Positions 1 through 64,000 of a stretch of DNA of 64,000 nucleotides are shown in pieces. How positions within the stretch are numbered: position 1 is the stretch's first letter; each line of letters opens with the position of its first letter. Location of the stretch: assembly GCA_001779925.1 (NCBI GenBank), contig MFEK01000010.1, positions 19,377 through 83,376 of the forward strand. The letters are read 5' to 3'. Under the pieces are notes generated by a model. The model was given only the letters and a program-made list of their open reading frames with translations, was not told the DNA's origin and did not search any database. Made by a program: the position numbers and the translations under genes. This stretch comes from Candidatus Doudnabacteria bacterium RIFCSPHIGHO2_01_FULL_46_14. Lineage in GTDB: Bacteria; Patescibacteriota; Doudnabacteria; UBA920; 2-01-FULL-46-14.

Positions 1-2
1 CA

Positions 3-200
<198 letters not shown>

Positions 201-244
201 AATGGAAAAATACGCGGCCCCTAGAGGTCGCGTATTTTCTTTGA

Positions 245-955
245 TTACTGGGTCTTTTGCAGACACCAGTAGTCAGCTTTATCATCAGTTGGGGATTTCC
301 TGTGCTGAACCAACTCGATATCATAGCCCCACTCTCTGAGAAGTCGAGTCGATTCGTCCCGAGCTTGCCGCAGATACGGATAAGCTCGTTCGAGCTTTTT
401 CTCTGTCATGTTCATAGCATTCAAGGCTGCCCGCCAATCCGTTGGATGCTTACCCAGTTGCCGCCAAACTCCTTGCAACCGTTGTTTATGTTCGCCAGCT
501 TTCAGCGATTCAGCGATTCGCAATTGCACGAATCCAAACCACGGACAGTGGAATCTTGCTTCACCATCCGAAGTAATTATCCGGTTGATTTCCTGAAACA
601 ATCTCCGCGCCTGTTCTTCATTGAAGCACCACAGGTGCGGTCCGTTGCGAGAAAACAGCAACCTCACCGACTCGCTTGGCAAATCAATATTCACCAGAGC
701 GTTCATTTGCCTGAGATTTGGTGTATCTGGTGATGGCGTGACTTGACCCGCGTAGATCGAAACTATACAATCAGTCCCCATCATTTGCGCGGCCCTACCG
801 ACTTGCCCTGTGCCGCAACCAAGATCAACTACCGAGTTAGGCTCTTGGTATGTGGCTAAGGCTTCCAGGCTTAGATCCACATGACCAAGTGTGCTTTCCG
901 CATACTCTGCCAATTGCAAATCCACTAGCTGCTGAACTACCTTTGTATCCCCCAT
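245..955 (-). CDS. class I SAM-dependent methyltransferase
   Basis: 236-aa ORF with VVDLGCGTG SAM-binding motif I. Confidence 0.65.
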   Translation of the reverse strand: MGDTKVVQQLVDLQLAEYAESTLGHVDLSLEALATYQEPNSVVDLGCGTGQVGRAAQMMGTDCIVSIYAGQVTPSPDTPNLRQMNALVNIDLPSESVRLLFSRNGPHLWCFNEEQARRLFQEINRIITSDGEARFHCPWFGFVQLRIAESLKAGEHKQRLQGVWRQLGKHPTDWRAALNAMNMTEKKLERAYPYLRQARDESTRLLREWGYDIELVQHRKSPTDDKADYWCLQKTQ

Positions 956-1020
956 CCTGAGCCTCCTTTAGAATTTTCTCAATGCATATAAAACTGAAAT
1001 TAAGATATAATAATATAACA

Positions 1021-2535
1021 ATGCCACAGTTTAAGCAAGTCATCCTTATTATTCTCGACGGCTGGGGGTATAGAGAAGATACAAAGCACAATCCTATTGC
1101 CGCGGCAAAAAAACCGTTTTTTGATTATCTCTGGAAAACCTATCCGCATGCTCTTCTGGAAGCGTCCGGCGAAGCAGTGGGATTGCCGCCGGGAACTCTC
1201 GGCGGCAGTGAGGTCGGGCATACCACCATCGGTGCTGGGCGGGCCATGGATACGGATCTGGCGCGAATCAACAAATCGTTTGCGGCAGGCGAGGCTAAAA
1301 CCAACCCGGCTTTTGCCGGTTTGTTTGAGCATGTCAAAAAACATAACTCGATCCTGCACATCCTCGGCATGGTCAGTGACAAAGGCGTTCATGCGCACCA
1401 GGAGCATTTGTTTGAATTTCTAAAAGCCGCACATGACGCCGGAATAAAAAAAATCGCGATTCATGCTTTTACGGACGGACGGGATACGCCGCCCCAGAGT
1501 TCGGATAATTATATCCGAGAGCTCGAGGATATTCTGGAAAAAATCGGTGTGGGCCGCATTGCCACAGTCTCGGGAAGATATTATGCCATGGACCGCGACA
1601 AAAATTGGGACCGTATCGAAAAGGTGGAGCACGTCATGTTTCACGGCAAAGGGCAAGCACATACCGGCCGTCCGTCCAAGGTCATCAAGATGCTTTATGA
1701 GCAGGGTCTGACTGACGAACATTTTGAGCCAATGGTGTTCGTGGATGACTCTGGTAAAAGTCTGACTGTTCAGGCAAACGACGGCTTGTTCTTTTTTAAC
1801 TATCGCCCTGACCGCGCGCGGCAAATCAGCCAAAAAATTCTCGAACGCGCTCACGCTCAGAACCTTTGCTTTGTAACCATGACTGAATACGACGAGAGTT
1901 TTCAGTGCCTGGTGGCTTTTGAAAGCAAACCTGTAGAAACCACTCTGGCTTCGGAAATTTCCAAAGCAGGGTTCACTCAGGCCCACATCGCGGAAACCGA
2001 CAAATACGCCCACCTTACATATTTTCTCAATGGCGGCCGCGAGGAACCACACGATAAAGAAGAGTTTGTGCTCGTCGATACCAGAAAAGACGTGAAAACC
2101 CATGACCTGGCTCCGGAAATGCGAGCAAGCGTTATCGCTGACGAGGCGATCGCGAGAATTAAAAATCAGGTCAATTTTATTGCCATCAATTTTGCCAATC
2201 CTGACATTGTCGGGCACAGCGGCAATTTTAAGGCCATGGTAAAAGCGATTGAAACGGTTGATGCCGAGGTTAAGAGAGTTGTGGAAGCCGCCCTCGCAAA
2301 CCACGCGGTCGTCCTAATCACCGCAGATCATGGCAACGCAGAGATTAGTCATGATGAGGAGGTTGGCCAAAATCACACCGCGCATACCTTGAGTCCAGTG
2401 CCCGTGATTTTGACAATAAAAAATCTCAAACTAAAAAACGGCACTCTGGCCGATATTGCCCCAATGATTTTGAAATTATTTAATCTACCAATCCCCTCCT
2501 CCATGACCGGATCCCCTCTTTTTCCCTCCCCTTGA
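1021..2535 (+). CDS. gpmI: 2,3-bisphosphoglycerate-independent phosphoglycerate mutase
   Basis: MPQFKQVILIILDGWGY... and ...NFANPDIVGHSGNF... iPGM motifs; start set to ATG 1021 inside track ORF 982..2535; the last codons (PSP-stop) are encoded by repeat R1. Confidence 0.9.
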   Translation: MPQFKQVILIILDGWGYREDTKHNPIAAAKKPFFDYLWKTYPHALLEASGEAVGLPPGTLGGSEVGHTTIGAGRAMDTDLARINKSFAAGEAKTNPAFAGLFEHVKKHNSILHILGMVSDKGVHAHQEHLFEFLKAAHDAGIKKIAIHAFTDGRDTPPQSSDNYIRELEDILEKIGVGRIATVSGRYYAMDRDKNWDRIEKVEHVMFHGKGQAHTGRPSKVIKMLYEQGLTDEHFEPMVFVDDSGKSLTVQANDGLFFFNYRPDRARQISQKILERAHAQNLCFVTMTEYDESFQCLVAFESKPVETTLASEISKAGFTQAHIAETDKYAHLTYFLNGGREEPHDKEEFVLVDTRKDVKTHDLAPEMRASVIADEAIARIKNQVNFIAINFANPDIVGHSGNFKAMVKAIETVDAEVKRVVEAALANHAVVLITADHGNAEISHDEEVGQNHTAHTLSPVPVILTIKNLKLKNGTLADIAPMILKLFNLPIPSSMTGSPLFPSP

Positions 2536-2563
2536 TGGGGAGGGACTGAGGAAGGGGTGAAAA
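2524..2563. repeat. GC-rich palindromic repeat family A, locus R1 (single unit: palindrome CCCTCCCC-TTGAT-GGGGAGGG plus GGGTGAAAA tail)
   Basis: Direct reading; the same unit recurs about 26 times in the window; the TGA in the core is the gpmI stop. Confidence 0.85.
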
Positions 2564-2567
2564 TACC

Positions 2568-2596
2568 CTATATTAGCATGTTAACACGCTAATATA
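2568..2596. promoter_or_regulatory. 28-bp near-perfect palindrome CTATATTAGCATGTTAACACGCTAATATA (copy A), centred on GTTAAC
   Basis: Nearly identical copy at 30528-30556 immediately upstream of the YerC/TrpR-like gene; here it lies between convergent gpmI and asnS. Confidence 0.45.
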
Positions 2597-2826
2597 TCTT
2601 CTTTCTGAATTTGCGAAGATTAATTTCACAAACTCGGAAAGAGGGGCTACAACAAGAAATTGTTGAAGTAGCCCACCATAACACGATAAACCGTCGTGTC
2701 GGCGGATAGAACGTTAACGTTGACGCCAGCAGAAAAGCTCTGCACTCCTCCTGGCGCAAAAATCACCGATTCCCTACAAGCCGGACAACTCGCCAGCTCC
2801 GGAAATCTGTAAATGATTGACAGGCT

Positions 2827-4134
2827 CTACGGCGTGAGCCGGTAGAGCATCCGCGGAAACGCAATAGTCTCGCGGACGTGCTCGAGTCCGCAGATCCAAG
2901 TAACCAGCCGCTCAATTCCGGCGCCGAAACCAGAATGTGGCACTGACCCGAATTTCCGCAGATCAAGATACCACTGGAACAAAGGCTGTGGCAAAACGTG
3001 CTCTTTGAAACGTTCGACCAGCAGATCATAGCTCGAAATGCGCTGACCGCCCCCGACAATCTCTCCGTATCCTTCCGGAGCGAGTACGTCAACCGAAAGC
3101 GAAACCTCGAATCGTGTCGGATCCGGATCCATATAGAAAGCTTTGATCCCGACTGGGTGACGATGAACCATGACTGGCCGGTCGAATTCCATCGAGATGA
3201 TGGTTTCGTCGGCGCCGCCAAAGTCCCCTCCCCACTGAATTTCCGAACCATGCTTTTTCAGGATATCGATCGCCTCGTCGTATGAAATGCGAGGAAATGG
3301 TGTGGCGATTTTCTCCAGCCTGGATAGATCGCGCTCGAGCGCTTTCAGTTCTGTCGACCGGCGTTCAATTACCCGCCAGACAACAAACGTGATCATGCGC
3401 TCCGCGAGATCCATGGTATCTTCGACCGTTGCGTAGGCGACCTCCGGTTCGACCATCCAGAACTCGGTCAGGTGACGGCGTGTTTTGGATTTTTCAGCCC
3501 GGAACGTGGGTCCGAAACAATAAACTTTGCCCAGTGCCGCCGCAGTTGCTTCATTGTAAAGCTGGCCGGACTGCGTGAGAAAGGCCCTCTCGTTAAAATA
3601 ATTGACCTTAAACGGGGTCGTTGTCCCTTCGCACGTATTTGCTGAGAGAATCGGCGCATCGCAGAGCGTGAATCCATCCTCATCCAGGAAATCGCGGACC
3701 GCCTTGATGATTTCGTGCCGGATTTTCAGAATTGCTCGCTGACGGGTAGACCGGATCCAAAGATGTCGCTGATCCATCAGGAACTCGATACCGTGTTCCT
3801 TAGGCGTAATCGGGAACGGCTCTTCTGTCACCACAACCTGGTGGATCTTCAGGTCTGTGAGATCAAGCTCGTATCCGCTAGGTGCGCGCTCATCCGCGCG
3901 CACTCTACCAGTGACCTCAATAGACGACTCATGCGTCAAACTGTCAGCCGCCTCAAGAATCTCGGCCGAAACACAACGTTTAACGACAACGGCTTGGATA
4001 TAGCCGGTCCCGTCTCGAACGATTATGAACTGGATCTTACCGCCGGTTCGCTTGTTGTGCACCCAGCCGCGAATCGTGACTAGCTCGCCGTTGTGAGCAG
4101 CGATGTCTTGAATGTAAACAACGTTATCGTTCAT
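2827..4134 (-). CDS. asnS: asparagine--tRNA ligase (class IIb aaRS; AspRS not fully excluded)
   Basis: 435 aa; N-terminal OB fold ([26 protein letters not shown]), [41 protein letters not shown] motifs. Confidence 0.7.
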
Positions 4135-4280
4135 GTCTAAAACTCCTCCTGCTTTCTTGGAATTCTCTTCAGGTTGTATTTGCCAAAAAACGGCACCTTA
4201 AGAGACTTTAAACTATAGCACAAATACCGCAAAAAAACAAGAGCCGACGGCCGGCACAAGCGATAAATACCAAAATTATT

Positions 4281-4372
4281 CCTCCCCCTTGAGGGGGGAG
4301 GTTAGGTGGGGGTGAAAAACAACTCTTTATTACCACCCCTCCCTCAATCCCTCCCCCTCAAGGGGAGGGAAA
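4281..4372. repeat. repeat family A, locus R2 (inverted pair, tails inward)
   Basis: cctcccccttgaggggggagg-ttaggtgggggtgaaaaa ... ccacccctccctcaat-ccctccccctcaaggggaggg. Confidence 0.85.
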
Positions 4373-4411
4373 ATACGTAGGAAAGTTTAAATTTCCCTGT
4401 TCAAAGCTAAA

Positions 4412-4451
4412 TAAAAAGACCCACGATCGCAGCTGCGACGCGGGTCTTTTT
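4412..4451 (-). terminator. rho-independent terminator downstream of desaturase gene (A-run/T-run on both sides, possibly bidirectional)
   Basis: aaaaagacccacgatcgcagctgcgacgcgggtcttttt imperfect hairpin with flanking A5/T5. Confidence 0.5.
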
Positions 4452-4481
4452 GGAGGATACCAGGACACTGTATGGAAAGTG

Positions 4482-5252
4482 CTAGATTTTCGGCAGTTGG
4501 ATGTTTCGAACCATGCGCAGGAAACCCATGAGCCAAATCACATACCAAGCCACATCGATCTGGTAAATCCTGAGCCCATGCCGCGCAGACCACGGCCATT
4601 TGTGATGATTCCGATGCCAACCCTCTCCCCAGGCTAAAACCGCTATCCACCATTTGTTGCGCGGCCGGCCTTTGGCATGCCCGAAAGAGTTCACCGACCA
4701 AATAAAATGCCAACAAACTACCACAGCGCACATCCATGCCAAAACATCGCCGAGTCCGCCGTACCAAAAAAGCAAGCCAGCAAATATTACCGGCGGCACC
4801 CAGAATGCTCGATGCATTAGACTGTAGAATGGATCTATCATGAGTTTTGGCGCATAATGCTTTAACTCATCGTCATGCATGAGGCGATTCTTGGCATAAA
4901 CCCAACCAATGTGAGCCCACCAGAAACCATCCTTTGGCGAATGCGTATCTCCATCTTTGTCTGTATGGTCGTGATGTCTGCGGTGCGATGCGACCCAGCG
5001 CAAAGGATCCTGGAGAAGCAGAGCCGCAAAAATCACCAGCGAGTACTCAACTGGCCTTGAAGTTTTGAAGCCTCCATGCGTCAAGCCCCGGTGAAGCCAA
5101 ATGCAAGTGCCGAGACACCCACAGACAAACCAAACTGCGAAAAATTCAACTAGCCTGCGGCCGTTGAAAAAAAACGGAGCAGCGAAAGCGCCAACGTGAA
5201 ACAGTACGAGGACAAAAACAGTACCCCACTGTATTTTGGTGTCCTTCTTCAT
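4482..5252 (-). CDS. membrane fatty-acid (acyl-CoA/acyl-lipid Delta9-type) desaturase
   Basis: Three histidine boxes HRGLTHG, HRRHHDHTD, HNHHKWP in a multi-TM 256-aa protein. Confidence 0.8.
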   Translation of the reverse strand: MKKDTKIQWGTVFVLVLFHVGAFAAPFFFNGRRLVEFFAVWFVCGCLGTCIWLHRGLTHGGFKTSRPVEYSLVIFAALLLQDPLRWVASHRRHHDHTDKDGDTHSPKDGFWWAHIGWVYAKNRLMHDDELKHYAPKLMIDPFYSLMHRAFWVPPVIFAGLLFWYGGLGDVLAWMCAVVVCWHFIWSVNSFGHAKGRPRNKWWIAVLAWGEGWHRNHHKWPWSARHGLRIYQIDVAWYVIWLMGFLRMVRNIQLPKI

Positions 5253-5306
5253 CTAACCCTCCTTAAGAAATTGTTACCTTCATTATAGCAAGAATAGCTG
5301 GACACG

Positions 5307-5335
5307 TTGACAAAAATAAAAATTACTGGTAAGAT
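5307..5335 (+). promoter_or_regulatory. sigma70-like promoter TTGACA-17-TAAGAT
   Basis: TTGACA at 5307-5312, 17-bp spacer, TAAGAT at 5330-5335; drives the small ORF at 5429. Confidence 0.55.
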
Positions 5336-5428
5336 GACGAATCGGCTTGATTATCCGACCGGTAGCCGTTGATACTAAACACTGCATGACTTGGGATATA
5401 GGTACTGCAGAAAGAAAGGATCATCTAA

Positions 5429-5512
5429 ATGATTGACGACACAAAGCCAGCCGCTACAGAAGCGACAGCAGCCGCCCCGGAACAAAAGCCGGCAGAAGCT
5501 GCGAAGGCATAA
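5429..5512 (+). CDS. stand-alone 27-codon ORF (MIDDTKPAATEATAAAPEQKPAEAAKA), A/P/E/T-rich
   Basis: SD-like AGAAAGGA 7 nt upstream; own promoter (5307-5335) and intrinsic terminator (5517-5543); below the 60-aa track cutoff. Confidence 0.3.
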   Translation: MIDDTKPAATEATAAAPEQKPAEAAKA

Positions 5513-5516
5513 CTGA

Positions 5517-5543
5517 AAGCCCCTCATCGTGAGGGGCTTTTTT
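5517..5543 (+). terminator. rho-independent terminator (gcccctc-atcgt-gaggggc followed by T6), shared bidirectionally with obg
   Basis: Perfect 7-bp GC stem plus T-run; overlaps the obg stop codon on the opposite strand. Confidence 0.75.
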
Positions 5544-6504
5544 ATTTCTGTTTCATAATATTATTTAGAATCTTTTTGACCTTTTCGATACTGTCGAAAT
5601 CATATATGGAAATCAGCAAGACTTTCGGGTTAAGTTTTTTCAATTTCAAAATCAACTTTTTCAGGTCCTTGGCCGGCAAAACATCGCTCTTGCTGATAAA
5701 AAGATGTTCCGGTTTTTTTAACAGGGCTTTTTCGTACGCTCCGAGCTCTTTACGGATGGTTTTATAATCCCTTGTCGGATCCTTCGCCTCCGCGGAAATA
5801 AAATGAAACAAAATTTTAGTGCGCTCCACGTGCTTTAAAAATTTGATACCCAAACCTTTTCCTGTGGACGCCCCTTCAATGAGCCCGGGAATATCTGCAA
5901 GAATGAGCGTATAGTAAACTCCGAGATTTGGCTCGAGCGTTGTAAAATGATAGTTTGCTACTTTACTTTTGCTGGCCGTGAGCTCGTTGAGGAGGCTCGA
6001 TTTGCCGACATTCGGCAATCCTACAAATCCCACGTCCGCGATCATTTTCAGCTCCAGCCGGAGCTTGGCGCTTTCCCCCGGCTGGCCGAATTGAAACTGC
6101 GTAGGGCTGACATTCCTCCCCGAGCGAAACAAAAAATTTCCCTTGCCACCCTTGCCCCCCTTCGCCCACAAGGTCTTTTCTCCCACTTTTATTACTTCAT
6201 GTTTGGTACCGGTTTTGAGATTGTGAATGACTGTACCGACAGGTACCTGGAGCGTAAAATCCTTGCCTGTCGTGCCGTCAGAAAACTGCGCCCGACCGTC
6301 CTGGCCATTTTCCGCCTGGAACTTTTTTTTGAAACGGAGACGGTTCAGAGCCGACAGGTCAGATACTCCCTCGATAAAAACATTGCCGCCGCGCCCGCCG
6401 TTGCCACCAGCCGGCCCGCGTTCCATTTTGGCATTATTAAAAGCGACCGCGCCCCGGCCGCCAGCCCCGCTGGATATTTCTATTGTAATGTCGTCAATGA
6501 GCAT
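5542..6504 (-). CDS. obg: GTPase Obg/CgtA
   Basis: N-terminal Obg fold (glycine-rich GGRGGNV...), G1 GLPNVGKSSL, G-domain; start moved to MLIDDITIEI (6504) inside track ORF. Confidence 0.85.
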   Translation of the reverse strand: MLIDDITIEISSGAGGRGAVAFNNAKMERGPAGGNGGRGGNVFIEGVSDLSALNRLRFKKKFQAENGQDGRAQFSDGTTGKDFTLQVPVGTVIHNLKTGTKHEVIKVGEKTLWAKGGKGGKGNFLFRSGRNVSPTQFQFGQPGESAKLRLELKMIADVGFVGLPNVGKSSLLNELTASKSKVANYHFTTLEPNLGVYYTLILADIPGLIEGASTGKGLGIKFLKHVERTKILFHFISAEAKDPTRDYKTIRKELGAYEKALLKKPEHLFISKSDVLPAKDLKKLILKLKKLNPKVLLISIYDFDSIEKVKKILNNIMKQK

Positions 6505-6617
6505 AAATAACTGTAACCTCATTATACAGGCAATCATAAAAATACGCCCAGCAGTCCAATCTTGGCCACCAGGCGTATTTTAATTTTAACGGCTCAGACG
6601 TGTCTGAGCCGTTCAGG

Positions 6618-7052
6618 TTATTTCCAAACCGCGAGAATGATGCCCATCACCAAAAGCGTGACGAGATAGTAGCTGTTGGTCAGCACCCAGAGCTTCCAGG
6701 GCTTGCCGTCCCAGAGCACATTGCCCATGGTCACCGGGGCGATGAATCCCAACCACATCCAAAAACCAGTGGAGAGTCCAGAGCTTACACCTTCTACTTT
6801 CATGTAACTTTGCGCGAACACAAGCGTGTGCGAAAGAACAAACGCCATGATGAGCGCGCCGACAAAGGCGATGAAATAGGATTTACCCATGCCTTTGCCG
6901 CCGCTTGCTTTGGCCTCGGCTATTTTCTCAGGCGTAAAGCCCATGAGCATCATCCATTGTTTGCCGAACAGCGGGCCGTACCACAAAAAGCCAAGCACCA
7001 TATTGGAAACAGCCCCAGCCATCACCGCAAAATAGTTCACCTCAATACTCAT
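6618..7052 (-). CDS. DUF1761-like small membrane protein
   Basis: FLWYGPLFGKQWMMLMG motif, 4 predicted TM segments; start at MSIEVNYF. Confidence 0.45.
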   Translation of the reverse strand: MSIEVNYFAVMAGAVSNMVLGFLWYGPLFGKQWMMLMGFTPEKIAEAKASGGKGMGKSYFIAFVGALIMAFVLSHTLVFAQSYMKVEGVSSGLSTGFWMWLGFIAPVTMGNVLWDGKPWKLWVLTNSYYLVTLLVMGIILAVWK

Positions 7053-7074
7053 ATTAAAAAATGAATTATTAAGT

Positions 7075-7320
7075 CTACCGGGCCAGCTTGTTGTACAGCA
7101 ATGCCCAGATGTAGCCCACAACCCAACCAGTAACTACCAGCGTGAACAGCACGCCGAAATTGAACTGCACATTGATAGGCGCGAGATCGGCCCCCATAAA
7201 CTGAGCGTTAAACAGATACCGAAACATTTCCGGAGAGACCACAGCGATCACGTAAAACACTATGTAAAATATGGCCATGAGTCCGGCAAGCGACGCGGCA
7301 AAAGCGTTTGGTTTTAGCAT
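7075..7320 (-). CDS. small membrane protein (81 aa), unknown function
   Basis: Two hydrophobic helices; adjacent to DUF1761 gene. Confidence 0.4.
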   Translation of the reverse strand: MLKPNAFAASLAGLMAIFYIVFYVIAVVSPEMFRYLFNAQFMGADLAPINVQFNFGVLFTLVVTGWVVGYIWALLYNKLAR

Positions 7321-7385
7321 TTTAGTTCTTGCCCCGTAGTGTCCGATCTGGATCGGACTACTACTGGGGTTCTTTTATTATTTAA

Positions 7386-7667
7386 TCAATTCGACCTTTT
7401 TTCTATTATAGCAGAGTCGCTTCTATTTTTCCGAGAAGTCATGTATCTCTGCCCTGCGAGAACGAGCCAAGCCGCGGCCACCAGGCCCGTGGAAAAAACA
7501 CTCAGCCACAGCGATAAAGAAGCATAAGTAAAAACATAAACCACCAAAATCACGCCGGTCATCAGGCTCGTTGCCAGCGGCGGCTTTTCTTTGGCACGGA
7601 TAGCGGGGATGAGCGCTATGACAAAAATCCAGGAACCGACCGAGAGCACAATGTCTTGCCACGCCAT
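7386..7667 (-). CDS. small membrane protein (93 aa), unknown function
   Basis: Three hydrophobic segments; 4-bp-gap operon with the REC genes. Confidence 0.4.
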   Translation of the reverse strand: MAWQDIVLSVGSWIFVIALIPAIRAKEKPPLATSLMTGVILVVYVFTYASLSLWLSVFSTGLVAAAWLVLAGQRYMTSRKNRSDSAIIEKRSN

Positions 7668-7668
7668 A

Positions 7669-8076
7669 TTATAACTCTCTTACGGATTTATTTTCACCCC
7701 GCAATTCCTCCAAAACTTTCTTGGAGATTTCTGCAAGATTGAGATCGCTCTTGATCCAAAGCTTTACACCTGGAACTTCGGAAATTCTCACGGTGATGCT
7801 GCTGTCGCTGAGATTAGTCAAAACTATAGCCTTTAAATTTTTGCCGCTAGCGTCTTCTCGGATTTTTTTGAGCATAGTAATCCCATCCATCACCGGCATG
7901 AGCATATCCGTCAGGATCAGATCCGGCCTTTCCGCAAGCGCGGCTTCCAGGCCTTCCTCGCCATTGCGCGCGGCCGCAACCTGAAGGCCCGATTGGCGCA
8001 ATTCCCTGGTTATGAGCTCGAGAAGTTCGATTTCATCTTCGACAATTAAAATTTTTTTCCCTAGCACCGCTCGCAT
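7669..8076 (-). CDS. stand-alone response-regulator receiver (REC) domain protein
   Basis: KILIVEDE...DLILTDMLMPVMDG...KAIVLT CheY-like motifs; no output domain. Confidence 0.75.
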   Translation of the reverse strand: MRAVLGKKILIVEDEIELLELITRELRQSGLQVAAARNGEEGLEAALAERPDLILTDMLMPVMDGITMLKKIREDASGKNLKAIVLTNLSDSSITVRISEVPGVKLWIKSDLNLAEISKKVLEELRGENKSVREL

Positions 8077-8079
8077 AAA

Positions 8080-8505
8080 TTAGTCCTTTTTACCTCCTGG
8101 CTCCTGAATCGGCGGAGCTTCGCAGCCGTAAGATTTCAGAACTCTGCAAACGAGTCCGTAGAGTTCCTCAAAACTCGCGCTCTTGTGGATATACGCATCA
8201 AGACCGAGCTCTTTCCAAAATTTCTGCGCTTCTATCGATACATCCTCGTTCGTCAGCAAAATCACCGGCAAATTTTTCGTCGGCTCCTCGCTTTTGAGAT
8301 AGCTTGTAACCTTGAGTCCGTCAAATATCGGCATCCGGTAATCAAGCATAACCAGCTCCGGCATCAGTCGCCTGGCCATTTCCCGCGCTTCATTACCATC
8401 ACTGGCATAGATAACCTCAAAGCCGTGGCGGGCCAGCTCCCCGCCGATTATCCGGCGCATAATCTGGTCATCATCCGCATAAAGAATATGAACTTTTTCA
8501 ACCAT
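8080..8505 (-). CDS. stand-alone response-regulator receiver (REC) domain protein
   Basis: ILYADDD...LVMLDYRMPIFDG...PVILLT; tandem with previous REC gene. Confidence 0.75.
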   Translation of the reverse strand: MVEKVHILYADDDQIMRRIIGGELARHGFEVIYASDGNEAREMARRLMPELVMLDYRMPIFDGLKVTSYLKSEEPTKNLPVILLTNEDVSIEAQKFWKELGLDAYIHKSASFEELYGLVCRVLKSYGCEAPPIQEPGGKKD

Positions 8506-8507
8506 GC

Positions 8508-9362
8508 CTACAGTCTAGCTGATAGACCCAAAAATTCCAATTGTTCTTTAACGAGCGGCCAAACACAGTCGGCAAGCTCTCTTTGTCCCTCGGCTGACGG
8601 ATGCCAGCCGTCAATAGTAGTAACATGTTCCAAAGAATCTGCGGAAAGCCGCGAGAGAATGTCAGAATAGACGATTCGCAATTTTCCGCCTCCATATTGA
8701 TTTTCACAAAACCCTGCGCCTCGCTCCAGCTCTTTATTCATCATGTCAGCCAATTTGACCGTATGTTCCTTGTACTCGGGACGCATTGCAGGAAACATTT
8801 TGTATCCTTTTTCAAAATGGGGAAACAATGCTGGATTTTGTTCCTTAGCAGTTCCGGCCATCTCACGTATTTGAAATAAAGCACGGATGCTGATGAACCC
8901 TAAAACTATTATCACTGCTCGTTTATTTTCCTTTACCGCCCGCTGGCAAAGCCTTTCCAACTGCTTTTGAAAATCTTCTCGAAAATTCGCAATGATTTTT
9001 ACAAAATCATGGTCTTTTTTGATGAGCCAGTTAAGGTCATTGTGCCCGATCCAAACGACGGTCATATCCGGAAATTCGCCGAGTGCCAAAAGCTCGCTGG
9101 TTTGCGTTTCCATATTTTTGATATGAAATAATTTATCGAGAAAATGGCCGAATATTTTGTCTGCCAGTTTCGAGCCGGCACTGCTGAAATTATGAGCTTT
9201 AACCGGAATGTTCTTCTCTATACGCTTGATGATTTCGGAAAACCAGCTGTTTTTCTCTGCCAGCCACATTCGAAAAAACATGTCAACATCAGTGGAAATA
9301 TGAAAACCGGCAGTGACGCTGTCCCCGATCGCCGCGATTTTGAGTCCGCGATTCAGTTTCAT
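8508..9362 (-). CDS. SGNH/GDSL-family hydrolase
   Basis: LKIAAIGDSVTAG block I, WIGHNDL block III; start at MKLNRGLK (9362) gives ATGA overlap with upstream gene. Confidence 0.6.
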   Translation of the reverse strand: MKLNRGLKIAAIGDSVTAGFHISTDVDMFFRMWLAEKNSWFSEIIKRIEKNIPVKAHNFSSAGSKLADKIFGHFLDKLFHIKNMETQTSELLALGEFPDMTVVWIGHNDLNWLIKKDHDFVKIIANFREDFQKQLERLCQRAVKENKRAVIIVLGFISIRALFQIREMAGTAKEQNPALFPHFEKGYKMFPAMRPEYKEHTVKLADMMNKELERGAGFCENQYGGGKLRIVYSDILSRLSADSLEHVTTIDGWHPSAEGQRELADCVWPLVKEQLEFLGLSARL

Positions 9363-9727
9363 TGATCCAAAAATACGCTCTTGTATTTTTTGCAGATAAA
9401 ATACGCGGGCAGGATGAACATCAGAAAATGCCCCAGGAGGAAAAACACAGTCACCCAGCCGAGTAGGTGATGCTGGATAAAATACATGGCCTGAAGGATG
9501 ACGGCCGGAGTGGCAGAGATCACTGTGGCCAGCGCAAAATGAGTGGTGATAAATTTCCGGAAAACCAGATACCCGACAAACGCCCACAGCGCGCCGTAAA
9601 AAATCTTGTGCGGGAAATACTCGAACGGCACGGAAAACCGGGCATCCATTTGGTGGACAATGTAATCAATCACTGTACCGAGGCTGATGATTATTAAAAT
9701 TAGACCAATTCTTTTAAGCCAGATCAT
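9359..9727 (-). CDS. membrane protein (122 aa), unknown
   Basis: 4 TM segments. Confidence 0.45.
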   Translation of the reverse strand: MIWLKRIGLILIIISLGTVIDYIVHQMDARFSVPFEYFPHKIFYGALWAFVGYLVFRKFITTHFALATVISATPAVILQAMYFIQHHLLGWVTVFFLLGHFLMFILPAYFICKKYKSVFLDQ

Positions 9728-9730
9728 AAG

Positions 9731-10255
9731 CTAATTTGTCACCACCACCGAACCGGTCATTGACGGATGAAAAGCGCATTTATAAGTAAATGTTCCCATG
9801 CTTCCAAAAGTAAAGCTATATTTACCGCCTTGGTTCAAGGTCGGACTATTGAGACCTCCATCTCCTGTCACAGTGTGCGGCGCGCTGTCCTGGTTGGTCC
9901 AGACCACAGTGTCGCCCTTTTTGATTGTGATCGAGGCAGGCCCAAAAGCAAAATTGGCAATGCTCACCGCGCGCGTTTGCGGCGCGCTGGCAGGAGGAGG
10001 CGGTGGAGGTATGGGCTTCGGATTCGGCGCGGCTGGAAGCGCGGGATTGGGATTTGTCGGAGATGGATTCTGGCTCGGAGAAGTTGCTGGTGGAGGTGTG
10101 GTTGGAGTCGGTGAAGTTGTCGAAGGTGACGGCGAAACAGAATGATCCGTCTGTTCTTCTTGTGGTGAGCCTGTCGAACCATTATTAATAAAGTAGAGCA
10201 CTCCGGCAGCTCCTAGAACTATGACAATAACTCCTGCAAAAAATTTGGAATTCAT
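9731..10255 (-). CDS. membrane-anchored cupredoxin (type-1 blue copper protein) with Pro-rich linker
   Basis: N-terminal TM, PTPTTPPPATSP...PPPPPP linker, then GDTVVWTNQDSAPHTV...YKCAFHPSMTG (His...Cys-x2-His-x2-Met copper site, amicyanin/plastocyanin-like). Confidence 0.65.
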   Translation of the reverse strand: MNSKFFAGVIVIVLGAAGVLYFINNGSTGSPQEEQTDHSVSPSPSTTSPTPTTPPPATSPSQNPSPTNPNPALPAAPNPKPIPPPPPPASAPQTRAVSIANFAFGPASITIKKGDTVVWTNQDSAPHTVTGDGGLNSPTLNQGGKYSFTFGSMGTFTYKCAFHPSMTGSVVVTN

Positions 10256-10270
10256 ACTGTTTGTATTATA

Positions 10271-10633
10271 TCAGACATCAACCATGACCTTAAATCCACC
10301 GTAGGCAAAACGCTTCATATCAAACGGCATATCTTTCATTGCATCCTTACCGTACTTTTTTTCATAATACGCCATGACTTTTTTGTTTACCGTGTCGCGG
10401 TGTGCCCGAGATTTATAAACTATAAACGAAAACCATACTGTCTCGTCCGGCTTGGTTTTCGCCATTTTTGGAAATGTGTTGATGACCCATTTGGGTTTCG
10501 CGTCATCGAGAATACACTCTTTGTAATCGAGAGCGCCGAATCTTTTCCATACCTTGGATGCATCGCTTGCCATCTTTTTGTATTTACCAGTGTTCTTTTT
10601 TGGAACAGGAATCACAAAACCGTCTACATACAT
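10271..10633 (-). CDS. DUF1428 family protein
   Basis: MYVDGFVIPVPKKNTGKYKKMA...ECILDD signature. Confidence 0.55.
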   Translation of the reverse strand: MYVDGFVIPVPKKNTGKYKKMASDASKVWKRFGALDYKECILDDAKPKWVINTFPKMAKTKPDETVWFSFIVYKSRAHRDTVNKKVMAYYEKKYGKDAMKDMPFDMKRFAYGGFKVMVDV

Positions 10634-10657
10634 AATTGTTTTAGTTATTAATAATAG

Positions 10658-11182
10658 TTATCGGTTATTATTGTAAGCCTTTTCTAGATCAGCAATTACG
10701 ATTTTTTTCATTTGGAGCATGGCCTGCATCACGCGGCCGGCCTTGTCTTTATCCGGATCGGACAGCAACTCACCTAAAATCCTCGGGGTGACCTGCCAAG
10801 TGATGCCGTATTTGTCCGAAAGCCACCCGCATTGCCGGGTTTTAGGGTCACCTCCGGAGGTGAGTTTATTCCAAAAATGATCCACTTCTTCCTGATTTTC
10901 GCAATCAATGAGCAGAGAAATCTGTCCGCTTTTTGGAAAAATGCCGGGGCCGCCATCGAGGGCCATGAACCTCTGCCCGGCAAGTTCAAACACCGCAGTC
11001 AAAACTTTTCCATTCACTTCTTTTGGCCACGGCGGGTTTGGGATATTATCCGGATACTTCTGGATGCTCACTACTCGGGAATTGCCGGAACCGCCCGGAG
11101 CACTGTTAAATACTGCCACGTAAAAATTTACTGCCTCTTCGCAGTCTTTCTCAAACCATAGAAACGGAGTGATCTTTTGCAT
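10658..11182 (-). CDS. VOC-superfamily protein (PhnB/3-demethylubiquinone-9 3-methyltransferase-like domain)
   Basis: MQKITPFLWFEKDCEEAVNFYVAVF N-terminus typical of PF06983. Confidence 0.6.
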   Translation of the reverse strand: MQKITPFLWFEKDCEEAVNFYVAVFNSAPGGSGNSRVVSIQKYPDNIPNPPWPKEVNGKVLTAVFELAGQRFMALDGGPGIFPKSGQISLLIDCENQEEVDHFWNKLTSGGDPKTRQCGWLSDKYGITWQVTPRILGELLSDPDKDKAGRVMQAMLQMKKIVIADLEKAYNNNR

Positions 11183-11279
11183 TATTTATTCTTTAATTTT
11201 TTTGACTTTCTACTTGCTGGCCAGCAAATCGGACACGGACCTTTTCCCGAATATTTATGGCCGCGGCTGCAGATTTTCA

Positions 11280-11687
11280 TCACATTCCTTTCGGCTGCAG
11301 CATGCCCAGGCGGTTGCCTTCGGGGTCGATAAATGAAGCGAACAGCCCTACTCCTGGGATGTCGTCAAACTCCGCGCCCTGGCCGCCGATAAATTTCCCG
11401 CCTGCATCAATCACTTTTTGCTTGTGCTCGCGGATGTCATCAACCGCGATGACTATGGACGGAACATTGTCTTTATCAACTCTGGGGTAAAGCCCGCCAT
11501 TGATCCTGTTAGTTTGTTTGAGCATGCCCATGCTATCCGTTTCATCTGTCGCGGCAAGGACATAGTTGTTCATCTCGGCTCCAAGCTGCTTGAGATTCCA
11601 GCCAAAAGTCTGCTGATAAAATTTTTTCATCCGCTCCATGTCATCCCCAGGAAGCTCAAAATGCACTACCGGATTCATTTTACCCAT
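11280..11687 (-). CDS. VOC/glyoxalase-family protein
   Basis: VVHFELPGDDMERMKKFYQQTFGW...FIDPEGNRLGM. Confidence 0.6.
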   Translation of the reverse strand: MGKMNPVVHFELPGDDMERMKKFYQQTFGWNLKQLGAEMNNYVLAATDETDSMGMLKQTNRINGGLYPRVDKDNVPSIVIAVDDIREHKQKVIDAGGKFIGGQGAEFDDIPGVGLFASFIDPEGNRLGMLQPKGM

Positions 11688-11807
11688 AAATTTCCGCTAT
11701 TAATTATAAATCAATAATACCTCAACTGATAAAAATTTGCATATGTACAAAATGCCAGTGTCCTGCGATAGATTCCGCAGAACACTGGCATTAACGAACA
11801 ACCGCGT

Positions 11808-12437
11808 TCAGGCCTCAACAACGATGAACTCATTACCGCAATAGATGCACTCGTTACGGCCCAAGCTCAGACTGTAAAGGCTGCGGTGGCAAGTCCGATT
11901 CGGGCAAGCCGCATCGTATGTCCCGGCGTAATACGACCCCGTCACTCTCGGGAGGCCGCGGCCTTGTGAGGTTCCACTGGAACCGGCTCCTGCTCGCGCA
12001 GCCATGACTCGCTGTTCCGGCAGAAACCGCCGGGCGACTTTTTCAGAGAGAACGATCCATTTGTGATCATCACCGACCGCTTCAATCACCTCTCTGGTTC
12101 CCGGCTCAAATTCCGGATCCCAGGGCTTGTTGCTGTCATATGGCCGGCGATCCACGATCTCGGCGCACTTCCGGGCAACCTCTCGGTCAAAAGACAGGGC
12201 GACGATCGGCGCGGAATTGTTCTTCCACGCCTTGTTGTCCGGCCGGAAATCGCGATCACCTCGCTGATCAGGGATCTCATCCAAAAACGTTACGATGCCG
12301 GACCGTTCAGTCAGACCGATAGCGCCTCCGTTGAACGATTGCTCCGCTCCAAAACATTGAGTCAAGGTGGCAAAGCGAACACCGGCAGTAGCTCGCCACA
12401 GTCCGCCCGATTGAGTTACCGCAAAAATCTGTTCCAT
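11808..12437 (-). CDS. hypothetical protein with C-terminal Cys-rich (zinc-ribbon-like) tail
   Basis: 209 aa, GC-rich; ...CPNRTCHRS...CIYCGNEF; no family recognised. Confidence 0.4.
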   Translation of the reverse strand: MEQIFAVTQSGGLWRATAGVRFATLTQCFGAEQSFNGGAIGLTERSGIVTFLDEIPDQRGDRDFRPDNKAWKNNSAPIVALSFDREVARKCAEIVDRRPYDSNKPWDPEFEPGTREVIEAVGDDHKWIVLSEKVARRFLPEQRVMAARAGAGSSGTSQGRGLPRVTGSYYAGTYDAACPNRTCHRSLYSLSLGRNECIYCGNEFIVVEA

Positions 12438-12565
12438 AGCACTTACCTCCTGCTAAAATTTTCCTACATAACCGATAATTTACAGCAAATACCCGGCTTT
12501 GTCTATGCTTGCCGGAAACCCTTTTTTTAGATACCATGCCCCCACCAAACTTTCGGGAGGAAAAG

Positions 12566-12859
12566 ATGAACAAGTTGCTGTTGCAAGTAATGCTTGCGGG
12601 TCTCGGGATCATCGTATTGGGTACTGCCCTCAGCGCGGCATTGGGGAAATCTCTGACGGCGAACCCACTCCACGTCATTGGTCTGACCGTCGTGATCGTT
12701 CCCTTGGCTATTTATCCCATCGTGGCACTCAAGGAAAAACTCGGTCCCGCATATTGGGGTACGTCTTTGTTCCTGGCAGTATCGCTGATCGTTGTTGCGC
12801 TGTTTCTAGGAGCGCATACCAAAGGCTTCGGAGAGCTGTTCTCAAGCTTCATACCGTAA
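12566..12859 (+). CDS. small membrane protein (97 aa)
   Basis: Strong SD GGGAGG 6 nt before ATG 12566; 3 TM helices. Confidence 0.45.
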   Translation: MNKLLLQVMLAGLGIIVLGTALSAALGKSLTANPLHVIGLTVVIVPLAIYPIVALKEKLGPAYWGTSLFLAVSLIVVALFLGAHTKGFGELFSSFIP

Positions 12860-12888
12860 ACAATCAACAGAACTACCACAAAAAACTA

Positions 12889-12935
12889 GCCGTGGCCTTC
12901 ACCAATCGGTGACTGGCCGCGGCTGTTTCATTTTA
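12889..12935 (+). terminator. candidate intrinsic terminator after 12566..12859
   Basis: gccgtggcc...ggccgcggc stem followed by tgtttcatttt. Confidence 0.3.
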
Positions 12936-13144
12936 TATTGGTAATTTTATAGACTTTACCCTTTTTATCATAAGTAATCCACTGCCCAGTCTGTTTGCCT
13001 TTTATAAAATGCCCGGAACGCATGAGACTGTCATCTTTTCTAAACCATTCCCAATACCCATGCATCTTCCCAGCCAGCAAAACTACCCTTGGCCCAGACC
13101 GAACCGTCTTTGTGATAATGAATGTGTTTGGTGATTTTCGGCAT
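12928..13144 (-). pseudogene. frameshifted MORN-repeat (YwqK-like) gene remnant
   Basis: Two consecutive minus-strand reading frames, MPKITKHIHYHKDGSVWAKGSFAGWEDAWVLGMV-stop and MRSGHFIKGKQTGQWITYDKKGKVYKITNIK-stop, both with G-x-W-x-x-Y MORN_2-like repeats, offset by +1. Confidence 0.3.
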
Positions 13145-13154
13145 ATTTCAATTA

Positions 13155-13200
13155 TAGTAAAACAAGAAGCGCAGACATCCCACTTAAAGGATGTCTGCGC
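13155..13200 (-). terminator. rho-independent terminator downstream of RidA gene
   Basis: Perfect 12-bp stem gcgcagacatcc/ggatgtctgcgc with 8-nt loop; T-rich tract follows on the minus strand. Confidence 0.55.
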
Positions 13201-13221
13201 CTTGTAGTCTAGCGATAGGGC

Positions 13222-13623
13222 CTAGTCGTCGACCACAGCAATGAATTGACAACGAATGTTGCCGTAGCTGAGCTTTTCTTCGGTGGTTCCGCGCGTCGGT
13301 TCGGAATGCTCATCAGGAAACATCGATTTCCACGGACCGTTCAGAACCTCTTTGTTCTTTTTGTCGCCCATGAAGACTTTCACATCGATGATGTCGTCAA
13401 CCGTGCCGCCGGCCGTTTCGACCGTGGTTTTCATGTTCTGAAGCAGCAGGGTACTCTCTTCCTGGATCGTGTCTGGAAATCGGTGCCCCTTGCCCTTCTT
13501 TCCTTCCTCGGGATAGAAACCGAAGATGCCGGAACTCGTGATCACGTTCCCCTTTCGAGTCACGTTCGGAATCGGATTATCGTGCAATAGTGTCGGAATA
13601 TGGTAACTCACTCGCTTGCTCAT
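13222..13623 (-). CDS. RidA/YjgF/TdcF-family protein
   Basis: 133 aa from MSKRVSYHIP; chorismate-mutase-like fold signature ...GDKKNKEVLNGPWKSMFPDE... Confidence 0.65.
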   Translation of the reverse strand: MSKRVSYHIPTLLHDNPIPNVTRKGNVITSSGIFGFYPEEGKKGKGHRFPDTIQEESTLLLQNMKTTVETAGGTVDDIIDVKVFMGDKKNKEVLNGPWKSMFPDEHSEPTRGTTEEKLSYGNIRCQFIAVVDD

Positions 13624-13637
13624 ACGTTGCCCCCTTG

Positions 13638-14672
13638 TTATGTAACTGTGATCCACTGCTCGATTTTCGGGTAAACTCGTCGAGCATTTTTTTCGAACAC
13701 TTTGTCTCGGTCATCCTCGCTAATTTCCAGCGCATCGATATACAGCTTGGTGTTGTCGTAGTGATCTCCGGTTTCCGGATTGATCACTTCAGGGAACGCA
13801 CCGTCTGACTCGTCGCCGAACAAGATGAAATCCGCTGCAATCGCGTCAAACAACGCCCTCATGTTTCTCTTTTTATACATGCAGGAGTCCACGAGAAGAT
13901 TGCCCTGTTCCATCAGCTGATGTGGATTCGCCCAGCCCTGTTTCTTGTTGAACGCAGCCAGTGCCTCGAACCTGCCGTCCTGGCAAGCGAGAGGACCTCC
14001 TCCGTGCGGAATCACAAATCGCAGCCGGGGAAAGTCCTTAAAAAGCTGTGAGGCAAACACCATGGGCAAAACAACTCCGACTGTGTCGCCGACGAGATAG
14101 TGCACGGCGGTGTGAGGGAAATTGTCATTGCACGACTCGCTGGCATGAATCACCAGCGGCACATCCATGGCCTCGGCGGCTTCAAACACCGGATACCACT
14201 GCCGGCCTGTGAAAGGCTGTCCTTGCCATCTGGCGCCGGTGCCGTCCGGATCGAAATTGAAACCAATGAATCCCTGTTCCACCCACTTCACCAACTGCTT
14301 TGCACATTTCTCCGCCGGGACGCTCGGGTGCTGCCCCAGCATACCGATCGGCGCGAACGTGCCTTTGTTGAGCTGCGCAGCGCGGAGTACGAGACCATTG
14401 TTCAAATCGGCCCAGATCTCGTTTTGTTCTGCCGTGCCGTCATGAGTGGCCATGGCTTTGGCGCGGGGTGATGCTCCGGCCAAATCAATCCGGCGAGCTG
14501 CCATAAGTCCGAGCACGGTTGCAAGGGTTTGCTGGATAGCCTCATCGCCGAGATCCGGTGGGTCAGGATTTTCGCCTCTGAGCTGTCGCTCGCGGAAATT
14601 CTCGACAATGGCAAGCTTTGCCAGCCTCACCAAATGCTGATGGATATTGATGATCATCCGACGTCTTTTCAT
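13638..14672 (-). CDS. amidohydrolase-2 (ACMSD-like, PF04909) family metal-dependent hydrolase
   Basis: MIINIHQHL N-terminal His pair, ...VIHASESC..., ...VIPHGGG..., TIM-barrel amidohydrolase_2 pattern. Confidence 0.65.
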   Translation of the reverse strand: MKRRRMIINIHQHLVRLAKLAIVENFRERQLRGENPDPPDLGDEAIQQTLATVLGLMAARRIDLAGASPRAKAMATHDGTAEQNEIWADLNNGLVLRAAQLNKGTFAPIGMLGQHPSVPAEKCAKQLVKWVEQGFIGFNFDPDGTGARWQGQPFTGRQWYPVFEAAEAMDVPLVIHASESCNDNFPHTAVHYLVGDTVGVVLPMVFASQLFKDFPRLRFVIPHGGGPLACQDGRFEALAAFNKKQGWANPHQLMEQGNLLVDSCMYKKRNMRALFDAIAADFILFGDESDGAFPEVINPETGDHYDNTKLYIDALEISEDDRDKVFEKNARRVYPKIEQWITVT

Positions 14673-14782
14673 ACTGCCTCCGTTGTTTTTTCAGTCGCAA
14701 AGTAAAAACTGCGATTAACTATTGTATCTATTAATCAGAGCCCGGTCAAAGCAGTATATCCCTAAATAACGATAATAATATA

Positions 14783-14811
14783 TTGACAAACGATAAATAG
14801 TAGATTATTCT
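14783..14811 (+). promoter_or_regulatory. candidate sigma70 promoter TTGACA-17-TATTCT for the DUF2975 operon
   Basis: TTGACA 14783-14788; TATTCT 14806-14811. Confidence 0.4.
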
Positions 14812-14840
14812 GTATTTGTTAATAAACTAATAGCTTGTTT

Positions 14841-15365
14841 ATGAATGAAGAAATGTCCGCCCAAGGCGGATCCGCCTCTGGCGGAAAAAAAGGTTCTACT
14901 TGGTTCTTGAGAGGGGTTCTTTTGATCATGGCGCTCATTGCCCTGGCTGTCGGTATTTTTGCGGTCCCTGCGATATACAACGCCACGCCAAAAGAATATC
15001 CAGTTGATATAAATTATCTCCGCTTATTTGTCGGCGGTTTATACCTCTCCATAATCCCCTTTTACGTGGCACTGTACCAGGCTCTGAAACTTTTGAACTT
15101 CATAGACCACGACACGGCTTTCTCGGAGGCTTCAGTGAGTGCGCTAAAAACTATAAAATACTCCGCAATCGCAGTTAGTGTTTTGCATGGCACAGCTATA
15201 CCATTTTTGTTTCAGATAGCAGAACTCGACGATGCGCCGGGCGTATTAGTGCTGGCCTTGGCCTTTACCTGCGCGCCTCTGGTTATAGCTGTCTTTGCAG
15301 CCGTGCTCGAAAAGCTGCTCCAGAACGCAATCAGCATCAAATCAGAAAACGATTTAACAGTTTAA
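14841..15365 (+). CDS. DUF2975-family membrane protein (paralog 1)
   Basis: 4-TM protein; start set to ATG 14841 (MNEEMSAQGGSASGGKK) matching the paralog at 15582; track ORF begins at TTG 14835. Confidence 0.55.
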   Translation: MNEEMSAQGGSASGGKKGSTWFLRGVLLIMALIALAVGIFAVPAIYNATPKEYPVDINYLRLFVGGLYLSIIPFYVALYQALKLLNFIDHDTAFSEASVSALKTIKYSAIAVSVLHGTAIPFLFQIAELDDAPGVLVLALAFTCAPLVIAVFAAVLEKLLQNAISIKSENDLTV

Positions 15366-15366
15366 T

Positions 15367-15570
15367 ATGGCGATCATCATAAACATAGACGTGATGCTGG
15401 CCAAGCGGAAAATGAGCGTCACTGAACTTGCGGAAAAAGTCGGCATAACCATGGCAAATATATCTGTATTGAAAAATGGAAAGGCGCGAGCCATCCGTTT
15501 CTCAACCCTTGAGGCCATCTGCAAGGCTTTGGATTGCCAGCCCGGAGATATTTTAGAATTTAAAAATTAA
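15367..15570 (+). CDS. XRE/Cro-C1-type HTH transcriptional regulator (YozG-like)
   Basis: MAIIINIDVMLAKRKMSVTELAEKVGITMANISVLKNGKARAIRFSTLEAICKALDCQPGDILEF. Confidence 0.8.
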   Translation: MAIIINIDVMLAKRKMSVTELAEKVGITMANISVLKNGKARAIRFSTLEAICKALDCQPGDILEFKN

Positions 15571-15581
15571 TAACCTATTTT

Positions 15582-16100
15582 ATGAATGAAAATATGTCCG
15601 CCAAAGGCGGATCCGCCTTTGGCGGAAAAAAAAGCTCAACAGTATTTCTACAGGTAGTAATTGTACTAATCGGAATCGTGACACTTGCAGTTATGATACG
15701 GTTTCCCTTGACCGAGGGGAGAGCCGCAAATTTGGACTTGTTTAGTATTTACGCTGATCCATTCCTGGTGTATGGCTACCTAGCGTCTATCGCATTTTTT
15801 GTTGCCCTGTATCAGGCGTTCAAATTACTCGGATATATCGGGCAAAATAAAGTATTCTCGCTAAACTCTGTGAAGGCTTTAAGGACTATAAAATATTGCG
15901 CAATCGTACTGAGCATCTTAATTGTGATGGCGGCAATATACATAAGGCTATCGTTTTCAGTTAAATCAGTTACAGATGATGATCCGGCCGGTTTTATTGC
16001 CGTAAGTATTGTGGCTACTTTTATTTCTGTCGTAATCGCCACGGCGGCGGCGATGTTTGAACGGATTTTACGAAATAATAATTCATCCCACAAATTATGA
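15582..16100 (+). CDS. DUF2975-family membrane protein (paralog 2)
   Basis: MNENMSAKGGSAFGGKKSST... N-terminus nearly identical to paralog 1. Confidence 0.55.
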   Translation: MNENMSAKGGSAFGGKKSSTVFLQVVIVLIGIVTLAVMIRFPLTEGRAANLDLFSIYADPFLVYGYLASIAFFVALYQAFKLLGYIGQNKVFSLNSVKALRTIKYCAIVLSILIVMAAIYIRLSFSVKSVTDDDPAGFIAVSIVATFISVVIATAAAMFERILRNNNSSHKL

Positions 16101-16166
16101 ACCCCGTTAGAAGTTTTGTATCACTTGTGACTAACGAGAAAAAGTTAAGTAAGAAAGCAAAAAAAT

Positions 16167-16508
16167 ATGGATGCTGAATTAAAAAATACTTCTAACGGGG
16201 TGAACAAACTTATACAACGAAGTTTATTCAATGCTCTAGGCACGATCGCCTATGTGTCTGTCGTGGTTACGATCATGCAAAACGGCGAAAAGATATTTGG
16301 GAGCATAAACCAAACCATCGCGCCGATAGCGATGCTAACTCTTTTCGTTCTCTCTGCGGCCGTGACCGGTAGCTTGGTTTTGGGCAAACCCGTGATGCTG
16401 TATCTAAACAACCAAAAAAACGAGGCGATAAAGCTGTTTGTTTACACGCTTTGCTGGCTTGCGTTAGCCGTTATAATTTTATTAATAGTCAGCGTTCAGT
16501 TTAAATAA
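16167..16508 (+). CDS. membrane protein (113 aa), unknown
   Basis: 3 TM helices. Confidence 0.4.
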   Translation: MDAELKNTSNGVNKLIQRSLFNALGTIAYVSVVVTIMQNGEKIFGSINQTIAPIAMLTLFVLSAAVTGSLVLGKPVMLYLNNQKNEAIKLFVYTLCWLALAVIILLIVSVQFK

Positions 16509-16539
16509 AATAAAAAAGAAGCAATCTTTTTAAACATTC

Positions 16540-16797
16540 TTATTTCCCGCGATGGGGGCAGCCCATCCAGCAGCACGGCCGGCGCATCCCGCCTTTAAGC
16601 TTCGAGAGGGCCTTCTCAATACGGATACCCCTTGTCTCCATTTTTTTGCCTGACGTAACCCAGCAGATCCACTCATTGCGCGCGAGCGAGGTGATATCTT
16701 CCCATGCGGCTTGCGCTGCCGGGGCAGAAGCAATGGCCTTTCGTAAATCCGCTGGCATTATGTGTACCGTACCAGTTGAAATTTCTTTTTTAATCAT
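16540..16797 (-). CDS. YdeI/OmpD-associated family protein (C-terminal domain only)
   Basis: ...ARNEWICWVTSGKKMETRGIRIEKAL...GGMRRPCCWMGCPH. Confidence 0.4.
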   Translation of the reverse strand: MIKKEISTGTVHIMPADLRKAIASAPAAQAAWEDITSLARNEWICWVTSGKKMETRGIRIEKALSKLKGGMRRPCCWMGCPHRGK

Positions 16798-16864
16798 ACT
16801 TCATTTTATCACTTTCACATTTAACAAAAAACCGAGGTTTGAACTCGGTTAGTTAATGTTTTTG

Positions 16865-16940
16865 TGGCTCCGGGGGTGGGACTCGAACCCACGACCAATT
16901 GATTAACAGTCAACTGCTCTACCAACTGAGCTACCCCGGA
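16865..16940 (-). tRNA. tRNA-Asn (anticodon GTT), CCA encoded
   Basis: Reverse complement TCCGGGGTAGCTCAGTTGGTAGAGCAGTTGACTGTTAATCAATTGGTCGTGGGTTCGAGTCCCACCCCCGGAGCCA folds as cloverleaf with anticodon loop CT-GTT-AA. Confidence 0.9.
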
Positions 16941-16992
16941 ACATTTTGATACTTTGTTTATAGCCTGAGCGTAAGAGAATTTTACCAAAAAG

Positions 16993-17943
16993 TTATTGTT
17001 TGGTCAAAGCCTCCCTGTATGCAACTAGAACTTTCTGTCCGTGGGAGCCCGGATGGAATGACAGCTCATTGTCAGAAACAAGAATGTTCTCCTGCCTGCG
17101 GATGCGGTGCTTTTGATAGATTCCGAGCAGGTAATTCAAAACCGGAGCGATCGTATAGTCCAGGATCAACTCTAAAATCTTACCCGCGACGCTGAATCGA
17201 AAATCGAAAAATGGCACTGCCCTCTCGTACCGAACATTCGGCAGATAGCCTTTTATCCATTGGTTTTTTTGCCAAAATCTCTTGAGTGTATCGCCGCCGA
17301 TCACCGGCAGGAGACTGGCGTATTCGACCGCGGTATAAAGATTGCGATCATCGGTAATCTCGGTATCGTCCGCCAAATAATGGTTGAGGCAAAATCGGCC
17401 AGCAATTCTTTCCGCATACCTCCGCTGTCCCACCAGCTGAAAATATGCCGAAACCAGCGCGCGGGTCAGCCAAATGCGATTTTTTTTTGTGATGATAAAA
17501 AGATCAATGTCTGATCCGGACTCAGAGTTGAGTAGCGCCTGGGAGCCGGACAGGGCCACGGCCCGCACATATGGCAGGTGCCGCAAAAAACGCAAATATT
17601 TTTTGGTTTTGGCAAATCGCAGCAGCGAGATCTGGTAGCGGTGCTTTCTCTCGGCGATCAATTCTGCGCGACCGCGCAAAAAATACAGGCCTTCGCGATG
17701 CTCGACTTTGCCGGATAATTCTACGGTAATCGTGCTTTCGATTTCAGACAGGATTTCACCCCCACCTTTATCCTCCCCCCTCAAGGGGGAGGAATGGGAA
17801 CCGGTCCCCGCTTTTCCCTCCCCTTGAGGGGGAGGGACCGAGGGAGGGGTGTGAATTAGATAATTTTTCAGTTCCAGGCCCGTCAGCGCCATATCCTGCG
17901 TGTCAAAAAAAACCAGAGTGCTATAGGCTGAATTTTTCTGCAT
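16993..17943 (-). CDS. nucleotidyltransferase (Pol-beta superfamily, MNT-type GS...SDIDL) domain protein
   Basis: LSGSQALLNSESGSDIDLFIIT motif; start chosen at MQKNSAY (17943); repeat locus R3 translated in-frame near the N-terminus. Confidence 0.5.
   Translation of the reverse strand: MQKNSAYSTLVFFDTQDMALTGLELKNYLIHTPPSVPPPQGEGKAGTGSHSSPLRGEDKGGGEILSEIESTITVELSGKVEHREGLYFLRGRAELIAERKHRYQISLLRFAKTKKYLRFLRHLPYVRAVALSGSQALLNSESGSDIDLFIITKKNRIWLTRALVSAYFQLVGQRRYAERIAGRFCLNHYLADDTEITDDRNLYTAVEYASLLPVIGGDTLKRFWQKNQWIKGYLPNVRYERAVPFFDFRFSVAGKILELILDYTIAPVLNYLLGIYQKHRIRRQENILVSDNELSFHPGSHGQKVLVAYREALTKQ
17754..17855. repeat. repeat family A, locus R3 (inverted pair, tails outward) inside NTase CDS
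   Basis: tttcacccccacctttatcctcccccctcaagggggagg ... ttttccctccccttgagggggagggaccgagggaggggtgtgaa; encodes ...PPSVPPPQGEGKAGTGSHSSPLRGEDKGGGE... Confidence 0.85.
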
Positions 17944-18268
17944 CAATTTCTTTCCACTCATCCTCCATGTCATTCCATTTATAAACCTTGAAAGTATTGA
18001 CCAATTCGCTGTCGGAAAATTTATATTCCACACGTGCTCCCTGCCCCTGCTGATGACTGTAGTGGTACTTTTTCCCCTCCACCTTGGGCTTTTGGCCAAA
18101 CTGCAGTTTCATGCGCCCCAGTGGCCCCTCGAAAACAACAAACTCGGCTACCCCGAGCTTGACCGGTCCGTCACCGGTTTCGTGAATGAGATCTTCAGTG
18201 CCTTGATCCTCAAGCGCAAACTGCTTTTTCACGATATCTTTGATTTGTTCCCATTTTTCTGGTGTCAT
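17921..18268 (-). CDS. hypothetical protein (115 aa)
   Basis: ORF immediately upstream of and overlapping NTase gene. Confidence 0.4.
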   Translation of the reverse strand: MTPEKWEQIKDIVKKQFALEDQGTEDLIHETGDGPVKLGVAEFVVFEGPLGRMKLQFGQKPKVEGKKYHYSHQQGQGARVEYKFSDSELVNTFKVYKWNDMEDEWKEIDAEKFSL

Positions 18269-18321
18269 TGATTTTGCAATTGGCGACTGGTGATTAGCGA
18301 TTTGATTTCCTAATCGCTAAT

Positions 18322-19257
18322 TTACTTTTGGCAATGCGGGCAATACGAGCCTGTCCTGCCCCCCAATTTTACACGCATTATCTCTTCCCCGCAAACGCGG
18401 CAATTTTCCCCGTAGCGGCCATAAACCATGTGCACGCGGCCGTAGTGCCCCTCACTGCCGTCTACCCGAAAAAAATCTCCGACCGAGGAACCGCCCGCTT
18501 TCAATGCGCCTTTCAAGACCTTGGGGACAGCTCTATAGATTGCGGAAAAGTCTGCGAGGTCCAATGATCGCAAAACGCGCGCCGGTCGTATCTTGGCCCA
18601 GTATAATATTTCATCGGAATAAATATTACCGATGCCGGCTACGATTTTTGGATCCATGAGAAACTGTTTGATGGACAGCTTTGGCCGGGTCATCGCTTTG
18701 TCCATGAAGTATTGCACTGTAAATTTTTTGTCGTCAGGTTCAGGACCGTATTCCGCCAGCTCGCGCACGTGTTCGAGATCCTGATCACGCACTAGTCTGA
18801 GATATCCAAACTGCCGAATATCATTGTAATACAAATGACTGCCATCCGAAAATTTAAAAATCACGTGCGTGTACTGGTGAGGCAGGGTTTCTCTGCGCGA
18901 ATTCAAGGCATTGAAAATTTTCACAGCCTTTTTTTCGCCTTTTTTGGCAAAGATCATCTGCCCAGTCATTTTCAGGTGAACGAGAATAGTGAGCGGGCCC
19001 TGCCTGCCGGCAGGCAGGCCGGACAAATCAATCATCAGCATTTTGGCGCGCCGCGATACACCGATGATCTTGTGGCCGACAGCGAGCGTGCGGAATTTTT
19101 TTGCCGTAACGGCGGAGTTTTTACGGATGTTGCTCACCACGGCCGGTCCAATGCTGATGATCTTGGGCAAACGCACCTCGACATCAACTATCTTTTTACC
19201 AATGATAGTTTTTTCGAGACCTCTTCTGATGGTTTCAACTTCGGGTAGCTCGGGCAC
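18322..19257 (-). CDS. mutM: formamidopyrimidine-DNA glycosylase
   Basis: N-terminal MPELPEVE catalytic Pro/Glu; H2TH; C-terminal zinc finger CRVCG...CPHCQ. Confidence 0.9.
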   Translation of the reverse strand: MPELPEVETIRRGLEKTIIGKKIVDVEVRLPKIISIGPAVVSNIRKNSAVTAKKFRTLAVGHKIIGVSRRAKMLMIDLSGLPAGRQGPLTILVHLKMTGQMIFAKKGEKKAVKIFNALNSRRETLPHQYTHVIFKFSDGSHLYYNDIRQFGYLRLVRDQDLEHVRELAEYGPEPDDKKFTVQYFMDKAMTRPKLSIKQFLMDPKIVAGIGNIYSDEILYWAKIRPARVLRSLDLADFSAIYRAVPKVLKGALKAGGSSVGDFFRVDGSEGHYGRVHMVYGRYGENCRVCGEEIMRVKLGGRTGSYCPHCQK

Positions 19258-19385
19258 GAATGTAAAGTTTAAAAATCAAAATGTAAAATTACAGTGTAAA
19301 ATTTTAAAATTTTTAATTGTCATTTTGATCTTTGATATTTACATTTTAAATTATCTTCTCCGGGTGTATACTTATCTTACCATAT
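19258..19385. promoter_or_regulatory. AT-rich divergent promoter region (mutM <-> rel) with inverted TGTAAAAT/ATTTTACA repeats
   Basis: aaaatgtaaaattacagtgtaaaatt...atttacattttaaatt. Confidence 0.35.
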
Positions 19386-20879
19386 ATGGACAAATCTTCG
19401 GTCTTCTATCATTTCAAAAAGCACTACAAACCTGACCAGGTCAAGCTGCTTGAACGGGCTTATCAGTTCGCCTCACTGGCACACCAGGGACAAAAACGCA
19501 AATCCGGAGATGATTACATCATGCACTCTCTGGCTGTGGCCAATTACCTCGGAAACCATCTGCATATGGATATGGACACTGTAGTGGCAGGCATGCTACA
19601 CGATGTTCCGGAAGATACAAAAACTACCCTTCCGGAGATCCGTCAAAATTTCGGGCCGCAGGTGGCGTTTATGGTCGAGGGTATTACCAAGCTCGGAAAA
19701 ATCAAGCTACGAAACCAACGCGACGAAAACTATATTGAGACCCTGCGCAAAATGTTTTTGTCCATGGCCGCGGATATCCGCGTGGTGCTCATCAAGCTTG
19801 CAGACCGCCGCCACAACATGAAAACCATTGAGTTTCTCCCCGAAGAAAAACGAAAACGAATCGCCCGCGAAACTCTGGAGGTTTACGCGCCGATCGCCAA
19901 CCGCCTGGGAATGGGAGAGCTGACGGGCGAGCTGGAAGACCTGGCCTTTCCGGTGGTTTACCCCAAAGATTATGAATGGCTAGCCGGCCAGGTCAAAGAA
20001 CGCTATGAAGAAATGGCAATCTACGTGAAGCGCGTTCGTGATACCATTATAAAAAATTTCCACGAGGCGGGGATAAAATGGACTGATATTCACGGCCGCG
20101 CCAAACATCTCTATAGCCTTTATGAAAAAATCTTGCGTCCCAAATATGATCGGGACATTACAAAAATTTATGATCTGGTCGCCCTGCGCATCATCACGAA
20201 AAATCTGGAGGATTGCTATGCTACGCTCGGCGTCCTGCATTCCAAATACCGCCCTTTGCCGGGCCGTATCAAAGATTATATCGCCTTTCCCAAACCCAAC
20301 GGCTACCGCAGTATCCATACCACGGTCTTTGGACCCGAGGGCCGGGTGCTCGAGGTGCAGATTCGCACTGCGGAAATGCATTATGAGGCAGAATACGGAA
20401 TCGCAGCGCACTGGGCATATATTGAACACGGCAAACCAAAATGGGGTTACAAGATTCCCAAACAACTCGAATGGGTCACTCAGCTTCGCGATTGGCAAAA
20501 AGACATTGGCGGGAGTTCCGAGGAATTCATGGAAGCCCTGAAAATCGATTTTTTCAAAAACCGAATTTTTATTTTCACGCCCAAAGGCGAGGTCAAAGAC
20601 CTGCCCGAAGGGGCAACCACCCTCGATTTCGCGTTTGCGGTCCACACTGACCTCGGGCTCTATGCCATGGGCGCAAAAGTCAATGGAAAAATGGGCAAAC
20701 TCTCAGACGAACTTTCCAACGGCGATGTGGTGGAAATCGTCAAAGGCTCCAAGATCAATGTTTCCCGCGACTGGATGGGCGTGGCCCGCACCTCCAGCGC
20801 CCGCTCAAAAATAAAAGCCTACCTCAACCAAAACAACCAAGGCTGGGGCTTCCTGCCGGAATTTATCCGGAAAAAATAA
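19386..20879 (+). CDS. rel: (p)ppGpp synthetase/hydrolase, short Rel/SpoT homolog (HD + synthetase + TGS, no ACT domain)
   Basis: HD motif MLHDVPEDT; synthetase RIKDYIAFPKPNGYRSIHTTV; TGS IFIFTPKGEVKDLPEGATTLDFAFAVHTDLG. Confidence 0.85.
   Translation: MDKSSVFYHFKKHYKPDQVKLLERAYQFASLAHQGQKRKSGDDYIMHSLAVANYLGNHLHMDMDTVVAGMLHDVPEDTKTTLPEIRQNFGPQVAFMVEGITKLGKIKLRNQRDENYIETLRKMFLSMAADIRVVLIKLADRRHNMKTIEFLPEEKRKRIARETLEVYAPIANRLGMGELTGELEDLAFPVVYPKDYEWLAGQVKERYEEMAIYVKRVRDTIIKNFHEAGIKWTDIHGRAKHLYSLYEKILRPKYDRDITKIYDLVALRIITKNLEDCYATLGVLHSKYRPLPGRIKDYIAFPKPNGYRSIHTTVFGPEGRVLEVQIRTAEMHYEAEYGIAAHWAYIEHGKPKWGYKIPKQLEWVTQLRDWQKDIGGSSEEFMEALKIDFFKNRIFIFTPKGEVKDLPEGATTLDFAFAVHTDLGLYAMGAKVNGKMGKLSDELSNGDVVEIVKGSKINVSRDWMGVARTSSARSKIKAYLNQNNQGWGFLPEFIRKK
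20841..20879. repeat. direct repeat DR1 (39 bp, = last 12 codons + stop of rel)
   Basis: ggctggggcttcctgccggaatttatccggaaaaaataa; exact copy at 21535-21573. Confidence 0.9.
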
Positions 20880-20919
20880 GAACATTGACAGGACTGCCAA
20901 ACAAAATTAAACTAAAAAT

Positions 20920-21147
20920 ATGAAATTTACCCGTATTACAATCAATCCAGAAAAAATGGATGGCGTGCCCTGCATCAGGGATTTGCGTATTCCTGTAGCA
21001 ACAGTAGTGCAGATGACCGCTGAAGGCATGACTGCCCCAGAAATCATCAAGACTTTGCCTGATTTGCAGACGGAAGACGTTCGTGAAGCCTTGCAATATG
21101 CCGCAACCGCAGTGCAGGATCGCGTCATGCCCTATGCCCTGCCTTGA
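20920..21147 (+). CDS. DUF433 domain protein (putative antitoxin)
   Basis: 75 aa; ...[18 protein letters not shown]...; 4-bp overlap with DUF5615 gene. Confidence 0.7.
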
Positions 21148-21524
21148 TGAAATTTCTGATTGACAATGCGCTTTCTCCTCAAATCGCTGCTGGCCTGAAA
21201 AGCAGCGGTTTTGATGCTGTGCATGTACGTGATCGCCAAATGCAGTCCGCAACTGACGCGGATATTTTTGAATTCGCCAAATCCCAAAATCGAATCATTA
21301 TCTCCGCTGACACTGATTTTGGTAGCTTGCTCGCTTTGCGGCAAGAGATAAAGCCGTCCGTGATTCTGTTTCGGCGCGGAACACTTCGCCGTCCGCCAGC
21401 ACAACTGGCAATTTTGCTTGCCAATTTGCCAAAACTGAAAGAGTCGCTGACCAAAGGCTGTATTGTCATTCTAGAAAGCGGACGCATCAGGATCCGCCTC
21501 CTGCCTATCGGCGATAAGCTTTAG
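21144..21524 (+). CDS. DUF5615 (PIN-like) domain protein (putative toxin)
   Basis: [18 protein letters not shown]...[10 protein letters not shown]; classic partner of DUF433. Confidence 0.7.
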
Positions 21525-22367
21525 CTCACAAACTGGCTGGGGCTTCCTGCCGGAATTTATCCGGAAAAAATAACCGGCTCTTCCTCGCCCCTTGCGGGAG
21601 AGGATTGCAATGGCTGCCACCGACTCATCAGTGTTCATTTTTTTCAGCGCCGAAATAACATTGCGAAAATAGTTTGCTTCATCATAATTGTCCAAAAAGG
21701 CATCAACATTTTTCAAATCAACAATTTCTGCCAGGGCCGGATAAGGAACTCTGTCCTCATAAAATATTCGATTAAGGTACATTAGATTTTCGGGATTGTT
21801 TCCCATTTTTTGCACAACTGATGCGCAGGCCTGGTAAGCCGGTTTATTATCATATTTAGTCAGACCGTAAGAACCGGTTTCGTGCTTGCCAAATTTGACT
21901 AGCGATTCATGCGTGTTCATCAAAAAATCGCTTTTTGTTACCAAAGGATTGTCATCCTGCAAATCTTCAAGCAACTCGACTATTTTTTTAAAATCTATTT
22001 TGTCAAGCAAACTATTCATTTCTGTCAGCCACTGCTCCTCGGCAAACTCTCTCGATTCTGAATCTTGCGACCAGCTTAGCTTCTGTAATAACATTCTGCG
22101 CCTATTCCAATCTGTGGTGTCAGCAAGCTCGGCTTGGATATCATTCAGACTACTGGGTTCACTTTTTGCTTTCTCAATTAATTCCCGCCTCCTCTGCTCA
22201 ATCTCGGCCAGTCTTACTTGCTCACGCGCTCGGTATTCTTCTTCGCGTTTCCTCGATTCTTCCAACATGCGATCAAATTCTGGCGGACGACTATATATAG
22301 GTCGCCGCCCAGCAGATTCATTCTCTTTTTCAGAACCCGGATCATATCCTGGTATTTCTCTTCTCAT
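21471..22367 (-). CDS. hypothetical charged/coiled-coil protein; its C-terminus reads through DR2 into the TA cassette
   Basis: 298 aa, E/R/K-rich; last ~30 codons overlap DUF5615 gene and DR2 (..[13 protein letters not shown]..). Confidence 0.4.
21535..21573. repeat. direct repeat DR2 (39-bp exact duplicate of rel 3-prime end)
   Basis: Identical to 20841-20879; brackets the DUF433/DUF5615 cassette. Confidence 0.9.
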
Positions 22368-22447
22368 GCCCCAATCATACCAAAAAACCCTGCCTTTTGG
22401 CAGGGCTGGAGTCTTACACTAAATACTTTATACTGACTACTTAATAC

Positions 22448-23041
22448 TTACTTGAATACTTCGTCGTCGGTGCGGGCGTAGTCGTGGATGACGGCGCGGC
22501 CAAACCAGTGCTGCATCTCGTGCTTGGCTTCCGCTTCGGTTTCCGAGGCGTGGACTAGGTTGAATACAGAGCGCTTTTCGCGGTTGGCCACTGCAGGGCT
22601 GTCCACGGAAAAATCGCCGCGGATCGTGCCCAGAGGCGCGTCCACCGGCATGGTCGGGCCGGCAAGTTTTCGGATCATAGCCACGGCATGCACGCCTTTG
22701 ACAGCCATGATCACCACTGGCGCGGAGGTCATAAAATCGATAAGCCATTTGCGCACCATGGGCCCGATTTTGGCTGGATCTTTTGTGCCGAGTTCTTTTA
22801 TCGCGTCAAATCCGAATTTCTCGTAAGTATTCAGGGTCTTTTCGCCGAGCCGGTTGATCCATTCACGGCTCTTTGGGTAATGATCGTCCACCTGCTTGCG
22901 CGACGGACGCTGCAGCTCGAGCCCAACGATCTTCAAACCCACCTGCTCAATACGACGGACGATCTCGCCCGTTAGCCCGCGGCGCACGCCGTCCGGCTTG
23001 ACCATTAAAAAGGTAAGTTCTTCTCTGGGATGTGTAGCCAT
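22448..23041 (-). CDS. ndk: nucleoside-diphosphate kinase (long form)
   Basis: TFLMVKPDGVRRGLTGEIVRRIEQVGLKIVGL..., NLVHASET (N-x-x-H active-site His region). Confidence 0.7.
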   Translation of the reverse strand: MATHPREELTFLMVKPDGVRRGLTGEIVRRIEQVGLKIVGLELQRPSRKQVDDHYPKSREWINRLGEKTLNTYEKFGFDAIKELGTKDPAKIGPMVRKWLIDFMTSAPVVIMAVKGVHAVAMIRKLAGPTMPVDAPLGTIRGDFSVDSPAVANREKRSVFNLVHASETEAEAKHEMQHWFGRAVIHDYARTDDEVFK

Positions 23042-23043
23042 GA

Positions 23044-23646
23044 TTATTTTATAAATGCTTTATTAATTATCACCGGATTTGTTGGTTTGTCGCTGGCATC
23101 AGTTTCAACAGCGGCGATTTTATCCACCACATCCATGCCGGCAGTCACCTGGCCAAACACTGTGTACTGGCCGTCGAGCATAGGCAGGTCTTGAAGGGCG
23201 ATGTAAAACTGGCTGCCGCTTGAGGCGCGGCTGGGATTAGCCTGATCGCCGAGCCTTGCGGTCGCAATACTGCCGCGCTTATGCAGAAGCTTGATTTCCG
23301 CAGGAACAGTATAGCCAGGACCGCCAGTGCCATCTCCCTGCGGGTCTCCGCCCTGAATCACAAATCCGGGAATGATGCGATGGAATGTGAGGTTATTGTA
23401 AAATCCGTCTTTTACCAGCTTCTCAAAATTGGCCGAGGTCTGGGGCGCGGCAGCTTTATCAAGAGCGATCTCAATGTTGCCATAATTGGTTTCCAGAACC
23501 ACGGCAGTGTTTTTGGTTGAATTTGAAATTGAATCTGTCACGTCTTTTTTTACTTCTTTATGCAGCACGATGCCGGAAAAAAAAATCATCCAGACAACCC
23601 CGGCTAGCAGAATAATAGATATTGCAGTTGCGAAATACTTTGTCAT
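23044..23646 (-). CDS. cyclophilin-type peptidyl-prolyl cis-trans isomerase with N-terminal TM anchor
   Basis: [24 protein letters not shown]..., [14 protein letters not shown]. Confidence 0.8.
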
Positions 23647-23671
23647 ATCTAATACTGATTCTATCAAAAAA

Positions 23672-24541
23672 TTATTTATTTAGCAATTCCACCCTGTCTG
23701 GATAAATCTTAAAGCTAACATCGCCCTGCTCGTCTGTGCGCAAAATGTCGGCATGGACACGCGAGAGCGCGTCCATAGCCTCACTGTGCGGGTGTCCATA
23801 GCTGTTTTTACCTACGGAAACCACAGCGTAGCGCGCGCCGACCTTCTGCGCAAAATCCTGGCCAGTAGAATGTCTGGAGCCATGGTGGCCGACCTTGAGA
23901 ATCTCTGCCGATATGGGCAGACCTGCTTTGAGCAAAAAATCCTCAATGACTTTTCCCGCATCGCCTGTGAGTAAAACCTGGCTTTGGCCAAATGACAGCT
24001 TGGCCACAACCGACGAATCATTTATATCATCAGGCGCATGGACAAAATGACCGATAATCGGATAGAGAATATCGAGCGCGGTTGAGTTGTCCAGGAATAT
24101 TCTCTGTCCTAATTTTGGCTGGACTATCTGAACATGGTTTTCTGCCAGTAAATTCAAAAACGCGGTATATGTCGCGGTTTCGTATTCTACCTCGGGTAGC
24201 ATCATTCTCTCCACACGGTAACGCTTGAGCATTTCCACAAGTCCGCTGACATGATCAGCGTGCGGGTGCGTCAAAATCACCAGTTCAATCTTGCGGTCGC
24301 CGTAGGGCAGAACGCGTCCAAGTTTGGAAAGCACCGCATCCCCAGGCCCGCCGTCAATGAGAACATCGTTGCCTGCTGCCGTACGCAGATAAATGGCGTC
24401 GCCCTGGCCGATATCAAACACAGTGAATTCCAAAAAATCGTCCTGTCGGGAAAACACAGCAGACCAGACTGCCAGATTAGCGGCCAACAAAATCCCTACT
24501 GCGTACCAGACAGAACTAAATTTTTGCTTTTTGGGAAACAT
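23672..24541 (-). CDS. ComEC/Rec2-type metallo-beta-lactamase domain protein (C-terminal module of a split comEC)
   Basis: [20 protein letters not shown] motifs; overlaps the upstream ComEC membrane-domain ORF by 26 bp in a different frame. Confidence 0.65.
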
Positions 24542-26069
24542 CGCTAGTAAAAATCAACAAATTTCTAGCTGGAAATTTTCGCAATCGCCAAAATAGGACG
24601 GCGTAATAAACAAAAATCCCTGCGACCGGCACGCCGAGCGCGACCTGAGCAAACGGGATTCGCGCGAAAAATTCCACCACCCAGATTTGAAATGCCAGAA
24701 TCCCCCAAAGCACAACAGCCAATATTTTCGCCACAGGTACATAAATCATACCGAGCACCCCGGCCGTAAGAGCCAAAAACATAGCATAAGGTACTGTCCA
24801 GAGGATCAGCACATTGACCACAATGGAAACAATAGAGAGGCGTTCAAAATAAAAGATGAGGAGAGGCAGAGCGAAAATTTGCGCAGCCATAGTGGAAGCC
24901 AGATTCTTGCGAAATTCCAAGATATTCGGCACCCATTGTAGTTTATTCTCAAACCATGAGCCAAGATAGATAAGCCCGGCTGTAGCCATGAATGAGAGCT
25001 GAAAACCCAAATCAAACCCCAGAATCTTGGGGTTTTCGAGTACCATAAGCGCAGCAACAAAGATCAGGGCATTCAGAGACACATAAATTCGTCCGACATT
25101 TAAAGCCGCAACCGCCAGCATGGCCATGACTGCCGCGCGAACCACAGACGCGTCCGCGCCGGTGATGACGACAAACGCGAGCACCAGCAAAAATGATAAA
25201 ACAAGGGCACTGCGCCGGCCTACATACTGCCGGGTTTTCAAAATATTCTGAGTAATAATCGACATATTATATCCAGAAATTACAATGATGTGGGATACAC
25301 CAACAGCAATCATAGCGTTTTTGAGATCTTCCGGAATCCTGTGCTTCACGCCGAGGATCAGGCCCTGGGCCAAAGCGTTATGCGGCTCTGGTAAAATTTG
25401 CGAGAGCACTCCCTGAAATCGATGCTTTATACTTAGCAGAGCCGCTTTCATCTTATTTCCTTGATCTTCCCCTATTTTTTCAATCTTTGGAAAACGCATC
25501 ACCGCATAAGTATCATAACGCGACAAATAATCTTTATAGGAAAACTCTTCGCTCACAAACGGCTCTTCGACTTTTCCTGAAAATTTTAATCTATCGCCGT
25601 ATTGATATTCCGGATATTTCCCGACATTCAACAAAATATTTCCAGTAAGCTCCCTCTCCTTACCCTCTTTCTCTTCCACTCCCCTCCCTTGCAGTGTCCG
25701 CCGCAGCCTTGCGCGGAGACTGGGAGGGGAGGGTGAAGTTACTTTCACTGTCAAATTCACCTTATCGCTCCTCACATCCGGCTCTTTCACTATTATCCCT
25801 TCCAGTTCAACTTCTTGCCCATAATATTTTCCAATAAAATTTTCTTGATCGGGAAAGCTCGCCTGATATCTTACCGCTCCAAAAAGCGCGACCAATCCCA
25901 AAAATCCCGCCAGCACAAACCTTTTATCACTCCACCAAATCGTAATTAGAATCAAAAAAAACATGGCCGCGATAGCCATGATATAGTAATTAACATACCT
26001 GCCCGCGCCCACCCCGGCCACAAAACTCAAACAGAAAAACAGAAAAATTTTAGATTTTTCGAATTTCAC
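24516..26069 (-). CDS. comEC: ComEC/Rec2 DNA-uptake channel (DUF4131 + competence domains), lacking the MBL domain
   Basis: Multi-TM 517 aa; ...GVSHIIVISGYNMSII...; repeat R4 in-frame in the N-terminal region. Confidence 0.7.
   Translation of the reverse strand: MKFEKSKIFLFFCLSFVAGVGAGRYVNYYIMAIAAMFFLILITIWWSDKRFVLAGFLGLVALFGAVRYQASFPDQENFIGKYYGQEVELEGIIVKEPDVRSDKVNLTVKVTSPSPPSLRARLRRTLQGRGVEEKEGKERELTGNILLNVGKYPEYQYGDRLKFSGKVEEPFVSEEFSYKDYLSRYDTYAVMRFPKIEKIGEDQGNKMKAALLSIKHRFQGVLSQILPEPHNALAQGLILGVKHRIPEDLKNAMIAVGVSHIIVISGYNMSIITQNILKTRQYVGRRSALVLSFLLVLAFVVITGADASVVRAAVMAMLAVAALNVGRIYVSLNALIFVAALMVLENPKILGFDLGFQLSFMATAGLIYLGSWFENKLQWVPNILEFRKNLASTMAAQIFALPLLIFYFERLSIVSIVVNVLILWTVPYAMFLALTAGVLGMIYVPVAKILAVVLWGILAFQIWVVEFFARIPFAQVALGVPVAGIFVYYAVLFWRLRKFPARNLLIFTSDVSQKAKI
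25677..25738. repeat. repeat family A, locus R4 (variant palindrome with 34-nt internal spacer) inside comEC
   Basis: cactcccctccc-ttgcagtgtccgccgcagccttgcgcggagactg-ggaggggagggtgaagt. Confidence 0.7.
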
Positions 26070-26491
26070 AAACGACTCCCGGTTTTACTCGCCTCCCCTT
26101 GCGAAAGGACATCTCCTCTTACTCCCCTCCCTTGACGGGAGGGGCTGGGGAAGGGTGGTGCGCAAAGTTTTCCAATTCTATCAAAGACACCTTCCCGGTT
26201 TTGCAAAACTTCGTTATTCCAGAATCGTAAAATTGCAAACCCCTGTGAGCTTAACCATTCGTCGCGAATCTTATCCTGTTCTAAAGTTTCATCTGCATGC
26301 TGGCCGCCGTCTATCTCGATGATCAATTTAACCGAAAAGCAAACAAAATCAACAATATAATTTCCGATTGGCTCCTGACGGCGGAATTTCGATCCAGAAA
26401 GTTGCTTTGAGCGAAGAAAATACCAGACGGCTTTTTCCGCTTCGGTCATCTGGTTTCTCAACTTTCTGACTACATTTGTTGTTTGTCTCAA
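26066..26491 (-). CDS. DUF559 (Vsr-like endonuclease fold) protein
   Basis: ...EPIGNYIVDFVCFSVKLIIEIDGGQH...WLSSQGFAILRFWNNEVLQN...; C-terminal 30 aa encoded by repeat R5; start codon abuts R6. Confidence 0.7.
   Translation of the reverse strand: MRQTTNVVRKLRNQMTEAEKAVWYFLRSKQLSGSKFRRQEPIGNYIVDFVCFSVKLIIEIDGGQHADETLEQDKIRDEWLSSQGFAILRFWNNEVLQNREGVFDRIGKLCAPPFPSPSRQGRGVRGDVLSQGEASKTGSRL
26092..26160. repeat. repeat family A, locus R5 (within 3-prime end of DUF559 gene)
   Basis: cctccccttgcgaaaggacatctcctcttactcccctcccttgacgggaggggctggggaagggtggtg. Confidence 0.75.
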
Positions 26492-26525
26492 TCACCCTCT
26501 CCTACCTCTCCCATCAAGGGAGAGG
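26492..26525. repeat. repeat family A, locus R6 (variant; immediately upstream of DUF559 start)
   Basis: tcaccctctcctac-ctctccc-atcaa-gggagagg; inverted relative to R5. Confidence 0.7.
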
Positions 26526-26568
26526 AATAAATCACTTCCTGTTTGCCAGTTGCACAAATTCTAAAACG

Positions 26569-27297
26569 CTATTCAAATTCATCTGCCTGAAACGGATACC
26601 GATATTCACCTAGCGCCAGAGTTGCTGTTTCCAGTCTTTTACCAATCTCCATGAGCTTCCCTGCCTTATGGCCCTTGTCTCTCATTGCCTCTTCGATCTT
26701 ACGCTCCGCGTCTTCCACCATGAATGCTCTCTTCTCGTTGCTTGGCACCAAGCTGCCAAATGAGCCGCGTATCTCCCGCGCCCACTCATGGACCTGCCAG
26801 TTGCTTCTGTCTTCGCCCCTGGGAAGTTTAGTTTTGTTCATTTGGTAGGACTCCATTGCACCCTTCCCTGCTTTACGCACTCTTTGATCTAGCGTGGCAG
26901 TAAACCCATACAGCCGCCTCTGTAAAAATTCTGCCAGAGCCTGGTCAATGCTTTGGTTATGCGGGGACCTCATCCGCGCTTGTTCACTTATACGGGAGAC
27001 TGAACCCATCGCAAGTTTTGCTTCCTCTAAAGGCACTCGCGGCAAATTTTTATCCTTTGTGTACCCCGTGGCGATCTTTGCGTAATCTATCAAAGCTTGT
27101 AACGCTTCTCCATTTACTTCGCGGTTGTGGGCCAAGACTTCGCCAAGTTCGCGGGTTCGGCCATCTGATTGTTTAATTGACAACATAACTCCCAAGTCTT
27201 CTCTAAACGCTGCTCTTTGATCAGCGTAAGGGTCGGGGGCTGATTGATCGCGGGAGCGAAAAGCCGCATGTTCCTGAGTTGGGTGCCTCTCATTCAT
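26569..27297 (-). CDS. hypothetical protein (242 aa)
   Basis: Long ORF in operon position upstream of hisS; no family recognised. Confidence 0.4.
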   Translation of the reverse strand: MNERHPTQEHAAFRSRDQSAPDPYADQRAAFREDLGVMLSIKQSDGRTRELGEVLAHNREVNGEALQALIDYAKIATGYTKDKNLPRVPLEEAKLAMGSVSRISEQARMRSPHNQSIDQALAEFLQRRLYGFTATLDQRVRKAGKGAMESYQMNKTKLPRGEDRSNWQVHEWAREIRGSFGSLVPSNEKRAFMVEDAERKIEEAMRDKGHKAGKLMEIGKRLETATLALGEYRYPFQADEFE

Positions 27298-27307
27298 TAT
27301 AATTACT

Positions 27308-28630
27308 TTAATTAATATTTAAAAACTTTACCAAATCTTTTTGTTGCTTCACCTTTTCTTGCTTTCCTGTTTTCAGATTTTTGACGGTCGCCTCGTTTTT
27401 CTTTGCCTCATCCGGTCCGATGATCACAGCAAAGTTAATATTTTTCTTATCCGCATATTTCAGCTGTTTATCAAGCTTGGCAGGTGTATAGTAAAAATCG
27501 GTCTTTACCCCACTTTCCCTAATTTCCCTTACTATTTTAAGATAAAGTTCCTCAAGCGCCTCCTCAAGATTGCAAACCAGCACGTCCGAAACCAAATCAT
27601 ATTTTATCAATTCCAACTCTTCCAGCGCGGCCACAAGCCGGTCAATGCCAATGGACCCGCCGACAGCGGGAACCGACCTCCCCTTTGATTCCCCTCCTCG
27701 TGAGGAGGGGTTAGGGGAGGTTAAAAACATGCCCACAAGGTTGTCATATCTGCCGCCGCCCGCAACACTGCCATATTGCGGCGCGTCCGGCAAGATCACT
27801 TCAAAAACCGTGCCTGTATAATAATCAAGACCGCGGGCCAGGGTGAGATCAATCTGATAATTCTTCATTCCCCATTCCAGCAAAATCTCCACAAGCTCGG
27901 CAAGCTCCCCTGCACCTGACAGGCCAGCGAGTTTGGTCTCAATATCTTTTGAGTCTTCGAGTCCCAATTTGAGAGTTTCAAATAGCTCTTGTCTGGCTTT
28001 GGTTTTGATGCCGACAAGCGTGAGTTCCTCGCGCACTTTCGCTTCTCCGATTTTATCCATTTTATCGATCACCCGAATAGCGTCGACAACTTTATTTTTA
28101 GCCACACCCGAATTCTGTAAAATCGCATCAAGCAGTTTGCGGTTATTGATTCTGATAATTACGTCTTCAATCCCCAAGCTCTTCAGCGCTTCATTTATGC
28201 AAGCAATGACCTCTGCGTCCGCGATAATCGAATCTGACCCCACCACGTCCACGTCGCACTGGTAGAATTCGCGGTACCGTCCCTTTTGCGTATTATCCGC
28301 CCGCCACACTGGGGCAATCTGATAACGCTTGAAAGGCATGGGCAATTCATTCTGATACTGCGCAATCACCCTCGCCAAAGGCACAGTGAGGTCATAGCGC
28401 ATCGCCACATCTCGCTCGCCGCGATCCCGGAAACTGTACATGAGCTTTTCGCCCTCGCTACCGTATTTGCCGGTCAAAATTTCTTTGTATTCAAGGACCG
28501 GCGTTTCCATTGGCAAAAAACCGTATTTCTGAAATACAGCTCGGATGGTTTCAAAGATTTTTTCTCTCTCCAAAGCCTTCTCCGGCAAAAAATCCCGAAA
28601 ACCTTTCAATGTTTGCAATTCTTTTTTCAT
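27308..28630 (-). CDS. hisS: histidine--tRNA ligase
   Basis: MKKELQTLKGFRDFLPE...; motif 2/3 region ...SVAGGGRYDNLVGMF...; anticodon-binding domain; R7 in-frame between motif 3 and PAVGGSIGIDRL. Confidence 0.9.
   Translation of the reverse strand: MKKELQTLKGFRDFLPEKALEREKIFETIRAVFQKYGFLPMETPVLEYKEILTGKYGSEGEKLMYSFRDRGERDVAMRYDLTVPLARVIAQYQNELPMPFKRYQIAPVWRADNTQKGRYREFYQCDVDVVGSDSIIADAEVIACINEALKSLGIEDVIIRINNRKLLDAILQNSGVAKNKVVDAIRVIDKMDKIGEAKVREELTLVGIKTKARQELFETLKLGLEDSKDIETKLAGLSGAGELAELVEILLEWGMKNYQIDLTLARGLDYYTGTVFEVILPDAPQYGSVAGGGRYDNLVGMFLTSPNPSSRGGESKGRSVPAVGGSIGIDRLVAALEELELIKYDLVSDVLVCNLEEALEELYLKIVREIRESGVKTDFYYTPAKLDKQLKYADKKNINFAVIIGPDEAKKNEATVKNLKTGKQEKVKQQKDLVKFLNIN
27677..27728. 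repeat. repeat family A, locus R7, in-frame within hisS
   Basis: cctcccctttgattcccctcctcgtgaggaggggttaggggaggttaaaaa; encodes ...LTSPNPSSRGGESKG... Confidence 0.8.
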
Positions 28631-28736
28631 AAGTTAATAATACCACTTTCCATGTCTTAATTCTAATAGAAATACAGAAAGGCAAGACCGTAGTCTTGCC
28701 TTTCACTAATTCCGACTCCCCAGAACGGCTTGTGTT

Positions 28737-29066
28737 TCAACCGACTTTCACTTCATTGAAGAAACACGAGTTCTGTCCGGGAACGTGGCATGCAGGCCCT
28801 GCAGGCTGAACTAAATACAACAGCGCATCGCTGTCGCAGTCTAGGGTCATGGATACCACTTTCTGTGTATGTCCCGAAGTTGCTCCTTTGATCCAGAGTT
28901 CGTTTCTGGATCTGGACCAAAGGCAAACACCTCCTGTATGTTTAGTGATCACAAATGCTTCTTCGTTCGTATATGCCAGGGTCAGCACTTGCAGAGTGTT
29001 GCTGTCTTGAATGATGACCGGCACCAAACGGTCTGGATATTTCGCAAAATTCGGTTCAGGATTCAT
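28737..29066 (-). CDS. hisI: phosphoribosyl-AMP cyclohydrolase
   Basis: LVPVIIQD...VLTLAYTNEEAF...LWSRSRNELWIKGATSGHTQKV...LDCDSDALLYLVQPAGPACH. Confidence 0.75.
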   Translation of the reverse strand: MNPEPNFAKYPDRLVPVIIQDSNTLQVLTLAYTNEEAFVITKHTGGVCLWSRSRNELWIKGATSGHTQKVVSMTLDCDSDALLYLVQPAGPACHVPGQNSCFFNEVKVG

Positions 29067-29111
29067 TAAGGTTCCTCCCTTTGTCGACGTTCATAATACC
29101 AGATTTTGGTT

Positions 29112-29873
29112 TTACTTCCAATCCGACCACAGACTATTCATGTGCTTGTCCTTATCGCTGTATTCCTCTCTAAGTGCAATAATCTTCCGTGCCAGAAGAT
29201 TGACAACATGCTGCCACGCCTGTCCAGTGTTAGGGCCTTTTGGTCGAATGAACAGCTTTGTTGTGGAAATGCCAAGCTCTTGGATCACATGCAGGCGATT
29301 TTCTCGAAGGCTCTTTCCGCTTGCCACGACCGTAATCCCGTAAGGATACCTTTTTGGGACCATAGCCTCAACAGATCCGTACGAAAAAACTACATCTGCC
29401 TCACGCAGTAAATCTCTTTTGGTCCAGAATGGAAACTCCGAGAGGACTTTTGTGCCCTTTTCAATCTTTTCCAGAACACCCCAAGGCTCTTCTGTATCGG
29501 GTCCGACTAGTGCAATTTTTGCTCGCCCCTCGGCAGCAGCCCTGATTTCTGCCAGAGAATCATCGAGATTGCAGCCGGGATGATATGTACTTGGGAGCGA
29601 ACGCAAAAAGTACTCCCGGTTATTTATGGTGGGGTTGTTCTGGTAAAACCACTCGTAATAACAGTCGAGCCCAGTGATACCCAGATCAACAATTCCATGA
29701 TAAATCATCTCAGGAATATGCTGTGGTCGCATCCAAACGATCTGGGCAATCAGATCATGGTCAACCCTAACCCAGTGCTGACGTGTCGGCTTCGGCAATT
29801 CAATCCCAATTGCGAGAAATAGTTGCAGAATTGCCTTCTGTAAGGTTCCATTAGGTAACGCGATAGTCAACAT
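29112..29873 (-). CDS. hisG: ATP phosphoribosyltransferase (HisG-like)
   Basis: MLTIALPNGTL..., GIVDLGITGLD..., VASGKSLRENRL (S-G-x-[TS]-L-x-x-N) motifs; strong SD AAGGAGG upstream. Confidence 0.55.
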   Translation of the reverse strand: MLTIALPNGTLQKAILQLFLAIGIELPKPTRQHWVRVDHDLIAQIVWMRPQHIPEMIYHGIVDLGITGLDCYYEWFYQNNPTINNREYFLRSLPSTYHPGCNLDDSLAEIRAAAEGRAKIALVGPDTEEPWGVLEKIEKGTKVLSEFPFWTKRDLLREADVVFSYGSVEAMVPKRYPYGITVVASGKSLRENRLHVIQELGISTTKLFIRPKGPNTGQAWQHVVNLLARKIIALREEYSDKDKHMNSLWSDWK

Positions 29874-29886
29874 TTTTCTTCCTCCT

Positions 29887-29918
29887 TAAAAAACAAAAAT
29901 CCCCTGCGCTTGCAGGGG
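29887..29918 (-). terminator. rho-independent terminator between the YerC-like gene and hisG
   Basis: cccctgc-gctt-gcagggg hairpin followed on minus strand by ATTTTTGTTTTTT. Confidence 0.5.
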
Positions 29919-30061
29919 TTCGCCAGATTGAGTATTGAGAAAAATTAAACCATGCTCATACCAAATCTAACCAACCTCTCCAAGCTTGGAGAAGTGAGAA
30001 TGGTTAGAATGATGAGAATTGATAATATCAAACATATTTTTATAAATAAAACGTTTCGTAT

Positions 30062-30190
30062 TTCCCTCCCCTTACCGGCGGTCCCCCGAAAGCGTAATCG
30101 CTTTCGGGGTAGACTTGAGGGGGAGGGACTGAGGGAGGGGTGTGGTATTGAAGTTTCACCCCCACCTTGCCTCCCCCATCAAGGGGGAGG
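30062..30190. repeat. repeat family A, locus R8 (inverted pair; first unit carries a nested 40-nt hairpin insertion)
   Basis: ttccctcccctt[accggcggtcccccgaaagcgtaatcgctttcggggtagac]ttgagggggagggactgagggaggggtgtgg ... tttcacccccaccttgcctcccccatcaagggggagg. Confidence 0.85.
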
Positions 30191-30201
30191 AATAAAATCA
30201 G

Positions 30202-30519
30202 TCACAACTTCTTCAAACGATCAAGAACCAGGCGATAACCTCCCCTGCCGTGCTTGAGCCAATGCGCGACGCGGGTCACTGTGGACGTGCTGGTTTCGGC
30301 TTTATCGGCAATGCTCATATAAGTCATTTTGAGACGCAGCATACGAGCGATGCGAAAGCGCTCGGCCATTTCTTTAAGCTCTCGCATAGTCATGAGGTCG
30401 CGGAAAAAATCCTCGCATTCCTTGACTGTTTTCAACTTCAAAATCCCCTGGAACAGGGTCCTAGTGTCGTCGTTTTCCCAGCCGTACAGCTCGTCGTTCA
30501 ACATGAAAGAAAGCCTCAT
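30202..30519 (-). CDS. TrpR-like YerC/YecD-family DNA-binding protein
   Basis: ...LFQGILKLKTVKECEDFFRDLMTMRELKEMAERFRIARML... Confidence 0.65.
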   Translation of the reverse strand: MRLSFMLNDELYGWENDDTRTLFQGILKLKTVKECEDFFRDLMTMRELKEMAERFRIARMLRLKMTYMSIADKAETSTSTVTRVAHWLKHGRGGYRLVLDRLKKL

Positions 30520-30527
30520 TAATAATG

Positions 30528-30556
30528 CTATATTAGCATGTTAACACGCTAGTATA
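30528..30556. promoter_or_regulatory. 28-bp palindrome copy B (CTATATTAGCATGTTAACACGCTAGTATA), 8 bp upstream of YerC-like start codon
   Basis: Near-identical to 2568-2596; candidate operator. Confidence 0.45.
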
Positions 30557-30576
30557 GCCGTGTCAAGCCCTCTGAA

Positions 30577-30622
30577 TTTTCCCTCCCCTCAATGGGAAGG
30601 GATTGAGGGGAGGGGTGTATAA
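30577..30622. repeat. repeat family A, locus R9 (variant)
   Basis: ttttccctcccctcaatgggaagggattgaggggaggggtgtataat; its 3-prime end creates a TATAAT box 10 bp before the next gene. Confidence 0.75.
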
Positions 30623-30632
30623 TATAAATAGC

Positions 30633-31262
30633 ATGAATATTTTCAGCAATTTAAATACTTCCGAATTGAGAGTCTTTCAAAGGCTCAACTCCCCTGCCAA
30701 GATTCAGGACTATCTGGAAACGATCCCGATCAATTTTGAACGAAACGGACAGACATGCTATTCACCGAGGCAGGTTTTGAAGTTTAATCGCGCGCACTGC
30801 ATGGAGGGGGCGATGCTGGCCGCCACTATCCTCTATTTCCACGGTCATAAGCCGCTCATTGTAGACCTACGCGCTCACAAGCGCGACCGAGATCATGCTA
30901 TTGCGGTTTTTAAAGTCGGCGGCAAATGGGGCGCCATCTCCAAAACCAACCACGCAGTGCTGAGATATCGCGAACCGATCTATAACTCCATCCGCGAACT
31001 CGTTATGTCGTATTTCCACGAATATTTCCTGGACAACGGAAAAAAAACTTTGCGCAGTTACAGCCTGCCAGTGGACTTATCAAAATTTGATTCCAAAAAT
31101 TGGATCACTTCCCCGCAAGACCTCTGGTATATTGATAAGTATTTAAACCAAGTCCACCACATCCCTATTCTAAATAAAAAGCAGATCGCATCTCTGCGAT
31201 CTGCTGACAGAATTGAAATCCAGGCAGGCAAACTCACCGCTCAGAAGAAAAATCAGAACTAG
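30633..31262 (+). CDS. hypothetical protein (209 aa) with conserved Cys/His (..NRAHCMEGAMLAATILYFHG..)
   Basis: Start at ATG 30633 (MNIFSNL); no family assigned. Confidence 0.4.
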   Translation: MNIFSNLNTSELRVFQRLNSPAKIQDYLETIPINFERNGQTCYSPRQVLKFNRAHCMEGAMLAATILYFHGHKPLIVDLRAHKRDRDHAIAVFKVGGKWGAISKTNHAVLRYREPIYNSIRELVMSYFHEYFLDNGKKTLRSYSLPVDLSKFDSKNWITSPQDLWYIDKYLNQVHHIPILNKKQIASLRSADRIEIQAGKLTAQKKNQN

Positions 31263-31786
31263 TTTTCAATTATCTCAACTGGAAAATTCTCGGACTCCTT
31301 AATTAAATAGTCCTGAATAATTCTTGATGCCTCAAAACCTTCAATTCGATCATAGGTGCGCTCCCTGTGCTGAAAATATTGTGAACTATGCTTTTCTTTA
31401 TCGGGCGTCTCTATGAGTATCAATTTACCAAATTTTTGTAGCTTTTGAGGATCCAAAAACGCAGCTTCCATAATCAAATTGTCCGGAAACTTGCTTATCT
31501 CCCTGTCCACATAAAAGGACATACTCTCTCTAACGGCCTTTAAGCCTTTAACCACATTTTCTTCCGTGAGCGCGCCAAATCTCCTGAACGCTTCCTTGGT
31601 TCCCACATACAGGAAGGGGTCTTCTTTTTCGGTTTTTTCTTTTTGTGCCACTACTTCTCGCAGATAATCAGCTTCGACCAAGGGGTAATCTAATTCTGAT
31701 TTCAATCTCCGGCCATAGGTAGTTTTGCCTACTCCCGGCGCTCCATATATAAAAATTTTTGAAACTGGCTCCATAAATCCAATCAT
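31259..31786 (-). CDS. P-loop NTPase/kinase-family protein
   Basis: Walker A IFIYGAPGVGKTT; start chosen at MIGFMEPVSKIF. Confidence 0.45.
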   Translation of the reverse strand: MIGFMEPVSKIFIYGAPGVGKTTYGRRLKSELDYPLVEADYLREVVAQKEKTEKEDPFLYVGTKEAFRRFGALTEENVVKGLKAVRESMSFYVDREISKFPDNLIMEAAFLDPQKLQKFGKLILIETPDKEKHSSQYFQHRERTYDRIEGFEASRIIQDYLIKESENFPVEIIEN

Positions 31787-31918
31787 AACAAAAAAGCGCC
31801 TCTTCAGCGATTGTGATAGCCTTGCGGACAGCCATGGTACAATTCGCGCGAATTGTACCATGCACAAAATAAGGCTCAACACGTGTTGAGCCTTATTTTC
31901 CCAGACTTTTGTGCTAAT

Positions 31919-32170
31919 TCAAACCCGTTTCTCGACAGTGATTGTGCATTTAGCCACTAGCGCGGCGATTGCGCCAACTGCGGCAAAGACTGGCAGCAAA
32001 GCCGCACCAACCACGCCGATGGTCAGCGGAATTTCGATAAGGCTTTTGCCTTCTTCGTTTTTGATGATGATCCGGCGGACATTGCCGGCTTTCACAATTT
32101 CCTTGATCTTGCGCAAAACATCCTCCCCGGAAATCTTGAACTCTTCAATTGTAAATTGTTCTTCTGCCAT
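31919..32170 (-). CDS. DUF4342 family protein
   Basis: ...GNVRRIIIKNEEGKSLIEIPLTIGVVGAALLPVFAAVGAIAALVAKCTITVEK. Confidence 0.55.
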   Translation of the reverse strand: MAEEQFTIEEFKISGEDVLRKIKEIVKAGNVRRIIIKNEEGKSLIEIPLTIGVVGAALLPVFAAVGAIAALVAKCTITVEKRV

Positions 32171-32181
32171 ATAACAAAAAA

Positions 32182-32337
32182 TTAATCAATAAACCCCGGA
32201 CAAGTACATCCTTCAAACCGGCAGCTCGCCTCCCTTTCCGGTTCATCCAAATCTTCGGAAAAAGACTCGTGCGCGCCCGACGGATGACTGCAAGTTTTAC
32301 AAGCTGGCCCTATTTTTTCGTGTTCGTCGTTATTCAT
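32182..32337 (-). CDS. candidate 51-aa Cys-rich mini-protein (MNNDEHEKIGPACKTCSHPSGAHESFSEDLDEPEREASCRFEGCTCPGFID)
   Basis: Unannotated intergenic ORF between DUF4342 and PEBP genes; C-x2-C ... C-x4-C-x-C pattern; weak SD. Confidence 0.25.
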   Translation of the reverse strand: MNNDEHEKIGPACKTCSHPSGAHESFSEDLDEPEREASCRFEGCTCPGFID

Positions 32338-32358
32338 CCCGTTAAATCCTGGTAATAA

Positions 32359-32805
32359 TTATTTCGTTCGGCTATAAAGGCCGATTATTTGGGCTTGGCC
32401 GAGAATATGATTTTCCATGGCTTGTTCCAGGCCGGATTTGTCAATGCTCGCCGGCAAATCCAAAGTCGTATCCAGAGCGTAGAGTTTAAAAAAATAATGA
32501 TGCGCCCCGGAAGGAGGGCATGGTCCGCCGTAGCCAGGTTTGCCAAAACTCGTAGTCCCCTCTACTCCGGCTGGTGGCACGGAATTTTCAGCGATTTGTT
32601 TTGTTGCCGGGTTGATATTCCAGACCAGCCAATGCACCCAGCCATCGGCCACTGGCGCATCCGGATCATCGACAATCAAGGCCAAACTTTTCGCCTCGGC
32701 AGGAATGTCAGAAATCTCCAGAGGCGGATTTACATTTTCCTCGTCGCAAGTATATTTTGCCGGAATATTTTGATTGTTGGCGAATGCCGAGCTTGTGATT
32801 TGCAT
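32359..32805 (-). CDS. YbhB/YbcL-family PEBP (Raf-kinase-inhibitor-like) protein
   Basis: ...LIVDDPDAPVADGWVHWLVWNI...GPCPPSGAHHYFFKLYALD. Confidence 0.75.
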   Translation of the reverse strand: MQITSSAFANNQNIPAKYTCDEENVNPPLEISDIPAEAKSLALIVDDPDAPVADGWVHWLVWNINPATKQIAENSVPPAGVEGTTSFGKPGYGGPCPPSGAHHYFFKLYALDTTLDLPASIDKSGLEQAMENHILGQAQIIGLYSRTK

Positions 32806-32814
32806 ATCATGACT

Positions 32815-33447
32815 TCATTTGTTACTTAAGGTCGCCACTTTGATTCCCAGGGCGATGAGGACTGCGCCCATGACTCGTTCGAGGTAATGCTGGACTCCGG
32901 CAAAACGACTTTTTACGATCGGGCTGGAGAAAATAATACCGACAAGAGAAAACCACAGTAAAGTAGCTAGCGACATTTCCAAACCATACACGAGCTGAAT
33001 AGCAAGCGGCGTGGCGGGATCAATAATCTGCGTGAACAGCGCAAGGAAAAACGCCGTGGCTTTAGGGTTGAGTGCATTGGTCAAAAAACCCATTTTGATT
33101 GCTTCCCATCTGGAAATGTCTGCTGTTCTTGTTTCTTGGATTTCTGTGGGCGCTGCAGGCTTAGCGCGCAGAGACTTAACCCCAATGAAAATCAGGTAAG
33201 CTGCGCCCAAAAACTTAATGGTGTTAAAAATCATCACAGATTTGGTAATGATAAATCCAATACCCACGAGCGAATAAGTAACGTGCAGGGAAATCCCCAG
33301 CGCCAATCCCAAAGCCGAGTACCTGGCGATCCGCCGGGAATATTTAAAACTGTTTCTGACAATCAGGGCAAAGTCCGGCCCTGGGCTCATCACAGCCAGC
33401 AGATGGATGCCGGCAACTGTCAGCAATTGAGGAAGATAATGCATCAT
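32815..33447 (-). CDS. LysE/RhtB-family amino-acid exporter
   Basis: 6-TM, ...AVMSPGPDFALIV... signature. Confidence 0.7.
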   Translation of the reverse strand: MMHYLPQLLTVAGIHLLAVMSPGPDFALIVRNSFKYSRRIARYSALGLALGISLHVTYSLVGIGFIITKSVMIFNTIKFLGAAYLIFIGVKSLRAKPAAPTEIQETRTADISRWEAIKMGFLTNALNPKATAFFLALFTQIIDPATPLAIQLVYGLEMSLATLLWFSLVGIIFSSPIVKSRFAGVQHYLERVMGAVLIALGIKVATLSNK

Positions 33448-33466
33448 AGCTTTATTTTAGCACTTT

Positions 33467-33952
33467 CTAATTGCCCGCAAATAGCAGATAGATAAAATAG
33501 CCGGCCATGGCAAAAACCACGCCGAGCTTGATTGCTGTGCCGATCAAAAATGCGAGAAACGCCCGCCAAGCGGCTTCGGCAGCTTTGTGCGTATCGTAAG
33601 AGGTTAAAAACTCGCCAACGAACGCCCCGATGAGCGGGCCGAAGATTATACCGAGCGGCCCCAAGAGTACCACGCCAAAAACCGTTCCCAATATCGCCCC
33701 GAGCGCGCCCTTTTTCGAAGAACGCACCCCGAGCGCGGGCGCAAAAAAATCCATGGCAAAGGTCAGGATAGTCAGGACCAAAAAAATCGCAATCGCCCAG
33801 CCGGAAAAATTCTCAAAATGCGTGGCAACCCCATAAAGGATCAACCCGCCCAAAACCAACGGCGGCCCCGGCAAAAACGGCGCGACTGTGCCTACAATGC
33901 CGACCAGAATCAAGATCCCTGAAACAATTGTCCAAAGAATGTCGTAATTCAT
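33467..33952 (-). CDS. DUF456 family membrane protein
   Basis: ...GIVGTVAPFLPGPPLVLGGLILYG... pattern. Confidence 0.5.
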   Translation of the reverse strand: MNYDILWTIVSGILILVGIVGTVAPFLPGPPLVLGGLILYGVATHFENFSGWAIAIFLVLTILTFAMDFFAPALGVRSSKKGALGAILGTVFGVVLLGPLGIIFGPLIGAFVGEFLTSYDTHKAAEAAWRAFLAFLIGTAIKLGVVFAMAGYFIYLLFAGN

Positions 33953-34308
33953 CTAGTCAGAATTGCCAGACCGGCAGTCAGAAGCATCAGATCAAATTCC
34001 CAGCCGGTAACAGTCTGACCCATAAACGGCATCTTCCATTTAAAAATTTTAAAATAAATCGCGCCCAGCATGATTAGCGCGACAACTGCGGCCGCGTACT
34101 GGACAAATTGATTTGCAATCAAAGCGACCCCGGCCGCGACCTCGATTGCCCCATGAAGCGTGCCAACAAATGAAGGCGCGCCATAAGCGCTCGCTACCTG
34201 CGCTGGATTTTTCAGCTTCGGCACAGCATGCACGATAAAAATTACACCAACCACTGCCTGCAAAACCCAAAAGGCAATGTCCGCGTACTGGTTTAAGCCT
34301 TCAAACAT
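33949..34308 (-). CDS. DoxX-family membrane protein
   Basis: 4-TM 119 aa with DoxX-like N-terminus. Confidence 0.55.
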   Translation of the reverse strand: MFEGLNQYADIAFWVLQAVVGVIFIVHAVPKLKNPAQVASAYGAPSFVGTLHGAIEVAAGVALIANQFVQYAAAVVALIMLGAIYFKIFKWKMPFMGQTVTGWEFDLMLLTAGLAILTR

Positions 34309-34329
34309 ACGATTTCCTTTCTTTTAATT

Positions 34330-35238
34330 TTAACTTAAAATTTCCTGTAAAAGCGCCATCCGCAGATACAGACCGTTTTTAACCTGGGCAAAATATTTAG
34401 CATTGGGGAGGCTGTCTACCTCCATGGCGATTTCATCAATGCGCGGCAAGGGATCGAGCACCACCACGTCTTTATCCTTGAGCATGTCTGCAGTAAGAAT
34501 CAATGCGCGGCGATACTTTTCAAATTCATTCTTCTCCGCAAAACGTTCCTCTTGCAGACGGTTCATGTATAACACATCTGCGTCCAAACCGGATTTGAGA
34601 TCCGCTGTTTCGGTAAGCTGAATGCCTCGCTGCTTTAACTTTTCCAAAAAATCCGGAGCGGCGCGCAAGCTCTCAGGAGAAATGAAAGTCAGCTTATTCC
34701 CACGATACAAACTGAGCAGCAACGCCAGCGAACGAATTGTTCGCGAGTGTTTCGGGTCGCAAGCCAATGCGACGTGCAAATTATCAAGTCGGCCTGTTTC
34801 CCTTTTAATCGTATAAAGGTCATTTAGAGCCTGGGTCGGATGTTCATTTGCACCGTCTCCGGCATTGATCAAAGGTATGTCAGAAACTTTTGCGGCCGCT
34901 TCCGCACTCCCCTCTTTGGAATGTCTGAATACTACGGCATCGGCATATTGATTAACTACACGAATGATGTCCTCAAGCGGCTCACCCCGCGCCGCTTTCG
35001 TGGATTCCATGGCATTTTCCGCGCTGATCACGCCTGCCCCGAGTTTCAAAGCAGCGGCCTCGAACGACAGACGGGTGCGAGTGCTCGGCTCAAAAAATAA
35101 AGTAGCGACAATTTTCCCAGCCAGCGTTTGAGGAATTTTGCCTTTGTCATCCGCCGCCTGCATCCTGTCAGCCAATTTGAAAAGTTTTTCTAGTTCTTTC
35201 GTGTCTGTGAATTGCTCAGCTTTCAAAATATGTTTCAT
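34330..35238 (-). CDS. pyrB: aspartate carbamoyltransferase catalytic subunit
   Basis: FFEPSTRTRLSFE, HPTQAL, ...LHVALAC... motifs. Confidence 0.9.
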   Translation of the reverse strand: MKHILKAEQFTDTKELEKLFKLADRMQAADDKGKIPQTLAGKIVATLFFEPSTRTRLSFEAAALKLGAGVISAENAMESTKAARGEPLEDIIRVVNQYADAVVFRHSKEGSAEAAAKVSDIPLINAGDGANEHPTQALNDLYTIKRETGRLDNLHVALACDPKHSRTIRSLALLLSLYRGNKLTFISPESLRAAPDFLEKLKQRGIQLTETADLKSGLDADVLYMNRLQEERFAEKNEFEKYRRALILTADMLKDKDVVVLDPLPRIDEIAMEVDSLPNAKYFAQVKNGLYLRMALLQEILS

Positions 35239-38200
35239 GATTTATTATATTCCTGCCACGATTTAATTTTCAAGTCTTCCAATTTATAGGTCGTCAGAGC
35301 GCGGACAAAGGCGCGCGCGAGAAACAGATCCGTAAACAGTGGGGTGTTATTGTCCACGGTTGCCCGGCGAATGAGATGCCCGTCGGTAATGGTTGAGGCG
35401 ACATTACGCTGTTCATCAGGACTGCGCTCCGTCAGGTTAATCACAAACGCGACCTTTTTTTGGTTGATAAATTCCAGGACATTCAGCTTTCGCGATTCGT
35501 GGACTTTGTAGACTTTGGAGCATTTTACCCCGGATTTATTGAAAAAGTCGCACGTAGTATCAGTCGCGTAAATTTTAAATCCAGCTCTGAGAAGCGCTTT
35601 CGCGCTTTCCAAAAACCGTTTTTTGTTCATGATGCCGCCGAGGGACAAGAGCACGGCTTTTTTGTTGATAAACGGCACGGTAGCATAAACAGATTTGAGA
35701 AGGGCTTCGTCCGCATCATCACCAAAACACGCGACCTCGCCGGTGGAAGCCATTTCCACATGCAGGAGCGGATCCGCGCCTGCAAGCCTGGCAAAAGAAA
35801 ACTGCGGCGATTTTACTACAACGCTACTAGGATAAGGGATTTCAATCCTACGACTTTTACCATAGAACGAGGCCACGATCATTTCCGCAAAATTAACACC
35901 GGTGGCCTTGGAAAGAAGCGGAAAGGTTCGGGACGCGCGGAGGTTTGCTTCAATCACGTAAACCCGGTTGTCTTTGACCAAAAACTGCACGTTTAATGGC
36001 CCGGTGATGGTGAGGGCGCGAGCCAGGGCGGCCCCGACCTTCATGATCTTCTGTTCCGTGGAAGCAAAAACCCGCTGGGTCGGATAAACAATCGTCGCAT
36101 CTCCGGAATGCACGCCCGCATTTTCAATGTGTTCGGAGATAGCTTGCACCTGAATGCGGCCATTTTGCGCGACCGCGTCAAGCTCGATCTCCCGCGCGCT
36201 CGTGAAAAATTTGGAAATAGTCACAGGATGGGTCTTGTTAAGAGTCGTTGCTTTATTTACAAACCATTCCAGCTCGTGCTCATTGTAACAAACTGACATT
36301 GCCGACCCGGAGAGCACGTATGAGGGACGCACCAAAACCGGATAGCCCACCTCGCTTGCAAACTTTTGCGCCTCGGCCATATCCGTAAAACTGTTCCAGC
36401 GCGGCTGGGGGATGGCAAGCCTGTCTAGCAGCGCGGAAAATTTATTACGGTCTTCCGCCCGATCAATATTTTCGGCCGCGGTGCCGAGAAGTTTCGCCCC
36501 ATATTCAGAAAGAGCGTTGGCCAGGTTGTTCGGCGCCTGGCCGCCGACCGACACAACCACGCCTTCGGGTTTTTCAAAATCGAGAATCTCGGTCACTGTT
36601 TCAAATGACAGCTCCTCGAAATAGAGCCTTGCCGACATGTCGTAGTCCGTAGAAACTGTTTCCGGATTGCAATTAATAATGATCGACTGCCTGCCGTATT
36701 TCGGAAGCGCAAGCGCGGTATGGACGCACGACCAGTCAAACTCTACGGACGAACCAATATGATATGGGCCGGAACCCAAAACCACCACGCTTTTTTTACC
36801 AAGGGCCCTCACATCATGGTGCGAACCATTATAGGTCAAGTAAAGATAATTGGTTTTCGCCGGTACCTCGCCTGCCAGCGTGTCGATCTGAAATACCGAG
36901 GGCGTAACACGCAGTTTTTTGCGAAGCTTGCGGATCTCTGTTTCCGGCACATTCCTGATATGCGCTATGCGACGATCAGAAAACCCGAGTTGTTTGAGGT
37001 GCCAAAGCTCGTCTGTTTCCAGTTTCTTATTTCTGGCAAGTCCGAGCTCGGCCTCGACAATATTTTTAACGCGATAAAGAAACCATGGATCAATCCCAGT
37101 CAGAGCTTTGATTTTCCTGATCGGCACATTGCGTTTTATGGCTGAAGCCAGGGCAAATAGACGCTTTGGCGTGGGCACGCGCAAATAGCGCTCAAGCTCT
37201 TCCGGAGAAAAATTATTATCCGTTACGCCTTCCACACGGCCATGGAGCATGCGCACGGCTTTCTGCAGAGCCTCCTCAAACGTGCGGCCAACGGCCATAA
37301 CCTCGCCCACGCTCTTCATGGCACTGCCGATTTTTTCCTCGGCCCCGCGGAATTTTTCCAAATCCCAGCGCGGGATTTTCACTACTACGTAATCAAGCGC
37401 TGGTTCAAAAAAAGACTGGGTAACCTTTGTAACTTGATTCTGTACATCAAGAAGAGATTTTCCAAGGGCAAGTTTCGCGGCTACGTATGCGAGCGGATAA
37501 CCCGTGGCTTTCGAAGCCAAAGCCGAAGATCGGGAGAGGCGGGCGTTGACCTCTATAACTTCAAAATCAAATCCACCCCCACCCCGCCTCCCCCCTCGAG
37601 GGGGAGGAATCCTTCTGTACTTCCCTCCCCTTGAGGGGGAGGGACTAAGGGAGGGGTGAGGGTTTACCGCATATTGAACGTTGCACTCGCCGACTATTCC
37701 CAAAGAACGCACGATTTTTATGGAAGCCTCGCGCAACAAATGATATTCGTCATTGGTCAGGGTCTGGCTCGGCGCCACCACAATCGAATCACCGGTATGG
37801 ATGCCGAGGGGATCGAGGTTTTCCATGTTGCAGACAGTAACGCAATTGTCATAGGCATCCCGAACCACTTCGTATTCAAGCTCTTTGTAGTGATGTAGAT
37901 ATTTTTCTACGAGAATTTGCGAGGAGATAGCGAGCGCGTCTCTTGCAATCTTTTCTAATTCCTCCCTACTCCGCGCCATCCCAGATTTTTGTCCACCGAG
38001 CGCATAAGCCGCTCTGACCATGACCGGGTAGCCAATATTTTTGGCAATCTTTAACGCCTGCGGTAAATTTGTAGCCGCCTTGCTTTTCGGCACGGAAATA
38101 TTTATTTTTTTCAAATGATCAGCAAATTTCTGACGATCTTCAGTAAGAACAATGGCCTCAATAGGGGTTCCGAGCACTGCTACGCCATATTTTTTCAGAA

Positions 38201-38546
38201 CGCCTTTTTTGTGCAAAGCCAGGCCGCAGTTGAGCGCAGTCTGTCCGCCAAATGACAGAAAAATTCCATCAGGCCGCTCTTTTTCTATCACCCGTTCCAC
38301 AAAATAGGGCGTAACCGGCAGGAAATAAATTTCGTCCGCAAGAAGCGGCGAGGTCTGAATGGTCGCAATATTGGGATTTACGAGAATGATTTTGATTCCT
38401 TCCTCCCGCAGAGCTTTCATTGCCTGGCTGCCAGAGTAATCAAACTCGCCTGCTTCGCCGATTTTCAGCGCGCCTGATCCCAGAACTAAAACTTTTTTTA
38501 TACCCCCTCTCCTTTCTAAGGAGAGGGTTGGGGTGAGGTCTCTCAT
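35235..38546 (-). CDS. carB: carbamoyl-phosphate synthase large subunit
   Basis: 1103 aa, two ATP-grasp halves + MGS-like domain; N-terminal 14 aa (MRDLTPTLSLERRGG) encoded by repeat R11; R10 in-frame after first ATP-grasp. Confidence 0.95.
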   Translation of the reverse strand: MRDLTPTLSLERRGGIKKVLVLGSGALKIGEAGEFDYSGSQAMKALREEGIKIILVNPNIATIQTSPLLADEIYFLPVTPYFVERVIEKERPDGIFLSFGGQTALNCGLALHKKGVLKKYGVAVLGTPIEAIVLTEDRQKFADHLKKINISVPKSKAATNLPQALKIAKNIGYPVMVRAAYALGGQKSGMARSREELEKIARDALAISSQILVEKYLHHYKELEYEVVRDAYDNCVTVCNMENLDPLGIHTGDSIVVAPSQTLTNDEYHLLREASIKIVRSLGIVGECNVQYAVNPHPSLSPSPSRGGKYRRIPPPRGGRRGGGGFDFEVIEVNARLSRSSALASKATGYPLAYVAAKLALGKSLLDVQNQVTKVTQSFFEPALDYVVVKIPRWDLEKFRGAEEKIGSAMKSVGEVMAVGRTFEEALQKAVRMLHGRVEGVTDNNFSPEELERYLRVPTPKRLFALASAIKRNVPIRKIKALTGIDPWFLYRVKNIVEAELGLARNKKLETDELWHLKQLGFSDRRIAHIRNVPETEIRKLRKKLRVTPSVFQIDTLAGEVPAKTNYLYLTYNGSHHDVRALGKKSVVVLGSGPYHIGSSVEFDWSCVHTALALPKYGRQSIIINCNPETVSTDYDMSARLYFEELSFETVTEILDFEKPEGVVVSVGGQAPNNLANALSEYGAKLLGTAAENIDRAEDRNKFSALLDRLAIPQPRWNSFTDMAEAQKFASEVGYPVLVRPSYVLSGSAMSVCYNEHELEWFVNKATTLNKTHPVTISKFFTSAREIELDAVAQNGRIQVQAISEHIENAGVHSGDATIVYPTQRVFASTEQKIMKVGAALARALTITGPLNVQFLVKDNRVYVIEANLRASRTFPLLSKATGVNFAEMIVASFYGKSRRIEIPYPSSVVVKSPQFSFARLAGADPLLHVEMASTGEVACFGDDADEALLKSVYATVPFINKKAVLLSLGGIMNKKRFLESAKALLRAGFKIYATDTTCDFFNKSGVKCSKVYKVHESRKLNVLEFINQKKVAFVINLTERSPDEQRNVASTITDGHLIRRATVDNNTPLFTDLFLARAFVRALTTYKLEDLKIKSWQEYNKS
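37573..37661. repeat. repeat family A, locus R10 (inverted pair) in-frame within carB
   Basis: ccacccccaccccgcctcccccctcgagggggagg...ttccctccccttgagggggagggactaagggaggggtgagg; encodes ...PSLSPSPSRGGKYRRIPPPRGGRRGGGGF... Confidence 0.85.
38500..38540. repeat. repeat family A, locus R11 (variant) at the carA/carB junction
   Basis: ataccccctctcctttctaaggagagggttggggtgaggtc; carA stop and carB start overlap (ATGA) at 38543-38546. Confidence 0.7.
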
Positions 38547-39646
38547 TCCAATTTCTTTATAAATTCATCGAAAATCCAGCCAGTGTCGAGCGGGCCGGGG
38601 TGAGACTCGGGATGAAACTGCACAGACATGAACGGCAAATGCTCGTGGATAATCCCTTCGTTGGTTTTGTCATTGACATTCACAAACCAAGCCCGAAAAC
38701 CTTTAGGGATTTTTTTGACCGCAAAACCGTGATTTTGCGTGGTGAGATAAGCGCGCTTAGTACCGACCAGAATGGCCCCGTGGTTTTGCCCGCGGTGGCC
38801 GAATTTTAGCTTATAAGTATCTCCGCCAGCGGCCAGAGTGAGAATCTGGTTACCAAGACAAATACCGAGAATGGGAATTTTTTTTTCTAAAGCAATTTTG
38901 GTAATCGCAATCGTTCTCGTGGCCATCTTCGGATCGCCCGGGCCATTGGAAATAACTATACCGTCAAACTTTAACCGCTTGGCAAAAATATCATAGTCCC
39001 AAGGCACAACTGTCACGCGGATTTTTCTTTTGACCAGTTCGCGGATAATATTCTGTTTTACGCCGCAATCGAAAACCACAACTGTCTTTCGTCCGGAACC
39101 GGATTTTACTATTCGTTTTGTGGAGACCTCTGCAACCAAGTTACGCAAATTAGGATCTGCAAAATCACCCCCACCTAACCTCCTCCCTCGAGGGGGAGGA
39201 ATCCGCGATTTTCCCCTCCCTGGAGGGGAGGGGTTGGGGGAGGGTGAAAATGAGATTTTGCCTAGCATTACACCCTTTTCCCGCAATTTTTTCGTAAGCG
39301 CTCTGGAGTCTTTGATTTCCAGGGCTGGGATATTTTCCGCAGCTAGCCACTGCGCTAACGTCCGCCGCGAAGAATAATGCGACGGCGTATCTATATAATT
39401 AGATACTATCAATCCCGAAACTTTGATGCTGGCTGATTCCCAAACTTTTTTGTCTGGCACGCCATAGTTCCCGACCAGCGGATAAGTGAGTACCAAAATC
39501 TGCCCTTGATACGACGGATCAGTGAGGCTTTCCGGATATCCAACCATTCCCGTGGCAAAAACCACCTCACCAGAAACACTCCTCCGCGCACCGAAGCTGG
39601 TCCCGATTAATTCGGTATTATCTTCTAAAATTAGGCGTCCTAGCAT
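38543..39646 (-). CDS. carA: carbamoyl-phosphate synthase small (glutamine amidotransferase) subunit
   Basis: GATase triad region ...GICLGNQ...; R12 in-frame (..SPSPNPSPPGRGKSRIPPPRGRRLGGGDF..). Confidence 0.9.
   Translation of the reverse strand: MLGRLILEDNTELIGTSFGARRSVSGEVVFATGMVGYPESLTDPSYQGQILVLTYPLVGNYGVPDKKVWESASIKVSGLIVSNYIDTPSHYSSRRTLAQWLAAENIPALEIKDSRALTKKLREKGVMLGKISFSPSPNPSPPGRGKSRIPPPRGRRLGGGDFADPNLRNLVAEVSTKRIVKSGSGRKTVVVFDCGVKQNIIRELVKRKIRVTVVPWDYDIFAKRLKFDGIVISNGPGDPKMATRTIAITKIALEKKIPILGICLGNQILTLAAGGDTYKLKFGHRGQNHGAILVGTKRAYLTTQNHGFAVKKIPKGFRAWFVNVNDKTNEGIIHEHLPFMSVQFHPESHPGPLDTGWIFDEFIKKLE
39165..39250. repeat. repeat family A, locus R12 (inverted pair) in-frame within carA
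   Basis: tcacccccacctaacctcctccctcgagggggagg...ttcccctccctggaggggaggggttgggggagggtgaaaa. Confidence 0.85.
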
Positions 39647-39739
39647 AAATTTCTAATTGCTCTAATTTCTAATTGACCTAAATAATGACCAAATCCCAAT
39701 TTCCCAATATTAATCATTGGTGCTTGTTTAGAAATTAGG
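39647..39739. repeat. AT-rich repeat family B, copy X (carA upstream region)
   Basis: atttctaattgctctaatttctaattgacctaaataatgaccaaat...; related copies at 46853-46968 and 47377-47414. Confidence 0.5.
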
Positions 39740-40951
39740 TTAATTCTTTCCATACACTTTCCCTCTCACTATCGTATGCGTAATCCTTCCCGGGAATGTT
39801 ACTCCCTCAAACGGGGACCAGCCGACCTTGGTTTTCAGGTCAGTTTTCTGCACAGTGATTCCAAGTGAAAAATCCAGAATAGCAAGCGAACCAACGTAAC
39901 CGGCCGCAATTTTGCCGAATTTATTTACAGTAAATTGACTGAGAAACAAGCCTGGGTTATAAGAGCAAACTTTGGCAATCTGCATGGGTAGAAAATCATA
40001 GGTCTTCATGAGCCAGCCGGCAAACAGACCGTAAGTATCCAGGTGCGGCAAACCGGCAGCACCTGCTTCTTTCTCCTCCATAGTATGAGGCGCGTGATCA
40101 GAAGCAAGATAATCAATAACGCCGTCTCGCAGTCCACCAATAAGCGCCAAGCGATCGGCTTCTGCACGCAGAGGCGGATTCATCACGAGCGGCGTCGAGT
40201 CGTCGAAATATAAATGATGCGGCGTAACCTCGGCCGTTACCGGCAAGCCGCGAAGCTTTGCCTCACGGATCATTTCCAGACCTTCTCTGGTGGTCAGGTG
40301 GCAGATCTTCCCCTGGATTTCATATTTCTCAATGAGCATGATGGCAAATTTGATGGCAGAAATTTCCGCTTCCCGCGGCCGGCGCGCTTCATGCACTGGC
40401 TCGTTTTGGCTGAACTGGAGGATTTCCGGGTCCTCACAATGAAAACTTACAAACTGCCCCTGATAATTTTTCACCGTCTCTTCTACCTCCGCAAGCGAGG
40501 TAAAAAACAGATCACCAATCGAAGGTCCCAAAAAAACTTTATAAGGCACTCTCGTGGTTAACGGAATCGAACCAGAACGAATCCCCGCGTACAGCACCAC
40601 GTCGACCAGTGATGATCTGGTCAAGGTTTTTTTGAGAGCATAGCTCTCGGAATCGATCGGCGGCACGGTATTGTTGGGCATGTCTGCCACAGTCACAACG
40701 CCGCCATTTATGGCTGCTTCAGACATGGACTGAAAATCTTCCTTATAATTTTGACTGCCGCTCACATCCTCCCGAGCGTGTACGTGCACGTCCACAAATC
40801 CGGGGAAAATAAGCCCCGGAGTTTTGATATCCGCGGTTCCAAGATTTTGTCCAACGCTTTCTATCAATCCAGAATCCTGATCAATGAGAATCTGGCCATC
40901 CTGCTCTCCGTCCACATTTACGATTTTTCCTTCGACAATTAATTTGTTCAC
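39740..40951 (-). CDS. pyrC: dihydroorotase
   Basis: FPGFVDVHVHARED... metal-binding His pair; amidohydrolase fold. Confidence 0.85.
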   Translation of the reverse strand: MNKLIVEGKIVNVDGEQDGQILIDQDSGLIESVGQNLGTADIKTPGLIFPGFVDVHVHAREDVSGSQNYKEDFQSMSEAAINGGVVTVADMPNNTVPPIDSESYALKKTLTRSSLVDVVLYAGIRSGSIPLTTRVPYKVFLGPSIGDLFFTSLAEVEETVKNYQGQFVSFHCEDPEILQFSQNEPVHEARRPREAEISAIKFAIMLIEKYEIQGKICHLTTREGLEMIREAKLRGLPVTAEVTPHHLYFDDSTPLVMNPPLRAEADRLALIGGLRDGVIDYLASDHAPHTMEEKEAGAAGLPHLDTYGLFAGWLMKTYDFLPMQIAKVCSYNPGLFLSQFTVNKFGKIAAGYVGSLAILDFSLGITVQKTDLKTKVGWSPFEGVTFPGRITHTIVRGKVYGKN

Positions 40952-41016
40952 CCCGTTAGAAATTCCTTGTGATTAAATATGTAAATTTACGTAATTTCTC
41001 CATATGTCAACGGTAT

Positions 41017-42186
41017 CTATTGATTATCATGTATTTCTAACGGGGCGAGTCTATGATTTGCTCCAACAACTTCTTTAACTGACCGAAATCCATCAGCTTC
41101 CAATAATTTTACCAAACCCCGTTTAATTTTTTTCGGCAACGAAGGACCTTCATAAATCATACCCGTATAAATTTCCACGAGGCTTGCGCCAGCGCGGATC
41201 TTTTCGTACGCATCCTCAGCGGAAAAAATCCCCCCTGCTCCGATTATCGGTACTCGGCCTTCAAGCTTTTTGTAAAGATAACCGATCACTTCAGTAACTC
41301 TCTTGGCAATCGGGCGGCCAGACAAACCGCCCCCGCCCATGCCCTCAGTGGCAGCGGTATTAGTCGCAATAACCCCGTCAATCTTTGTTTCCAAAACAAT
41401 CTCTGCAATATCATCAAGCTCACCGTCAGTCAGATCAGGTGAGATTTTGAGAAGCAAAGGCCGCCACCCCCACCTAACCTCCTCGCCTCGCCTTCGCTCG
41501 GACGAAGCGGGCCCCCTCAAAGGGGAGGAATTCGTTTGTATTTCCCTCCCCTCGAGGGGGAGGGCTGGGGAGGGGTGATTCAATTTCTGTAATTCCATAA
41601 GCAAATTCCTCAGCTCCTCTTTCCCCTGTAATTCCCGCAGTCCCGGTGTATTTGGAGAACTAACATTGACCACCACATAGTCGGCCAAGGGCGCTAATTC
41701 TGTAAATCCCGTGGCATAATCGCGCAGAGCCTCCTCGTTCGGCGTAATTTTATTTTTTCCTAGATTGACCCCGATCACAAAATCGCGCTTCTCAAGTCTT
41801 TTCAAATTTTTCGCCACTGCCATTGCGCCCATGCTGTTAAATCCCATCCGGTTGATGATCGCCTTATCCGCATCCAGACGAAATAGTCGTGGTTTGGGAT
41901 TGCCCGGCTGCGGCTCAGGGGTCACAGTCCCCACTTCAATAAACCCAAACCCGAGCGCGGCCATGAACCGCGCAAAGCCGCCGGATTTATCATAGCCAGG
42001 TGCAAGGCCGATCGGATTTTTGAATCTGACTCCAAAGACTTCAGTCTCAAGCGATGGATGTTCGTACCGAAACAACGGCGAAAACACTTCGGAAAGTCCC
42101 GAAAAATTCCTGCCCAAAGCCGCCACAGCATTGTGCATGGTTTCTGGCTGGATAGTAAATAAAATCGGCCGCAAAAGTTTATACAT
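41017..42186 (-). CDS. pyrD: dihydroorotate dehydrogenase (class 2-like, with N-terminal extension)
   Basis: FKNPIGLAPGYDKSG..., FIEVGTVTPEPQPGNPKPRLFRL; R13 in-frame. Confidence 0.85.
   Translation of the reverse strand: MYKLLRPILFTIQPETMHNAVAALGRNFSGLSEVFSPLFRYEHPSLETEVFGVRFKNPIGLAPGYDKSGGFARFMAALGFGFIEVGTVTPEPQPGNPKPRLFRLDADKAIINRMGFNSMGAMAVAKNLKRLEKRDFVIGVNLGKNKITPNEEALRDYATGFTELAPLADYVVVNVSSPNTPGLRELQGKEELRNLLMELQKLNHPSPALPLEGREIQTNSSPLRGPASSERRRGEEVRWGWRPLLLKISPDLTDGELDDIAEIVLETKIDGVIATNTAATEGMGGGGLSGRPIAKRVTEVIGYLYKKLEGRVPIIGAGGIFSAEDAYEKIRAGASLVEIYTGMIYEGPSLPKKIKRGLVKLLEADGFRSVKEVVGANHRLAPLEIHDNQ
41464..41578. repeat. repeat family A, locus R13 (inverted pair; first unit with nested hairpin insertion) in-frame within pyrD
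   Basis: cacccccacctaacctcctcgcc[tcgccttcgctcggacgaagcgg]gccccctcaaaggggagg...tttccctcccctcgagggggagggctggggaggggtga. Confidence 0.85.
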
Positions 42187-42982
42187 TGCGGTACTGGTTT
42201 ATCTCATCTCGCAATTTCTTAGCCTCTTTCCCCGGGTCTTTAGCGAAAATTATCGAGCGAGCGGCATTAATTATCATGCCTTTTTTCTCGCTGTTCAGGC
42301 CCGCTTCTACCGCAGCTTTCACATCGCCGCCTTGCGCCCCGATACCGGGCACAAGCAAGGTCATATCGCCCGTGATCTCCCTCACCTTTTTTAACTCTGC
42401 TGGATAGGTCGCACCCACAACTAGCATGCAGTTCTGGTTTTCATTCCATTCGCTCGAGACCTTTTCGGCAACAATCTGCCACAGTGGTTTTTCGTTCGAA
42501 ATCAGATCCTGAAACTCGCCTGCGCCCGTGTTAGAGGTCCGGCACAAAATGATCGAGACCTTATCATAACGAACCAGAAACGGCTGGAGCGCTTCCCGGC
42601 CAAGATAAGGGTGCAGAGTGATCGCGTCAAAACCGAAATAGTCGAAAAATGCAGTCACATAACCCGCATTGGTGTTGCCAATGTCTGCGCGCTTGGCGTC
42701 GCAGATCGTAAAAATCTCCGGGTGCTTCTTATGCAGATAATCCATGGTGAGTTTCAACTCAGTTATTCCGGACTCGCCGCGCGATTCATAAAAAGCCAGG
42801 TTCAGCTTGTAAGCTGCCGCATATTTGTGTGTTTCATTGATAATGTATCTATTGAACGCTAACTGCGGCTGGGACATAGTTTGAAATTCCTGCGGCAATT
42901 TCGTCAGGTCTGAATCAAGTCCTACGCATAACAGAGAATTTATTTCGTCGACACAGGAATTGTATCTATCAATTGGATTCAT
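42179..42982 (-). CDS. pyrF: orotidine-5-prime-phosphate decarboxylase (type 2, long form)
   Basis: 267 aa; ...LLCVGLDSD...; ...ICDAKRADIGNT... motifs. Confidence 0.8.
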   Translation of the reverse strand: MNPIDRYNSCVDEINSLLCVGLDSDLTKLPQEFQTMSQPQLAFNRYIINETHKYAAAYKLNLAFYESRGESGITELKLTMDYLHKKHPEIFTICDAKRADIGNTNAGYVTAFFDYFGFDAITLHPYLGREALQPFLVRYDKVSIILCRTSNTGAGEFQDLISNEKPLWQIVAEKVSSEWNENQNCMLVVGATYPAELKKVREITGDMTLLVPGIGAQGGDVKAAVEAGLNSEKKGMIINAARSIIFAKDPGKEAKKLRDEINQYRNV

Positions 42983-43557
42983 GATTTCCTCCGTTTTAAT
43001 TCTCCTATCACCAAATTTACCAATTTCACAGGATTGCTTTCAAAAATTATTTTCGCCTTACGTTTTTTGGAGGTCTCTTTTAAAAGTCTGGGCAATTCAT
43101 CGGCAAATCCGCCGCTTTTGACGAGCACGCCGATGACCCGGCCGTAATCATGCAAACTGCAAAATTCGTGCATAGTGCCCCAGCGCCCGGCAATGATTAC
43201 GCCCGCATCACACGTAGCAGTAGACATTACGTTCCGGTATTTTCTGGTCACCTCAAGGTCGCGGGCGAAAGGAAAATTTTTCGGCACAAACACTATTTTA
43301 CTGTATACCCGGGGATCATCATCAGGAAAAAATTTACTGTGGTCTTTTTGATTTCTGAGAGGCGAAAAACCCCACACCTCGCCGCCGGATTCATGCGCAC
43401 CGACAGCGGCTGCATAAGGCAGTCCCGGGCAAGCGCCAGTGACGACGATATTTCCAGCTGTGGCAATCGCGCGGCCGATTTTTTCGGACTTCATTGTGGC
43501 TTTGACGATTTCTGCCTCGCCCCCAGCTGAGCCAAAAACTCCGATTTTATATTTCAT
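42979..43557 (-). CDS. LOG/TIGR00725-family Rossmann-fold protein embedded in the pyr operon
   Basis: IGVFGSAGG...; GRWGTMHEF (GGxGTxxE-like). Confidence 0.5.
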   Translation of the reverse strand: MKYKIGVFGSAGGEAEIVKATMKSEKIGRAIATAGNIVVTGACPGLPYAAAVGAHESGGEVWGFSPLRNQKDHSKFFPDDDPRVYSKIVFVPKNFPFARDLEVTRKYRNVMSTATCDAGVIIAGRWGTMHEFCSLHDYGRVIGVLVKSGGFADELPRLLKETSKKRKAKIIFESNPVKLVNLVIGELKRRKS

Positions 43558-44204
43558 ACTTTTTCTTTATTAGCTTCGTGCCAAGCATCAGGGTCTTTAC
43601 TCCAGCTTAGAGCGTTATCCTTTTCCTCATCATTCAAATATTTCTCTTGAGAAGCTAGCTTGATTAAGGTAGAAAGATTGCTGAGTGCAAAAAAATTCAC
43701 GTTGGCATCAGCAAAAGCTTTCTTGGCTTTCTCCATTTCGTAATTAAAAATCGCCAAAACCGCAACAATATTCGCGTCATACTCCCGCTTACAAGCATTC
43801 ACAGAAGAGAGCGAACTCCGGCCTGTTGAAATTAAATCCTCTACAACCAAAACTCTAGCGCCTTTTGCCATTACCCCTTCCACCTGTTTTGCAGCACCGT
43901 AATCCTTTGGTTGGGCCCTGACATATACCAATGATTTTTCTAACTCTGCTGCCAGGAAAGATGCCCAAGGAATGCCAGCTGTTGCAGTGCCTGCTATTAC
44001 ATCGAATTCCAGATTATTTTCTTTGATCAAATCCTTAAATCCTTCCAAAACAACACTTCGCTCTTTTGGATAAGAGATTAAAAGACGATTATCGCAATAA
44101 ATCGGGGCAAGCAATCCCGTATTCCATTCAAACGGTGGATTAACGCTTACTTTCACAGCTTTTATACCCAGTAACAATTTGGCGATAGCTTCTTCTCTGT
44201 TCAT
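43554..44204 (-). CDS. pyrE: orotate phosphoribosyltransferase
   Basis: PRPP-binding motif VLVVEDLISTGRS. Confidence 0.85.
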   Translation of the reverse strand: MNREEAIAKLLLGIKAVKVSVNPPFEWNTGLLAPIYCDNRLLISYPKERSVVLEGFKDLIKENNLEFDVIAGTATAGIPWASFLAAELEKSLVYVRAQPKDYGAAKQVEGVMAKGARVLVVEDLISTGRSSLSSVNACKREYDANIVAVLAIFNYEMEKAKKAFADANVNFFALSNLSTLIKLASQEKYLNDEEKDNALSWSKDPDAWHEANKEKV

Positions 44205-45043
44205 AAACTTTGGACTTTATCTTTAATCGAAACTTTGGCCTGCGGCGAAACAATCGAGTCAGTCGAGAACACGCATTCAGCGAGCTTGCCGATCTGCGCG
44301 GGCGAATCAAACAAAAACAGTCCGTGAACCGCGGCCACGCATATGCGCTTGGCGCCGCAGGCTTTTATTTTCTCAATGCCAGTAATCATCGTGGAACCAG
44401 TACTTATCATATCATCGATTAAAAGCACGTTTTTGTCCTGCACATCAAACTCGCAAACCATTCCTTCGATCGGCCGGTAATCTACCTTACCTTCATACTG
44501 CTTGCGATTCTTTTTCATAAATTTCCCGCCGTGGTTTTTCACGAGGTAGGATGCGCCCTCATCCAAACCAATGATCTCAAAATCCTCGCCGCCGAAAAAA
44601 TCTTTTGCCTGCATGATCAACTCATCTCCCATGGACAGATTTTGAATTTTCAAATTCCCATATTTTTTTTCGCCTTCCTCATTGAGAAAATGACAATCAA
44701 ACGTGATGAGTTTTTCACAGCCCGCGGCCGCTATCAGATTGCACGTTATCGGCGCGCTGGCAATCTCGCCATCAAGGATCTGTTTTTCATGGCGCGCATA
44801 CGGCAGATACGGCGACACCACAGTCACGCGCGCCTTGTGCTCTTTGAGCGCCTCGAGAATGAGGAGGAGTTCTACAAACATGCTGTTTTGTTTGGGATAA
44901 AGGCGATGAAATAGCATGACCTCTTTCCCGGCATACTCCTGGAGATTCGGGATGCGCACATGCGTGTTGCCATCAGGAAATTTGCCGATTTCGACGTTCG
45001 GCTCAAAAAGGTCTGAAAAGTTTGGGGAAACGAGTTTTATCAT
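44201..45043 (-). CDS. prs: ribose-phosphate pyrophosphokinase (PRPP synthase)
   Basis: ...LLIDDMISTGSTM... PRPP motif, N-terminal PRTase-type domain. Confidence 0.9.
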   Translation of the reverse strand: MIKLVSPNFSDLFEPNVEIGKFPDGNTHVRIPNLQEYAGKEVMLFHRLYPKQNSMFVELLLILEALKEHKARVTVVSPYLPYARHEKQILDGEIASAPITCNLIAAAGCEKLITFDCHFLNEEGEKKYGNLKIQNLSMGDELIMQAKDFFGGEDFEIIGLDEGASYLVKNHGGKFMKKNRKQYEGKVDYRPIEGMVCEFDVQDKNVLLIDDMISTGSTMITGIEKIKACGAKRICVAAVHGLFLFDSPAQIGKLAECVFSTDSIVSPQAKVSIKDKVQSL

Positions 45044-45093
45044 ATTTTTGTGCGACCCGTCCCTGCGGCGTCCGCCCTAGGCGGACTGCTGGG

Positions 45094-45118
45094 CAAAAAA
45101 ATAGACCCCATTGGGGTC
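45094..45118 (-). terminator. rho-independent terminator between a short leader transcript and prs
   Basis: gacccc-att-ggggtc hairpin followed on minus strand by T7. Confidence 0.6.
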
Positions 45119-45179
45119 TTATTACACCTTAAGAAAGTTTACGCGGATTGGGCAGTTGAGCTTAGTCATTTCTTCTGGG

Positions 45180-45208
45180 ATCTTACACGAAAAACAGGGG
45201 TTTGTCAA
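45180..45208 (-). promoter_or_regulatory. sigma70-like promoter TTGACA-17-TAAGAT on minus strand
   Basis: Reverse complement of 45203-45208 = TTGACA; of 45180-45185 = TAAGAT; same hexamers as the promoter at 5307. Confidence 0.6.
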
Positions 45209-45224
45209 ACACCCACAAGTTGAA

Positions 45225-45266
45225 TAAAAAAATACAAAAGGGCTGGGAAAACAGGTCCCAGCCCTT
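45225..45266 (-). terminator. rho-independent terminator (gggctggga / tcccagccc stem + T7)
   Basis: Direct reading, minus strand. Confidence 0.65.
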
Positions 45267-45352
45267 TGGGGTGAGTCAAAAAGGTAGCGGAGTTTAGTCT
45301 GAGGCGCGCCAGCTTGGTAAACAGTCTGACGCAGATTGAGGATCCCCTCCTT

Positions 45353-45439
45353 TCATGCCTGCAAAATTTCGGTCTGGCTACCCACGCTCACTCCTTTCAG
45401 GTATGAAATTGGGAATTTCCTGTTGGTCGCGATCTTCAT
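45353..45439 (-). CDS. candidate micro-ORF B (MKIATNRKFPISYLKGVSVGSQTEILQA) with perfect SD AAGGAGG
   Basis: AAGGAGG 6 nt upstream of ATG; lies between ORF A and terminator 45225-45266. Confidence 0.2.
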   Translation of the reverse strand: MKIATNRKFPISYLKGVSVGSQTEILQA

Positions 45440-45442
45440 GGC

Positions 45443-45544
45443 CTACCTCCTTATTCGAAAGAAAAATCCAGAAAGGCTAACTGCTGCGAGCAACTGACGC
45501 CTTTGGTACCATCTGCGGCGAGAGCCGAAATGGCTATTTCCCAT
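45443..45544 (-). CDS. candidate micro-ORF A (MGNSHFGSRRRWYQRRQLLAAVSLSGFFFRIRR; track ORF 45443..45634 extends it upstream) with perfect SD AAGGAGG
   Basis: AAGGAGG 6 nt upstream of internal ATG; its stop overlaps ORF B SD. Confidence 0.2.
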   Translation of the reverse strand: MGNSHFGSRRRWYQRRQLLAAVSLSGFFFRIRR

Positions 45545-45665
45545 CAAGTGCCTCCTTGGAGCTTGGATGATTTTATAATACCGAACTAACCCATAGGAGC
45601 AAAACAAGATACCCACATAAAACAGGTGGCTCATCTAATTTTCAATCAGATGGTAGCAAAACAAT

Positions 45666-45705
45666 GAAAAAGACGGCGACTGCCAGGCAGTGCACCGTCT
45701 TTTTG
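45666..45705. terminator. bidirectional intrinsic terminator (A5-hairpin-T5) after gene 45722..46150
   Basis: aaaaagacggcgactgccaggcagtgcaccgtcttttt. Confidence 0.55.
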
Positions 45706-45721
45706 GATTGGGTTTTAGAGC

Positions 45722-46150
45722 TTAACTAGCTTGTGGCTGATTGCATATCCACGACCTGATAGTCGCTTTCCCAAATATGGGAATTGCCAGCAGGTTGACA
45801 CCGCAGTTTTCCAATCGTATCAACCCGTCGTTATCAATTCTTCCTGCAGTACAAAATCCCGTAAGCACCTTTGATATCTCATTGAGATTCTCAGCCGTGA
45901 TGAATATGCAGTCGGGAATTGTGACAATCGACGTCTCCGGCTGATAAACCGCCACGTACATGAAATCATTGACATCATTGCCCAACCGCGTGTATATCTC
46001 AAACAATGTCACCAAACCCGGACCGTCAGCGAGCACAGTGCCAGAAGGCGGCGGGAACACCTTGGCCTTTGACAGATCAATACCCAGCCAGCGCTTGATA
46101 AAACTTCTAAGCTCAGCCATGTTCATTTCTCCTCTTTGAAATTTGTTCAA
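45722..46150 (-). CDS. hypothetical protein (142 aa; TTG start in track)
   Basis: No family recognised. Confidence 0.4.
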   Translation of the reverse strand: MNKFQRGEMNMAELRSFIKRWLGIDLSKAKVFPPPSGTVLADGPGLVTLFEIYTRLGNDVNDFMYVAVYQPETSIVTIPDCIFITAENLNEISKVLTGFCTAGRIDNDGLIRLENCGVNLLAIPIFGKATIRSWICNQPQAS

Positions 46151-46328
46151 ACGAAAAACGGCCTCTGTTTGAGGCCGCCTGACAAAGTTCGTAAAAACTT
46201 TTACAATTTACAAGCGCTAGCAAATAACCTCAAACAGGGAACCGTTTGAGTGACGCAACATTTGATGCTGTGGAATATTTGCTTCATATTTTGATTATAT
46301 TCCTCTATTATAGACCCGTCAAAGTTAA

Positions 46329-46369
46329 TTCACCCCTCCCTCAATCCCTCCCCCTCAAGGGGAGGGAAG
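46329..46369. repeat. repeat family A, locus R14; supplies the last codons and stop of gene 46355..46852
   Basis: ttcacccctccctcaatccctccccctcaaggggaggg; minus-strand reading gives ...RFLPSP-stop. Confidence 0.85.
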
Positions 46370-46852
46370 AAAACGGGGATCATATCGCTTTACTAACTCG
46401 AAACTCCCAAACATCACTCCTGCATAAAACAAATCCCCGAGGAGAGTATTACGGAAAAATGGGAGGGCGTTTAGGTAGGATTGGATTTGGCCGGAAAGAT
46501 CATGGCTGTACATAGTTGGCTCGTAAAGGAAAACTAAGTTTGTAATTAGATAAAAGAGAGCAGAGCTGGCCACTGTACCGCCAATCATATTTAGCACACT
46601 CTTATTATTTCTCAGCCATAAACCAATAAGCCCTGACAAAATAAAACTGCTGTAAACCGTGGCTCGCGACTGCCACGAATCAAATCCAATAAAATAATCT
46701 GAAACGACCATGGCGGCGACTGGTACAAGCAATGCAAATTTTTTATTGAGATAAGTGCCGCCGAACAATGCGATAGCAGAAATAGGAGCGAAGTTTGCTG
46801 GGTGAGGCAGGAATCTTAAAATGGCACCAATGAGGACTAAAATATACTCCAT
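46355..46852 (-). CDS. small multi-TM membrane protein (DUF6580-like)
   Basis: ...LRFLPHPANFAPISAIALFGGTY... N-terminus; 5 TM. Confidence 0.45.
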   Translation of the reverse strand: MEYILVLIGAILRFLPHPANFAPISAIALFGGTYLNKKFALLVPVAAMVVSDYFIGFDSWQSRATVYSSFILSGLIGLWLRNNKSVLNMIGGTVASSALFYLITNLVFLYEPTMYSHDLSGQIQSYLNALPFFRNTLLGDLFYAGVMFGSFELVKRYDPRFLPSP

Positions 46853-46968
46853 ATAGAATTTCTAATTGTTCTAATTGACCTAATTTCTAAACAATGACCA
46901 ATGCACAATTTCTAAATTTAGGAATTGGGATTTATTTAGGTCAATTAGAAATTAGAATAATTAGAAAT
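46853..46968. repeat. AT-rich repeat family B, copy Y (116-bp imperfect palindrome)
   Basis: tttctaattgttctaattgacctaa...ttaggtcaattagaaattagaataattagaaa (arms are reverse complements). Confidence 0.55.
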
Positions 46969-47376
46969 TTACTTCTGCACTTTCTCCACTACCCACTCGA
47001 TGATATCGCCCTTTTTGGTTTCAAGCTTGTCCGCGCCAACCTGGGAATCCTTGCCGTTTATGTAGAGCTTCCAAAAATGCTCGGCATCAGGCTTCAGTCC
47101 GCCAATCGATTCCACCATCACGCCAAAATCATACTGCTTAAATTCCACCTTATCGTTTACCGCGTTTTTGAGAAGCTGAAAGGCGTTCGCGCCCTCTTTG
47201 CCTGGATAACGGACGTAATCAGATAAAACAATAGTTTTTCCAGCAAGAGCGGGCGCAACTGGATAAAGCCCCTGCTGATAATTTACAGGTGTACGGTTTT
47301 GATACCAATAAACTCCGCCCCCAACTGCGGCAAGTACCAAAACGATAATTAGAATCTTCTTCCATTGTTTATTCAT
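46969..47376 (-). CDS. DUF4430 (transcobalamin-like, cobalamin-binding) domain protein with N-terminal TM anchor
   Basis: ...FWKLYINGKDSQVGADKLETKKGDIIEWVVEKV C-terminal DUF4430 signature. Confidence 0.55.
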   Translation of the reverse strand: MNKQWKKILIIVLVLAAVGGGVYWYQNRTPVNYQQGLYPVAPALAGKTIVLSDYVRYPGKEGANAFQLLKNAVNDKVEFKQYDFGVMVESIGGLKPDAEHFWKLYINGKDSQVGADKLETKKGDIIEWVVEKVQK

Positions 47377-47414
47377 TTGGAATTTATTTAGAAATTAGAA
47401 TAATTAGTAATTTA
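47377..47414. repeat. AT-rich repeat family B, copy Z
   Basis: aatttatttagaaattagaataattagtaattta, near-identical to right arm of copy Y. Confidence 0.5.
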
Positions 47415-47966
47415 CTAGTAATCTATTCCTCTCTCCGCAAGCCGACCCTGGTAATACGGATGCTTGATCATTTTCATTTCCGTAACCAGATCCGCCGCTT
47501 CTAATAACTCATTATATTTATTGTGCCCGGTAAGGGCAAGAGGCACTATATGCTCACGTGCCAAATCCATTATCCCCTTTACATCCGCGACCGTTAAAAG
47601 CTCCACCTCAATCGCAGAAATCAGCTCGTCTGCGATAACCAGGTCATAGTCCCCTGATTTTAAACTTAATTGTAGCCACTCTAAACCCTCTTGAGCTGCA
47701 GTTTTATGGATCTCTTTGTCCTTGGTATCGCCCAAAATGCCCACAAAGCCCCTGCCCAGGATTTTCACAGTTATGCCGGGAATGGATTTGAGAATTTCGA
47801 TCTCACTCGACAATGGCCACTCGCCTGATTCGGTTGCAGTCGCGGCTTTAACAAACTGGCAAAACAGCACGCGCTTTCCCGCACCCGCCGCGCGCACTGC
47901 CAACCCCACCGCGGCCGTAGTCTTGCCTTTCCCATCACCAATGTAAATGATATTCAAGCCCTTCAT
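47415..47966 (-). CDS. cobO: ATP:cob(I)alamin adenosyltransferase (CobO/BtuR/CobA type)
   Basis: IIYIGDGKGKTTAAVGLAVRA P-loop, ...DLVIADE...; start at MKGLNII. Confidence 0.8.
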   Translation of the reverse strand: MKGLNIIYIGDGKGKTTAAVGLAVRAAGAGKRVLFCQFVKAATATESGEWPLSSEIEILKSIPGITVKILGRGFVGILGDTKDKEIHKTAAQEGLEWLQLSLKSGDYDLVIADELISAIEVELLTVADVKGIMDLAREHIVPLALTGHNKYNELLEAADLVTEMKMIKHPYYQGRLAERGIDY

Positions 47967-48565
47967 GCTTTTTTCACAAAAAACATTATCCAATTCTCAT
48001 TTTTGCGAACAGGATGAGGTTTGCTCCCTTTCTTCAGGGTCTTAAATCCGTTTTGTTGCAAAAGTTTTTTGAAACCCTGCAAGGTATGGTACGAAAAAAA
48101 TCTTTTCATCCCAGGATAAGCATCTTCCACCAACCCTTCCCATGGCCGCGATTTGGATTTTAGAGAAATAAAAGCGACGCCGCTTTCTTTCAAGACCTTA
48201 TGCAAAGATTTAAAAACTACAGGCAATTGTTTTTTTGGAATATGCAAAAGAGAAGCACACGCCCAAATCCCATCAAACAGTTTTTCCGGCAGTTTCATTT
48301 TGAGCATATCCATCTTCTGAAATCTTGCTTTTGGCACCAGCTTTCTCGCGACCTTCAACATTGCGGAGGACGCATCAATTCCGAGATAATTGAATTTATC
48401 TTTTATAAAATACTCCGCTTCATGACCGGTGCCACAGCCGACCTCAAGTATGTTTTTGCCTTTCAACATTCTTTTAAAAATGCGGAACTCCGGCATCCAG
48501 AAATCCCTGCGCCTTTGTGCATACTCCTCTGCTACCTTGGCATAAGTTTTAAGAGTTGCGTTCAT
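47963..48565 (-). CDS. class I SAM-dependent methyltransferase
   Basis: ILEVGCGTGHEAEYF motif I. Confidence 0.65.
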   Translation of the reverse strand: MNATLKTYAKVAEEYAQRRRDFWMPEFRIFKRMLKGKNILEVGCGTGHEAEYFIKDKFNYLGIDASSAMLKVARKLVPKARFQKMDMLKMKLPEKLFDGIWACASLLHIPKKQLPVVFKSLHKVLKESGVAFISLKSKSRPWEGLVEDAYPGMKRFFSYHTLQGFKKLLQQNGFKTLKKGSKPHPVRKNENWIMFFVKKA

Positions 48566-48617
48566 AAATTTTCTTATTCATCGTTTATTCACGATCGTAA
48601 ATGGAAACCGAATCTTA

Positions 48618-49037
48618 TTAATTATCAAAAAAATATTTTTTGGTCCTTATAGCTTCCAGATAAATTGGAACGTTGGCAAACAGGGGGTGAGGCAAATTGT
48701 CCAAATCATACCAGGCCCAGTCCTCGGATTTGTCAGGCTCCAGGTTCTGCGGCTCCCCGCTTTTCCAGTCAGCAATTATACCGATATTCACGAAATGCGC
48801 TGGTGGATACGTTTTGAGATTGGAAAGACTCAAAAACCTTAGATTATCTATTTCCATGCCGGTTTCCTCACGGACCTCTCGCCTCGCGCACTGCTCAAAT
48901 GATTCCATATTGTCGAGCCCGCCGCCGGGAGGGGCATATTGTCCTTCGCCATGAGCGCCTTTTCTTTTGCCTAGCAAAACTTTCCCGTCCTTCAGCACCA
49001 TTACTCCGATTCCAACTTTGGGAATATTGTCGTTCAC
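48618..49037 (-). CDS. NUDIX hydrolase
   Basis: NUDIX box GGGLDNMESFEQCARREVREETG. Confidence 0.75.
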   Translation of the reverse strand: MNDNIPKVGIGVMVLKDGKVLLGKRKGAHGEGQYAPPGGGLDNMESFEQCARREVREETGMEIDNLRFLSLSNLKTYPPAHFVNIGIIADWKSGEPQNLEPDKSEDWAWYDLDNLPHPLFANVPIYLEAIRTKKYFFDN

Positions 49038-49486
49038 AAGATTTCGAAAAGCTCTCTTAATTCTCTAATCCTATGCGTCGGCTGGCCTGTTTCCGCATTG
49101 GGCAGTTCCTGTGCATACTTTCCTTTTTCCAACCAAACTGTCGGATGGCCATGCTCGTTTCCGTATTTTATACCGCGCACTGTTCGATCATCAACAATCA
49201 TTATTTCCGAACGAGGCAAATCCCAATTCCTGACAATTTCATCGAGAAATTTATCTTTATACTCTGCGGTCACAAAAAATAAATCCAAATACTGACGCAA
49301 TGGCGAATTTTCGATAAGCTGAGTTCGTCCTTCCACCGTATGATTGCCGCTCACCTTGGAGACCAAAGCCATCCTACAGCCTTTTTCTTTACAGAATCGT
49401 AAAATCTCTTTTGCACCATCGGCTTCGCGGTTCAAATCATTGTCGTAAAGCGTTCGCCCCCAATCAAAAATAACGGCTTTGATCAT
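49034..49486 (-). CDS. HAD-superfamily hydrolase
   Basis: MIKAVIFDWGRTL motif I (DxD/DxG-type), ...MIVDD... Confidence 0.6.
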   Translation of the reverse strand: MIKAVIFDWGRTLYDNDLNREADGAKEILRFCKEKGCRMALVSKVSGNHTVEGRTQLIENSPLRQYLDLFFVTAEYKDKFLDEIVRNWDLPRSEIMIVDDRTVRGIKYGNEHGHPTVWLEKGKYAQELPNAETGQPTHRIRELRELFEIL

Positions 49487-49495
49487 ACCTGTATT

Positions 49496-49531
49496 TCTCT
49501 CCCCCTCGTGAGGGGGATCTGGAGGGGGTTA
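49496..49531. repeat. repeat family A, locus R15 (abuts stop codon of DUF559 gene 2)
   Basis: tctctccccctcgtgagggggatctggagggggtta. Confidence 0.75.
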
Positions 49532-49909
49532 TCATAAATTTAGCTTGTGAATTAAATCATCAAAGACACCGGAAGTATTGTGCATGATATCACGATTACT
49601 GTATCTAACAATCTGGCAACCTAGTGATTTCAGATAATTTTCTCTCATAATATCATTCCCCATTGTGGAGGCTTCTGCATGCGTATCGCCATCAATCTCG
49701 ATAATATATTTTTTTTCTGGACAATAAAAATCGACTACATAATCTCCAATTGCATGCTGGCGCCGGAATTTTAAATTATAGAACTGCTTGCCCCCAACTT
49801 TGGTCCAGAATATTTGTTCTGCAGGGGTCATATCGCGACGCAATCTTCTGCGTATGGAAATGGTTTTTGGAGAACCTGATTTTGGCCCGCGAGATTGATT
49901 GAATTTCAT
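49532..49909 (-). CDS. DUF559 (Vsr-like endonuclease fold) protein, paralog 2
   Basis: ...HAIGDYVVDFYCPEKKYIIEIDGDTH...LGCQIVRYSNRDI... Confidence 0.7.
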   Translation of the reverse strand: MKFNQSRGPKSGSPKTISIRRRLRRDMTPAEQIFWTKVGGKQFYNLKFRRQHAIGDYVVDFYCPEKKYIIEIDGDTHAEASTMGNDIMRENYLKSLGCQIVRYSNRDIMHNTSGVFDDLIHKLNL

Positions 49910-49943
49910 AACCTCCCCTAACCCCTCCTCACGAGGAGGGGAA
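49910..49943. repeat. repeat family A, locus R16 (abuts start codon of DUF559 gene 2; inverted relative to R15)
   Basis: aacctcccctaacccctcctcacgaggaggggaa. Confidence 0.75.
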
Positions 49944-49951
49944 CTAATGCG

Positions 49952-52483
49952 CTACCCGCACTTACTGAACCCGCAGAGGTCGCATTTGAGGCATCCCTCG
50001 GCCATCATCAGCATATTGCCGCAATCCGGACAGGCCGGAGCGTGGCCGAGATTGGCAATGGAGGTTTTGACTTCTAGTTCTGCCTCGCCAGAACTCCCCC
50101 CCGCCCCCTCTTTGGTAAAAGAGGGGGAGACTGATTCAACCTGAGGCGTTTCGTCTTTTCCGAATTTCAGCCCCAGCTCTGTCTGGCCGCGCTTGATGTG
50201 GCTTTCCAAAACCTGGCCGATGGCATCCGGCAGAGAATGAATCGTGCCGCCATTGGCAAAGATAATGTCCGGGCCGCGGATGCCTTTGAGCTGATCGATT
50301 ATTTCCGTGGTCGCAGTGCCGGTGCGCAGAGCCAGGGAAATGAGTCGGCAGATCGCTTCAGTCTGCGCGTGGAAAAAACCGCCCGCTTTGCCAAGACTGG
50401 AGAAGACCTCAAACGGGCCGTGCTCGTCCTCGTTGATCGTCACAAACAGATTGCCGTACGAGGTACGCGTGCGGTAAGTCACGCCCCGCATCACATCCGG
50501 CCGCTCACGCGGAATGGTTTTGTAATTGTTCGAGCCGTTGACGATTTTAGCACTTAAAATTTGCTCGACTTTTTCGGCAACCTTATTTTCTCCCATAGAA
50601 GCTGACATGCTCATGTGTTCCATGCCTGGGGCAAGCGATTTGGCTTTATCGAGGTTCTTATTGAGGTTCAGTACCTGGACTTCGCGTGAGCCATCGCGGT
50701 ACAAGGTGCAGCCTTTGCAGCCCAGTTTCCAGGCCATGATATAGCCATCCTCAATGTCCTGAACAGTGGCTTCATGCGGAAAATTGATGGTTTTGGAAAT
50801 GGAGTTCTCTACGTATTTCTGGAACGCGCCCTGAGCTTTGATGTGATCCTGCGCGGAAATATCCATGGCCACGCGGAACGTATCTTTGACCTCTTGAGGA
50901 ATCCCCGCGATATTTTCCACAGATCCTTCCTGGATAATCTGATTTTTAATTTCTTCCGAGATGCCATGCTTGACGAGGGCGGCTTCCAGATAGCGGTTCA
51001 AATATTTATAAGTATGGCCATCTTTGTCCTGTTTGGTAAAAGCCAGGGCAAAGTTCGGCTCAATCCCGGAACTGGTATCAAAGAACATGGAGATTGAACC
51101 GGTCGGTGCAACTGTGGTGACCATGGTGTTGCGCCGTTTTATGCCCTGGATGGCCCAGGTCGAGTGTTCCCACAAAGGAAATTCTGCTTTTTCCGCGGCC
51201 AGGGCGACAGATGTGTTGTGCGATGACTCCTGAATGGTTTTCATGACCAGCTCACCGGTTTCAAAGCCCTTATCAGAATCATAACGCACATTCATTTGGT
51301 AAAGCATATCTGCATAACCCATGACGCCGAGGCCGAGTCTGCGGGTATTGTGGGACATCTCCTGCACCTCGCGCACCGGGTAGTCGAACAGATCAATGAC
51401 ATTGTCGAGAAAACGCGTGGACACCATGGACACATGCTCGAGGCGCTTGAGATCCAGCTGGCCGTCTTTTACAAAAGCCGCGAGATTGATCGAGCCAAGA
51501 TTGCAGACATCATAAGGCGGCAGACCCTGCTCGCCGCACGGATTGGTGGCCTCGATCGGGGTTTTCGGCATGGTGTTGCCGCGGTTGAACGCATCGAGAA
51601 ATATGACTCCCGGCTCGCCATTGTGCCAGGCATTCTGCACGATCTCATTGTAAAGCTCTTTGGCGGTCATATTGAGCTCTTCGATATTTACGACCACGCC
51701 AAAACGGTCGCGGGTGATACGCCGCGGCTTCATTTTTTCGCCCTGGAAGCGGCAGTACCACTGCTCATTGGGCCGCTCGCTCACCGCTTTCATGAATTCA
51801 TCAGTCATGCCCACGCTGATGTTAAAATTGCGAATGTCACCTTCCACGCGCTTGCAATGCACAAAATCGAGAATATCCGGATGATCAACCGGCAAAATCG
51901 CCATGTTCGCGCCATGCCTGCCCTGCTGTTTTATCACGCCAAAGGCCTGGTTGTAGACTTGCAGGAACGAAACCGGACCAGAGGCCATCCCTACCGAGGC
52001 TTTGACCACAGTGCCGGCAGGCCTGAGCCTGCCAAAAGAAAAACCCAAACCGCTACCGGCTTTTTGGAGGAGCGCCGCGTCCTTCAAAGTCTTGAAAATC
52101 CCTTCCATGCTGTCCTCGATAGGGAGGACTATGCAGTTAGCCACGACCGGCGAAGGTGCGCCGGCATTGGTAATGGTCCGGCCGGCCGGCGTAAACTCTT
52201 TGTGAGCCACAATCTCAAAAAATTCTTTTTCCCAGTAGCGGATCTTATCGGCAGGAAGGCCGTAGTTTTTGTCAGCACCGGCTACCGCATGGGCAATGCG
52301 GTGGATCATTTCAGCCGGGGTTTCCTGGGTGCCATCCTCGCGTTTTACGAGGTAGCGCTTTTTCATCATCCGCAGGGCATTCTCGGAAAAAGAATCATTT
52401 ACTTTTTTTGCCAAATCCGCGCTCAAAAAATCGCAGTTTTGGATTTCGACCATTATTTCTTTTCTTTTGGTTTGTGTGGCCAT
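49952..52483 (-). CDS. nrdJ: ribonucleotide reductase, class II (adenosylcobalamin-dependent) type
   Basis: N-terminal ...SENALRMMKKRYLVKREDGTQETPAEMIHRIAHAVA...; active-site NPCGEQ; C-terminal CxxC...CxxCxxC tail; no nrdB nearby; R17 in-frame in the C-terminal tail. Confidence 0.8.
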   Translation of the reverse strand: MATQTKRKEIMVEIQNCDFLSADLAKKVNDSFSENALRMMKKRYLVKREDGTQETPAEMIHRIAHAVAGADKNYGLPADKIRYWEKEFFEIVAHKEFTPAGRTITNAGAPSPVVANCIVLPIEDSMEGIFKTLKDAALLQKAGSGLGFSFGRLRPAGTVVKASVGMASGPVSFLQVYNQAFGVIKQQGRHGANMAILPVDHPDILDFVHCKRVEGDIRNFNISVGMTDEFMKAVSERPNEQWYCRFQGEKMKPRRITRDRFGVVVNIEELNMTAKELYNEIVQNAWHNGEPGVIFLDAFNRGNTMPKTPIEATNPCGEQGLPPYDVCNLGSINLAAFVKDGQLDLKRLEHVSMVSTRFLDNVIDLFDYPVREVQEMSHNTRRLGLGVMGYADMLYQMNVRYDSDKGFETGELVMKTIQESSHNTSVALAAEKAEFPLWEHSTWAIQGIKRRNTMVTTVAPTGSISMFFDTSSGIEPNFALAFTKQDKDGHTYKYLNRYLEAALVKHGISEEIKNQIIQEGSVENIAGIPQEVKDTFRVAMDISAQDHIKAQGAFQKYVENSISKTINFPHEATVQDIEDGYIMAWKLGCKGCTLYRDGSREVQVLNLNKNLDKAKSLAPGMEHMSMSASMGENKVAEKVEQILSAKIVNGSNNYKTIPRERPDVMRGVTYRTRTSYGNLFVTINEDEHGPFEVFSSLGKAGGFFHAQTEAICRLISLALRTGTATTEIIDQLKGIRGPDIIFANGGTIHSLPDAIGQVLESHIKRGQTELGLKFGKDETPQVESVSPSFTKEGAGGSSGEAELEVKTSIANLGHAPACPDCGNMLMMAEGCLKCDLCGFSKCG
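50094..50129. repeat. repeat family A, locus R17 (variant) in-frame in nrdJ tail
   Basis: ctcccccccgccccctctttggtaaaagagggggag; encodes ..SPSFTKEGAGGSSGE.. Confidence 0.7.
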
Positions 52484-52519
52484 GTGATTTTAATTAATAA
52501 TTGATAAGTTTTTCTCTGG

Positions 52520-52602
52520 TTCCCCTCCCTCGAGGGGAGGGGTAAGGGGAAGGTGATATTTAATTTTCCACCCCCACCTAACCTCCCCCCTCAAGGAGGA
52601 GG
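52520..52602. repeat. repeat family A, locus R18 (inverted pair, tails inward) between nrdR and nrdJ
   Basis: ttcccctccctcgaggggaggggtaaggggaaggtga...ttccacccccacctaacctcccccctcaaggaggagg. Confidence 0.85.
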
Positions 52603-52615
52603 AATACATACACAA

Positions 52616-53062
52616 TCATAACTTCTGCAACTCTTTTTTGAATTCCTCTATATCTTCAAATTGACGGTAGACAGAAGCGAAACGGATATAGGCGACCTGG
52701 TCGAATTTCTTGAGTTTTTTTACCACAATATTGCCGATTTCCTTTGATTCAATCTTGCCATTCTCCAATTTCTTCTGAATCTCCTGTTCAATCTCGGACA
52801 CCAGTTGGCGGAAATTGTCATGAGTAATCGGACGTTTCTCCAAAGCCTTATGGAGTCCTGCCTCCAGCTTTTCGCGAGCATACGGCTCAGTCCGACCGTC
52901 CCGTTTGGCCACCACGAGGTCGAGAATTTCTACCTCTTCATAGGTCGAGAACCTCCCCGAGCAGGATTCGCACTCACGCCTTCGCCTAATCGAAAGCCCG
53001 TCCGAGGCAACCCGGCTGTCTATGACTTTGGTATCTTCTTTTGAGCAGAAAGGGCAGTTCAT
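52616..53062 (-). CDS. nrdR: transcriptional repressor NrdR (zinc ribbon + ATP-cone)
   Basis: MNCPFCSKEDTKVIDSR...CESCSGRFSTYE... Confidence 0.9.
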   Translation of the reverse strand: MNCPFCSKEDTKVIDSRVASDGLSIRRRRECESCSGRFSTYEEVEILDLVVAKRDGRTEPYAREKLEAGLHKALEKRPITHDNFRQLVSEIEQEIQKKLENGKIESKEIGNIVVKKLKKFDQVAYIRFASVYRQFEDIEEFKKELQKL

Positions 53063-53174
53063 TTCATCTTAATTTAAGGAATTTTGGGGACAAAAAAGAG
53101 AGAGGCCTCCAGTTTCTTATATTCCAGCTTAAAAACTACAATCGGTTGGTTTTTGTATCAGGGGTTTTTGCCAA

Positions 53175-53224
53175 ACCACTACATATAGTGGTCTATGTAC
53201 TCAACTTATCCCTATATGTAGTTT
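53175..53224. promoter_or_regulatory. tandem candidate NrdR boxes upstream of nrdR
   Basis: accactacatatagtggt (53175-53192, near-perfect palindrome matching consensus acaCwAtATaTwGtgt) and ccctatatgtagttt (53210-53224); shared core ACTACATATAG; centres about 34 bp apart. Confidence 0.5.
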
Positions 53225-53461
53225 CTGTCAAATCCCCGATTTTTCGGGATTTTTCCGACTTTTCCACAAAAGAGCACGGCAACAATACAACTCCCCCCTT
53301 GCCTGCCCGCAATCGCTGACGCTCAAGCGTCTTGCAGGCGGGCGAGAGGAGAGTACCCCGAGCTCTTCTCGAGGGGGAGAGAGAAAGGTGAATTTACGGC
53401 TCACACGCGCTTGAGCCGTTAGTTGACGAATGTAACATCACAATGGCAAAATAAGGCACTT

Positions 53462-53497
53462 GCCTAAATAGCAAGATTCAAAACGCGCCTAAATAGC
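53462..53497 (+). promoter_or_regulatory. direct repeats GCCTAAATAGC x2 (25 bp apart) just upstream of SD of gene 53512
   Basis: Direct reading. Confidence 0.3.
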
Positions 53498-53511
53498 GCA
53501 CAGGAGGACCT

Positions 53512-54672
53512 ATGAAAAACTATTCGCCATTTCTGGACTTTGCGCCTACAGTCGTGCTCAAGCCCGAGGCAGTTGCGGAACGAATGAAGTCTAACCCTTT
53601 TGACCTGTTCGATGATGCCAACCATTTTCCAGAGGTCAGAGAAAAAATCGTCGGCCACTTAAAATCCGGCTTCGGAGGGCCCTATCGAAGCCTTTTACAA
53701 TATGAATGGGCCGAAAGCCGAATCCTTGGACTGTTTCACGACGGTGATACTCTTTGGCGGCCCTTGCTGGAATGGTATTGCTCAGGCTACGGAAGTAAAG
53801 ATGTAGGATCTGTACGGCCAATCGAGTTTGCAATCAGCATGGCCAGAGACCAACCCTACCTAATTACAGAAATAACTAAGGTAGTTTGCCCCAACGCGAA
53901 GTATAACAACTGCTATTGGAACTCTCCTTCCATGAAAGTGTTTTTAGACGACTGCTGGGCAAGTCTGATTCGTGACGTCGAGGCTGGACATGAATCCAAG
54001 ACAACCATCGCGACTTTTCAGGCAATCAGACGAGTCGCCCGCCTTCTCATCGAGGTCAAAGACACCACATGGCTGCCAAAGCTCGCGGAAATACGAGACA
54101 TGCTCAAAAACATCCATCCGAGATGGATACCGCCGACAGGAAAGGACGAATTTGAGGTACCGATAGTGGGTGGTGTCATTACTCACACCATTCGCATTCT
54201 CGAGGAGGAAGCAGCGGATTGGATGAAAGACCCGCTGGCGGAAGGGATTCGGGAGAGAATCTACGCCAAACCCGAACCCAATGTCATAGTCAATGTGGAA
54301 TACCCGGAAAAATGGCAGGCAGGTTCACCTATGCTTCTCTTAGTTCAAGTGATCTTTAAAAACGTTGCCCCATCGCGTCCCGACCTTCCGAAAATCATCA
54401 TGGAAGATTTTACAGCTGCTATTCGCACGGACGGCTTTGAAAAAGTGTCTGCAGGGGGTCCCTGGGAAAAGCTTCGAGGATACAACTTTCGGTTCCTTGG
54501 ACAAGGCTTTTATCAAGCCTTCGGAGAAAAGACTCCTGAGGTTTTCGAATCAGCATTTACGCTAGTTCCCACTGGCGGCATTAACCGCTTCCACCTATGC
54601 TTAGTATACGAAGACTCGCGCCATGCAGTGTGGGATGTAGGAAAAACCGCTGGTTATGTACTCTGCGAATAA
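53512..54672 (+). CDS. hypothetical protein (386 aa)
   Basis: Strong SD CAGGAGG; followed by strong terminator; no family recognised. Confidence 0.5.
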   Translation: MKNYSPFLDFAPTVVLKPEAVAERMKSNPFDLFDDANHFPEVREKIVGHLKSGFGGPYRSLLQYEWAESRILGLFHDGDTLWRPLLEWYCSGYGSKDVGSVRPIEFAISMARDQPYLITEITKVVCPNAKYNNCYWNSPSMKVFLDDCWASLIRDVEAGHESKTTIATFQAIRRVARLLIEVKDTTWLPKLAEIRDMLKNIHPRWIPPTGKDEFEVPIVGGVITHTIRILEEEAADWMKDPLAEGIRERIYAKPEPNVIVNVEYPEKWQAGSPMLLLVQVIFKNVAPSRPDLPKIIMEDFTAAIRTDGFEKVSAGGPWEKLRGYNFRFLGQGFYQAFGEKTPEVFESAFTLVPTGGINRFHLCLVYEDSRHAVWDVGKTAGYVLCE

Positions 54673-54684
54673 ATGAACAACAAA

Positions 54685-54751
54685 CACATGTCGAGATTGG
54701 AGGATCTCGACATGTGTGATTTTTTAAAAAATCCCGACTTTTGGTCGGGAT
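54685..54751. terminator. tandem hairpins: perfect 13-bp stem (cacatgtcgagat/atctcgacatgtg) + T-run, then atcccgac-ttttg-gtcgggat; bidirectional
   Basis: Direct reading. Confidence 0.65.
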
Positions 54752-54758
54752 TAATTAT

Positions 54759-54800
54759 TTCATCTTCTTCCTGATAAACGCCGGGGTGTCGAATTCTTCG
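54759..54800. repeat. degenerate duplicate of the ftsZ 3-prime end (39/41 identity, 1 indel, to 56235-56276)
   Basis: ttcatcttcttcctgataaacgccggggtgtcgaattcttcg vs ttcatcttcttcctgataaacgcggggatgtcgagttcttcg. Confidence 0.8.
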
Positions 54801-54801
54801 G

Positions 54802-55221
54802 TTACTTTTGTGGAAACATGAAGGAAAAAGAGCTAGGGTGAACGATTGGAATGTTTCGAAATTGTCTCAGTCGAAGCAAATGTTTGTCCATTGATACTAT
54901 TAAATTTGCTCCTGCGGCTAAAGCGCATTCCAAAATTTTGTCATCATCTGGATCGTCCTTGATTACCTGTAAGGTTTCCTTCGGAATAACTTGGTGAATA
55001 TATTCATCGATAATAATCCGCAGATTTGTAACTGTCCTGTGGTCTGCCAATTTCTCATTTACCCAAATTTGTAATTTTTCTTCGATTTCGTCTTTGATGT
55101 CAGGAGAAATAAATACTATATAATTAAAATCCGGGCTGAAAATTTCCCGAAACATCCGAAAAACGAATCCGCCTTCCCGTAATGCGGCCAGATAAATATT
55201 TGTGTCTAGTACAACGCGCAA
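54802..55221 (-). CDS. PIN-domain (VapC-like) toxin
   Basis: MRVVLDTNIYLAAL...; acidic residues D6, E?, D typical PIN. Confidence 0.75.
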   Translation of the reverse strand: MRVVLDTNIYLAALREGGFVFRMFREIFSPDFNYIVFISPDIKDEIEEKLQIWVNEKLADHRTVTNLRIIIDEYIHQVIPKETLQVIKDDPDDDKILECALAAGANLIVSMDKHLLRLRQFRNIPIVHPSSFSFMFPQK

Positions 55222-55224
55222 AGC

Positions 55225-55464
55225 TTAACCAAAATACTTTTCTACGTCATCATCAGTTTTGATCCCTAGCTTTTCAAATGCCGGGGCAAAGCCCTTTTGA
55301 ACCTGTGACCATTGGGACAAAAACAGCTGATAACGCAGGGTTTCTTTTACATATTGACTCACGGGGATATCCTGCTCTTTGGCATACCGAATCAGTTCCC
55401 GCCGTAAGGATTTTGGCAATGATACACTTAAAATTTCGGTCTTTTCTCGTTTTATACTTGGCAT
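55225..55464 (-). CDS. ribbon-helix-helix (CopG/VapB-like) antitoxin
   Basis: 79 aa, ...ILSVSLPKSLRRELIRYAKEQDIPVSQYVKETL... RHH pattern; 3 bp upstream of PIN gene. Confidence 0.65.
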   Translation of the reverse strand: MPSIKREKTEILSVSLPKSLRRELIRYAKEQDIPVSQYVKETLRYQLFLSQWSQVQKGFAPAFEKLGIKTDDDVEKYFG

Positions 55465-55475
55465 AACTTAAAAAT

Positions 55476-55520
55476 TATTATTCTGTAATAATACTATATT
55501 ATTCTGTAATAATTGTCAAG
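55476..55520 (-). promoter_or_regulatory. putative TA promoter/operator: two direct repeats TATTATTCTGTAATAAT 21 bp apart overlapping TTGACA-18-TAGTAT (minus strand)
   Basis: Repeats at 55476-55492 and 55497-55513; -35 rc of 55515-55520, -10 rc of 55491-55496. Confidence 0.5.
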
Positions 55521-55632
55521 GGCAAGAAAAGAGCTCGATCCATAATGGTCGAGCTACCTGTCCATCCGGTCAGGTTCGGTTAAATCACAACAGAGTCTGT
55601 GCCTCTCGTCTGATAGACTTTCACGCAGATAT

Positions 55633-56103
55633 TTAAAACTGCTTGGCAGGACGCAGCATCGCTTCGAGTTTCTCCCTTTCATTGTTTAACCCCCAAGTCG
55701 CCATTGCTGCGGCGCAATCATAGATCATGTAAGGGAATCTCTTGCCCCAAACACCCTCGCCTATCACTGACACGAAAGTTTCGAGCGCGATCTGTTTCGC
55801 CTTTATTTTCGCTACCAGGTAAATAAGATCATCCATAGCATCAGGAGGAAAATCATCCACTGCTGCCGTTAAGATCATTTGACGAACTGCCTCGCAGAAA
55901 GCTTGCCGTGCCTCCGTAGACAGTCTATCAAACAGTGTTTTGAGGGCATCGAGATTCGATTCATACCCCCATATGCCAATTTCCCGGAAGCCGAAAGGGT
56001 CGCGAAGTCTGACACTGAGGTAATACTGGCGGCGCAAGCCACGATCTAGCCATGACTTGAAGTCATCGGCCTGATATCCGTTTAGCTCTAACAAAGTTGC
56101 CAT
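55633..56103 (-). CDS. hypothetical protein (156 aa), GC-rich
   Basis: Between ftsZ and the PIN/RHH pair; no family recognised. Confidence 0.4.
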   Translation of the reverse strand: MATLLELNGYQADDFKSWLDRGLRRQYYLSVRLRDPFGFREIGIWGYESNLDALKTLFDRLSTEARQAFCEAVRQMILTAAVDDFPPDAMDDLIYLVAKIKAKQIALETFVSVIGEGVWGKRFPYMIYDCAAAMATWGLNNEREKLEAMLRPAKQF

Positions 56104-56230
56104 ACTTGCCTCCTGTCTATTGCACTAGTCGGTACATAGCTTTGCATTGCTCCTCCTAACGCGAAATCATAAGAACAACTAAAAATAGCACTTCTGTGCT
56201 ATTTTGTAAAGCCGTCGCCGGATAATAATT

Positions 56231-57388
56231 CTACTTCATCTTCTTCCTGATAAACGCGGGGATGTCGAGTTCTTCGTTTTCCTCGTCCTCTTCGTCCTCA
56301 TCCACGGCTTTGGGGGCATAGGTCGAACGGGCTGGGGTTTCCGAGATCTCCTGAGTAACGCCAAAGCCGAGGGGCGCAGAGATCGGCGCCATCCGCTGCT
56401 GGGGGATAGCTTTTCGCGTGCGCGCCACCTCGTCAAAACCCGTGGCGATCACGGTAATGCGCACCTCGTCTGACATGGCTTCGTCAATCACAGCCCCAAA
56501 AATAATCTTGGCATCGCTGTCCACGCTCTTAGTGATAATCTTAGCTGCTTCATCAACCTCATACATGCCGAGGTCCTTGCCACCAGTAATGTTAAACAGC
56601 ACGCCACGCGCCCCGTCAATGGAAACCTCAAGAAGCGGTGAATCAATGGCTTGTTTAGCTGCCTCAATGGCCCGGTTTTCGCCTGAGCCGCGGCCAATGC
56701 CCATGAGTGCCGAGCCGCTATCCGTCATCACGCTTTTCACATCCGCAAAATCTACATTGATGAGGCCCGGGGTCGTCACCATATCGGCAATGCCCTGCAC
56801 GCCTTGCCGCAGAACATCATCCACGGTGCGAAACGCGTCGAGAAGCGAAGTCTTTTTATCAATAATCTGCAAAATGCGGTCATTGGGGATGATAATGATT
56901 GTATCCACGCTGGACTTGAGCTCCTCGAGCCCTTTTTCTGCCAACTCGCGGCGCTTGGCTCCCTCGAATGCAAAAGGCTTCGTTACCACTGCCACTGTCA
57001 GGATGCCTTCTTCTTTGGCCAGCTCGGCAACCACCGGAGCCGCTCCCGTGCCAGTGCCACCGCCCAAGCCGCAAGTTACGAACACCATGTCAGCGCCATG
57101 CAAAACTTCTAAAATCTCTTCCTTGTTTTCTTCCGCGGCGGCGCGGCCCACATCCGGATTCATACCAGCGCCCAAACCACGCGTAGCTTGTTTGCCAATC
57201 TGAACCTTTCGGTCAGCTTTGGAATGGTGAAGCGCCTGGGCATCAGTGTTGATCGCCACAAACTCAACGCTTTGCAGACCTGCCGTAATCATGCGGTGAA
57301 TCGCGTTATGGCCCGAGCCTCCCACGCCAATGACCTTAATGCGGGCAATGGTCTCGATTTTTGGTTTTAATTCGGTGGATTTCGGCAT
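56231..57388 (-). CDS. ftsZ: cell-division GTPase FtsZ
   Basis: [17 protein letters not shown] tubulin signature, conserved C-terminal [11 protein letters not shown] peptide; start at MPKSTEL. Confidence 0.95.
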
Positions 57389-57489
57389 ATTGTATGGGAA
57401 TAATACATGAGTCCGAATCAATAATCAATAAAAAATAATCGATAATGTCAAGGACCGGTCTGACTGGTCAAGGCACCCTTCGACTTCGC

Positions 57490-58746
57490 TCAGGGCAGGA
57501 ATTGCTTGAAAAACTTACGGATTTTCTCAATACTGGCATTCTGCAAAATATTGGAAGCAAATCGGCCCATACCGCTTCGGGAAGTTTCCAGATATTCAGC
57601 TGCCCAAAGCACTAGGCCGACAGCCGTGGCATAAGCCGGGTCGTCCACTCGGTCGATTATCGTAGAAATATTGAGGGGATAACCGATCTGTACAGGCAGA
57701 CGAAGTTCCTTTTTGGCCAGCTCCACAATGCCGGGGATTTTGGCGCCGCCGCCGGTCAAGAGAGCACCAGCCGGAAGTTGGCCGTCCCGGCCTACGGTTT
57801 TGAGCTCTTTGTTAACCATCGCAAAAATTTCTTCGAGGCGCGCGCTGATAATATCCGTGAGGTGATTGCGGGAAATCTGCCCTTCTTCATTTTTATCAAT
57901 CTTGGAGAGGTTGATGACCTCGTCTTTTTTCCCGGAGGCTGCCGGCAAAACCGCGCGGCCGTACTGAAGTTTTACAGTTTCCGCCACATCTACAGAGGTG
58001 CGCAAACCAATAGCAATGTCATTTGTAATGTGGTCTGCACCGACTGCCAAAATATTAGTATGCAAAAGTTCTGACTCTTCAAAAGCCACGATGCCTGTCG
58101 TGCCGCCCCCCAGCTCAATGAGCACCACACCCAGCTCTTTTTGACGGCGGGTCAAAACAGCTTGCGCTGAGGCCAGAGGGGCGAGTACTAGGTCGTCAAT
58201 ATCAATACCGGCCTGGATCACGCACTTGGTCAAATTCTTAATAAACGGAATCGAAGCCTGAATAATCTGTGCATCCACCTCAAGGCGAATCCCTGTCATG
58301 CCCACAGGGTCTTTGATCCCCGTCTGTCCGTCTACGGTAAAATCTTTAGGGATAACGTGCAGAATCTCGCGGTTGGTGGGAATCTGGATAGCCTGCGCCG
58401 CGTCGATCACACGCACCACATCATTTTCCGATATCTCCCCGTCGGCCCGCGCTACCGCAATCACTCCATGGCTCTCAAGCGACACCACATGCGCGCCACC
58501 CACAGACACGACCGCGTGTTCAGTGGGAATGCCGGTCATTCGTTCGGCTTTCTCCAGAGCCTTGGAAATCGAAGACACTGCCTCTTCAATATCCACAATA
58601 ACACCGCGTCGAATGCCCGAGGCTTTAGCCTCGCCGACTCCGATAATGCTAGGCGCTGTACCTTCGTTTTCTTTTTTACCGACCACCACGCGGATTACGG
58701 ATGTTCCAATATCCAAGCCGACAAGGATTTGATCAGACGAGGCCAT
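57490..58746 (-). CDS. ftsA: cell-division protein FtsA
   Basis: Actin-like ATPase: LVGLDIGTSVIRVVVG..., ...GGGTTGIV... Confidence 0.9.
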   Translation of the reverse strand: MASSDQILVGLDIGTSVIRVVVGKKENEGTAPSIIGVGEAKASGIRRGVIVDIEEAVSSISKALEKAERMTGIPTEHAVVSVGGAHVVSLESHGVIAVARADGEISENDVVRVIDAAQAIQIPTNREILHVIPKDFTVDGQTGIKDPVGMTGIRLEVDAQIIQASIPFIKNLTKCVIQAGIDIDDLVLAPLASAQAVLTRRQKELGVVLIELGGGTTGIVAFEESELLHTNILAVGADHITNDIAIGLRTSVDVAETVKLQYGRAVLPAASGKKDEVINLSKIDKNEEGQISRNHLTDIISARLEEIFAMVNKELKTVGRDGQLPAGALLTGGGAKIPGIVELAKKELRLPVQIGYPLNISTIIDRVDDPAYATAVGLVLWAAEYLETSRSGMGRFASNILQNASIEKIRKFFKQFLP

Positions 58747-59196
58747 CTAAGATAATTTTTCTTTTAACTTTTGTGAAACAATTTGCCCGTTCGCTCGGCC
58801 GGCAATCTTGGGCATTAAAATCTTCATAACTTTGCCGAAATCCGCAGATGAGGAAGCTTTGGTTTCAGCCACGGACTCGTTAATGAGGGTTTGCAGTTCG
58901 CTGTCAGTGAGTTGGGCCGGCAAATACGCCTGAATGACCACAAGCTCCCCCTTTTCTTGCTCCACCAAATCAGGCCGATTGCCGGATGCAAATTGCGCGA
59001 TCGAGTCCTCATGCTTTTTTGCGCTCTGACTAAGAACCCGCATCACGTCTTCATCCGTAGCGGTTTTTTGCTTGTCGATTTCCAGGTTTTTTATCTCCGC
59101 GCTAATCATCCGCAAAACTGAAATCTTGCGCGTATTTTTTTGTTTCATCGCGTCTTTGATGTCAGAAGCGATCTGTTCCTTTAACGGCTTTTCCAT
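58747..59196 (-). CDS. GatB/YqeY domain protein
   Basis: MEKPLKEQIASDIKDAMKQKN...VLRMISAEIKN... typical YqeY. Confidence 0.75.
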   Translation of the reverse strand: MEKPLKEQIASDIKDAMKQKNTRKISVLRMISAEIKNLEIDKQKTATDEDVMRVLSQSAKKHEDSIAQFASGNRPDLVEQEKGELVVIQAYLPAQLTDSELQTLINESVAETKASSSADFGKVMKILMPKIAGRANGQIVSQKLKEKLS

Positions 59197-59417
59197 TTAT
59201 AGCTGACTGGTTTACCTAATTTCTTAAGATTTTCGCGCTCAGCCGTGAGCTCGGCGCGCCTCCGGGCACTAACGCGCGCCAGATTGCGCGATTTGGTCGG
59301 CGTATAAAACTGAATTTTTCTGGCGCGAACCAATACACCGCTTTGCTGGATTTTACGGTTAAAACGCCTCAAGAGGCTTTCAAACGATTCTCCGTCTTTC
59401 CGCTTTACTTCTACCAC
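59181..59417 (-). CDS. rpsU: 30S ribosomal protein S21
   Basis: MVEVKRKDGESFESLLRRFNRKIQQSGVLVRARKIQFY... Confidence 0.7.
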   Translation of the reverse strand: MVEVKRKDGESFESLLRRFNRKIQQSGVLVRARKIQFYTPTKSRNLARVSARRRAELTAERENLKKLGKPVSYKWKSR

Positions 59418-59855
59418 TTTAAATTGAACACCCCCGATCTATAGATAAATTAAAAATCATCCTAAATTATAACATCGCCGGCTCAAATCTGCAAATCACG
59501 AACCGTCACAGTTTAGTGTCTTGGGAATAATTTTCTGGATGCAATTGTAACGGTAATCGCTCGACAAAAAACTAAATATGATCAACGGCTATATTTTTTT
59601 GTATCACCGGGAAGCTCCCGTAATCCACTGCACACCGCACCAAGCATATTATCCTCTCAAAAAAATGGGCCTTGCGCAAATCCAGGTTACAAAAACCCTG
59701 AATCCGGATTGACGATTCAGGGTACCGTATCCTCGAGGGTTTTGTCCAACCAAGTCAGGCTTGGTTCAACCCGCTAACCACGGTTGCTGGTCAAACCTTT
59801 CTCATCCATAAATTTATCCTAATCTCTAATCTCAGAGCGACTGCCTGACAATTGT

Positions 59856-61121
59856 TCACTTACCCAATCGCTTTTTGACCTCTTCGATGATCCGATCGAG
59901 GGCGAAGACTTCCTGCATGCCGGAACGCATATCGCGCAGAATCACGGTTTCGTCGATGGCCTCTTTCTGGCCGATGATCAGGGCGATCTCGCATTTCTTG
60001 GCTACTGCTTCTTTGAGCTGATTTTTGATGCTGGTATTGCCCAAAATCGCCTCGGCCGAAGAAATCCCGGAATGCTGCAGGTCACGGTGCAAAACCATGG
60101 CTTTGCGTGTTGCAATCGGTCCTAACGGCACCATAAAGACCTCGATCCTGGGCCCTGTTCTGCGACGTTCTTCCGGAACCGAATTCATAAGCTTCTCAAA
60201 AGTAGTAACAAATCCCATAATCGGCAAAACATCCTGGTAGCCAAGGATATTGGCCCAGGTGCTATAATTGCCGCCCTGGCCAATGACACCGCCAATGGCC
60301 TCGGGCGCGGTGATTTGGAACACTACTTTTTCCTGAACAAGCGACGCCTTGAGGACTGGGTTGAGCGTATAAGGAATGCCGAGATCATCAATGTCCTCCA
60401 GGACCCCCATGAGATTTGTTTTACAATTTTCATCAAGCGAATCCACAATCTGCGGGGCACCGGCCACGATCTCCTGACAGCCGGAATTATCGCAACGCCA
60501 AATCGCAATAGGATTCTTTTCCAAATCTGTTTCGCATCGGTCGCATAAACGCGGTGCCGCGTTTGTCAGATGGCTCTCCAGAAGCGCTCCATAATTTTTC
60601 TGGCAGAGTTTGCATCCCAAAGAATTCAGCTCGATCATAAATTCCGAAATACCAAGCTCGCGGAAAATCTCGGCCGTGGCGTTAATGAGCTGAGCGCCGG
60701 CCATGGACGTGTCTTCGCCGAGAATATAAAGTCCCAGTTCGTGACTCGCGCTGGGCTTGCTCCCAGGCAGGCTCACTATCGGAGACAAATGAAACCATTT
60801 GCTGACGTGCGGCCCGCGGGCGCGAACATTCTGCAAATAACGACGGATCACAGAAAACATATGAGTCGGTGCTAAAACAAAATCGCTTTCACCCGGTACG
60901 ATCTCTAGCAAATCTTCTCCGTAAAGCCTGACCAATTCCGGGTGTTTGCCAAAAATCTTTCTTTCCTCAACCGGGGATGGCAGGATCTGCTGAAAACCGA
61001 AATTGTTGATTACGCGATGCAGATTATCCAAAAATACATCGGGCTGAGGTGCTTCGGTGGGAACCACTGCGAGGGGCAAATGCTGAGTCTCTGCGCGCTT
61101 CTTTTTTTGCATGTTAATCAT
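59856..61121 (-). CDS. HisRS-like class II aaRS paralog with anticodon-binding domain (possible HisZ, ATP-PRTase regulatory subunit)
   Basis: Degenerate motifs (..GQGGNYS.. instead of GGRYD), C-terminal HisRS-type anticodon-binding domain; second HisRS-like gene in window besides hisS. Confidence 0.4.
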   Translation of the reverse strand: MINMQKKKRAETQHLPLAVVPTEAPQPDVFLDNLHRVINNFGFQQILPSPVEERKIFGKHPELVRLYGEDLLEIVPGESDFVLAPTHMFSVIRRYLQNVRARGPHVSKWFHLSPIVSLPGSKPSASHELGLYILGEDTSMAGAQLINATAEIFRELGISEFMIELNSLGCKLCQKNYGALLESHLTNAAPRLCDRCETDLEKNPIAIWRCDNSGCQEIVAGAPQIVDSLDENCKTNLMGVLEDIDDLGIPYTLNPVLKASLVQEKVVFQITAPEAIGGVIGQGGNYSTWANILGYQDVLPIMGFVTTFEKLMNSVPEERRRTGPRIEVFMVPLGPIATRKAMVLHRDLQHSGISSAEAILGNTSIKNQLKEAVAKKCEIALIIGQKEAIDETVILRDMRSGMQEVFALDRIIEEVKKRLGK

Positions 61122-61737
61122 TGTAAACTGGTGAGGGAATAAACAATTCTAACTCCTGTACGGGAAACAGGCGCAGGTATACCCGCCCGATAATATCATC
61201 CTTGGGCAGAATTCCCCAAACCCGCGAGTCCGAAGAAGAGAGGCGGTTATCTCCGAGGACGAAAAACTCATCCTCTTTCAATTTTCGGTCGATATTGCCG
61301 TAGGTAATATTCTGGCTCACAAGATATGGCTCTTCCAAGAGAATTCCGTCCTGGTTTTCGGAATTGTAAATCGTGACCCGGCCATCGCGGATCACGATGT
61401 GTTCGCTGGGCAAAGCCACGATGCGTTTGATGAAAAACTGCGAGGGGTCTTTGGGAAAACGCATCACGACCACCTCGCCGCGCGAAGGCTCTCGAAAACG
61501 GTAAGTCAGCTCGTCGATAATCAGGTAATTTCCGTCATGAAAATTCGGCCGCATGGAATCGCCCGTAACCACAAACGGCTGAAACAGAAAATAACGCACC
61601 GGAATAATGATGGCTACGGCCATCAGAAAGACTTTTAAAAAATCAAAAAAGAAATAACGCAGCGGCTCATGGCCATCTGCCGGCAAAGCAGACTGCGTTT
61701 CTTTTTGGGTGTCGTTATCGCTCGTGTTTTCCGACAT
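61114..61737 (-). CDS. lepB: signal peptidase I
   Basis: VTGDSMRPN (Ser), FIKRIVALP (Lys), GDNRLSSSDSR boxes. Confidence 0.85.
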   Translation of the reverse strand: MSENTSDNDTQKETQSALPADGHEPLRYFFFDFLKVFLMAVAIIIPVRYFLFQPFVVTGDSMRPNFHDGNYLIIDELTYRFREPSRGEVVVMRFPKDPSQFFIKRIVALPSEHIVIRDGRVTIYNSENQDGILLEEPYLVSQNITYGNIDRKLKEDEFFVLGDNRLSSSDSRVWGILPKDDIIGRVYLRLFPVQELELFIPSPVYND

Positions 61738-61854
61738 ATATTTGATAAATTTATTTCGAAACGAAATTGCGTTCCTATACTATATCAGGAAAAAAAGGTA
61801 AATTCAAGGGCTACAATGCGCTTATTTATGCAATTTATCTGCCTTTTATCAGAG

Positions 61855-61881
61855 CAAACAAAAAAAACGCTCTGAAGCGTT
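61855..61881 (-). terminator. rho-independent terminator ~120 nt downstream of tRNA-Val
   Basis: aacgct-ctga-agcgtt hairpin followed on minus strand by T8. Confidence 0.55.
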
Positions 61882-61999
61882 GTGATTTTGTGCGCAAAAC
61901 CCTGCAGTCCCTGCGATACTTGTCCTGTTGCAATTTTCTGGTGGGCGCAGAAGGGATCGGGCCTTCGGCCTCGCCGACCAGCCTGACTGGACTTTGGAA

Positions 62000-62076
62000 T
62001 GGTGGACCCGAGTGGGTTCGAACCACTGGCCTTACGAATGTGAATCGTACGCTCTAACCAACTGAGCTACGGGTCC
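62000..62076 (-). tRNA. tRNA-Val (anticodon CAC), CCA encoded
   Basis: Reverse complement GGACCCGTAGCTCAGTTGGTTAGAGCGTACGATTCACATTCGTAAGGCCAGTGGTTCGAACCCACTCGGGTCCACCA; cloverleaf with anticodon loop TT-CAC-AT. Confidence 0.9.
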
Positions 62077-62253
62077 ATTCAAAGTCGGGCAGGTGTGAAC
62101 GGCGCGCTCTACCACTGTCCGACCATAGTCGTCCGATCTCACATCGGACTCCGAAATCGGTCGGGAGGACTCCGACACGGGTCGGAGAGCTATGCGCCCT
62201 TTGGAGTATTTAAATAATACCAAAAAGCGTGCTATTTTGCTATAATTGAATCC

Positions 62254-63639
62254 ATGCTTGATGCGATCAATCGCCCGAGTGGCTCGGGACAATTTTCTCC
62301 GGAACCGCCGCAGCGCAAGCGCTCGCGGTTTCGGCTTTATGCGATAATTTTCATGTTTTTGCTTTTGGCCAGCGGGATTTTCATGGGCAGTAAATTGGTA
62401 ATCTTTGCCCAGAAAATTTTCGAGGGACAAAAATTCTCATTCGGAAGGCTATTTATTTCCTCTGACAAACTCGTCATCGGGGAACAGCAGGGAGAAATAA
62501 AAATCCTGCTAATGGGTATTGCCGGCGGCAATCACGACGGAGCTACTCTCGCAGACACTATGATCTTGGCTACCCTCAAACCCTCGCAAAAAAAAGATGG
62601 AGGCGTTGCTGTCAGTTTATTTTCCATTCCGCGCGACCTTGCAGTCGAGGTCCCGGGATTTGGCATAAAAAAAATAAACTCTGCCTATGCCTATGGCGAA
62701 GCGGAAAACAAGCATGACGGACCAAATCTTGCCAGAAAAGCCGTGGAAGGATTTCTAGGCATTGATATTCCTTATTACGCGGTGATTGATTTTCAGGGCT
62801 TCAAACAAATCGTTGACCATGTGAACGGAATAAACGTGAATGTTGAAATGCCGTTCACTGACCGGGAATTTCCAGACGAAAAAGGCGGCTATCTGTCGCC
62901 TCTCGTTTTTGAAAAAGGGCAGCAAAGTATGGATGGTAGGCGCGCTCTACAGTTCGTGCGCTCCAGGCACGGCGACAATGGCCAGGGCTCGGATTTTGCG
63001 CGATCGCGCCGCCAGCAGATCGTGCTCAAATCTCTCAAGGACCGGGTCTTGCGCGTGAAGGTTCTGGCCAATTTTAACCTGGTCAGTAAACTCCTTGATG
63101 ACGTCTCCGATCATTTCCGCACTAACCTCGGGCCTGCGGAGCTGCGCCGGCTCTATGATCTCACCAAAGACGCTGAGCAGGAAAACATTCTTTCGCAAAG
63201 CCTTGATGACGAGAGCGGTCTTTTGTGCGATTATATTTCGCCGGAAGATGGGGCATATCTTTTGGTCCCCTGCCAAGGATTTGGCGATTTCTCAGCGATC
63301 CGGGAGTTCTGGAAAAATCAATTCGTAGACGCACGCCTGGCTAGCGAAAACCCACGGATCGAGATTCAAAACGCTGCTACTGGAGAACCACTAGCCGGCT
63401 ATACTGCCGGGCTTCTGAAAATGCCGCACGTCAAACCGATCCTTGGCAATTTCACCGGCGATGCTGTTTATGCCCAGAGCGTTATCTATGACAACACCGG
63501 CGGCAAAAAACCGCAAACGCTATCCTACCTGCAAGACACCCTAAAGATAAAAACCGCTTCTAGTCCGTTCCCCTTCAGCACACTGGCCACTGACGGCGCG
63601 GATTTTGTGATCATTGTGACCCCTGATATAAAAAGATGA
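62254..63639 (+). CDS. LytR-CpsA-Psr (LCP) family cell-envelope phosphotransferase
   Basis: N-terminal TM, ...ILLMGIAGGNHDGATLADTMILATL...FSIPRDLAVEVPG...INSAYAYG... Confidence 0.8.
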   Translation: MLDAINRPSGSGQFSPEPPQRKRSRFRLYAIIFMFLLLASGIFMGSKLVIFAQKIFEGQKFSFGRLFISSDKLVIGEQQGEIKILLMGIAGGNHDGATLADTMILATLKPSQKKDGGVAVSLFSIPRDLAVEVPGFGIKKINSAYAYGEAENKHDGPNLARKAVEGFLGIDIPYYAVIDFQGFKQIVDHVNGINVNVEMPFTDREFPDEKGGYLSPLVFEKGQQSMDGRRALQFVRSRHGDNGQGSDFARSRRQQIVLKSLKDRVLRVKVLANFNLVSKLLDDVSDHFRTNLGPAELRRLYDLTKDAEQENILSQSLDDESGLLCDYISPEDGAYLLVPCQGFGDFSAIREFWKNQFVDARLASENPRIEIQNAATGEPLAGYTAGLLKMPHVKPILGNFTGDAVYAQSVIYDNTGGKKPQTLSYLQDTLKIKTASSPFPFSTLATDGADFVIIVTPDIKR

Positions 63640-63670
63640 TTTACCCGACTGAAATTTTTCTCTCTATATT

Positions 63671-64000
63671 ATGACAAAAATTAATAAAATTCCGGAAAAA
63701 TTTGGGCGGGTGAAAATTCTTCTAATAACGGGACTCGGCAATCCCGGTAAAAAATACGAACATACGCGCCACAACATCGGCTTTCGGGTGCTGGATGCGC
63801 TAGCGGACAAATTTTCCGCCGTATTTATTGACGAGGTAAAATTTAAATCCCAAACCTCGGCCTTTGATCACCAGACGACTCGGGTGATTTTGGCCAAACC
63901 GCAAACTTTCATGAACGATTCCGGAACTGCTGTGGCGGCCTTAAAAAACTTTTTCAAAATCCAAAACGATCATCTGCTGATTGTCCATGACGAAATGGAT
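63671..64000 (+). CDS. pth: peptidyl-tRNA hydrolase, N-terminal fragment (3-prime end outside window)
   Basis: ILLITGLGNPGKKYEHTRHNIGFRVLDALA... Confidence 0.85.
   Translation, partial: MTKINKIPEKFGRVKILLITGLGNPGKKYEHTRHNIGFRVLDALADKFSAVFIDEVKFKSQTSAFDHQTTRVILAKPQTFMNDSGTAVAALKNFFKIQNDHLLIVHDEMD

Follow-up and report, generated by a model that had tools for sequence, protein, structure and literature searches.

The locus studied here lies in a 64,000-nt stretch of a Candidatus Doudnabacteria genome (hereafter, the window), in which each of two genes for DUF559 proteins sits between inverted copies of a short repeat. This raises the question of whether gene and repeat belong together and, if so, as what kind of element. 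To our knowledge, DUF559 is a very large family without assigned function; it comprises about 25,700 clusters at 50% identity, with the E. coli protein YcjD being a member.

Two DUF559 genes framed by inverted repeat units

The two genes and the repeat units around them are as follows.

26,066–26,491, minus strand: DUF559 gene 1, 141 aa, TTG start at 26,491 (Pfam PF04480, E=1.6e-41)
26,493–26,528, minus strand: upstream unit of gene 1 (nhmmer E=5e-7), tail at 26,493–26,503, palindrome at 26,506–26,526
26,121–26,157, plus strand: downstream unit of gene 1 (nhmmer E=8e-8), palindrome at 26,123–26,145, tail to 26,157, inside the 3′ end of the ORF
about 26,092–26,120: decayed second unit beyond the downstream unit of gene 1
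49,532–49,909, minus strand: DUF559 gene 2, 125 aa, ATG start (Pfam PF04480, E=1.1e-29)
49,908–49,943, minus strand: upstream unit of gene 2 (nhmmer E=1.7e-7), ending in ...GGTTA
49,496–49,533, plus strand: downstream unit of gene 2 (nhmmer E=1.9e-5), ending at the stop codon

Both proteins scored above the curated PF04480 cut-off of 20.6 bits (gene 1, 141 bits; gene 2, 103 bits), and DUF559 was the only Pfam match above cut-off, REase_MTES_1575 being matched below it. They also matched the NCBIfam YcjD equivalog PRK09767, but below its 218-bit cut-off. The catalytic-type residues D48, E59, D61 and H65 were invariant across 26 homologues, and PDB 3HRL is a close homologue of the gene 1 protein (E=2.4e-29, 55% identical). 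With an identity of only 45%, the two window proteins are not recent duplicates of one another; the gene 1 protein is nearer to proteobacterial proteins (58%) than to its counterpart in the same genome. Fold and superfamily relate the proteins to the Vsr repair endonuclease (PMC3424549). Unlike Vsr, however, the two window proteins have no match to the Vsr family PF03852, their catalytic motif differs (D...ExD...H), and no cytosine-5 methyltransferase gene adjoins the window genes, whose neighbors are ComEC, an orphan ORF, ribonucleotide reductase (RNR) and a HAD hydrolase. PADLOC indicated no defence-system context around the DUF559 genes and returned weak matches only, to nuclease domains in DpdF, Hhe and a methyl-directed restriction enzyme.

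As proposed in the initial annotation, both genes are bracketed by units in inverted orientation, palindromes outward and G-rich tails toward the gene. The upstream unit of gene 1 lies 1–2 nt from the start codon; read in gene orientation, its palindrome comes first and the G-rich tail second, the latter placing AGGAG 7 nt ahead of the TTG. As single-stranded DNA, this unit is predicted to form an 8-bp hairpin (−8.9 kcal/mol, z=−3.3). It is near-identical to the upstream units of three other loci (L008, L002 and L010), whose proteins are among those closest to the gene 1 protein. At the other end, the nuclease domain spans residues 4–109 of the gene 1 product, and residues ~110–141 are a read-through of the downstream unit, PPFPSPSRQGRG being the repeat-encoded protein tail just after the Pfam domain. 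The final A of the upstream unit of gene 2 is the A of its ATG, and this unit is identical at 35/35 positions (as reverse complement) to a unit within the histidyl-tRNA synthetase gene HisRS (27,689–27,723).

With 21 units in 64 kb, a high density, framing could be thought a by-product of a repeat simply being dense in this genome. Yet among the 73 gene-sized ORFs in the window only the two DUF559 genes are framed, and random placement of the 21 units framed at least one of these genes in 0.09% of trials, with 0 of 20,000 framing both. Moreover, dozens of unrelated genomes with few other units show this arrangement too. The random placement and an 80-locus survey (best of 587; see below) refute chance framing, to which we assign a negligible probability; the caveat attached to the initial annotation, that general repeat density might explain the bracketing, thus falls away within the window.

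Inverted repeats might also allow the DUF559 gene to be flipped by programmed inversion, switching it on and off or exchanging alleles. Among predicted programmed-inversion targets, the term ‘DUF559 domain-containing protein’ shows a 14-fold enrichment (PMC9881135), but any inverted repeat around a gene would produce this. The window genes have no invertase nearby, one orientation was found in 8/8 contigs of the strain, and scattered lone units would be left unexplained, rendering inversion very improbable. Of eight metagenome contigs derived from this strain, five break within the upstream unit of gene 2; none of the same-strain contigs held an empty DUF559 site, the contigs being 100% identical and simply breaking in the repeat.

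The units belong to the BoxC/PIT/TM_ECO family

In the window, nhmmer detected 21 full units, split 12 to 9 between the two orientations, and 3–4 partial ones. A structure-based unit finder, which replaced a window-only repeat model too narrow for other phyla, identified 19 units free of overlap in the window but not one in five shuffled copies. In each unit, a loop separates a C-rich arm from its G-rich complement, and a short spacer then leads to another G-rich arm, the mirror image of the preceding one. The units are members of the known BoxC/PIT/TM_ECO family of intrastrand-triplex motifs; the initial annotation had described the repeat without recognizing it as such. Members of this family share the arm and loop build and the length of about 35–38 nt, and likewise occur alone or as inverted doublets that always combine two different subtypes. 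None of the Rfam families matched the units. The window units have arms of 8 nt (CCCTCCCC, CCTCCCCC, CCCCTCCC) and a second loop of 2–5 nt, and so depart from the exact TM_ECO pattern, CCCTCNCCC-N3-6-GGGNGAGGG-N3-GGGNGAGGG, which many proteobacterial DUF559 flanks do fit. Given these 8-nt arms and the different sequence, the window units therefore represent a sequence variant of the same class as TM_ECO.

Knowledge of BoxC, PIT and triplex-motif repeats goes back to the early 1990s; they are present in hundreds of genomes, where they mark loci that are unstable. The family is reportedly also treated in work by Bergler from 1992, Bachellier from 1999 and Hoyne and Maher from 2000. We know of no origin, spreading mechanism or partner protein for them. 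They are widespread and very conserved, and one E. coli unit adjoins ycjD. The main study of the family demonstrated triplex formation by TM_ECO in vitro and found no mobility gene beside the repeat (Holder et al. 2015, PMC4666352). Published work on the family made no link to DUF559, and our search of the openly accessible literature found no paper connecting DUF559, YcjD or COG2852 to these repeats.

Away from the DUF559 genes, the window contains the following doublets (given without strand) and single units.

4,278–4,372: tails-inward doublet, B + A
30,114–30,193: tails-inward doublet, partial A + B
52,520–52,605: tails-inward doublet, C + B, aligned to both ends of the cassette in the related contig L142
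17,755–17,852: palindromes-inward doublet, B + A
37,572–37,659: palindromes-inward doublet, B + A, in frame within carB
39,164–39,249: palindromes-inward doublet, B + C, in frame within carA
41,512–41,579: palindromes-inward doublet, partial plus full unit
2,521–2,562, plus strand: lone unit overlapping the 3′ end of the phosphoglycerate mutase ORF
27,689–27,726, plus strand: lone unit in frame within HisRS (13-aa insertion), of the same subtype as the units around gene 2
30,578–30,619, plus strand: lone unit
38,507–38,540, plus strand: lone unit overlapping the 5′ end of carB
46,329–46,369, minus strand: lone unit
50,092–50,128, minus strand: degenerate unit in the variable C-terminal linker of RNR

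All seven doublets join different subtypes, namely B with A or C, and palindromes-inward doublets are as common as tails-inward ones. The commonest subtypes, A and B, flank neither DUF559 gene of the window; B borders a third type of DUF559 gene, which was encountered in L142 alone. These scattered lone units and mixed-subtype doublets are of the same family as the cassette units. Unlike E. coli units, which are reported to be always intergenic, several lie in frame in essential genes. For the unit in the RNR linker, no clean insertion boundary is readable because the region is variable. Rickettsia palindromic elements and cyanobacterial small dispersed repeats are likewise palindromic and found in frame in essential genes, but have no sequence relation to the window units; we know of no enzyme associated with either.

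Repeat and DUF559 form a cassette conserved across phyla

DUF559 relatives are framed alike in at least ten bacterial phyla. Our survey covered the best-scoring 80 of 587 DUF559 matches, from many phyla. Of these loci, 64/80 had a correctly oriented unit upstream, 55/80 had one downstream and 50/80 had both, the ranking query having included the repeat-encoded C-terminal tail, which may favor loci with a downstream unit. Random control intervals (n=1209) had a unit upstream in 8 cases, downstream in 9 and on both sides in none. Flank-to-flank inverted-repeat scores were correspondingly high (median 44 for the best 80 of 587 loci versus 18 in random intervals), with 78% of the 80 exceeding the 99th percentile of the controls. 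Four further DUF559 copies within the surveyed loci were framed too, and a correctly oriented unit accompanied 10 of 11 close relatives reached by other routes.

The cassette is compact, with a median of 434 nt in these best 80 of 587 loci. A left arm is more similar to its own right arm than to right arms from other cassettes (mean rank 0.80, p=4e-11), and repeat subtype follows protein similarity across phyla (Spearman 0.36; 0/2000 permutations as high). Repeat, DUF559 gene and repeat form a discrete cassette that is conserved across bacterial phyla, with covariation between its two arms and between arms and protein. Most of the 80 loci (best of 587) have few units away from the gene (0.08 per kb), the only ones within 20 kb usually being the two beside it; large-scale dispersal as in the window is therefore lineage-specific.

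A frame of this kind might consist simply of cis-acting parts of the gene (a ribosome-binding site, hairpins that stabilize the mRNA or act as terminators, or an operator for autoregulation), with the scattered units being unrelated or remnants on which the nuclease does not act. Indeed, the upstream tail puts AGGAG or GGAGG just ahead of the start codon, the downstream unit overlaps the stop, and in relatives a lone unit (...GGGGGTTATG) lies directly ahead of other genes. However, a ribosome-binding site and a terminator need no inverted symmetrical pair, units also sit in frame inside HisRS, CarA and CarB, and unit number goes with ycjD in a sample of E. coli genomes (below). Furthermore, the published tests summarized in PMC4666352 revealed neither promoter nor terminator activity. 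We consider a purely cis-acting role improbable.

Cassettes are gained and lost as blocks

The initial annotation had suggested comparing syntenic sites in relatives, and cassette-free alleles exist at both the RNR and the HisRS–ComEC site. After RNR, the related Doudnabacteria contig L112 has no unit, L113 and L114 have a lone unit (gene 2 being absent between RNR and the HAD gene in L114), L142 has a different DUF559 cassette, and L110 and L116 have a GIY-YIG cassette. HisRS is directly followed by ComEC in L147 and L148, with no cassette, and L149 has a lone unit upstream of ComEC. The orphan ORF adjoining gene 1 was unusable as a synteny anchor because no homologues were found. The cassette thus comes and goes as a single block, and at the sites concerned relatives have either nothing, a lone unit or a different small nuclease cassette.

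Repeat-only loci had been proposed to be DUF559-deleted derivatives. For the doublet at 52,520–52,605 this holds up as a candidate: both of its ends align to the L142 cassette, with a single ~310-nt gap corresponding to the ORF, so that from the alignment it looks like a cassette whose gene was deleted. A simple gene-deleted origin fails for palindromes-inward doublets, which are equally common and sit as inserted units within carA and carB.

Terminal inverted repeats are present at the DUF559 cassettes. Yet at 50 complete cassettes target-site duplications were not apparent, a direct repeat of at least 2 bp occurring in 4% as against 9.6% in shuffles, and the DUF559 proteins P0035 and P0100, each on 18–24 contigs, were found in one context only, always with the same neighbors. 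As no identical DUF559 protein occurs in more than one context, recent movement of a whole cassette is not demonstrated and, taken together with the lack of target-site duplications, neither is classical transposition. Nor did the window hold near-identical autonomous copies at several sites, its two genes differing as noted. Of the composite selfish element envisaged in the initial annotation, then, a discrete, conserved cassette with co-varying arms, present or absent at the same sites, stands, and autonomous transposition gains no support from these data.

Such a pattern could also arise by homing or site-specific insertion, the repeats spreading by other means and serving only as the target, and a free-standing selfish DUF559 gene of the homing-endonuclease type landing in or next to units already present, which would then frame it. 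Insertion sequences such as IS1397 and ISPpu9 insert into REPs. Like free-standing homing genes, DUF559 is a small intergenic nuclease gene beside conserved genes (ribonucleotide reductase, tRNA synthetase) that shows presence, absence and replacement among close relatives: a lone unit marks exactly the cassette site in L113, L114 and L149, and the post-RNR site holds differing DUF559 types or GIY-YIG cassettes. The absence of target-site duplications fits as well, and the DUF559 family profile extends to I-Bth0305I (PDB 3R3P), a Vsr-like homing endonuclease with a related nuclease fold. On the other hand, the cassette is chromosomal rather than phage- or intron-borne, has a conserved inverted-repeat frame that homing genes do not need, and encodes no evident DNA-binding extension. 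Subtypes that travel with the protein across phyla and co-varying arms fit units as part of the cassette, most loci offer no unit within 20 kb other than those beside the gene, and DUF559 relatives are very rare in viral contigs (9 in 2.9 million), where free-standing homing genes thrive. Homing therefore appears unlikely to us, though far from negligible.

A putative partnership resembling REP/RAYT

We lean, by a modest degree, toward a Vsr-like nuclease and triplex-motif repeats working as partners in the manner of RAYT and REP, carried as a cassette of about 430 bp. In both systems, short hairpin repeats are found singly and paired into inverted doublets that combine two subtypes (compare BIMEs), one or few copies of a small nuclease gene are flanked by inverted copies of the repeats scattered in the genome, and target-site duplication is lacking. 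A repeat number that goes with gene presence may be a further parallel, on the phylogenetically confounded E. coli comparison below. In contrast to RAYTs, the DUF559 enzyme is a Vsr-like PD-(D/E)XK nuclease rather than an HUH/Y1 (IS200/IS605-like) transposase; its repeat has a third, putatively triplex-forming arm and no GTAG/CGTC tag, is conserved in sequence across phyla, and overlaps the ribosome-binding site and 3′ end of the gene.

Under such a partnership, the DUF559 protein would recognize the unit as a hairpin, cruciform or triplex and nick or cut it, and repair or recombination at the breaks might copy, homogenize and disperse units and, now and then, the whole cassette. Spread would resemble that of REP/RAYT, but with another enzyme class and without target-site duplication, and the nuclease activity would also explain why triplex-motif loci have been described as unstable. 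The upstream tail would double as the ribosome-binding site of the DUF559 gene, and the downstream unit would simply be read through by the ORF.

The link offers a long-orphan repeat family a candidate partner enzyme, as RAYT is for REP, and gives each partner a role that can be tested in E. coli K-12. If true, it would add a new enzyme class to the few repeat-plus-nuclease partnerships. In candidate-phyla-radiation bacteria, it would account both for the insertions of repeat origin in essential genes and for the points at which assemblies break into contigs, and it would explain why databases contain many spurious ‘PSPxPSxxGRG’ protein tails.

E. coli ycjD and BoxC

The E. coli DUF559 gene ycjD carries remnants of the repeat-framed arrangement: its 3′ end is overlapped by a degenerate unit, and an intact one follows about 170 nt downstream. 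In an evenly spread sample, E. coli genomes with the ycjD locus (n=37) had 12–26 repeat matches each and those without it (n=23) had 1–13, a comparison reflecting few independent events and confounded by phylogeny. We tentatively extend the proposal, as a conjecture somewhat short of an even bet, to YcjD-like DUF559 proteins being the partner nucleases of BoxC/PIT/triplex repeats throughout Bacteria, a second partnership of the REP/RAYT type in which a Vsr-like PD-(D/E)XK enzyme would recognize non-B DNA (hairpin or triplex), spread the repeats, in frame into essential genes too, and rearrange their loci. Published counts include 29 motifs in strain 55989 and 1 in IHE3034 (Holder et al., PMC4666352). 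E. coli K-12 has 23 BoxC loci, and 1–5 units are the figure for a B2 strain; among other enterobacteria, Enterobacter asburiae has 143 units, E. aerogenes under 30 and Salmonella none. In E. coli doublets, the two subtypes are always mixed, as in the window.

DUF559 genes are framed by inverted triplex-motif units

The repeat unit of the window is 35-40 nt long and comprises an 8-10-bp C-rich/G-rich palindrome with a 4-5-nt loop, a 2-5-nt spacer and a G-rich "tail" mirroring the palindrome's G-rich arm; across the 64 kb, a model built from the units located 21 complete copies plus a few partial ones. The units belong, as a sequence variant of the same build, to a family first named BoxC in E. 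coli, later renamed "potential intrastrand triplex" (PIT) elements and finally TM_ECO, which has the consensus CCCTCNCCC-N3-6-GGGNGAGGG-N3-GGGNGAGGG, 23 copies in E. coli K-12 and unstable loci, and beside which the main study reports having found no mobility gene (PMC4666352). Rfam searches with the units matched no family. All seven window doublets (two inverted units side by side) pair different subtypes, as in E. coli, where inverted doublets join a type A and a type B unit without exception (PMC4666352).

The initial annotation held both DUF559 genes to be bracketed by inverted repeats, and this was borne out:

Gene 1 (26066-26491, minus strand), upstream unit: stops 1-2 nt short of the TTG start codon
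Gene 1, second unit: within the final 30 codons, immediately past the Pfam domain
Gene 2 (49532-49909, minus strand), upstream unit: last base is the A of the ATG
Gene 2, second unit: begins immediately past the stop codon

At both genes, unit tails point toward the gene and palindromes away from it. Only these two of the 73 gene-sized window ORFs are framed this way, and placing 21 units at random framed both in 0 of 20,000 trials. General repeat density thus does not explain the framing, and chance is a weak explanation. Among named sequences, the closest HisRS homologues are from Candidatus Doudnabacteria (Patescibacteria). Contigs identical to the window were found in aquifer metagenomes; of eight same-strain metagenome contigs (L102-L109) compared with window positions 49900-49945, five start inside gene 2's 35-nt upstream unit, indicating that such repeats break short-read assemblies.

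Both products belong to DUF559 (Pfam E=1.6e-41 for gene 1 and 1.1e-29 for gene 2), a family of 25,748 clusters at 50% identity whose core residues D48, E59, D61 and H65 show no variation among aligned homologues. A close homologue is PDB 3HRL (function unknown), and the Vsr-like homing endonuclease I-Bth0305I is also within reach of the family profile. In Pfam, neither product matched a Vsr family, and no methyltransferase gene was present among the neighbours.

The framed gene is a conserved cassette

We surveyed 80 loci encoding close relatives of both proteins, one genome per species, from Alpha-, Beta-, Gamma- and Deltaproteobacteria, Chloroflexota, Nitrospirota, Omnitrophota, Clostridia, Aminicenantes, Spirochaetes, Patescibacteria and others. 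These were the best-scoring of 587, and as the query contained the repeat-encoded tail and not the upstream unit, the survey may favour loci having a downstream unit. The best flank-to-flank inverted-repeat alignment had a median score of 44, versus 18 in a control of 676 random intervals with equal spacing, and exceeded the control 99th percentile in 78% of loci; in strong cases the arms were always the same kind of unit, tail inward and palindrome outward. A subtype-independent finder detected a correctly oriented unit upstream in 64, downstream in 55 and on both sides in 50 of the 80 loci (8, 9 and 0 of 1209 random intervals, respectively), with a background of 0.08 units per kb more than 1 kb away. 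Protein matches begin a median of 27 nt past the end of the upstream unit, and the downstream unit sets in a median of 29 nt ahead of the point where the match stops, which accounts for the 'PSPxPSxxGRG' tail on many homologues. From outer palindrome to outer palindrome, the median length is 434 nt (range 398-577). Four additional DUF559 copies within the surveyed loci were framed as well. Of 11 close relatives reached by other routes, 10 had a correctly oriented unit; four distant matches on viral contigs had no unit. A DUF559 gene and the inverted triplex-motif units on either side of it thus make up a conserved cassette. On one contig (L091), two different DUF559 genes (186-626 and 3001-3387) flank a CHASE2-guanylate cyclase gene.

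The cassette is horizontally mobile, and is inherited and transferred as one unit. The left arm of a locus is closer to its own right arm than to those found elsewhere (mean rank 0.80, p=4e-11), and upstream-unit similarity tracks protein similarity across loci (Spearman 0.36, reached by 0 of 2000 permutations). The gene 1 upstream unit is almost identical to units of one gammaproteobacterial, one patescibacterial and one zixibacterial locus; ranked by similarity to the gene 1 protein, their proteins come 3rd, 1st and 6th of 55. The gene 1 protein shares 58% identity with proteobacterial proteins versus 45% with that of gene 2 in the same genome, which points to joint horizontal transfer of gene and repeats. 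Of the autonomous mobile element proposed initially, the conserved, mobile cassette stands; target-site duplications were sought at cassettes and none found, nor was an identical protein seen in more than one genomic context for the two proteins found on many contigs. Viral contigs held almost no relatives.

Cassette sites differ among relatives

Cassette-free sites, for which the initial annotation had proposed comparing syntenic loci, were found in Doudnabacteria relatives at both positions:

After ribonucleotide reductase (RNR; gene 2 site), L112 and L135: no unit
After RNR, L114: lone unit ending ...GGGGGTTATG immediately 5' of a HAD gene
After RNR, L113, L118 and L121: lone unit ending ...GGGGGTTATG immediately 5' of cobA
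After RNR, L141: partial unit
After RNR, L142: third DUF559 type, sharing 60% identity with gene 1, and two units of its own
After RNR, L110, L111 (~5260-5520) and L116 (~3400-3620): small GIY-YIG nuclease gene and different hairpin repeats
Gene 1 site, L147 and L148: HisRS, then ComEC directly
Gene 1 site, L149: lone unit 5' of ComEC
Gene 1 site, L150 (3986-4780): IS1595-family transposase directly after HisRS

Both window cassettes are thus insertions or deletions relative to these genomes, and the intergenic site 3' of HisRS is a general insertion point for mobile DNA. With lone units present at both sites, the main rival to a DUF559-unit partnership is that the gene homes into units already in place. 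The GIY-YIG gene is framed by its own hairpins (GTCATTCCCCGG..., GTCATTGCGAGG...GAAGCAATC), a parallel to the DUF559 cassette in being a small, repeat-flanked nuclease gene. Between HisRS and gene 1, the window has a 242-aa ORF (26569-27297, minus strand), missing where relatives have HisRS beside ComEC, that matched only itself among 5.8 billion proteins; it may have come with the cassette or not be a gene.

Scattered units belong to the same family

Scattered and cassette units form one family. Several lie in frame within genes:

2521-2562: unit at the phosphoglycerate mutase 3' end
~25700-25740: unit in ComEC
27689-27726: unit in HisRS, a 13-aa insertion, 35/35 identical to the gene 2 upstream unit
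37572-37659: palindromes-inward doublet in carB
38507-38540: unit at the carB 5' end
39164-39249: palindromes-inward doublet in carA
50092-50128: unit in the RNR linker

Within essential protein-coding genes, such units and doublets add 13-28 P/S/G/R-rich residues, resembling Rickettsia palindromic elements, in-frame repeats likewise found in essential protein-coding genes, and unlike members of this family in E. coli, which are reported as strictly intergenic. Three solved HisRS structures lack the 13-aa insertion, as do 7 of the 14 closest homologues. In the homologue alignment, differing repeat-like insertions follow GGGRYDNLxGMF at one codon among Doudnabacteria (none in seven others), marking an insertion hot spot. 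The window and L147 have the same insertion junctions, and only in the window is the palindrome perfect and the copy identical to the gene 2 unit, a hint of ongoing homogenisation.

That repeat-only loci are gene-deleted derivatives, as first suggested, holds in part. The tails-inward doublet at 52520-52605 aligns with the L142 cassette at both ends, interrupted by just one gap of ~310 nt corresponding to the ORF, the match of its short AT-rich spacer being only suggestive; the palindromes-inward doublets in frame in carA and carB are not explained by simple gene loss.

E. coli ycjD and a possible mechanism

The E. coli DUF559 gene ycjD (b1289) runs at its 3' end into a degenerate unit. Within ~170 nt in K-12 (L146, 1351160-1351410) come a duplicated DUF559 3' fragment (ETVLENIRQGLNRP...) and then an intact BoxC unit, together left over from either a second cassette or a rearrangement. 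A BoxC motif between fabI and ycjD is listed in a supplementary table without a conclusion (Holder, PMC4666352). ycjD is present as a single copy in 3378 of 5426 complete genomes, and sits where other phylogroups have the eefRABCD operon (PMC12817139). Among 60 evenly spread genomes, matches to the unit region numbered 12-26 (median about 18) in the 37 carrying the ycjD locus versus 1-13 (median 3) in the 23 lacking it, a correlation resting on few independent events; published motif counts of 29 in strain 55989 and 1 in IHE3034 agree (Holder, PMC4666352).

We propose that the DUF559 nuclease would act on the units, and that this action could drive their copying and homogenisation and the instability of unit loci, a partnership that by analogy would work in the manner of REP/RAYT. 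DUF559 proteins are 14-fold enriched among predicted inversion targets, reported without comment (PMC9881135); inversion is a weak explanation of the framing, as is a regulatory one. Subscription-only literature aside, we found no paper linking DUF559, YcjD or COG2852 to these repeats.

Other repeats in the window

A 57-nt AT-rich inverted repeat (39646-39702/46915-46971; 86% complementary, arms 7.2 kb apart) has no relation to the triplex-motif units. Direct repeats at 14819-14899/15560-15640 and 15132-15178/15867-15913 (copies ~740 nt apart and 74-80% identical) suggest a tandem pair of paralogous genes whose upstream hairpin (GCGGATCCGCC...) is conserved. An AT-rich near-palindrome of ~94 nt occupies 19259-19352. 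Finally, an exact 39-nt direct repeat (GGCTGGGGCTTCCTGCCGGAATTTATCCGGAAAAAATAA) occurs at 20841-20879 and 21535-21573, 694 nt apart, the latter copy adjoining a degenerate unit at ~21582-21604.

Follow-up and report, generated by a model that had tools for sequence, protein, structure and literature searches.

The prs-pyr operon and the composition of its upstream gap

The window, i.e. the whole 64-kb stretch of DNA that was analysed, carries a nine-gene operon (prs-pyrE-SLOG-pyrF-pyrD-pyrC-carA-carB-pyrB, 45043 down to 34330) which, according to Pfam, encodes the complete UMP pathway. Its genes are separated by gaps of -8 to 93 nt, and neither pyrR nor any other candidate regulator gene was detected in the operon with Pfam. 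The gap upstream of prs measures 678 bp. The first-pass annotation had called it exceptional, and when the ORFs of the window are mapped crudely it is indeed the largest, the runners-up being 438 and 347 bp. The same annotation had read these approximately 680 bp as one attenuator or small-RNA locus; the individual features it listed were all recovered where it had placed them, and they are given here together with those added in this study.

44201-45043, minus strand: prs (PRPP synthase), first gene of the operon (Pfam)
45070-45086, minus strand: GC-rich hairpin GTCCGCC-TAG-GGCGGAC between the putative attenuator and prs (fold)
45095-45208, minus strand: leader module in the last ~115 bp of the gap, with promoter, ATG, 15-codon ORF, AAGGT, terminator and U-run
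45095-45119, minus strand: putative attenuator terminator with a 7-bp stem AGACCCC/GGGGUCU, an AAU loop and the tail AUUUUUUU
45122-45169, minus strand: leader micro-ORF of 15 codons, MTKLNCPIRVNFLKV (ORF reading)
45126-45130, minus strand: invariant AAGGT inside the leader ORF
45180-45208, minus strand: sigma-70-type promoter, TTGACA (45203-45208), 17 nt, TAAGAT (45180-45185) (consensus scan)
45227-45267, minus strand: distal terminator, 12-bp stem (45237-45267) and U-run to 45227
45268-45339, minus strand: conserved tail following SD3
45340-45353, minus strand: SD3, an extended Shine-Dalgarno (SD) sequence without a conserved ORF, AAAGGAGGGGATCC
45353-45452, minus strand: SD2 AAGGAGG (45446-45452), N6 and ORF B (45353-45439, 28 aa)
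45443-45557, minus strand: SD1 AAGGAGG (45551-45557), N6 and ORF A (45443-45544, 33 aa, MGNSHFGSRRRWYQRRQ...)
45563-45634, minus strand: remnant of a DUF6580 gene, from its 3' end, HLFYVGILFCSYGLVRYYKIIQ (blastn, tblastn and compared translations)
45667-45704, minus strand: A/U-flanked hairpin AAAAAGACGG...CCGUCUUUUU, terminator after the orphan ORF and outside the prs leader (fold)

By consensus scan alone, the counts of promoter-like sites (3 versus 2.4 expected) and terminator-like sites (5 versus 2.4 expected) are not significant. With Rfam 15 at the gathering threshold, the whole window yielded only two tRNAs, both outside the gap, which thus contains no family match; at E ≤ 10, the best score in 44900-45900 was 21 bits against a gathering score of 50 and was driven by a terminator, and the homologous region of the related lineage L175 gave no real match. 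ARAGORN found no tmRNA, as the first-pass annotation had stated.

In five related lineages (L004, L008, L010, L177 and the P0009 contig), DUF6580 is followed directly by prs, with gaps of 90-346 bp. The relic at 45563-45634, a segment left uncharacterised in the first-pass annotation, aligns in blastn with sequence within DUF6580 of L010/L011/L094 (79% over 67 nt) and of L175 (24/24 nt) and in tblastn with residues 141-170 of the L010 protein (E = 5e-7), and the remainder of the inserted region gave no match. Since the frame of the relic runs into ORF A, a spurious 63-aa ORF results, for which 0 matches were obtained among 1.84e9 representative proteins. The neighbouring orphan ORF (45722-46150, 142 aa) matches only itself in protein searches and is missing from all related loci; that it is a frameshifted DUF6580 pseudogene was rejected, as only the last 26-30 codons match. 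The hairpin behind it folds with -24.3 kcal/mol (z = -4.4). The orphan ORF and its terminators would represent lineage-specific inserted DNA, and since blastn of 45044-46354 against phage and plasmid sequences gave no match, there is no sign of a known mobile element in the insertion. This insertion (DUF6580 relic plus orphan ORF) accounts for the size of the gap, whose length is thus an artefact and does not reflect a large regulatory RNA. A degraded gene remnant, one of the findings that the first-pass annotation had named as speaking against its reading, is present solely at 45563-45634, the rest of the gap having no similarity to a known gene; lack of conservation in relatives, another such finding, applies to the distal two thirds of the gap and not to the proximal third.

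Conservation of the prs leader among relatives

The leader module occurs upstream of prs in ten distinct versions in close Doudnabacteria-like relatives (uncultivated CPR), and the comparisons concern just these ten related, non-independent sequences. All share the order -35 TTGACA, -10 box, ATG, ORF, AAGGT, terminator and U-run, with the -10-like box 15-17 nt away from TTGACA in 10/10 versions. The promoter directly precedes the leader ATG in nine of them; in L008/L092, a GC-rich hairpin element of ~100 nt intervenes, so that the AUG would not be 5'-terminal there. The distance from the end of the -10 box to the ATG is 7-13 nt in 9/10 leaders, which predicts a 5' UTR of 0-6 nt. As the leader ORF of the window lacks an SD and only 10 nt separate the -10 box from its ATG, its mRNA is predicted to be near-leaderless. 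This genome commonly uses starts that are SD-less or leaderless: a strong SD precedes only 15 of 74 ORFs, and 16 of the 74 have a -10-like hexamer at 4-10 nt from the start, on its 5' side, compared with 6.4% of all ATGs.

The frame of the ATG is open for 10-15 codons in all ten leaders, while frame +1 stops at nt 1 in every one and frame +2 before nt 27 in seven; for the open frame, shuffling gave a product probability of ~0.003 with the sequences treated as independent. Indels in the N-terminal part are multiples of 3, isoleucine is encoded by ATC or ATT and arginine by CGC or AGA. The stop codon lies 0-2 nt from the terminator stem in six leaders (2 nt in the window), 6-7 nt in three and 12 nt in L114, where an ATG-TAA after the ORF stop places another stop 6 nt from the stem. 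With the invariant ATG, the consistently open frame and the frequency of leaderless-type starts in the genome, the leader ORF is putatively translated.

The conservation is concentrated in two blocks, the 5' block AUGAGACAAUUYAAC.GCCCAAUC and AAGGT, and the spacer between them is fixed at 12-13 nt but essentially random in sequence (17-50% identity); the distance from ATG to AAGGT is nearly constant at 36-40 nt. AAGGT is invariant, yet its frame varies: it is read as K-V or K-G codons or supplies the TAA used as a stop. Because of these differing frames and of codon-position identities that are, by inspection, not coding-like, a constraint at the RNA or DNA level is likely to act as well. The 13-nt segment preceding AAGGT is U-rich in L177, L008 and the window but not in L095 or L006, and a consistent U-rich pause tract before the hairpin is absent across the leaders, L095 being without any.

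The terminator hairpin (45103-45119 in the window) is followed by a U-run to 45095, the end of which lies 51 nt before the prs ATG (45043). Covariation, proposed in the first-pass annotation as a check, is present in this stem, with a compensatory exchange at one pair, which is G-C in five leaders and C-G in the other five, and with another pair being A-U in six and G-U in four. It does not extend to any other helix: RNAalifold with MAFFT and hand alignments of the ten leaders, with and without the terminator, returned only the terminator, with no conserved antiterminator and no riboswitch-type aptamer with covariation upstream of it. Single-sequence folds vary from leader to leader, and the small AAGGU-pyrimidine hairpins seen in some of them were treated as chance because their positions are not homologous. 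The distance from the U-run to the start of prs is just 0 nt in L008, 6 nt in L006 and 8 nt in L177, so that in these lineages transcription of prs has to pass the terminator.

When nine leaders were used to build a covariance model, it recovered the held-out L176 with 45 bits (E = 8e-6) and gave no further match, either in the window or among the remaining related loci that were searched; leader copies in front of other genes were found neither with this model nor by regular expression. A metagenome scan added only L092, L093, L095 and L114/L115. Scanning a genome collection with a single Prs sequence gave nothing, and with a Prs alignment mostly Micrarchaeota and distant taxa, 0/5 of the closest CPR loci examined carrying the leader.

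The distal element and its relation to the leader

Upstream of the leader promoter, the segment 45227-45557 forms a distal element that was found in only one relative, L175, where it directly follows the stop codon of DUF6580. Over 338 nt, the copies of these two lineages, on which its conservation rests, are 72% identical and include blocks with 47/50 and 30/33 identities, as against only 44% identity at the fourfold-degenerate sites of the flanking prs. AAGGAGG occurs eight times in the whole window on both strands, and three of these sites fall in a stretch of ~210 nt inside the element. The first-pass annotation had described the stop of ORF A as overlapping SD2; the TAG is instead located immediately 3' of SD2, abutting the start of ORF B. 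ORF A is identical to its L175 counterpart at 9/9 fourfold-degenerate sites and contains an 11-bp hairpin, GCCAUUUCGGCUCUCGCCGCAGAUGGU, identical in both copies, and a 2-nt indel shifts its C-terminal frame. The ORF B homologue of L175 (25 aa) has a 9-nt in-frame indel and an ATGA stop/start overlap; its codon-position identities are.81/.62/.58, with an AGC-to-TCT serine change (by inspection). The third, ORF-less SD at 45340-45353 had escaped the first-pass annotation. It reads AAAGGAGGTGATCC in L175, and we take the motif to be the 14-nt complement of the canonical 16S 3' end. Five AGGA motifs are found at conserved positions in both copies. Single-sequence fold z-scores of ~ -1.8 are not decisive, and a two-sequence RNAalifold was discarded because it was overfitted and even broke the terminator. 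No candidate homologue of ORF A or ORF B was found among 5.8e9 proteins, no Pfam match for the small ORFs and no match to the ORF A hairpin in viral contigs.

From gene order, we assign the distal element to the upstream operon and not to prs. It would be the older and separate part of the gap, forming the 3' end of a btuR-DUF4430-DUF6580 operon (putative B12 uptake) in which ORF A and ORF B may be translationally coupled and followed by the ORF-less SD, the conserved tail and a strong terminator. We would guess, above all, at an mRNA for small peptides that carries a conserved RNA hairpin within it. With three perfect SDs and a hairpin identical in both copies, the element could also be no peptide gene at all but an RNA that binds ribosomes, and might serve as a 30S decoy or stabilise a 3'-derived sRNA. 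Orphan SDs of the STAB-SD type and multi-GGA decoy RNAs (CsrB/RsmZ) are presumably the closest leads, which the element resembles in its ORF-less extended SD3 and its five AGGA motifs conserved in both copies; in contrast to them, SD3 lies 3' of two micro-ORFs and not in a 5' UTR, and no CsrA gene was seen.

A less favoured explanation, to which we give perhaps one chance in a handful, is that the element has no function here and is a decaying remnant that recombined in together with the DUF6580 relic, its ORFs being silent. It lies downstream of the terminator of the orphan ORF, a promoter scan of 45560-45665 found none, most relatives are without it, its ORFs have no protein homologues and the C-terminal frame of ORF A differs between the copies. 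The adjoining relic moreover contains the 24-nt block identical to L175, suggesting a shared recent origin over selection; as this hints at recent recombination, the argument for purifying selection on the element is weakened. Nevertheless, the excess of identity over the flanking prs fourfold sites, the retention in both copies of three perfect SDs, both ATGs, the stop/start coupling, an in-frame ORF B indel and the terminator, and the concentration of 3/8 of the AAGGAGG sites of the window speak against mere decay. That the entire 680 bp constitute one two-stage attenuator or riboregulator for prs is very improbable. The two modules are adjacent on the prs strand in both the window and L175, but a 12-bp terminator lies between them, as does a new promoter, the leader occurs without the micro-ORF/first-terminator element in five relative lineages, and in L175 this element begins at the DUF6580 stop codon. 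The attenuator or riboregulator reading of the first-pass annotation is thus supported for the proximal promoter-leader-terminator, a 5' leader conserved in ten lineages, and not supported for the whole gap as a single locus.

Proposed attenuation of the prs-pyr operon

We propose that four pieces unrelated to one another make up the gap as a mosaic, the proximal 115 bp being a transcription attenuator of the prs-pyr operon, and put the probability of this reading at about 0.55. For 45095-45208 itself, an attenuator is the most likely assignment, since prs starts 0-8 nt after the U-run in three lineages and leaves no space for a second promoter; because the stop codon lies close against the hairpin, an arrangement shared with pyrE/pyrBI, a ribosome-coupled mechanism is favoured. 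In the hypothetical scenario, (i) the strong promoter gives rise to a transcript starting 0-5 nt before the AUG, whose 10-15-codon ORF ends 0-7 nt before the intrinsic terminator in 9/10 versions (12 nt in L114), with prs beyond it; (ii) a ribosome would load at the near-leaderless AUG and arrive at the stop codon before RNA polymerase has completed the hairpin and U-run; (iii) the ribosome at the stop would cover the 5' arm of the stem and prevent termination; (iv) if the polymerase outran the ribosome, the hairpin would form and a ~75-nt terminated transcript would result. Occlusion would be only partial in L010, L177 and L114, where the stop lies 6-12 nt before the stem. As to the signal, NTP or UTP supply or translational capacity is our guess.

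Among the alternatives, the one we consider most seriously, at somewhat better than one chance in five, is sensing at the RNA level: an RNA-binding protein or small ligand would read the 5' block and AAGGU and modulate the terminator, the open frame being incidental. Two blocks held at a fixed distance by a near-random spacer, an AAGGT kept despite its differing frames relative to the ATG, the almost constant ATG-AAGGT distance and the absence of a clean coding pattern at codon positions 1, 2 and 3 would all fit this explanation. Set against it are the ATG and open frame kept in 10/10 leaders and the N-terminal indels in multiples of 3, together with the lack of a conserved helix besides the terminator in either alignment, of an Rfam match at E ≤ 10 (the PyrR site and riboswitches included) and of a candidate regulator gene in the operon; ~45 nt of unstructured RNA is also small for an aptamer. 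Less probable still is an unconditional, partly leaky terminator that ends the DUF6580 operon, fixes a low prs-pyr level and maybe also yields a ~75-nt sRNA. In five lineages (L004, L010, L177, L008 and L175), DUF6580 and, behind it, the prs promoter share one strand. The promoter even overlaps the stop of DUF6580 in L004, L010 and L177, where DUF6580 thus meets its first terminator in this hairpin. Constitutive partial termination is conceivable because this genome often places terminators 19-47 nt ahead of the next gene on the same strand, with at least four other such sites in the window. However, the window and L175 keep the hairpin although a strong terminator ~20 nt before the -35 box already ends upstream transcription, and TTGACA, a leader of fixed length, the 5' block and a conserved ORF would be superfluous for a simple terminator. 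Rather doubtful are two further readings, in which the conserved leader peptide M-R/T-Q-F-N-x-P-I-R acts as a sensor or the distal element as a ribosome-binding RNA. The peptide could be a metabolite-sensing nascent chain on a transcript predicted to be leaderless, and stalling or release of its ribosome beside the hairpin could make termination responsive to a pyrimidine or PRPP-related ligand; if true, it would be the first regulatory arrest peptide in CPR bacteria.

Returning to ribosome-coupled attenuation, we regard the leader as a new attenuator family of an already known kind. The pyrE and pyrBI operons of E. coli and Salmonella are said by Turnbough and Switzer to be controlled by UTP-sensitive, translation-coupled transcription attenuation. 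In these systems, the UTP-dependent speed of the polymerase sets the race between RNA polymerase and ribosome. For E. coli pyrE, where the distance of the stop codon matters, it was proposed from earlier experiments that proper regulation is restored when the stop codon of rph is shifted closer to the attenuator loop (PMC2784333). The leader described here shares with pyrE/pyrBI a pyrimidine operon behind an intrinsic terminator, an upstream ORF whose stop adjoins the hairpin, and the order promoter, leader, intrinsic terminator and genes with no other promoter between; an antiterminator helix is not needed in this type, as the ribosome itself blocks the hairpin. In contrast, there is no sequence similarity, the ORF has 10-15 codons compared with the 44 codons of pyrL or the whole of rph, it lacks an SD and begins 0-5 nt from where the transcript is predicted to start, a U-rich pause tract is not apparent, prs is the first gene, and the host is a CPR bacterium. 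A putative near-leaderless short ORF heading an operon is also reminiscent of the mycobacterial Cys 'ribulon', in which an unannotated leaderless short ORF forms the first cistron and controls downstream genes via ribosome position (Canestrari et al., bioRxiv 10.1101/834739). The mycobacterial ORFs, however, have poly-Cys runs and act translationally by unmasking the next gene's ribosome-binding site, whereas the output here would be an intrinsic terminator and no regulatory codon run is present. The trp/his/leu attenuators have the same order of promoter, leader peptide, terminator and biosynthetic operon, but the present leader is without their tandem regulatory codons and conserved 1:2 or 2:3 alternative hairpins. 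The PyrR-dependent pyr attenuators of Bacillus (RF00515) and nucleotide/PRPP riboswitches likewise place a terminator-based leader before pyrimidine genes; the leader described here differs from them in having no Rfam match at E ≤ 10, no binding-loop motif, no anti-antiterminator and no pyrR in the operon.

To our knowledge, most CPR/Patescibacteria lack de novo nucleotide synthesis, and nothing was found in the literature on gene regulation in this group. The clade studied here has a complete nine-gene prs-pyr operon under a compact conserved leader. If the ribosome-coupled model is true, a very distant lineage with minimal genomes independently evolved control of pyrimidine synthesis without a repressor, and this control would operate with a near-leaderless micro-ORF of 10-15 codons. 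The 115-bp module is small enough for heterologous or cell-free work and would thereby make regulation in an uncultivated phylum accessible to experiment, which is rarely possible.

The open frame that continues from ORF B through a UGA into the leader ORF was judged a coincidence, as it is not conserved in L175. The GC-rich hairpin between the putative attenuator and prs varies in its occurrence: missing from some relatives, related CCGCC...GGCGG hairpins occupy the same position in others.

Composition of the gap before prs

The gap 45044-45721, read on the minus strand, contains all the features that the first-pass annotation had listed, and its size is indeed exceptional: at 678 bp it is the largest in the window on a crude ORF map, followed by gaps of 438 and 347 bp. 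That inventory had missed a third Shine-Dalgarno (SD) sequence, the hairpin at 45667-45704 and a gene relic. The proposal of a single 680-bp regulatory locus is not supported, as the gap is a mosaic, whereas the proposed promoter-leader-terminator arrangement before prs is upheld as a conserved leader. Promoter and terminator consensus scans by themselves were not above chance; AAGGAGG occurs eight times in 128 kb (both strands), three of them inside the gap.

Features of the gap, in minus-strand order
45667-45704, minus: strong A/U-flanked hairpin 3' of the upstream ORF
45551-45557, minus: SD1, AAGGAGG
45443-45544, minus: ORF A, 33 aa
45446-45452, minus: SD2
45353-45439, minus: ORF B, 28 aa
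45340-45353, minus: SD3, a third extended SD without an ORF, AAAGGAGGGGATCC
45237-45267, minus: 12-bp terminator, then a U-run
45180-45208, minus: promoter TTGACA-17-TAAGAT
45122-45169, minus: leader ORF, 15 codons
45103-45119, minus: 7-bp terminator, with a U-run reaching 45095
45043, minus: prs ATG

The conserved leader of prs

Ten versions of the leader were compared, from the window and from the relatives' prs loci L004, L176, L008, L006, L095/L172, L175, L010, L177 and L114/L115 (Prs 54-89% identical). Each carries TTGACA with a -10-like box 15-17 nt away and an invariant ATG that opens an ORF of 10-15 codons; the promoter lies directly 5' of this ATG in nine versions, 7-13 nt separating it from the -10 box, and a GC-rich hairpin intervenes in L008/L092. 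The encoded peptides are MTKLNCPIRVNFLKV, MRQFCPIRNDSLKVK, MRLFNAPIRPQIT, MRQINAPIRDRYLKG, MRQFNRAINAFVTKG, MTQFNCPIRDRRRTG, MREFDCQIDSLDLKG, MKRSGHTIHLSEH, MNNRRKINFSYF and MKNRGKIHRL. An A/C-AGGT motif follows 36-40 nt past the ATG, and 3-6 nt after it begins a GC-rich hairpin of 6-8 bp, followed by 7-8 U. A covariance model built from nine leaders recovers the held-out L176 (45 bits, E = 8e-6) and has no other match in the window or the other related loci searched, in agreement with a regex scan; among Prs loci below 70% identity, it matches only L114/L115. On inspection, the module is absent from the five closest loci of CPR genomes (the uncultivated group that includes Doudnabacteria; L012-L016) and from the 69%-identity Doudnabacteria MAGs L173 and L174.

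The suggested comparison with relatives revealed covariation in the leader hairpin across the ten versions, one pair being G-C in five and C-G in five, and another A-U or G-U. The prs start lies right at the end of the U-run in L008 (0 nt), 6 nt past it in L006 and 8 nt past it in L177; in these three, prs can thus be transcribed only through the leader terminator. In the window and L175, a second strong terminator lies about 20 nt upstream of the leader -35 box, so that the leader hairpin is unnecessary for ending upstream transcription. Taken together, module conservation, hairpin covariation, the prs start at the U-run and the separate upstream terminator suggest that the leader terminator is conditional, i.e. 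an attenuator, with a probability of about 0.8.

As to its mechanism, RNAalifold on MAFFT and hand alignments returned the terminator as the only conserved helix, and the proposed Rfam check found no family in the gap, even at E <= 10, which speaks against a riboswitch and against leaders of the PyrR or trp type. The ATG frame is open in all ten leaders and the other frames are mostly closed; N-terminal indels are multiples of 3 nt, and codons vary synonymously (Ile ATC/ATT, Arg CGC/AGA). Strong SDs precede 15 of the 74 window ORFs (about 20%), and a -10-like hexamer lies 4-10 nt before the start of 16 (about 22%, versus 6.4% of all ATGs). With strong SDs rare and -10-like boxes frequent near starts, the near-leaderless micro-ORF is plausibly translated. 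Leaderless or short-leader mRNAs appear to be common in this genome (examples at 35239-35275, 62230-62253 and 10256-10275).

We consider a hypothetical ribosome-coupled version of the attenuator, in which the 5' arm of the terminator hairpin would be masked by a ribosome sitting at the leader stop codon; the signal sensed might, as a guess, be the supply of NTPs or of UTP, or the capacity for translation. Conserved among the leaders are a 5' block, ATGA..CAAT[CT] (46-79% identity), the AAGGT that a 12-13-nt spacer of random sequence separates from it, and the place of the stop codon: six versions have it 0-2 nt before the stem, three have it 6-7 nt before, and L114 has it 12 nt before. We give the ribosome-coupled version at best even odds. 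Against it, AAGGT is conserved among the leaders in different reading frames, a constraint at the RNA or DNA level. Moreover, a U-rich pause tract is not consistent among the leaders, L008/L092 carry the hairpin inserted between promoter and ATG, and this genome often has terminators near gene starts. In L114, the leader ORF ends in UGA-AUG-UAA (1842-1850): a minimal start-stop pair follows the stop, and the UAA of this pair is the first triplet of the conserved TAAGGT motif.

In E. coli pyrE and pyrBI, a ribosome at the stop codon covers the 5' arm of the attenuator hairpin. These enterobacterial attenuators, in which the distance from stop codon to attenuator matters (PMC2784333), and the mycobacterial leaderless sORF attenuators (bioRxiv 10.1101/834739) are the closest known systems; they share the logic of the leader, but not its sequence. 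The Doudnabacteria leader has neither a pause tract nor regulatory codon runs, and its host is a CPR bacterium. No such leaders were found described in the literature on Patescibacteria or Doudnabacteria.

The distal module

The distal module (45227-45557) has its only other copy in L175 (Prs 78% identical), where it begins at the stop codon of the DUF6580 gene and thus forms the tail of the upstream operon. Over 338 nt, the two copies share 72% identity, including blocks that match at 47/50 and 30/33 positions; between the same two genomes, the fourfold sites of prs are 44% identical. Both keep three perfect SDs, both ATGs and the terminator, and their stop and start codons abut or overlap. 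ORF B differs by an in-frame 9-nt indel. In the 5' half of ORF A, 9/9 fourfold sites and an 11-bp hairpin are identical, and this half is, judging from the two copies, under nucleotide-level constraint; in the 3' half, a 2-nt indel shifts the frame. Searches with the ORF A and ORF B proteins returned no homologues, and neither copy matched an Rfam family. As a guess, we favour a bicistron for two small peptides in which a regulatory hairpin is embedded. Alternatively, the module may be a ribosome-binding non-coding RNA: SD3 of L175, AAAGGAGGTGATCC, which we take to be exactly complementary to the canonical 3' end of 16S rRNA, is followed by no conserved ORF. The conservation is possibly inflated, as the 24-nt identity of the gene relic with L175 hints at recent recombination. 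The ORF B frame stays open past its UGA into the leader ORF (45122-45439, 90 codons); this extension, relevant only if the UGA is read through, is not conserved in L175 and is probably a coincidence.

Operon context and origin of the gap

Downstream, prs, pyrE, a SLOG-family gene, pyrF, pyrD, pyrC, carA, carB and pyrB (45043 down to 34330) are spaced by -8 to 93 nt; the upstream genes, btuR/cobO, DUF4430 and DUF6580, form a putative set for the uptake and salvage of corrinoids. Prs homologues bear the names Candidatus Doudnabacteria or Patescibacteria. Three metagenome contigs encode a Prs identical to that of the window, with the entire DUF6580-prs interval identical in DNA and no gene called in the 678-bp gap.

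The large gap is attributable to insertion or recombination, given an orphan ORF, the DUF6580 relic and synteny in relatives; its length is not due to one large regulatory RNA. In five lineages (Prs identity 89% in L004/5, 80% in L008/92 and L010/11, 74% in L177, 79% in contig P0009), prs follows DUF6580 directly, 90-346 bp away, with no gene called between. An opposite-strand ORF lies between the two genes in L176 and immediately upstream of prs in L006/7 and L172. The orphan ORF 45722-46150 (minus, 132-142 aa) occurs in none of the related loci, matched only itself among 5.8e9 proteins and has no Pfam match; terminators flank it (46157-46179 and 45667-45704), no promoter is evident, and it may not be a genuine gene. 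The relic, 45563-45634, matches the interior of the DUF6580 gene (L010, 79% over 67 nt; L175, 24/24 nt), and its translation, HLFYVGILFCSYGLVRYYKIIQ, is the C-terminus of DUF6580 as in L175 and L010. In contrast, the C-terminus of the intact DUF6580 in the window is of the L004 type; the gene ends within a palindromic GC-rich repeat, CCCTCCCC-TTGA-GGGGGAGGG, from which its final codons and TGA stop derive.

The SLOG/LDcluster4-family gene (42979-43557, minus) is confined to this lineage, relatives passing from pyrE directly to pyrF. The window Prs (44201-45043) is archaeal-like. With its own CPR clade set aside, the genomes that match it best are those of Micrarchaeota (DPANN), with about 49% identity, compared with about 30% for other bacteria (loci L017-L030); this suggests that CPR and DPANN lineages have exchanged genes. 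At the pyrB start, TTGAAA-17-TATAAT-5-ATG within the end of carB resembles an internal promoter.

The repeat family (CCCTCCCC-N4/5-GGGGAGGG) has at least six sites in the window: 2524-2544, 4349-4369, 17816-17836, 37623-37643 (in the carB span), 41544-41574 (in the pyrD span) and 46346-46366. The window PyrD has 389 aa versus 329-377 aa in relatives. L176, L175 and L095 have repeat-like hairpins in the interval from leader terminator to prs, and L008/L092 have them between promoter and leader ATG. Varied small cargo seems to collect at the DUF6580-prs junction; between DUF6580 and the prs promoter, L008 (2730-2800, the same in L092) carries an SD-led hydrophobic micro-ORF of 16 codons, MKIVRWTLFFAIFFAA, whose stop overlaps the -35 TTGACA.

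Follow-up and report, generated by a model that had tools for sequence, protein, structure and literature searches.

A predicted cobalamin salvage-and-use module uniting nrdR-nrdJ with cobO, DUF4430 and DUF6580 genes in a Candidatus Doudnabacteria genome

Organization of the locus

The window, that is the whole 64-kb stretch of DNA analyzed here, derives from a tiny-genome member of Candidatus Doudnabacteria (CPR). On its minus strand lie, in order of transcription, nrdR, nrdJ, four variable genes, cobO, a DUF4430 gene and a DUF6580 gene: nine genes on one strand, with intergenic gaps of at most 132 bp and two overlapping junctions. The features, from the nrdR promoter onwards, are:

53203..53231, minus strand: putative nrdR promoter, read from sequence (TTGACA 53231-53226, 17-nt spacer, TAAGTT 53208-53203)
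53209..53224, minus strand: NrdR box 1, AAACTACATATAGGGA (18/22 versus consensus), in the spacer between the -35 and -10 hexamers
53176..53191, minus strand: NrdR box 2, CCACTATATGTAGTGG (19/22 versus consensus), just downstream of the -10 hexamer
52616..53062, minus strand: nrdR, Zn-ribbon and ATP-cone repressor (TIGR00244 187.5 bits, cutoff 124.65; Pfam Zn_ribbon_NrdR and ATP-cone)
52520-52541 and 52581-52602, no strand assigned: two G+C-rich palindromes ("R18") in the nrdR-nrdJ spacer
49952..52483, minus strand: nrdJ, class II adenosylcobalamin (AdoCbl)-dependent ribonucleotide reductase (RNR; TIGR02504 NrdJ_Z 640 bits, cutoff 400)
49532..49909, minus strand: DUF559 endonuclease-like gene, between 35-nt inverted repeats (49498-49532 and 49908-49942)
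49034-49486, minus strand: HAD-family hydrolase, 4-nt overlap with the Nudix gene
48618-49037, minus strand: Nudix hydrolase, 4-nt overlap with the HAD gene
47963..48565, minus strand: class I SAM methyltransferase, 3' end overlapping the cobO start by 31 nt; all profile matches below family cutoffs
47415..47993, minus strand: cobO/btuR-type ATP:cob(I)alamin adenosyltransferase (PF02572 168 bits)
46969..47376, minus strand: DUF4430 protein, N-terminal membrane anchor and transcobalamin beta-domain-like fold (PF14478 46 bits, cutoff 23.8)
46857..46969, no strand assigned: A+T-rich inverted-repeat hairpin (-29 kcal/mol, z = -5.1), filling the DUF4430-DUF6580 spacer
46355..46852, minus strand: DUF6580 membrane protein, S-component-like fold, candidate cobalamin permease (PF20221 164 bits)

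An earlier sequence-only reading had placed the RNR about 2 kb from cobO; the distance is indeed 1.96 kb, but the interval is filled by the SAM methyltransferase, Nudix, HAD and DUF559 genes. The presence of the last three varies among relatives, and the DUF559 gene is probably an accessory insertion. The same reading had put DUF4430 upstream of cobO, which is wrong, as by direction of transcription it lies downstream. The DUF6580 gene (46355-46852), directly after DUF4430, had been overlooked.

Ribonucleotide reductase and adenosyltransferase

Curated HMM cutoffs assign the RNR to class II: the TIGR02504 cutoff is passed, whereas the class I model TIGR02506 gives 318 bits, below its cutoff of 341. 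Against PRK08665 the protein scores 875.6 bits across the full profile length, below the cutoff of 961. The protein also has a TSCPD domain and, at its C-terminus, a Zn-ribbon. The proposed absence of nrdB holds among the scanned ORFs of the window, which include no nrdA, nrdB or nrdD, and the gene preceding nrdJ is confirmed as nrdR by TIGR00244. CobO scores 136 bits against TIGR00708, below the equivalog cutoff of 167.75, and its translation shows the P-loop GDGKGKTT.

NrdR boxes in the nrdR promoter

The two NrdR boxes predicted upstream of nrdR from the letters alone are present in its promoter, at or near the positions proposed. They are separated by a 17-bp spacer (33 bp centre to centre) and have in common the exact 10-mer CTACATATAG in opposite orientation (53179-53188, plus strand; 53212-53221, minus strand). 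Allowing up to one mismatch, this 10-mer has five matches in the window, against a chance expectation of 1.14. Only three sites in the 64 kb reach a weighted NrdR-consensus score of at least 17/22, two of them being the nrdR box pair.

In an alignment of related promoters, TTGAC is invariant and a TAxxxT -10 hexamer is conserved, with box 1 between them and box 2 just past the -10; the column block of box 1 is conserved in 10 related promoters. In 19/20 related loci, the 250 bp upstream of nrdR contain NrdR boxes, the background rate being 99 matches per 860 kb, and about 10 of the 19 box-bearing loci carry a tandem pair at a start-to-start offset of 32-33 bp. This phylogenetic footprinting supports the earlier proposal that nrdR-nrdJ is an autoregulated unit. 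Box 1 falls between the -35 and -10 hexamers and box 2 over the likely start site, so that dATP/ATP-loaded NrdR would block RNA polymerase and, by the known NrdR mechanism, repress its own gene together with nrdJ.

NrdR box spacers of 14-17 bp are functional (PMC12051234), and the 17-bp spacer in the window falls inside this range. The arrangement resembles that of Streptomyces coelicolor nrdRJ (Rozman Grinberg et al. 2022, PMC9110341; PMC12051234), where nrdR likewise precedes a class II RNR gene, and tandem 16-bp partially palindromic boxes overlap the promoter with a spacer of the short functional class. Spacer length is 17 bp here and 16-17 bp in Doudnabacteria-type loci, while 15-16 bp is commonest elsewhere. 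Unlike in S. coelicolor, the host here is a CPR bacterium and the boxes are predicted.

A tethered DUF4430 protein

The proposal of a membrane-anchored DUF4430 protein with a transcobalamin-like fold is borne out by the profile search, which passed for PF14478, and by the structural model (pLDDT 91; N-terminal helix at residues 3-26). Superposition with 3u7z, a crystal structure of DUF4430, gives an rmsd of 1.3 Å; with the beta-domains of transcobalamin, haptocorrin and intrinsic factor, the rmsd values are 1.7-2.9 Å at a probability of about 1. In these eukaryotic B12 carriers, the C-terminal beta-domain, which binds cobalamin, has the same fold as the DUF4430 domain, and a DUF4430 domain has been noted in TCN proteins (PMC4350170). 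The alpha/alpha-toroid alpha-domain of the carriers, on the other hand, is missing from the window protein, which is membrane-tethered instead. In two relatives, the gene for a separate alpha/alpha-toroid protein intervenes between those for DUF4430 and DUF6580. DUF4430, held by its single helix on the outer membrane face, would capture cobalamin through this fold.

DUF6580 as a candidate transporter

DUF6580 is a protein family without assigned function, and a literature search returned nothing on it. The eight best PDB matches of its AF2 model (pLDDT 85.6) in Foldseek are ECF S-components (4huq_S, RibU, FolT), with TM-scores of 0.45-0.64 and E-values of only 0.1-1; ThiT and PanT stand lower in the list. 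Among PDB sequences, the DUF6580 profile matches best the CbrT chain of ECF-CbrT (6fnp_A), at a weak E = 0.015. Profile-profile alignment of DUF6580 with N-terminal halves of CbrT by hhalign gave 77% probability (E = 2e-5, 73 columns), and the motifs P-x-P-N-[FV]-x-P and S-[DN]-x-x-[IL]-G-F are common to both. These similarities are a weak sign that DUF6580 is a remote relative of CbrT; its score against Pfam ECF_trnsprt is 17.5 bits, under the cutoff of 30.7. With its six helices and ECF S-component fold, DUF6580 would move the corrinoid across the membrane, and it is probably the transporter for which the sequence-only reading had proposed a search. We infer such transport, as well as any energy source behind it.

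DUF6580 might alternatively be an ordinary group II ECF S-component that docks, exactly like CbrT, on a shared EcfAA'T module whose genes lie elsewhere in the genome; DUF4430 would then be an optional helper and the mechanism would not be new. We consider this rather unlikely, though there is evidence in its favor. ABC-ATPase-like ORFs lie within 7 kb of DUF6580 in only 5/72 loci and adjoin it in none. By definition, the genes for group II modules lie apart from those for their S-components, so that flanks free of an ECF module over 7 kb are what this explanation predicts. The S-component fold and the remote profile relation to CbrT point the same way, and CbrT provides a precedent in requiring an ECF module (PMC5997447). 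Conversely, no EcfT or EcfA gene or other ECF component was found in the 64-kb window, which is not decisive, and the genomes with DUF6580 include Gemmataceae, Leptospira and Proteobacteria-labelled MAGs. Organisms that lack ECF modules are, moreover, documented to have solitary B12 transporters resembling S-components, as exemplified by BtuM (PMC6072759), although this is not decisive either.

BtuM of Thiobacillus denitrificans (Rempel et al. 2018, PMC6072759) is, like DUF6580, a small (~20 kDa) S-component-fold membrane protein implicated in B12 uptake, and both occur in organisms without an evident ECF module. The two proteins gave no sequence match even at E = 10, however; the cobalt-ligand cysteine of BtuM has no conserved counterpart in DUF6580, and BtuM lacks a DUF4430 partner.

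Comparison with the Lactobacillus nrdJ-cbrS-cbrT-pduO cluster

In L. delbrueckii, the cobalamin transporter CbrT is encoded in an nrdJ-cbrS-cbrT-pduO cluster (Santos et al. 2018, PMC5997447; PDB 6FNP). In contigs of Lactobacillus type, the cbrS slot, between nrdJ and the gene for the CbrT-like S-component, is taken by a DUF4430 gene; the window DUF4430 is thus the counterpart of cbrS, and the window module is a gene-for-gene analogue of the L. delbrueckii cluster with three family replacements. Both encode the same four functions, namely an AdoCbl-dependent RNR, a membrane-anchored DUF4430 protein, an S-component-fold protein and a cobalamin adenosyltransferase, and in both DUF4430 immediately precedes the S-component-fold gene, with a gap of 1-3 nt in Lactobacillus-type contigs and a median of 14 nt in CPR loci. 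CbrT (PF12822/PF07155 family) is replaced by DUF6580, to which it has a remote profile relation only, the PduO-type adenosyltransferase by a CobO/BtuR-type enzyme, and the RNR_Alpha/RNR-II_ins (RTPR-like) reductase by one of NrdJ_Z/TSCPD type. Unlike the L. delbrueckii cluster, that of the window is headed by nrdR and NrdR boxes, and while CbrT has an ECF module, none was identified for DUF6580 in a search of the 64-kb window.

Gene and riboswitch linkage across genomes

Linkage was surveyed in 72 DUF6580 loci from distinct genomes; as most of these belong to one superphylum, the loci counted cannot be taken as independent events. DUF6580 is directly preceded by DUF4430 in 59/72 loci, and two more have one intervening gene; gaps have a median of 14 nt, and in 14 of the pairs the genes overlap. 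On the same strand, nrdJ lies upstream in 27/72 loci and cobO in 23/72. Rfam cobalamin-clan riboswitches at gathering score were found directly upstream, on the same strand, of the pair or of a lone DUF6580 in 14 of the 57 loci scanned, two of them between nrdJ and DUF4430. Another of the 14 (85.7 bits) precedes a DUF6580 gene that stands alone in a Gemmataceae genome. The window has no such riboswitch, even when thresholds are relaxed, and none was detected in the 20 scanned nrdJ-linked loci that also have cobO; hence there is no evident sign in this lineage that the uptake pair responds to B12.

A probable cobalamin salvage-and-use module

Taken together, these data favor, with a probability of about 0.72, a cobalamin salvage-and-use module in which the cobO-DUF4430-DUF6580 part supplies the cofactor for the nrdR-nrdJ part. 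Corrinoid brought in by the pair would be converted by CobO to AdoCbl, with NrdJ as its user. The route from scavenging through adenosylation to AdoCbl-dependent dNTP synthesis had been suggested before DUF6580 was recognized. It is strengthened by this adjoining candidate transporter, by the association of the pair with nrdJ and cobO in many genomes and by the cobalamin riboswitches that precede the pair in relatives.

It is improbable, in our estimation, that DUF4430-DUF6580 imports cobalt, cobinamide or another tetrapyrrole instead of complete cobalamin, with the linkage to B12 genes and riboswitches reflecting that. Since transporters of cobalt and of corrinoids are both known targets of cobalamin riboswitches, the substrate cannot be read from riboswitch linkage alone. 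In a Planctomycetaceae locus, furthermore, the gene after DUF6580 encodes a Peripla_BP_2 protein, from a family that covers siderophore binders and B12 binders. Cobinamide is also taken up by CbrT (PMC5997447). These points are countered by the DUF4430 fold, shared with the transcobalamin beta-domain that binds cobalamin, by the cluster partners, an adenosyltransferase and an AdoCbl enzyme, and by the cob/cbi synthesis genes, none of which was found in the 64-kb window. Corrin synthesis is, to our knowledge, generally missing in CPR bacteria, and cobalt import would be pointless without it.

Extent of the transcript

Within the preferred salvage-and-use reading, the whole gene string may be co-transcribed from the nrdR promoter. 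At slightly less than even odds, the locus could instead comprise at least two independent transcription units that are merely neighbors in a string of nucleotide-metabolism genes, NrdR being limited to nrdR-nrdJ and cobO-DUF4430-DUF6580 being constitutive from its own promoter. The genes between nrdJ and cobO differ between genomes, box scans revealed no NrdR box near cobO or DUF4430, and promoter-like hexamers occur within cobO and in the DUF4430-DUF6580 spacer. In two related loci, the uptake pair directly follows nrdJ yet has its own riboswitch. Strong hairpins, moreover, mark the nrdR/nrdJ, nrdJ/DUF559 and DUF559/HAD junctions. At the first of these, the R18 palindromes, confirmed to fill the spacer as had been noticed earlier, fold together into one ~80-nt hairpin (-53.6 kcal/mol, z = -3.2) with no U-tract after it and not among the sites listed by the terminator scan.

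The junction hairpins as a group, however, lack a U-tract and are unlisted by that scan, and past DUF6580 the first terminator-like sites on the minus strand are at 46250-46229 and 46180-46156. Nine same-strand genes with such short gaps and two overlapping junctions likewise argue for a common transcript. The alternative touches regulation alone and leaves the functional reading unchanged.

The DUF4430-DUF6580 spacer is unusually long in the window (116 bp), and a 25-nt unit of its A+T-rich hairpin has further copies at 47388-47412 and 39648-39672.

Organization of the nrdR-DUF6580 gene string

Bacteria of the CPR, with their minimal genomes, rely on other cells, and how they acquire cofactors is poorly understood. 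In the window, from a contig of Candidatus Doudnabacteria (CPR/Patescibacteria), nine co-directional genes run from nrdR to a DUF6580 gene, every gap between them being 132 bp or less:

53176-53231, minus strand, promoter with two NrdR boxes
53062-52616, minus strand, nrdR
52483-49952, minus strand, nrdJ
49909-49532, minus strand, DUF559 gene
49486-49034, minus strand, HAD hydrolase gene
49037-48618, minus strand, Nudix hydrolase gene
48565-47963, minus strand, SAM methyltransferase gene
47993-47415, minus strand, cobO
47376-46969, minus strand, DUF4430 gene
46852-46355, minus strand, DUF6580 gene

The sequence-only reading had placed the DUF4430 gene directly upstream of cobO. This was the wrong direction, as in minus-strand order it lies 3' of cobO; the DUF6580 gene that follows it had been missed.

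The methyltransferase gene before cobO, found in two relatives only, was considered as a corrinoid-related gene and rejected, since its match to CpaM (57 bits, cutoff 180) reflects generic class I methyltransferase similarity. The DUF559 gene (49532-49909) is endonuclease-like. Its 35-nt inverted repeats on both sides (49498-49532 and 49908-49942, 74% complementary) and its patchy presence among relatives, occasionally with extra copies elsewhere in the locus, suggest that a mobile or selfish element inserted here, separating nrdJ from the genes that follow.

The minus strand also carries, about 1.3 kb past the B12 module, a complete de novo pyrimidine set (34330-45043) comprising PRPP synthetase, pyrE, a SLOG/LOG-like gene, pyrF, pyrD, pyrC, carA, carB and pyrB, with ndk beyond it (22448-23041). 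The PRPP synthetase and pyrE calls were made by reading the translations by eye and by phmmer recovery in relatives, not by Pfam. Together with nrdR-nrdJ this set forms a nucleotide-metabolism string of about 19 kb, unusual for a CPR genome. On the other side, between ftsA-ftsZ (ftsZ end 56231; both names from reading translations) and the nrdR region, a PIN-domain gene (54802-55221) and a small upstream ORF (55225-55464), both on the minus strand, resemble a toxin-antitoxin pair.

A predicted class II reductase and a divergent adenosyltransferase

The nrdJ product scores 640.2 bits against TIGR02504 (NrdJ_Z), above the curated cutoff of 399.95, and 318.1 bits against the class I alpha model TIGR02506 (NrdE_NrdA), below its cutoff of 341.05; a TSCPD domain is present. 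The earlier assignment to class II is borne out by these scores, and the protein is predicted to be an adenosylcobalamin-dependent ribonucleotide reductase (RNR). The companion claim that nrdB is lacking also holds among the window ORFs scanned, where neither nrdB/F nor nrdA/E nor nrdD/G was found. As the only RNR seen in the window is one that needs adenosylcobalamin, DNA synthesis would depend on B12 brought in from outside.

The cobO product matches PF02572 with 168.3 bits over profile positions 2-172 of 172, and its translation shows the P-loop GDGKGKTT. It falls below the NCBIfam equivalog cutoffs (136 bits against 167.75 for TIGR00708; 144.7 against 185 for PRK05986) and is accordingly classed from its profile scores as a divergent member of the CobA/CobO/BtuR family, a placement that does not certify exact functional equivalence. 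Both the nrdR-nrdJ unit and cobO are further members of already known kinds.

NrdR and its predicted operator

The nrdR product scores 187.5 bits against TIGR00244 (equivalog cutoff 124.65) and contains the N-terminal Zn-ribbon (PF22811, 74.5 bits) and the ATP-cone (PF03477, 83.9 bits). The two NrdR boxes proposed upstream of nrdR were recovered, with the exact core CTACATATAG common to both in opposite orientation. The consensus, a partially palindromic 16-bp sequence, is reportedly that of Rodionov and Gelfand from 2005, acaCwAtATaTwGtgt; against it the boxes at 53209-53224 and 53176-53191 score 18 and 19 of 22. Only three sites in the 64 kb reach at least 17/22, two of them being this promoter pair.

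The boxes are separated by a 17 bp spacer and overlap the -35/-10 region. When the sequences upstream of nrdR in ten relatives are aligned, the TTGAC motif does not vary, box 1 falls within the 17-nt spacer between the -35 and -10 elements, a TAxxxT -10 comes after box 1, and box 2 stands directly behind the -10. At least one box lies 250 bp or less upstream of nrdR in 19 of the 20 related loci with enough upstream sequence, the background being 99 hits in 860 kb, or one per 8.7 kb; in about 10 of the related loci the boxes are paired at an offset of 32-33 bp. Among described NrdR operators, which fall into spacer classes of 14-17 bp or 24-27 bp, spacers of 15-16 bp are commonest and those of 14-17 bp are functional both in vitro and in vivo (PMC12051234); the S. 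coelicolor nrdRJ operon serves as the structural reference for NrdR (PMC12051234; PMC9110341). From the conserved placement of the boxes over the promoter and the published spacer range, promoter occlusion, including nrdR autoregulation, is the expected mechanism for this predicted operator, through which NrdR would respond to the dATP/ATP balance by restraining nrdR-nrdJ at least. This half of the module is textbook; it carries a conserved operator architecture, with a 16-17 bp spacer, into a CPR lineage.

The third consensus-like site, CGACTATATATAGGTC (22288-22303, 17/22), falls within an unannotated ORF (298 aa, 5' part) that comes right after ndk. Being a single box with no partner, it probably arose by chance. 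Most of the ten aligned relatives also conserve GAGAG(G)CT followed by a T-run about 20-40 nt before the nrdR start codon. In the window this leader element (about 53085-53125, minus strand) looks like a weak hairpin with a U-tract behind it and could be an attenuator or translation signal.

DUF4430 and DUF6580 proteins

The DUF4430 assignment made from sequence alone was confirmed by PF14478 (46 bits against a gathering score of 23.8, residues 62-131). The predicted structure (pLDDT 91) consists of one N-terminal helix and a small beta domain. It superposes with probability 1.00 on the DUF4430 crystal structure 3u7z (rmsd 1.3 Å, 73 columns) and on transcobalamin (5no0 and 4zrp, rmsd 1.7-1.8 Å), and the domain also superposes on the cobalamin-binding beta-domain of haptocorrin and intrinsic factor.

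The DUF6580 protein matches PF20221 with 163.9 bits (gathering score 27) and has 2299 relatives at E ≤ 1e-5. A Doudnabacteria MAG (RIFCSPHIGHO2_01_FULL) has a hypothetical protein with 100% identity to it. Its model (pLDDT 85.6) shows a membrane protein made of helices, in the six-helix S-component fold. The eight best PDB matches of this model are all ECF S-components, with TM-scores up to 0.64; the top Foldseek matches, namely 4huq_S, 5kc0 (RibU), FolT, ThiT and PanT (TM-scores 0.45-0.64), reach probabilities up to 1.00 but E-values of only 0.13-1.7. The modelled fold suggests that DUF6580 works like an S-component.

Single-sequence PDB searches with DUF6580 and DUF4430 gave chance-level matches only (KtrA, pseudoazurin); the PDB relations came from fold searches with both proteins and a profile search with DUF6580. 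A profile of 20 DUF6580 sequences found as its best PDB match 6fnp_A, the B12 S-component CbrT of Lactobacillus delbrueckii, a weak match at E = 0.015. Aligned by hhalign to N-terminal halves of CbrT, DUF6580 gave 77% probability and E = 2e-5 over 73 columns, with the common motifs P-x-P-N-[FV]-x-P and S-[DN]-x-x-[IL]-G-F. DUF6580 may be a remote relative of CbrT on these profile comparisons. It falls outside PF12822 and PF07155, scoring 17.5 bits against PF12822 (cutoff 30.7, E = 0.004), and for this reason should not be filed in the CbrT family. A relationship to BtuM, the solitary S-component-like B12 transporter of Thiobacillus denitrificans, was rejected, as there was no match at E ≤ 10 and no conserved Cys.

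A literature search returned nothing on DUF6580, no binding assay or functional work for any bacterial DUF4430 member, and nothing relevant on the combination of transcobalamin, S-component and riboswitch or on CPR B12 uptake.

Linkage across genomes and cobalamin riboswitches

Comparative genomics bears most of the weight of the B12 case. A scan of one genome per species yielded 72 DUF6580 loci. In 59 of these a DUF4430 ORF lies immediately upstream of the DUF6580 gene on the same strand, and in two more one gene intervenes; the two genes are a median 14 nt apart and overlap in 14 cases. Upstream of DUF6580, nrdJ is found on the same strand in 27/72 loci, mostly with nrdR before it, and cobO in 23/72. 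Three related loci (L032, L033 and L062) show an uninterrupted nrdR-nrdJ-DUF4430-DUF6580 order. Closed CPR chromosomes with the DUF4430-DUF6580 pair include OY970314.1 and OY970318.1.

Of the 57 loci scanned, 14 have a cobalamin-clan riboswitch (RF00174, RF01482, RF01689; all above gathering score) on the same strand, directly before the pair or before DUF6580 alone. Eleven of the 14 come from CPR, Saccharibacteria-type or other, and have no detected nrdJ in the flank; one belongs to Gemmataceae, with DUF6580 alone (85.7 bits), and two carry the riboswitch between nrdJ and DUF4430. None was found in the 20 scanned nrdJ-linked loci that also carry cobO, nor in the window, where a scan over 45000-54000 with the Rfam gathering score or E ≤ 5 as limit returned spurious miRNA-model matches on hairpins only. 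The linkage in 59 of 72 genomes and the riboswitches at 14 loci make DUF4430 and DUF6580 a concrete two-gene candidate importer, the pair being conserved across a superphylum, and the computational evidence for a B12-related role of the pair is strong. Import of cobalt or cobinamide is a weakened alternative, given that the partner is transcobalamin-like and no synthesis genes are nearby.

Because the intervening genes vary among genomes and the uptake pair has its own riboswitch in some relatives, NrdR control of the uptake genes is only inferred. The same two features speak for independent transcription units, a matter of regulation only, whereas the uniform direction of the nine genes, their gaps of 132 bp or less and hairpins devoid of U-tracts speak for a single string.

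Two loci (L029, 4117-7513; L031, 1941-4476) show a three-gene variant under a cobalamin riboswitch, in the order DUF4430, a 406-697-aa alpha/alpha-toroid (SQHop_cyclase_C) protein and DUF6580; an alpha/alpha toroid and DUF4430 are the two domains of transcobalamin, here as separate genes. Outside CPR, three loci (L069, 1167-2781; L066, 3001-7570; L058, 6501-7451) have DUF6580 with no recognisable Pfam DUF4430 neighbour. Its neighbour is a Peripla_BP_2 (BtuF/FhuD family) protein on the downstream side in a Planctomycetaceae locus and a TonB-dependent receptor on the upstream side in a Leptospirales locus; the Gemmataceae locus has a lone DUF6580 behind a strong cobalamin riboswitch.

Comparison with the Lactobacillus cbrS-cbrT arrangement

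CbrT of L. delbrueckii is encoded in an nrdJ-cbrS-cbrT-pduO cluster, a context that argued for B12 specificity before transport was shown (PMC5997447). Six Lactobacillus-type contigs (L073-L078), recovered by querying with a CbrT fragment, have the order nrdJ, DUF4430, ECF_trnsprt and Cob_adeno_trans (PduO-type). Since the gene between nrdJ and the CbrT-like S-component encodes a 130-132-aa DUF4430 protein (70 bits), cbrS is a DUF4430 (transcobalamin-like) gene, which suggests that part of the ECF-CbrT system was left out of the biochemical work.

The L. delbrueckii cluster has the same four-function arrangement as the window module, the latter with three non-orthologous replacements: DUF6580 for CbrT, a CobO-type for a PduO-type adenosyltransferase and an NrdJ_Z-type for an RTPR-type reductase. 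In the window order cobO-DUF4430-DUF6580, DUF4430 occupies the position of cbrS, directly before the S-component-like gene; its product is 26% identical over 50 residues to CbrS of these contigs. The DUF4430-DUF6580 pair is a new form of the arrangement seen in CbrS-CbrT, and its protein family has no function assigned to it.

The CbrT-like gene of the six contigs (about 5001-5524) is truncated or split, with 79-102 aa against the full 182 aa, and L077 has an additional 86-aa CbrT piece. These short genes may be pseudogenes or assembly errors.

Probable route of cobalamin and a possible ECF-free mechanism

In the most likely mechanism, cobalamin would be captured by the DUF4430 protein on the outer side of the membrane and carried across by DUF6580; CobO would then adenosylate the imported cobalamin and NrdJ would use the product. 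Neither EcfT nor an ABC ATPase was found among the window ORFs scanned or adjoining DUF6580 in the 72 loci. We consider it possible, with a probability of roughly 0.3, that DUF4430 and DUF6580 form a widespread cobalamin uptake system of CPR/Patescibacteria operating with no ECF ATPase module, DUF6580 being solitary in some Planctomycetes, Leptospira and others. In that case the S-component-like permease would cooperate with the membrane-tethered extracytoplasmic binding protein, the two sandwiching B12 like the two domains of transcobalamin, and uptake would be pulled by CobO adenosylation and NrdJ binding. BtuM offers a precedent for B12 transport by an S-component-like protein on its own (PMC6072759). 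The data are also compatible with DUF6580 being an ordinary group II ECF S-component served by a shared module encoded elsewhere, against which stands that no such module is visible in the window or next to DUF6580 in the 72 loci. If true, ECF-free uptake by the pair would go against the rule that no separate substrate-binding protein serves S-component transporters, and would assign roles to two DUF families as well as to CbrS of Lactobacillus.

Repeats and hairpins

The repeat pair that had been noted in the nrdR-nrdJ spacer is indeed there and consists of two G+C-rich palindromes folding into one long hairpin. Similar palindromes (CCCCTCCCTCGAGGGGAGGG-like) occur at several gene junctions, at the DUF6580 end and at a site upstream of the nrdR promoter:

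46345-46368, G+C-rich palindrome
49496-49516, G+C-rich palindrome
49919-49940, G+C-rich palindrome
52520-52541, G+C-rich palindrome
52581-52602, G+C-rich palindrome
53363-53382, G+C-rich palindrome

A role of these hairpins as intrinsic terminators splitting the string is not supported, as they have no U-tracts and are absent from the terminator scan. A further copy lies in frame inside nrdJ (about 50093-50130), where it encodes SPSFTKEGAGG in a hypervariable linker between the TSCPD domain and the C-terminal Zn-ribbon; a related locus (L056) has PSLIKEGAGG at the matching place. The palindromes look like REP-like elements whose presence a coding linker can tolerate.

Both cobO and DUF4430 have a 25-nt A+T-rich unit, TTAGAAATTAGAATAATTAGAAATT, after their stop codons, and the spacer between carA and pyrC holds an inverted copy; chance alone would give none:

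46945-46969, A+T-rich unit
47388-47412, A+T-rich unit
39648-39672, A+T-rich unit

Inverted A+T-rich copies form a hairpin of about 110 nt (46857-46969; -29 kcal/mol, z = -5.1), which widens the DUF4430-DUF6580 gap to 116 bp, compared with the median of 14 nt in relatives.
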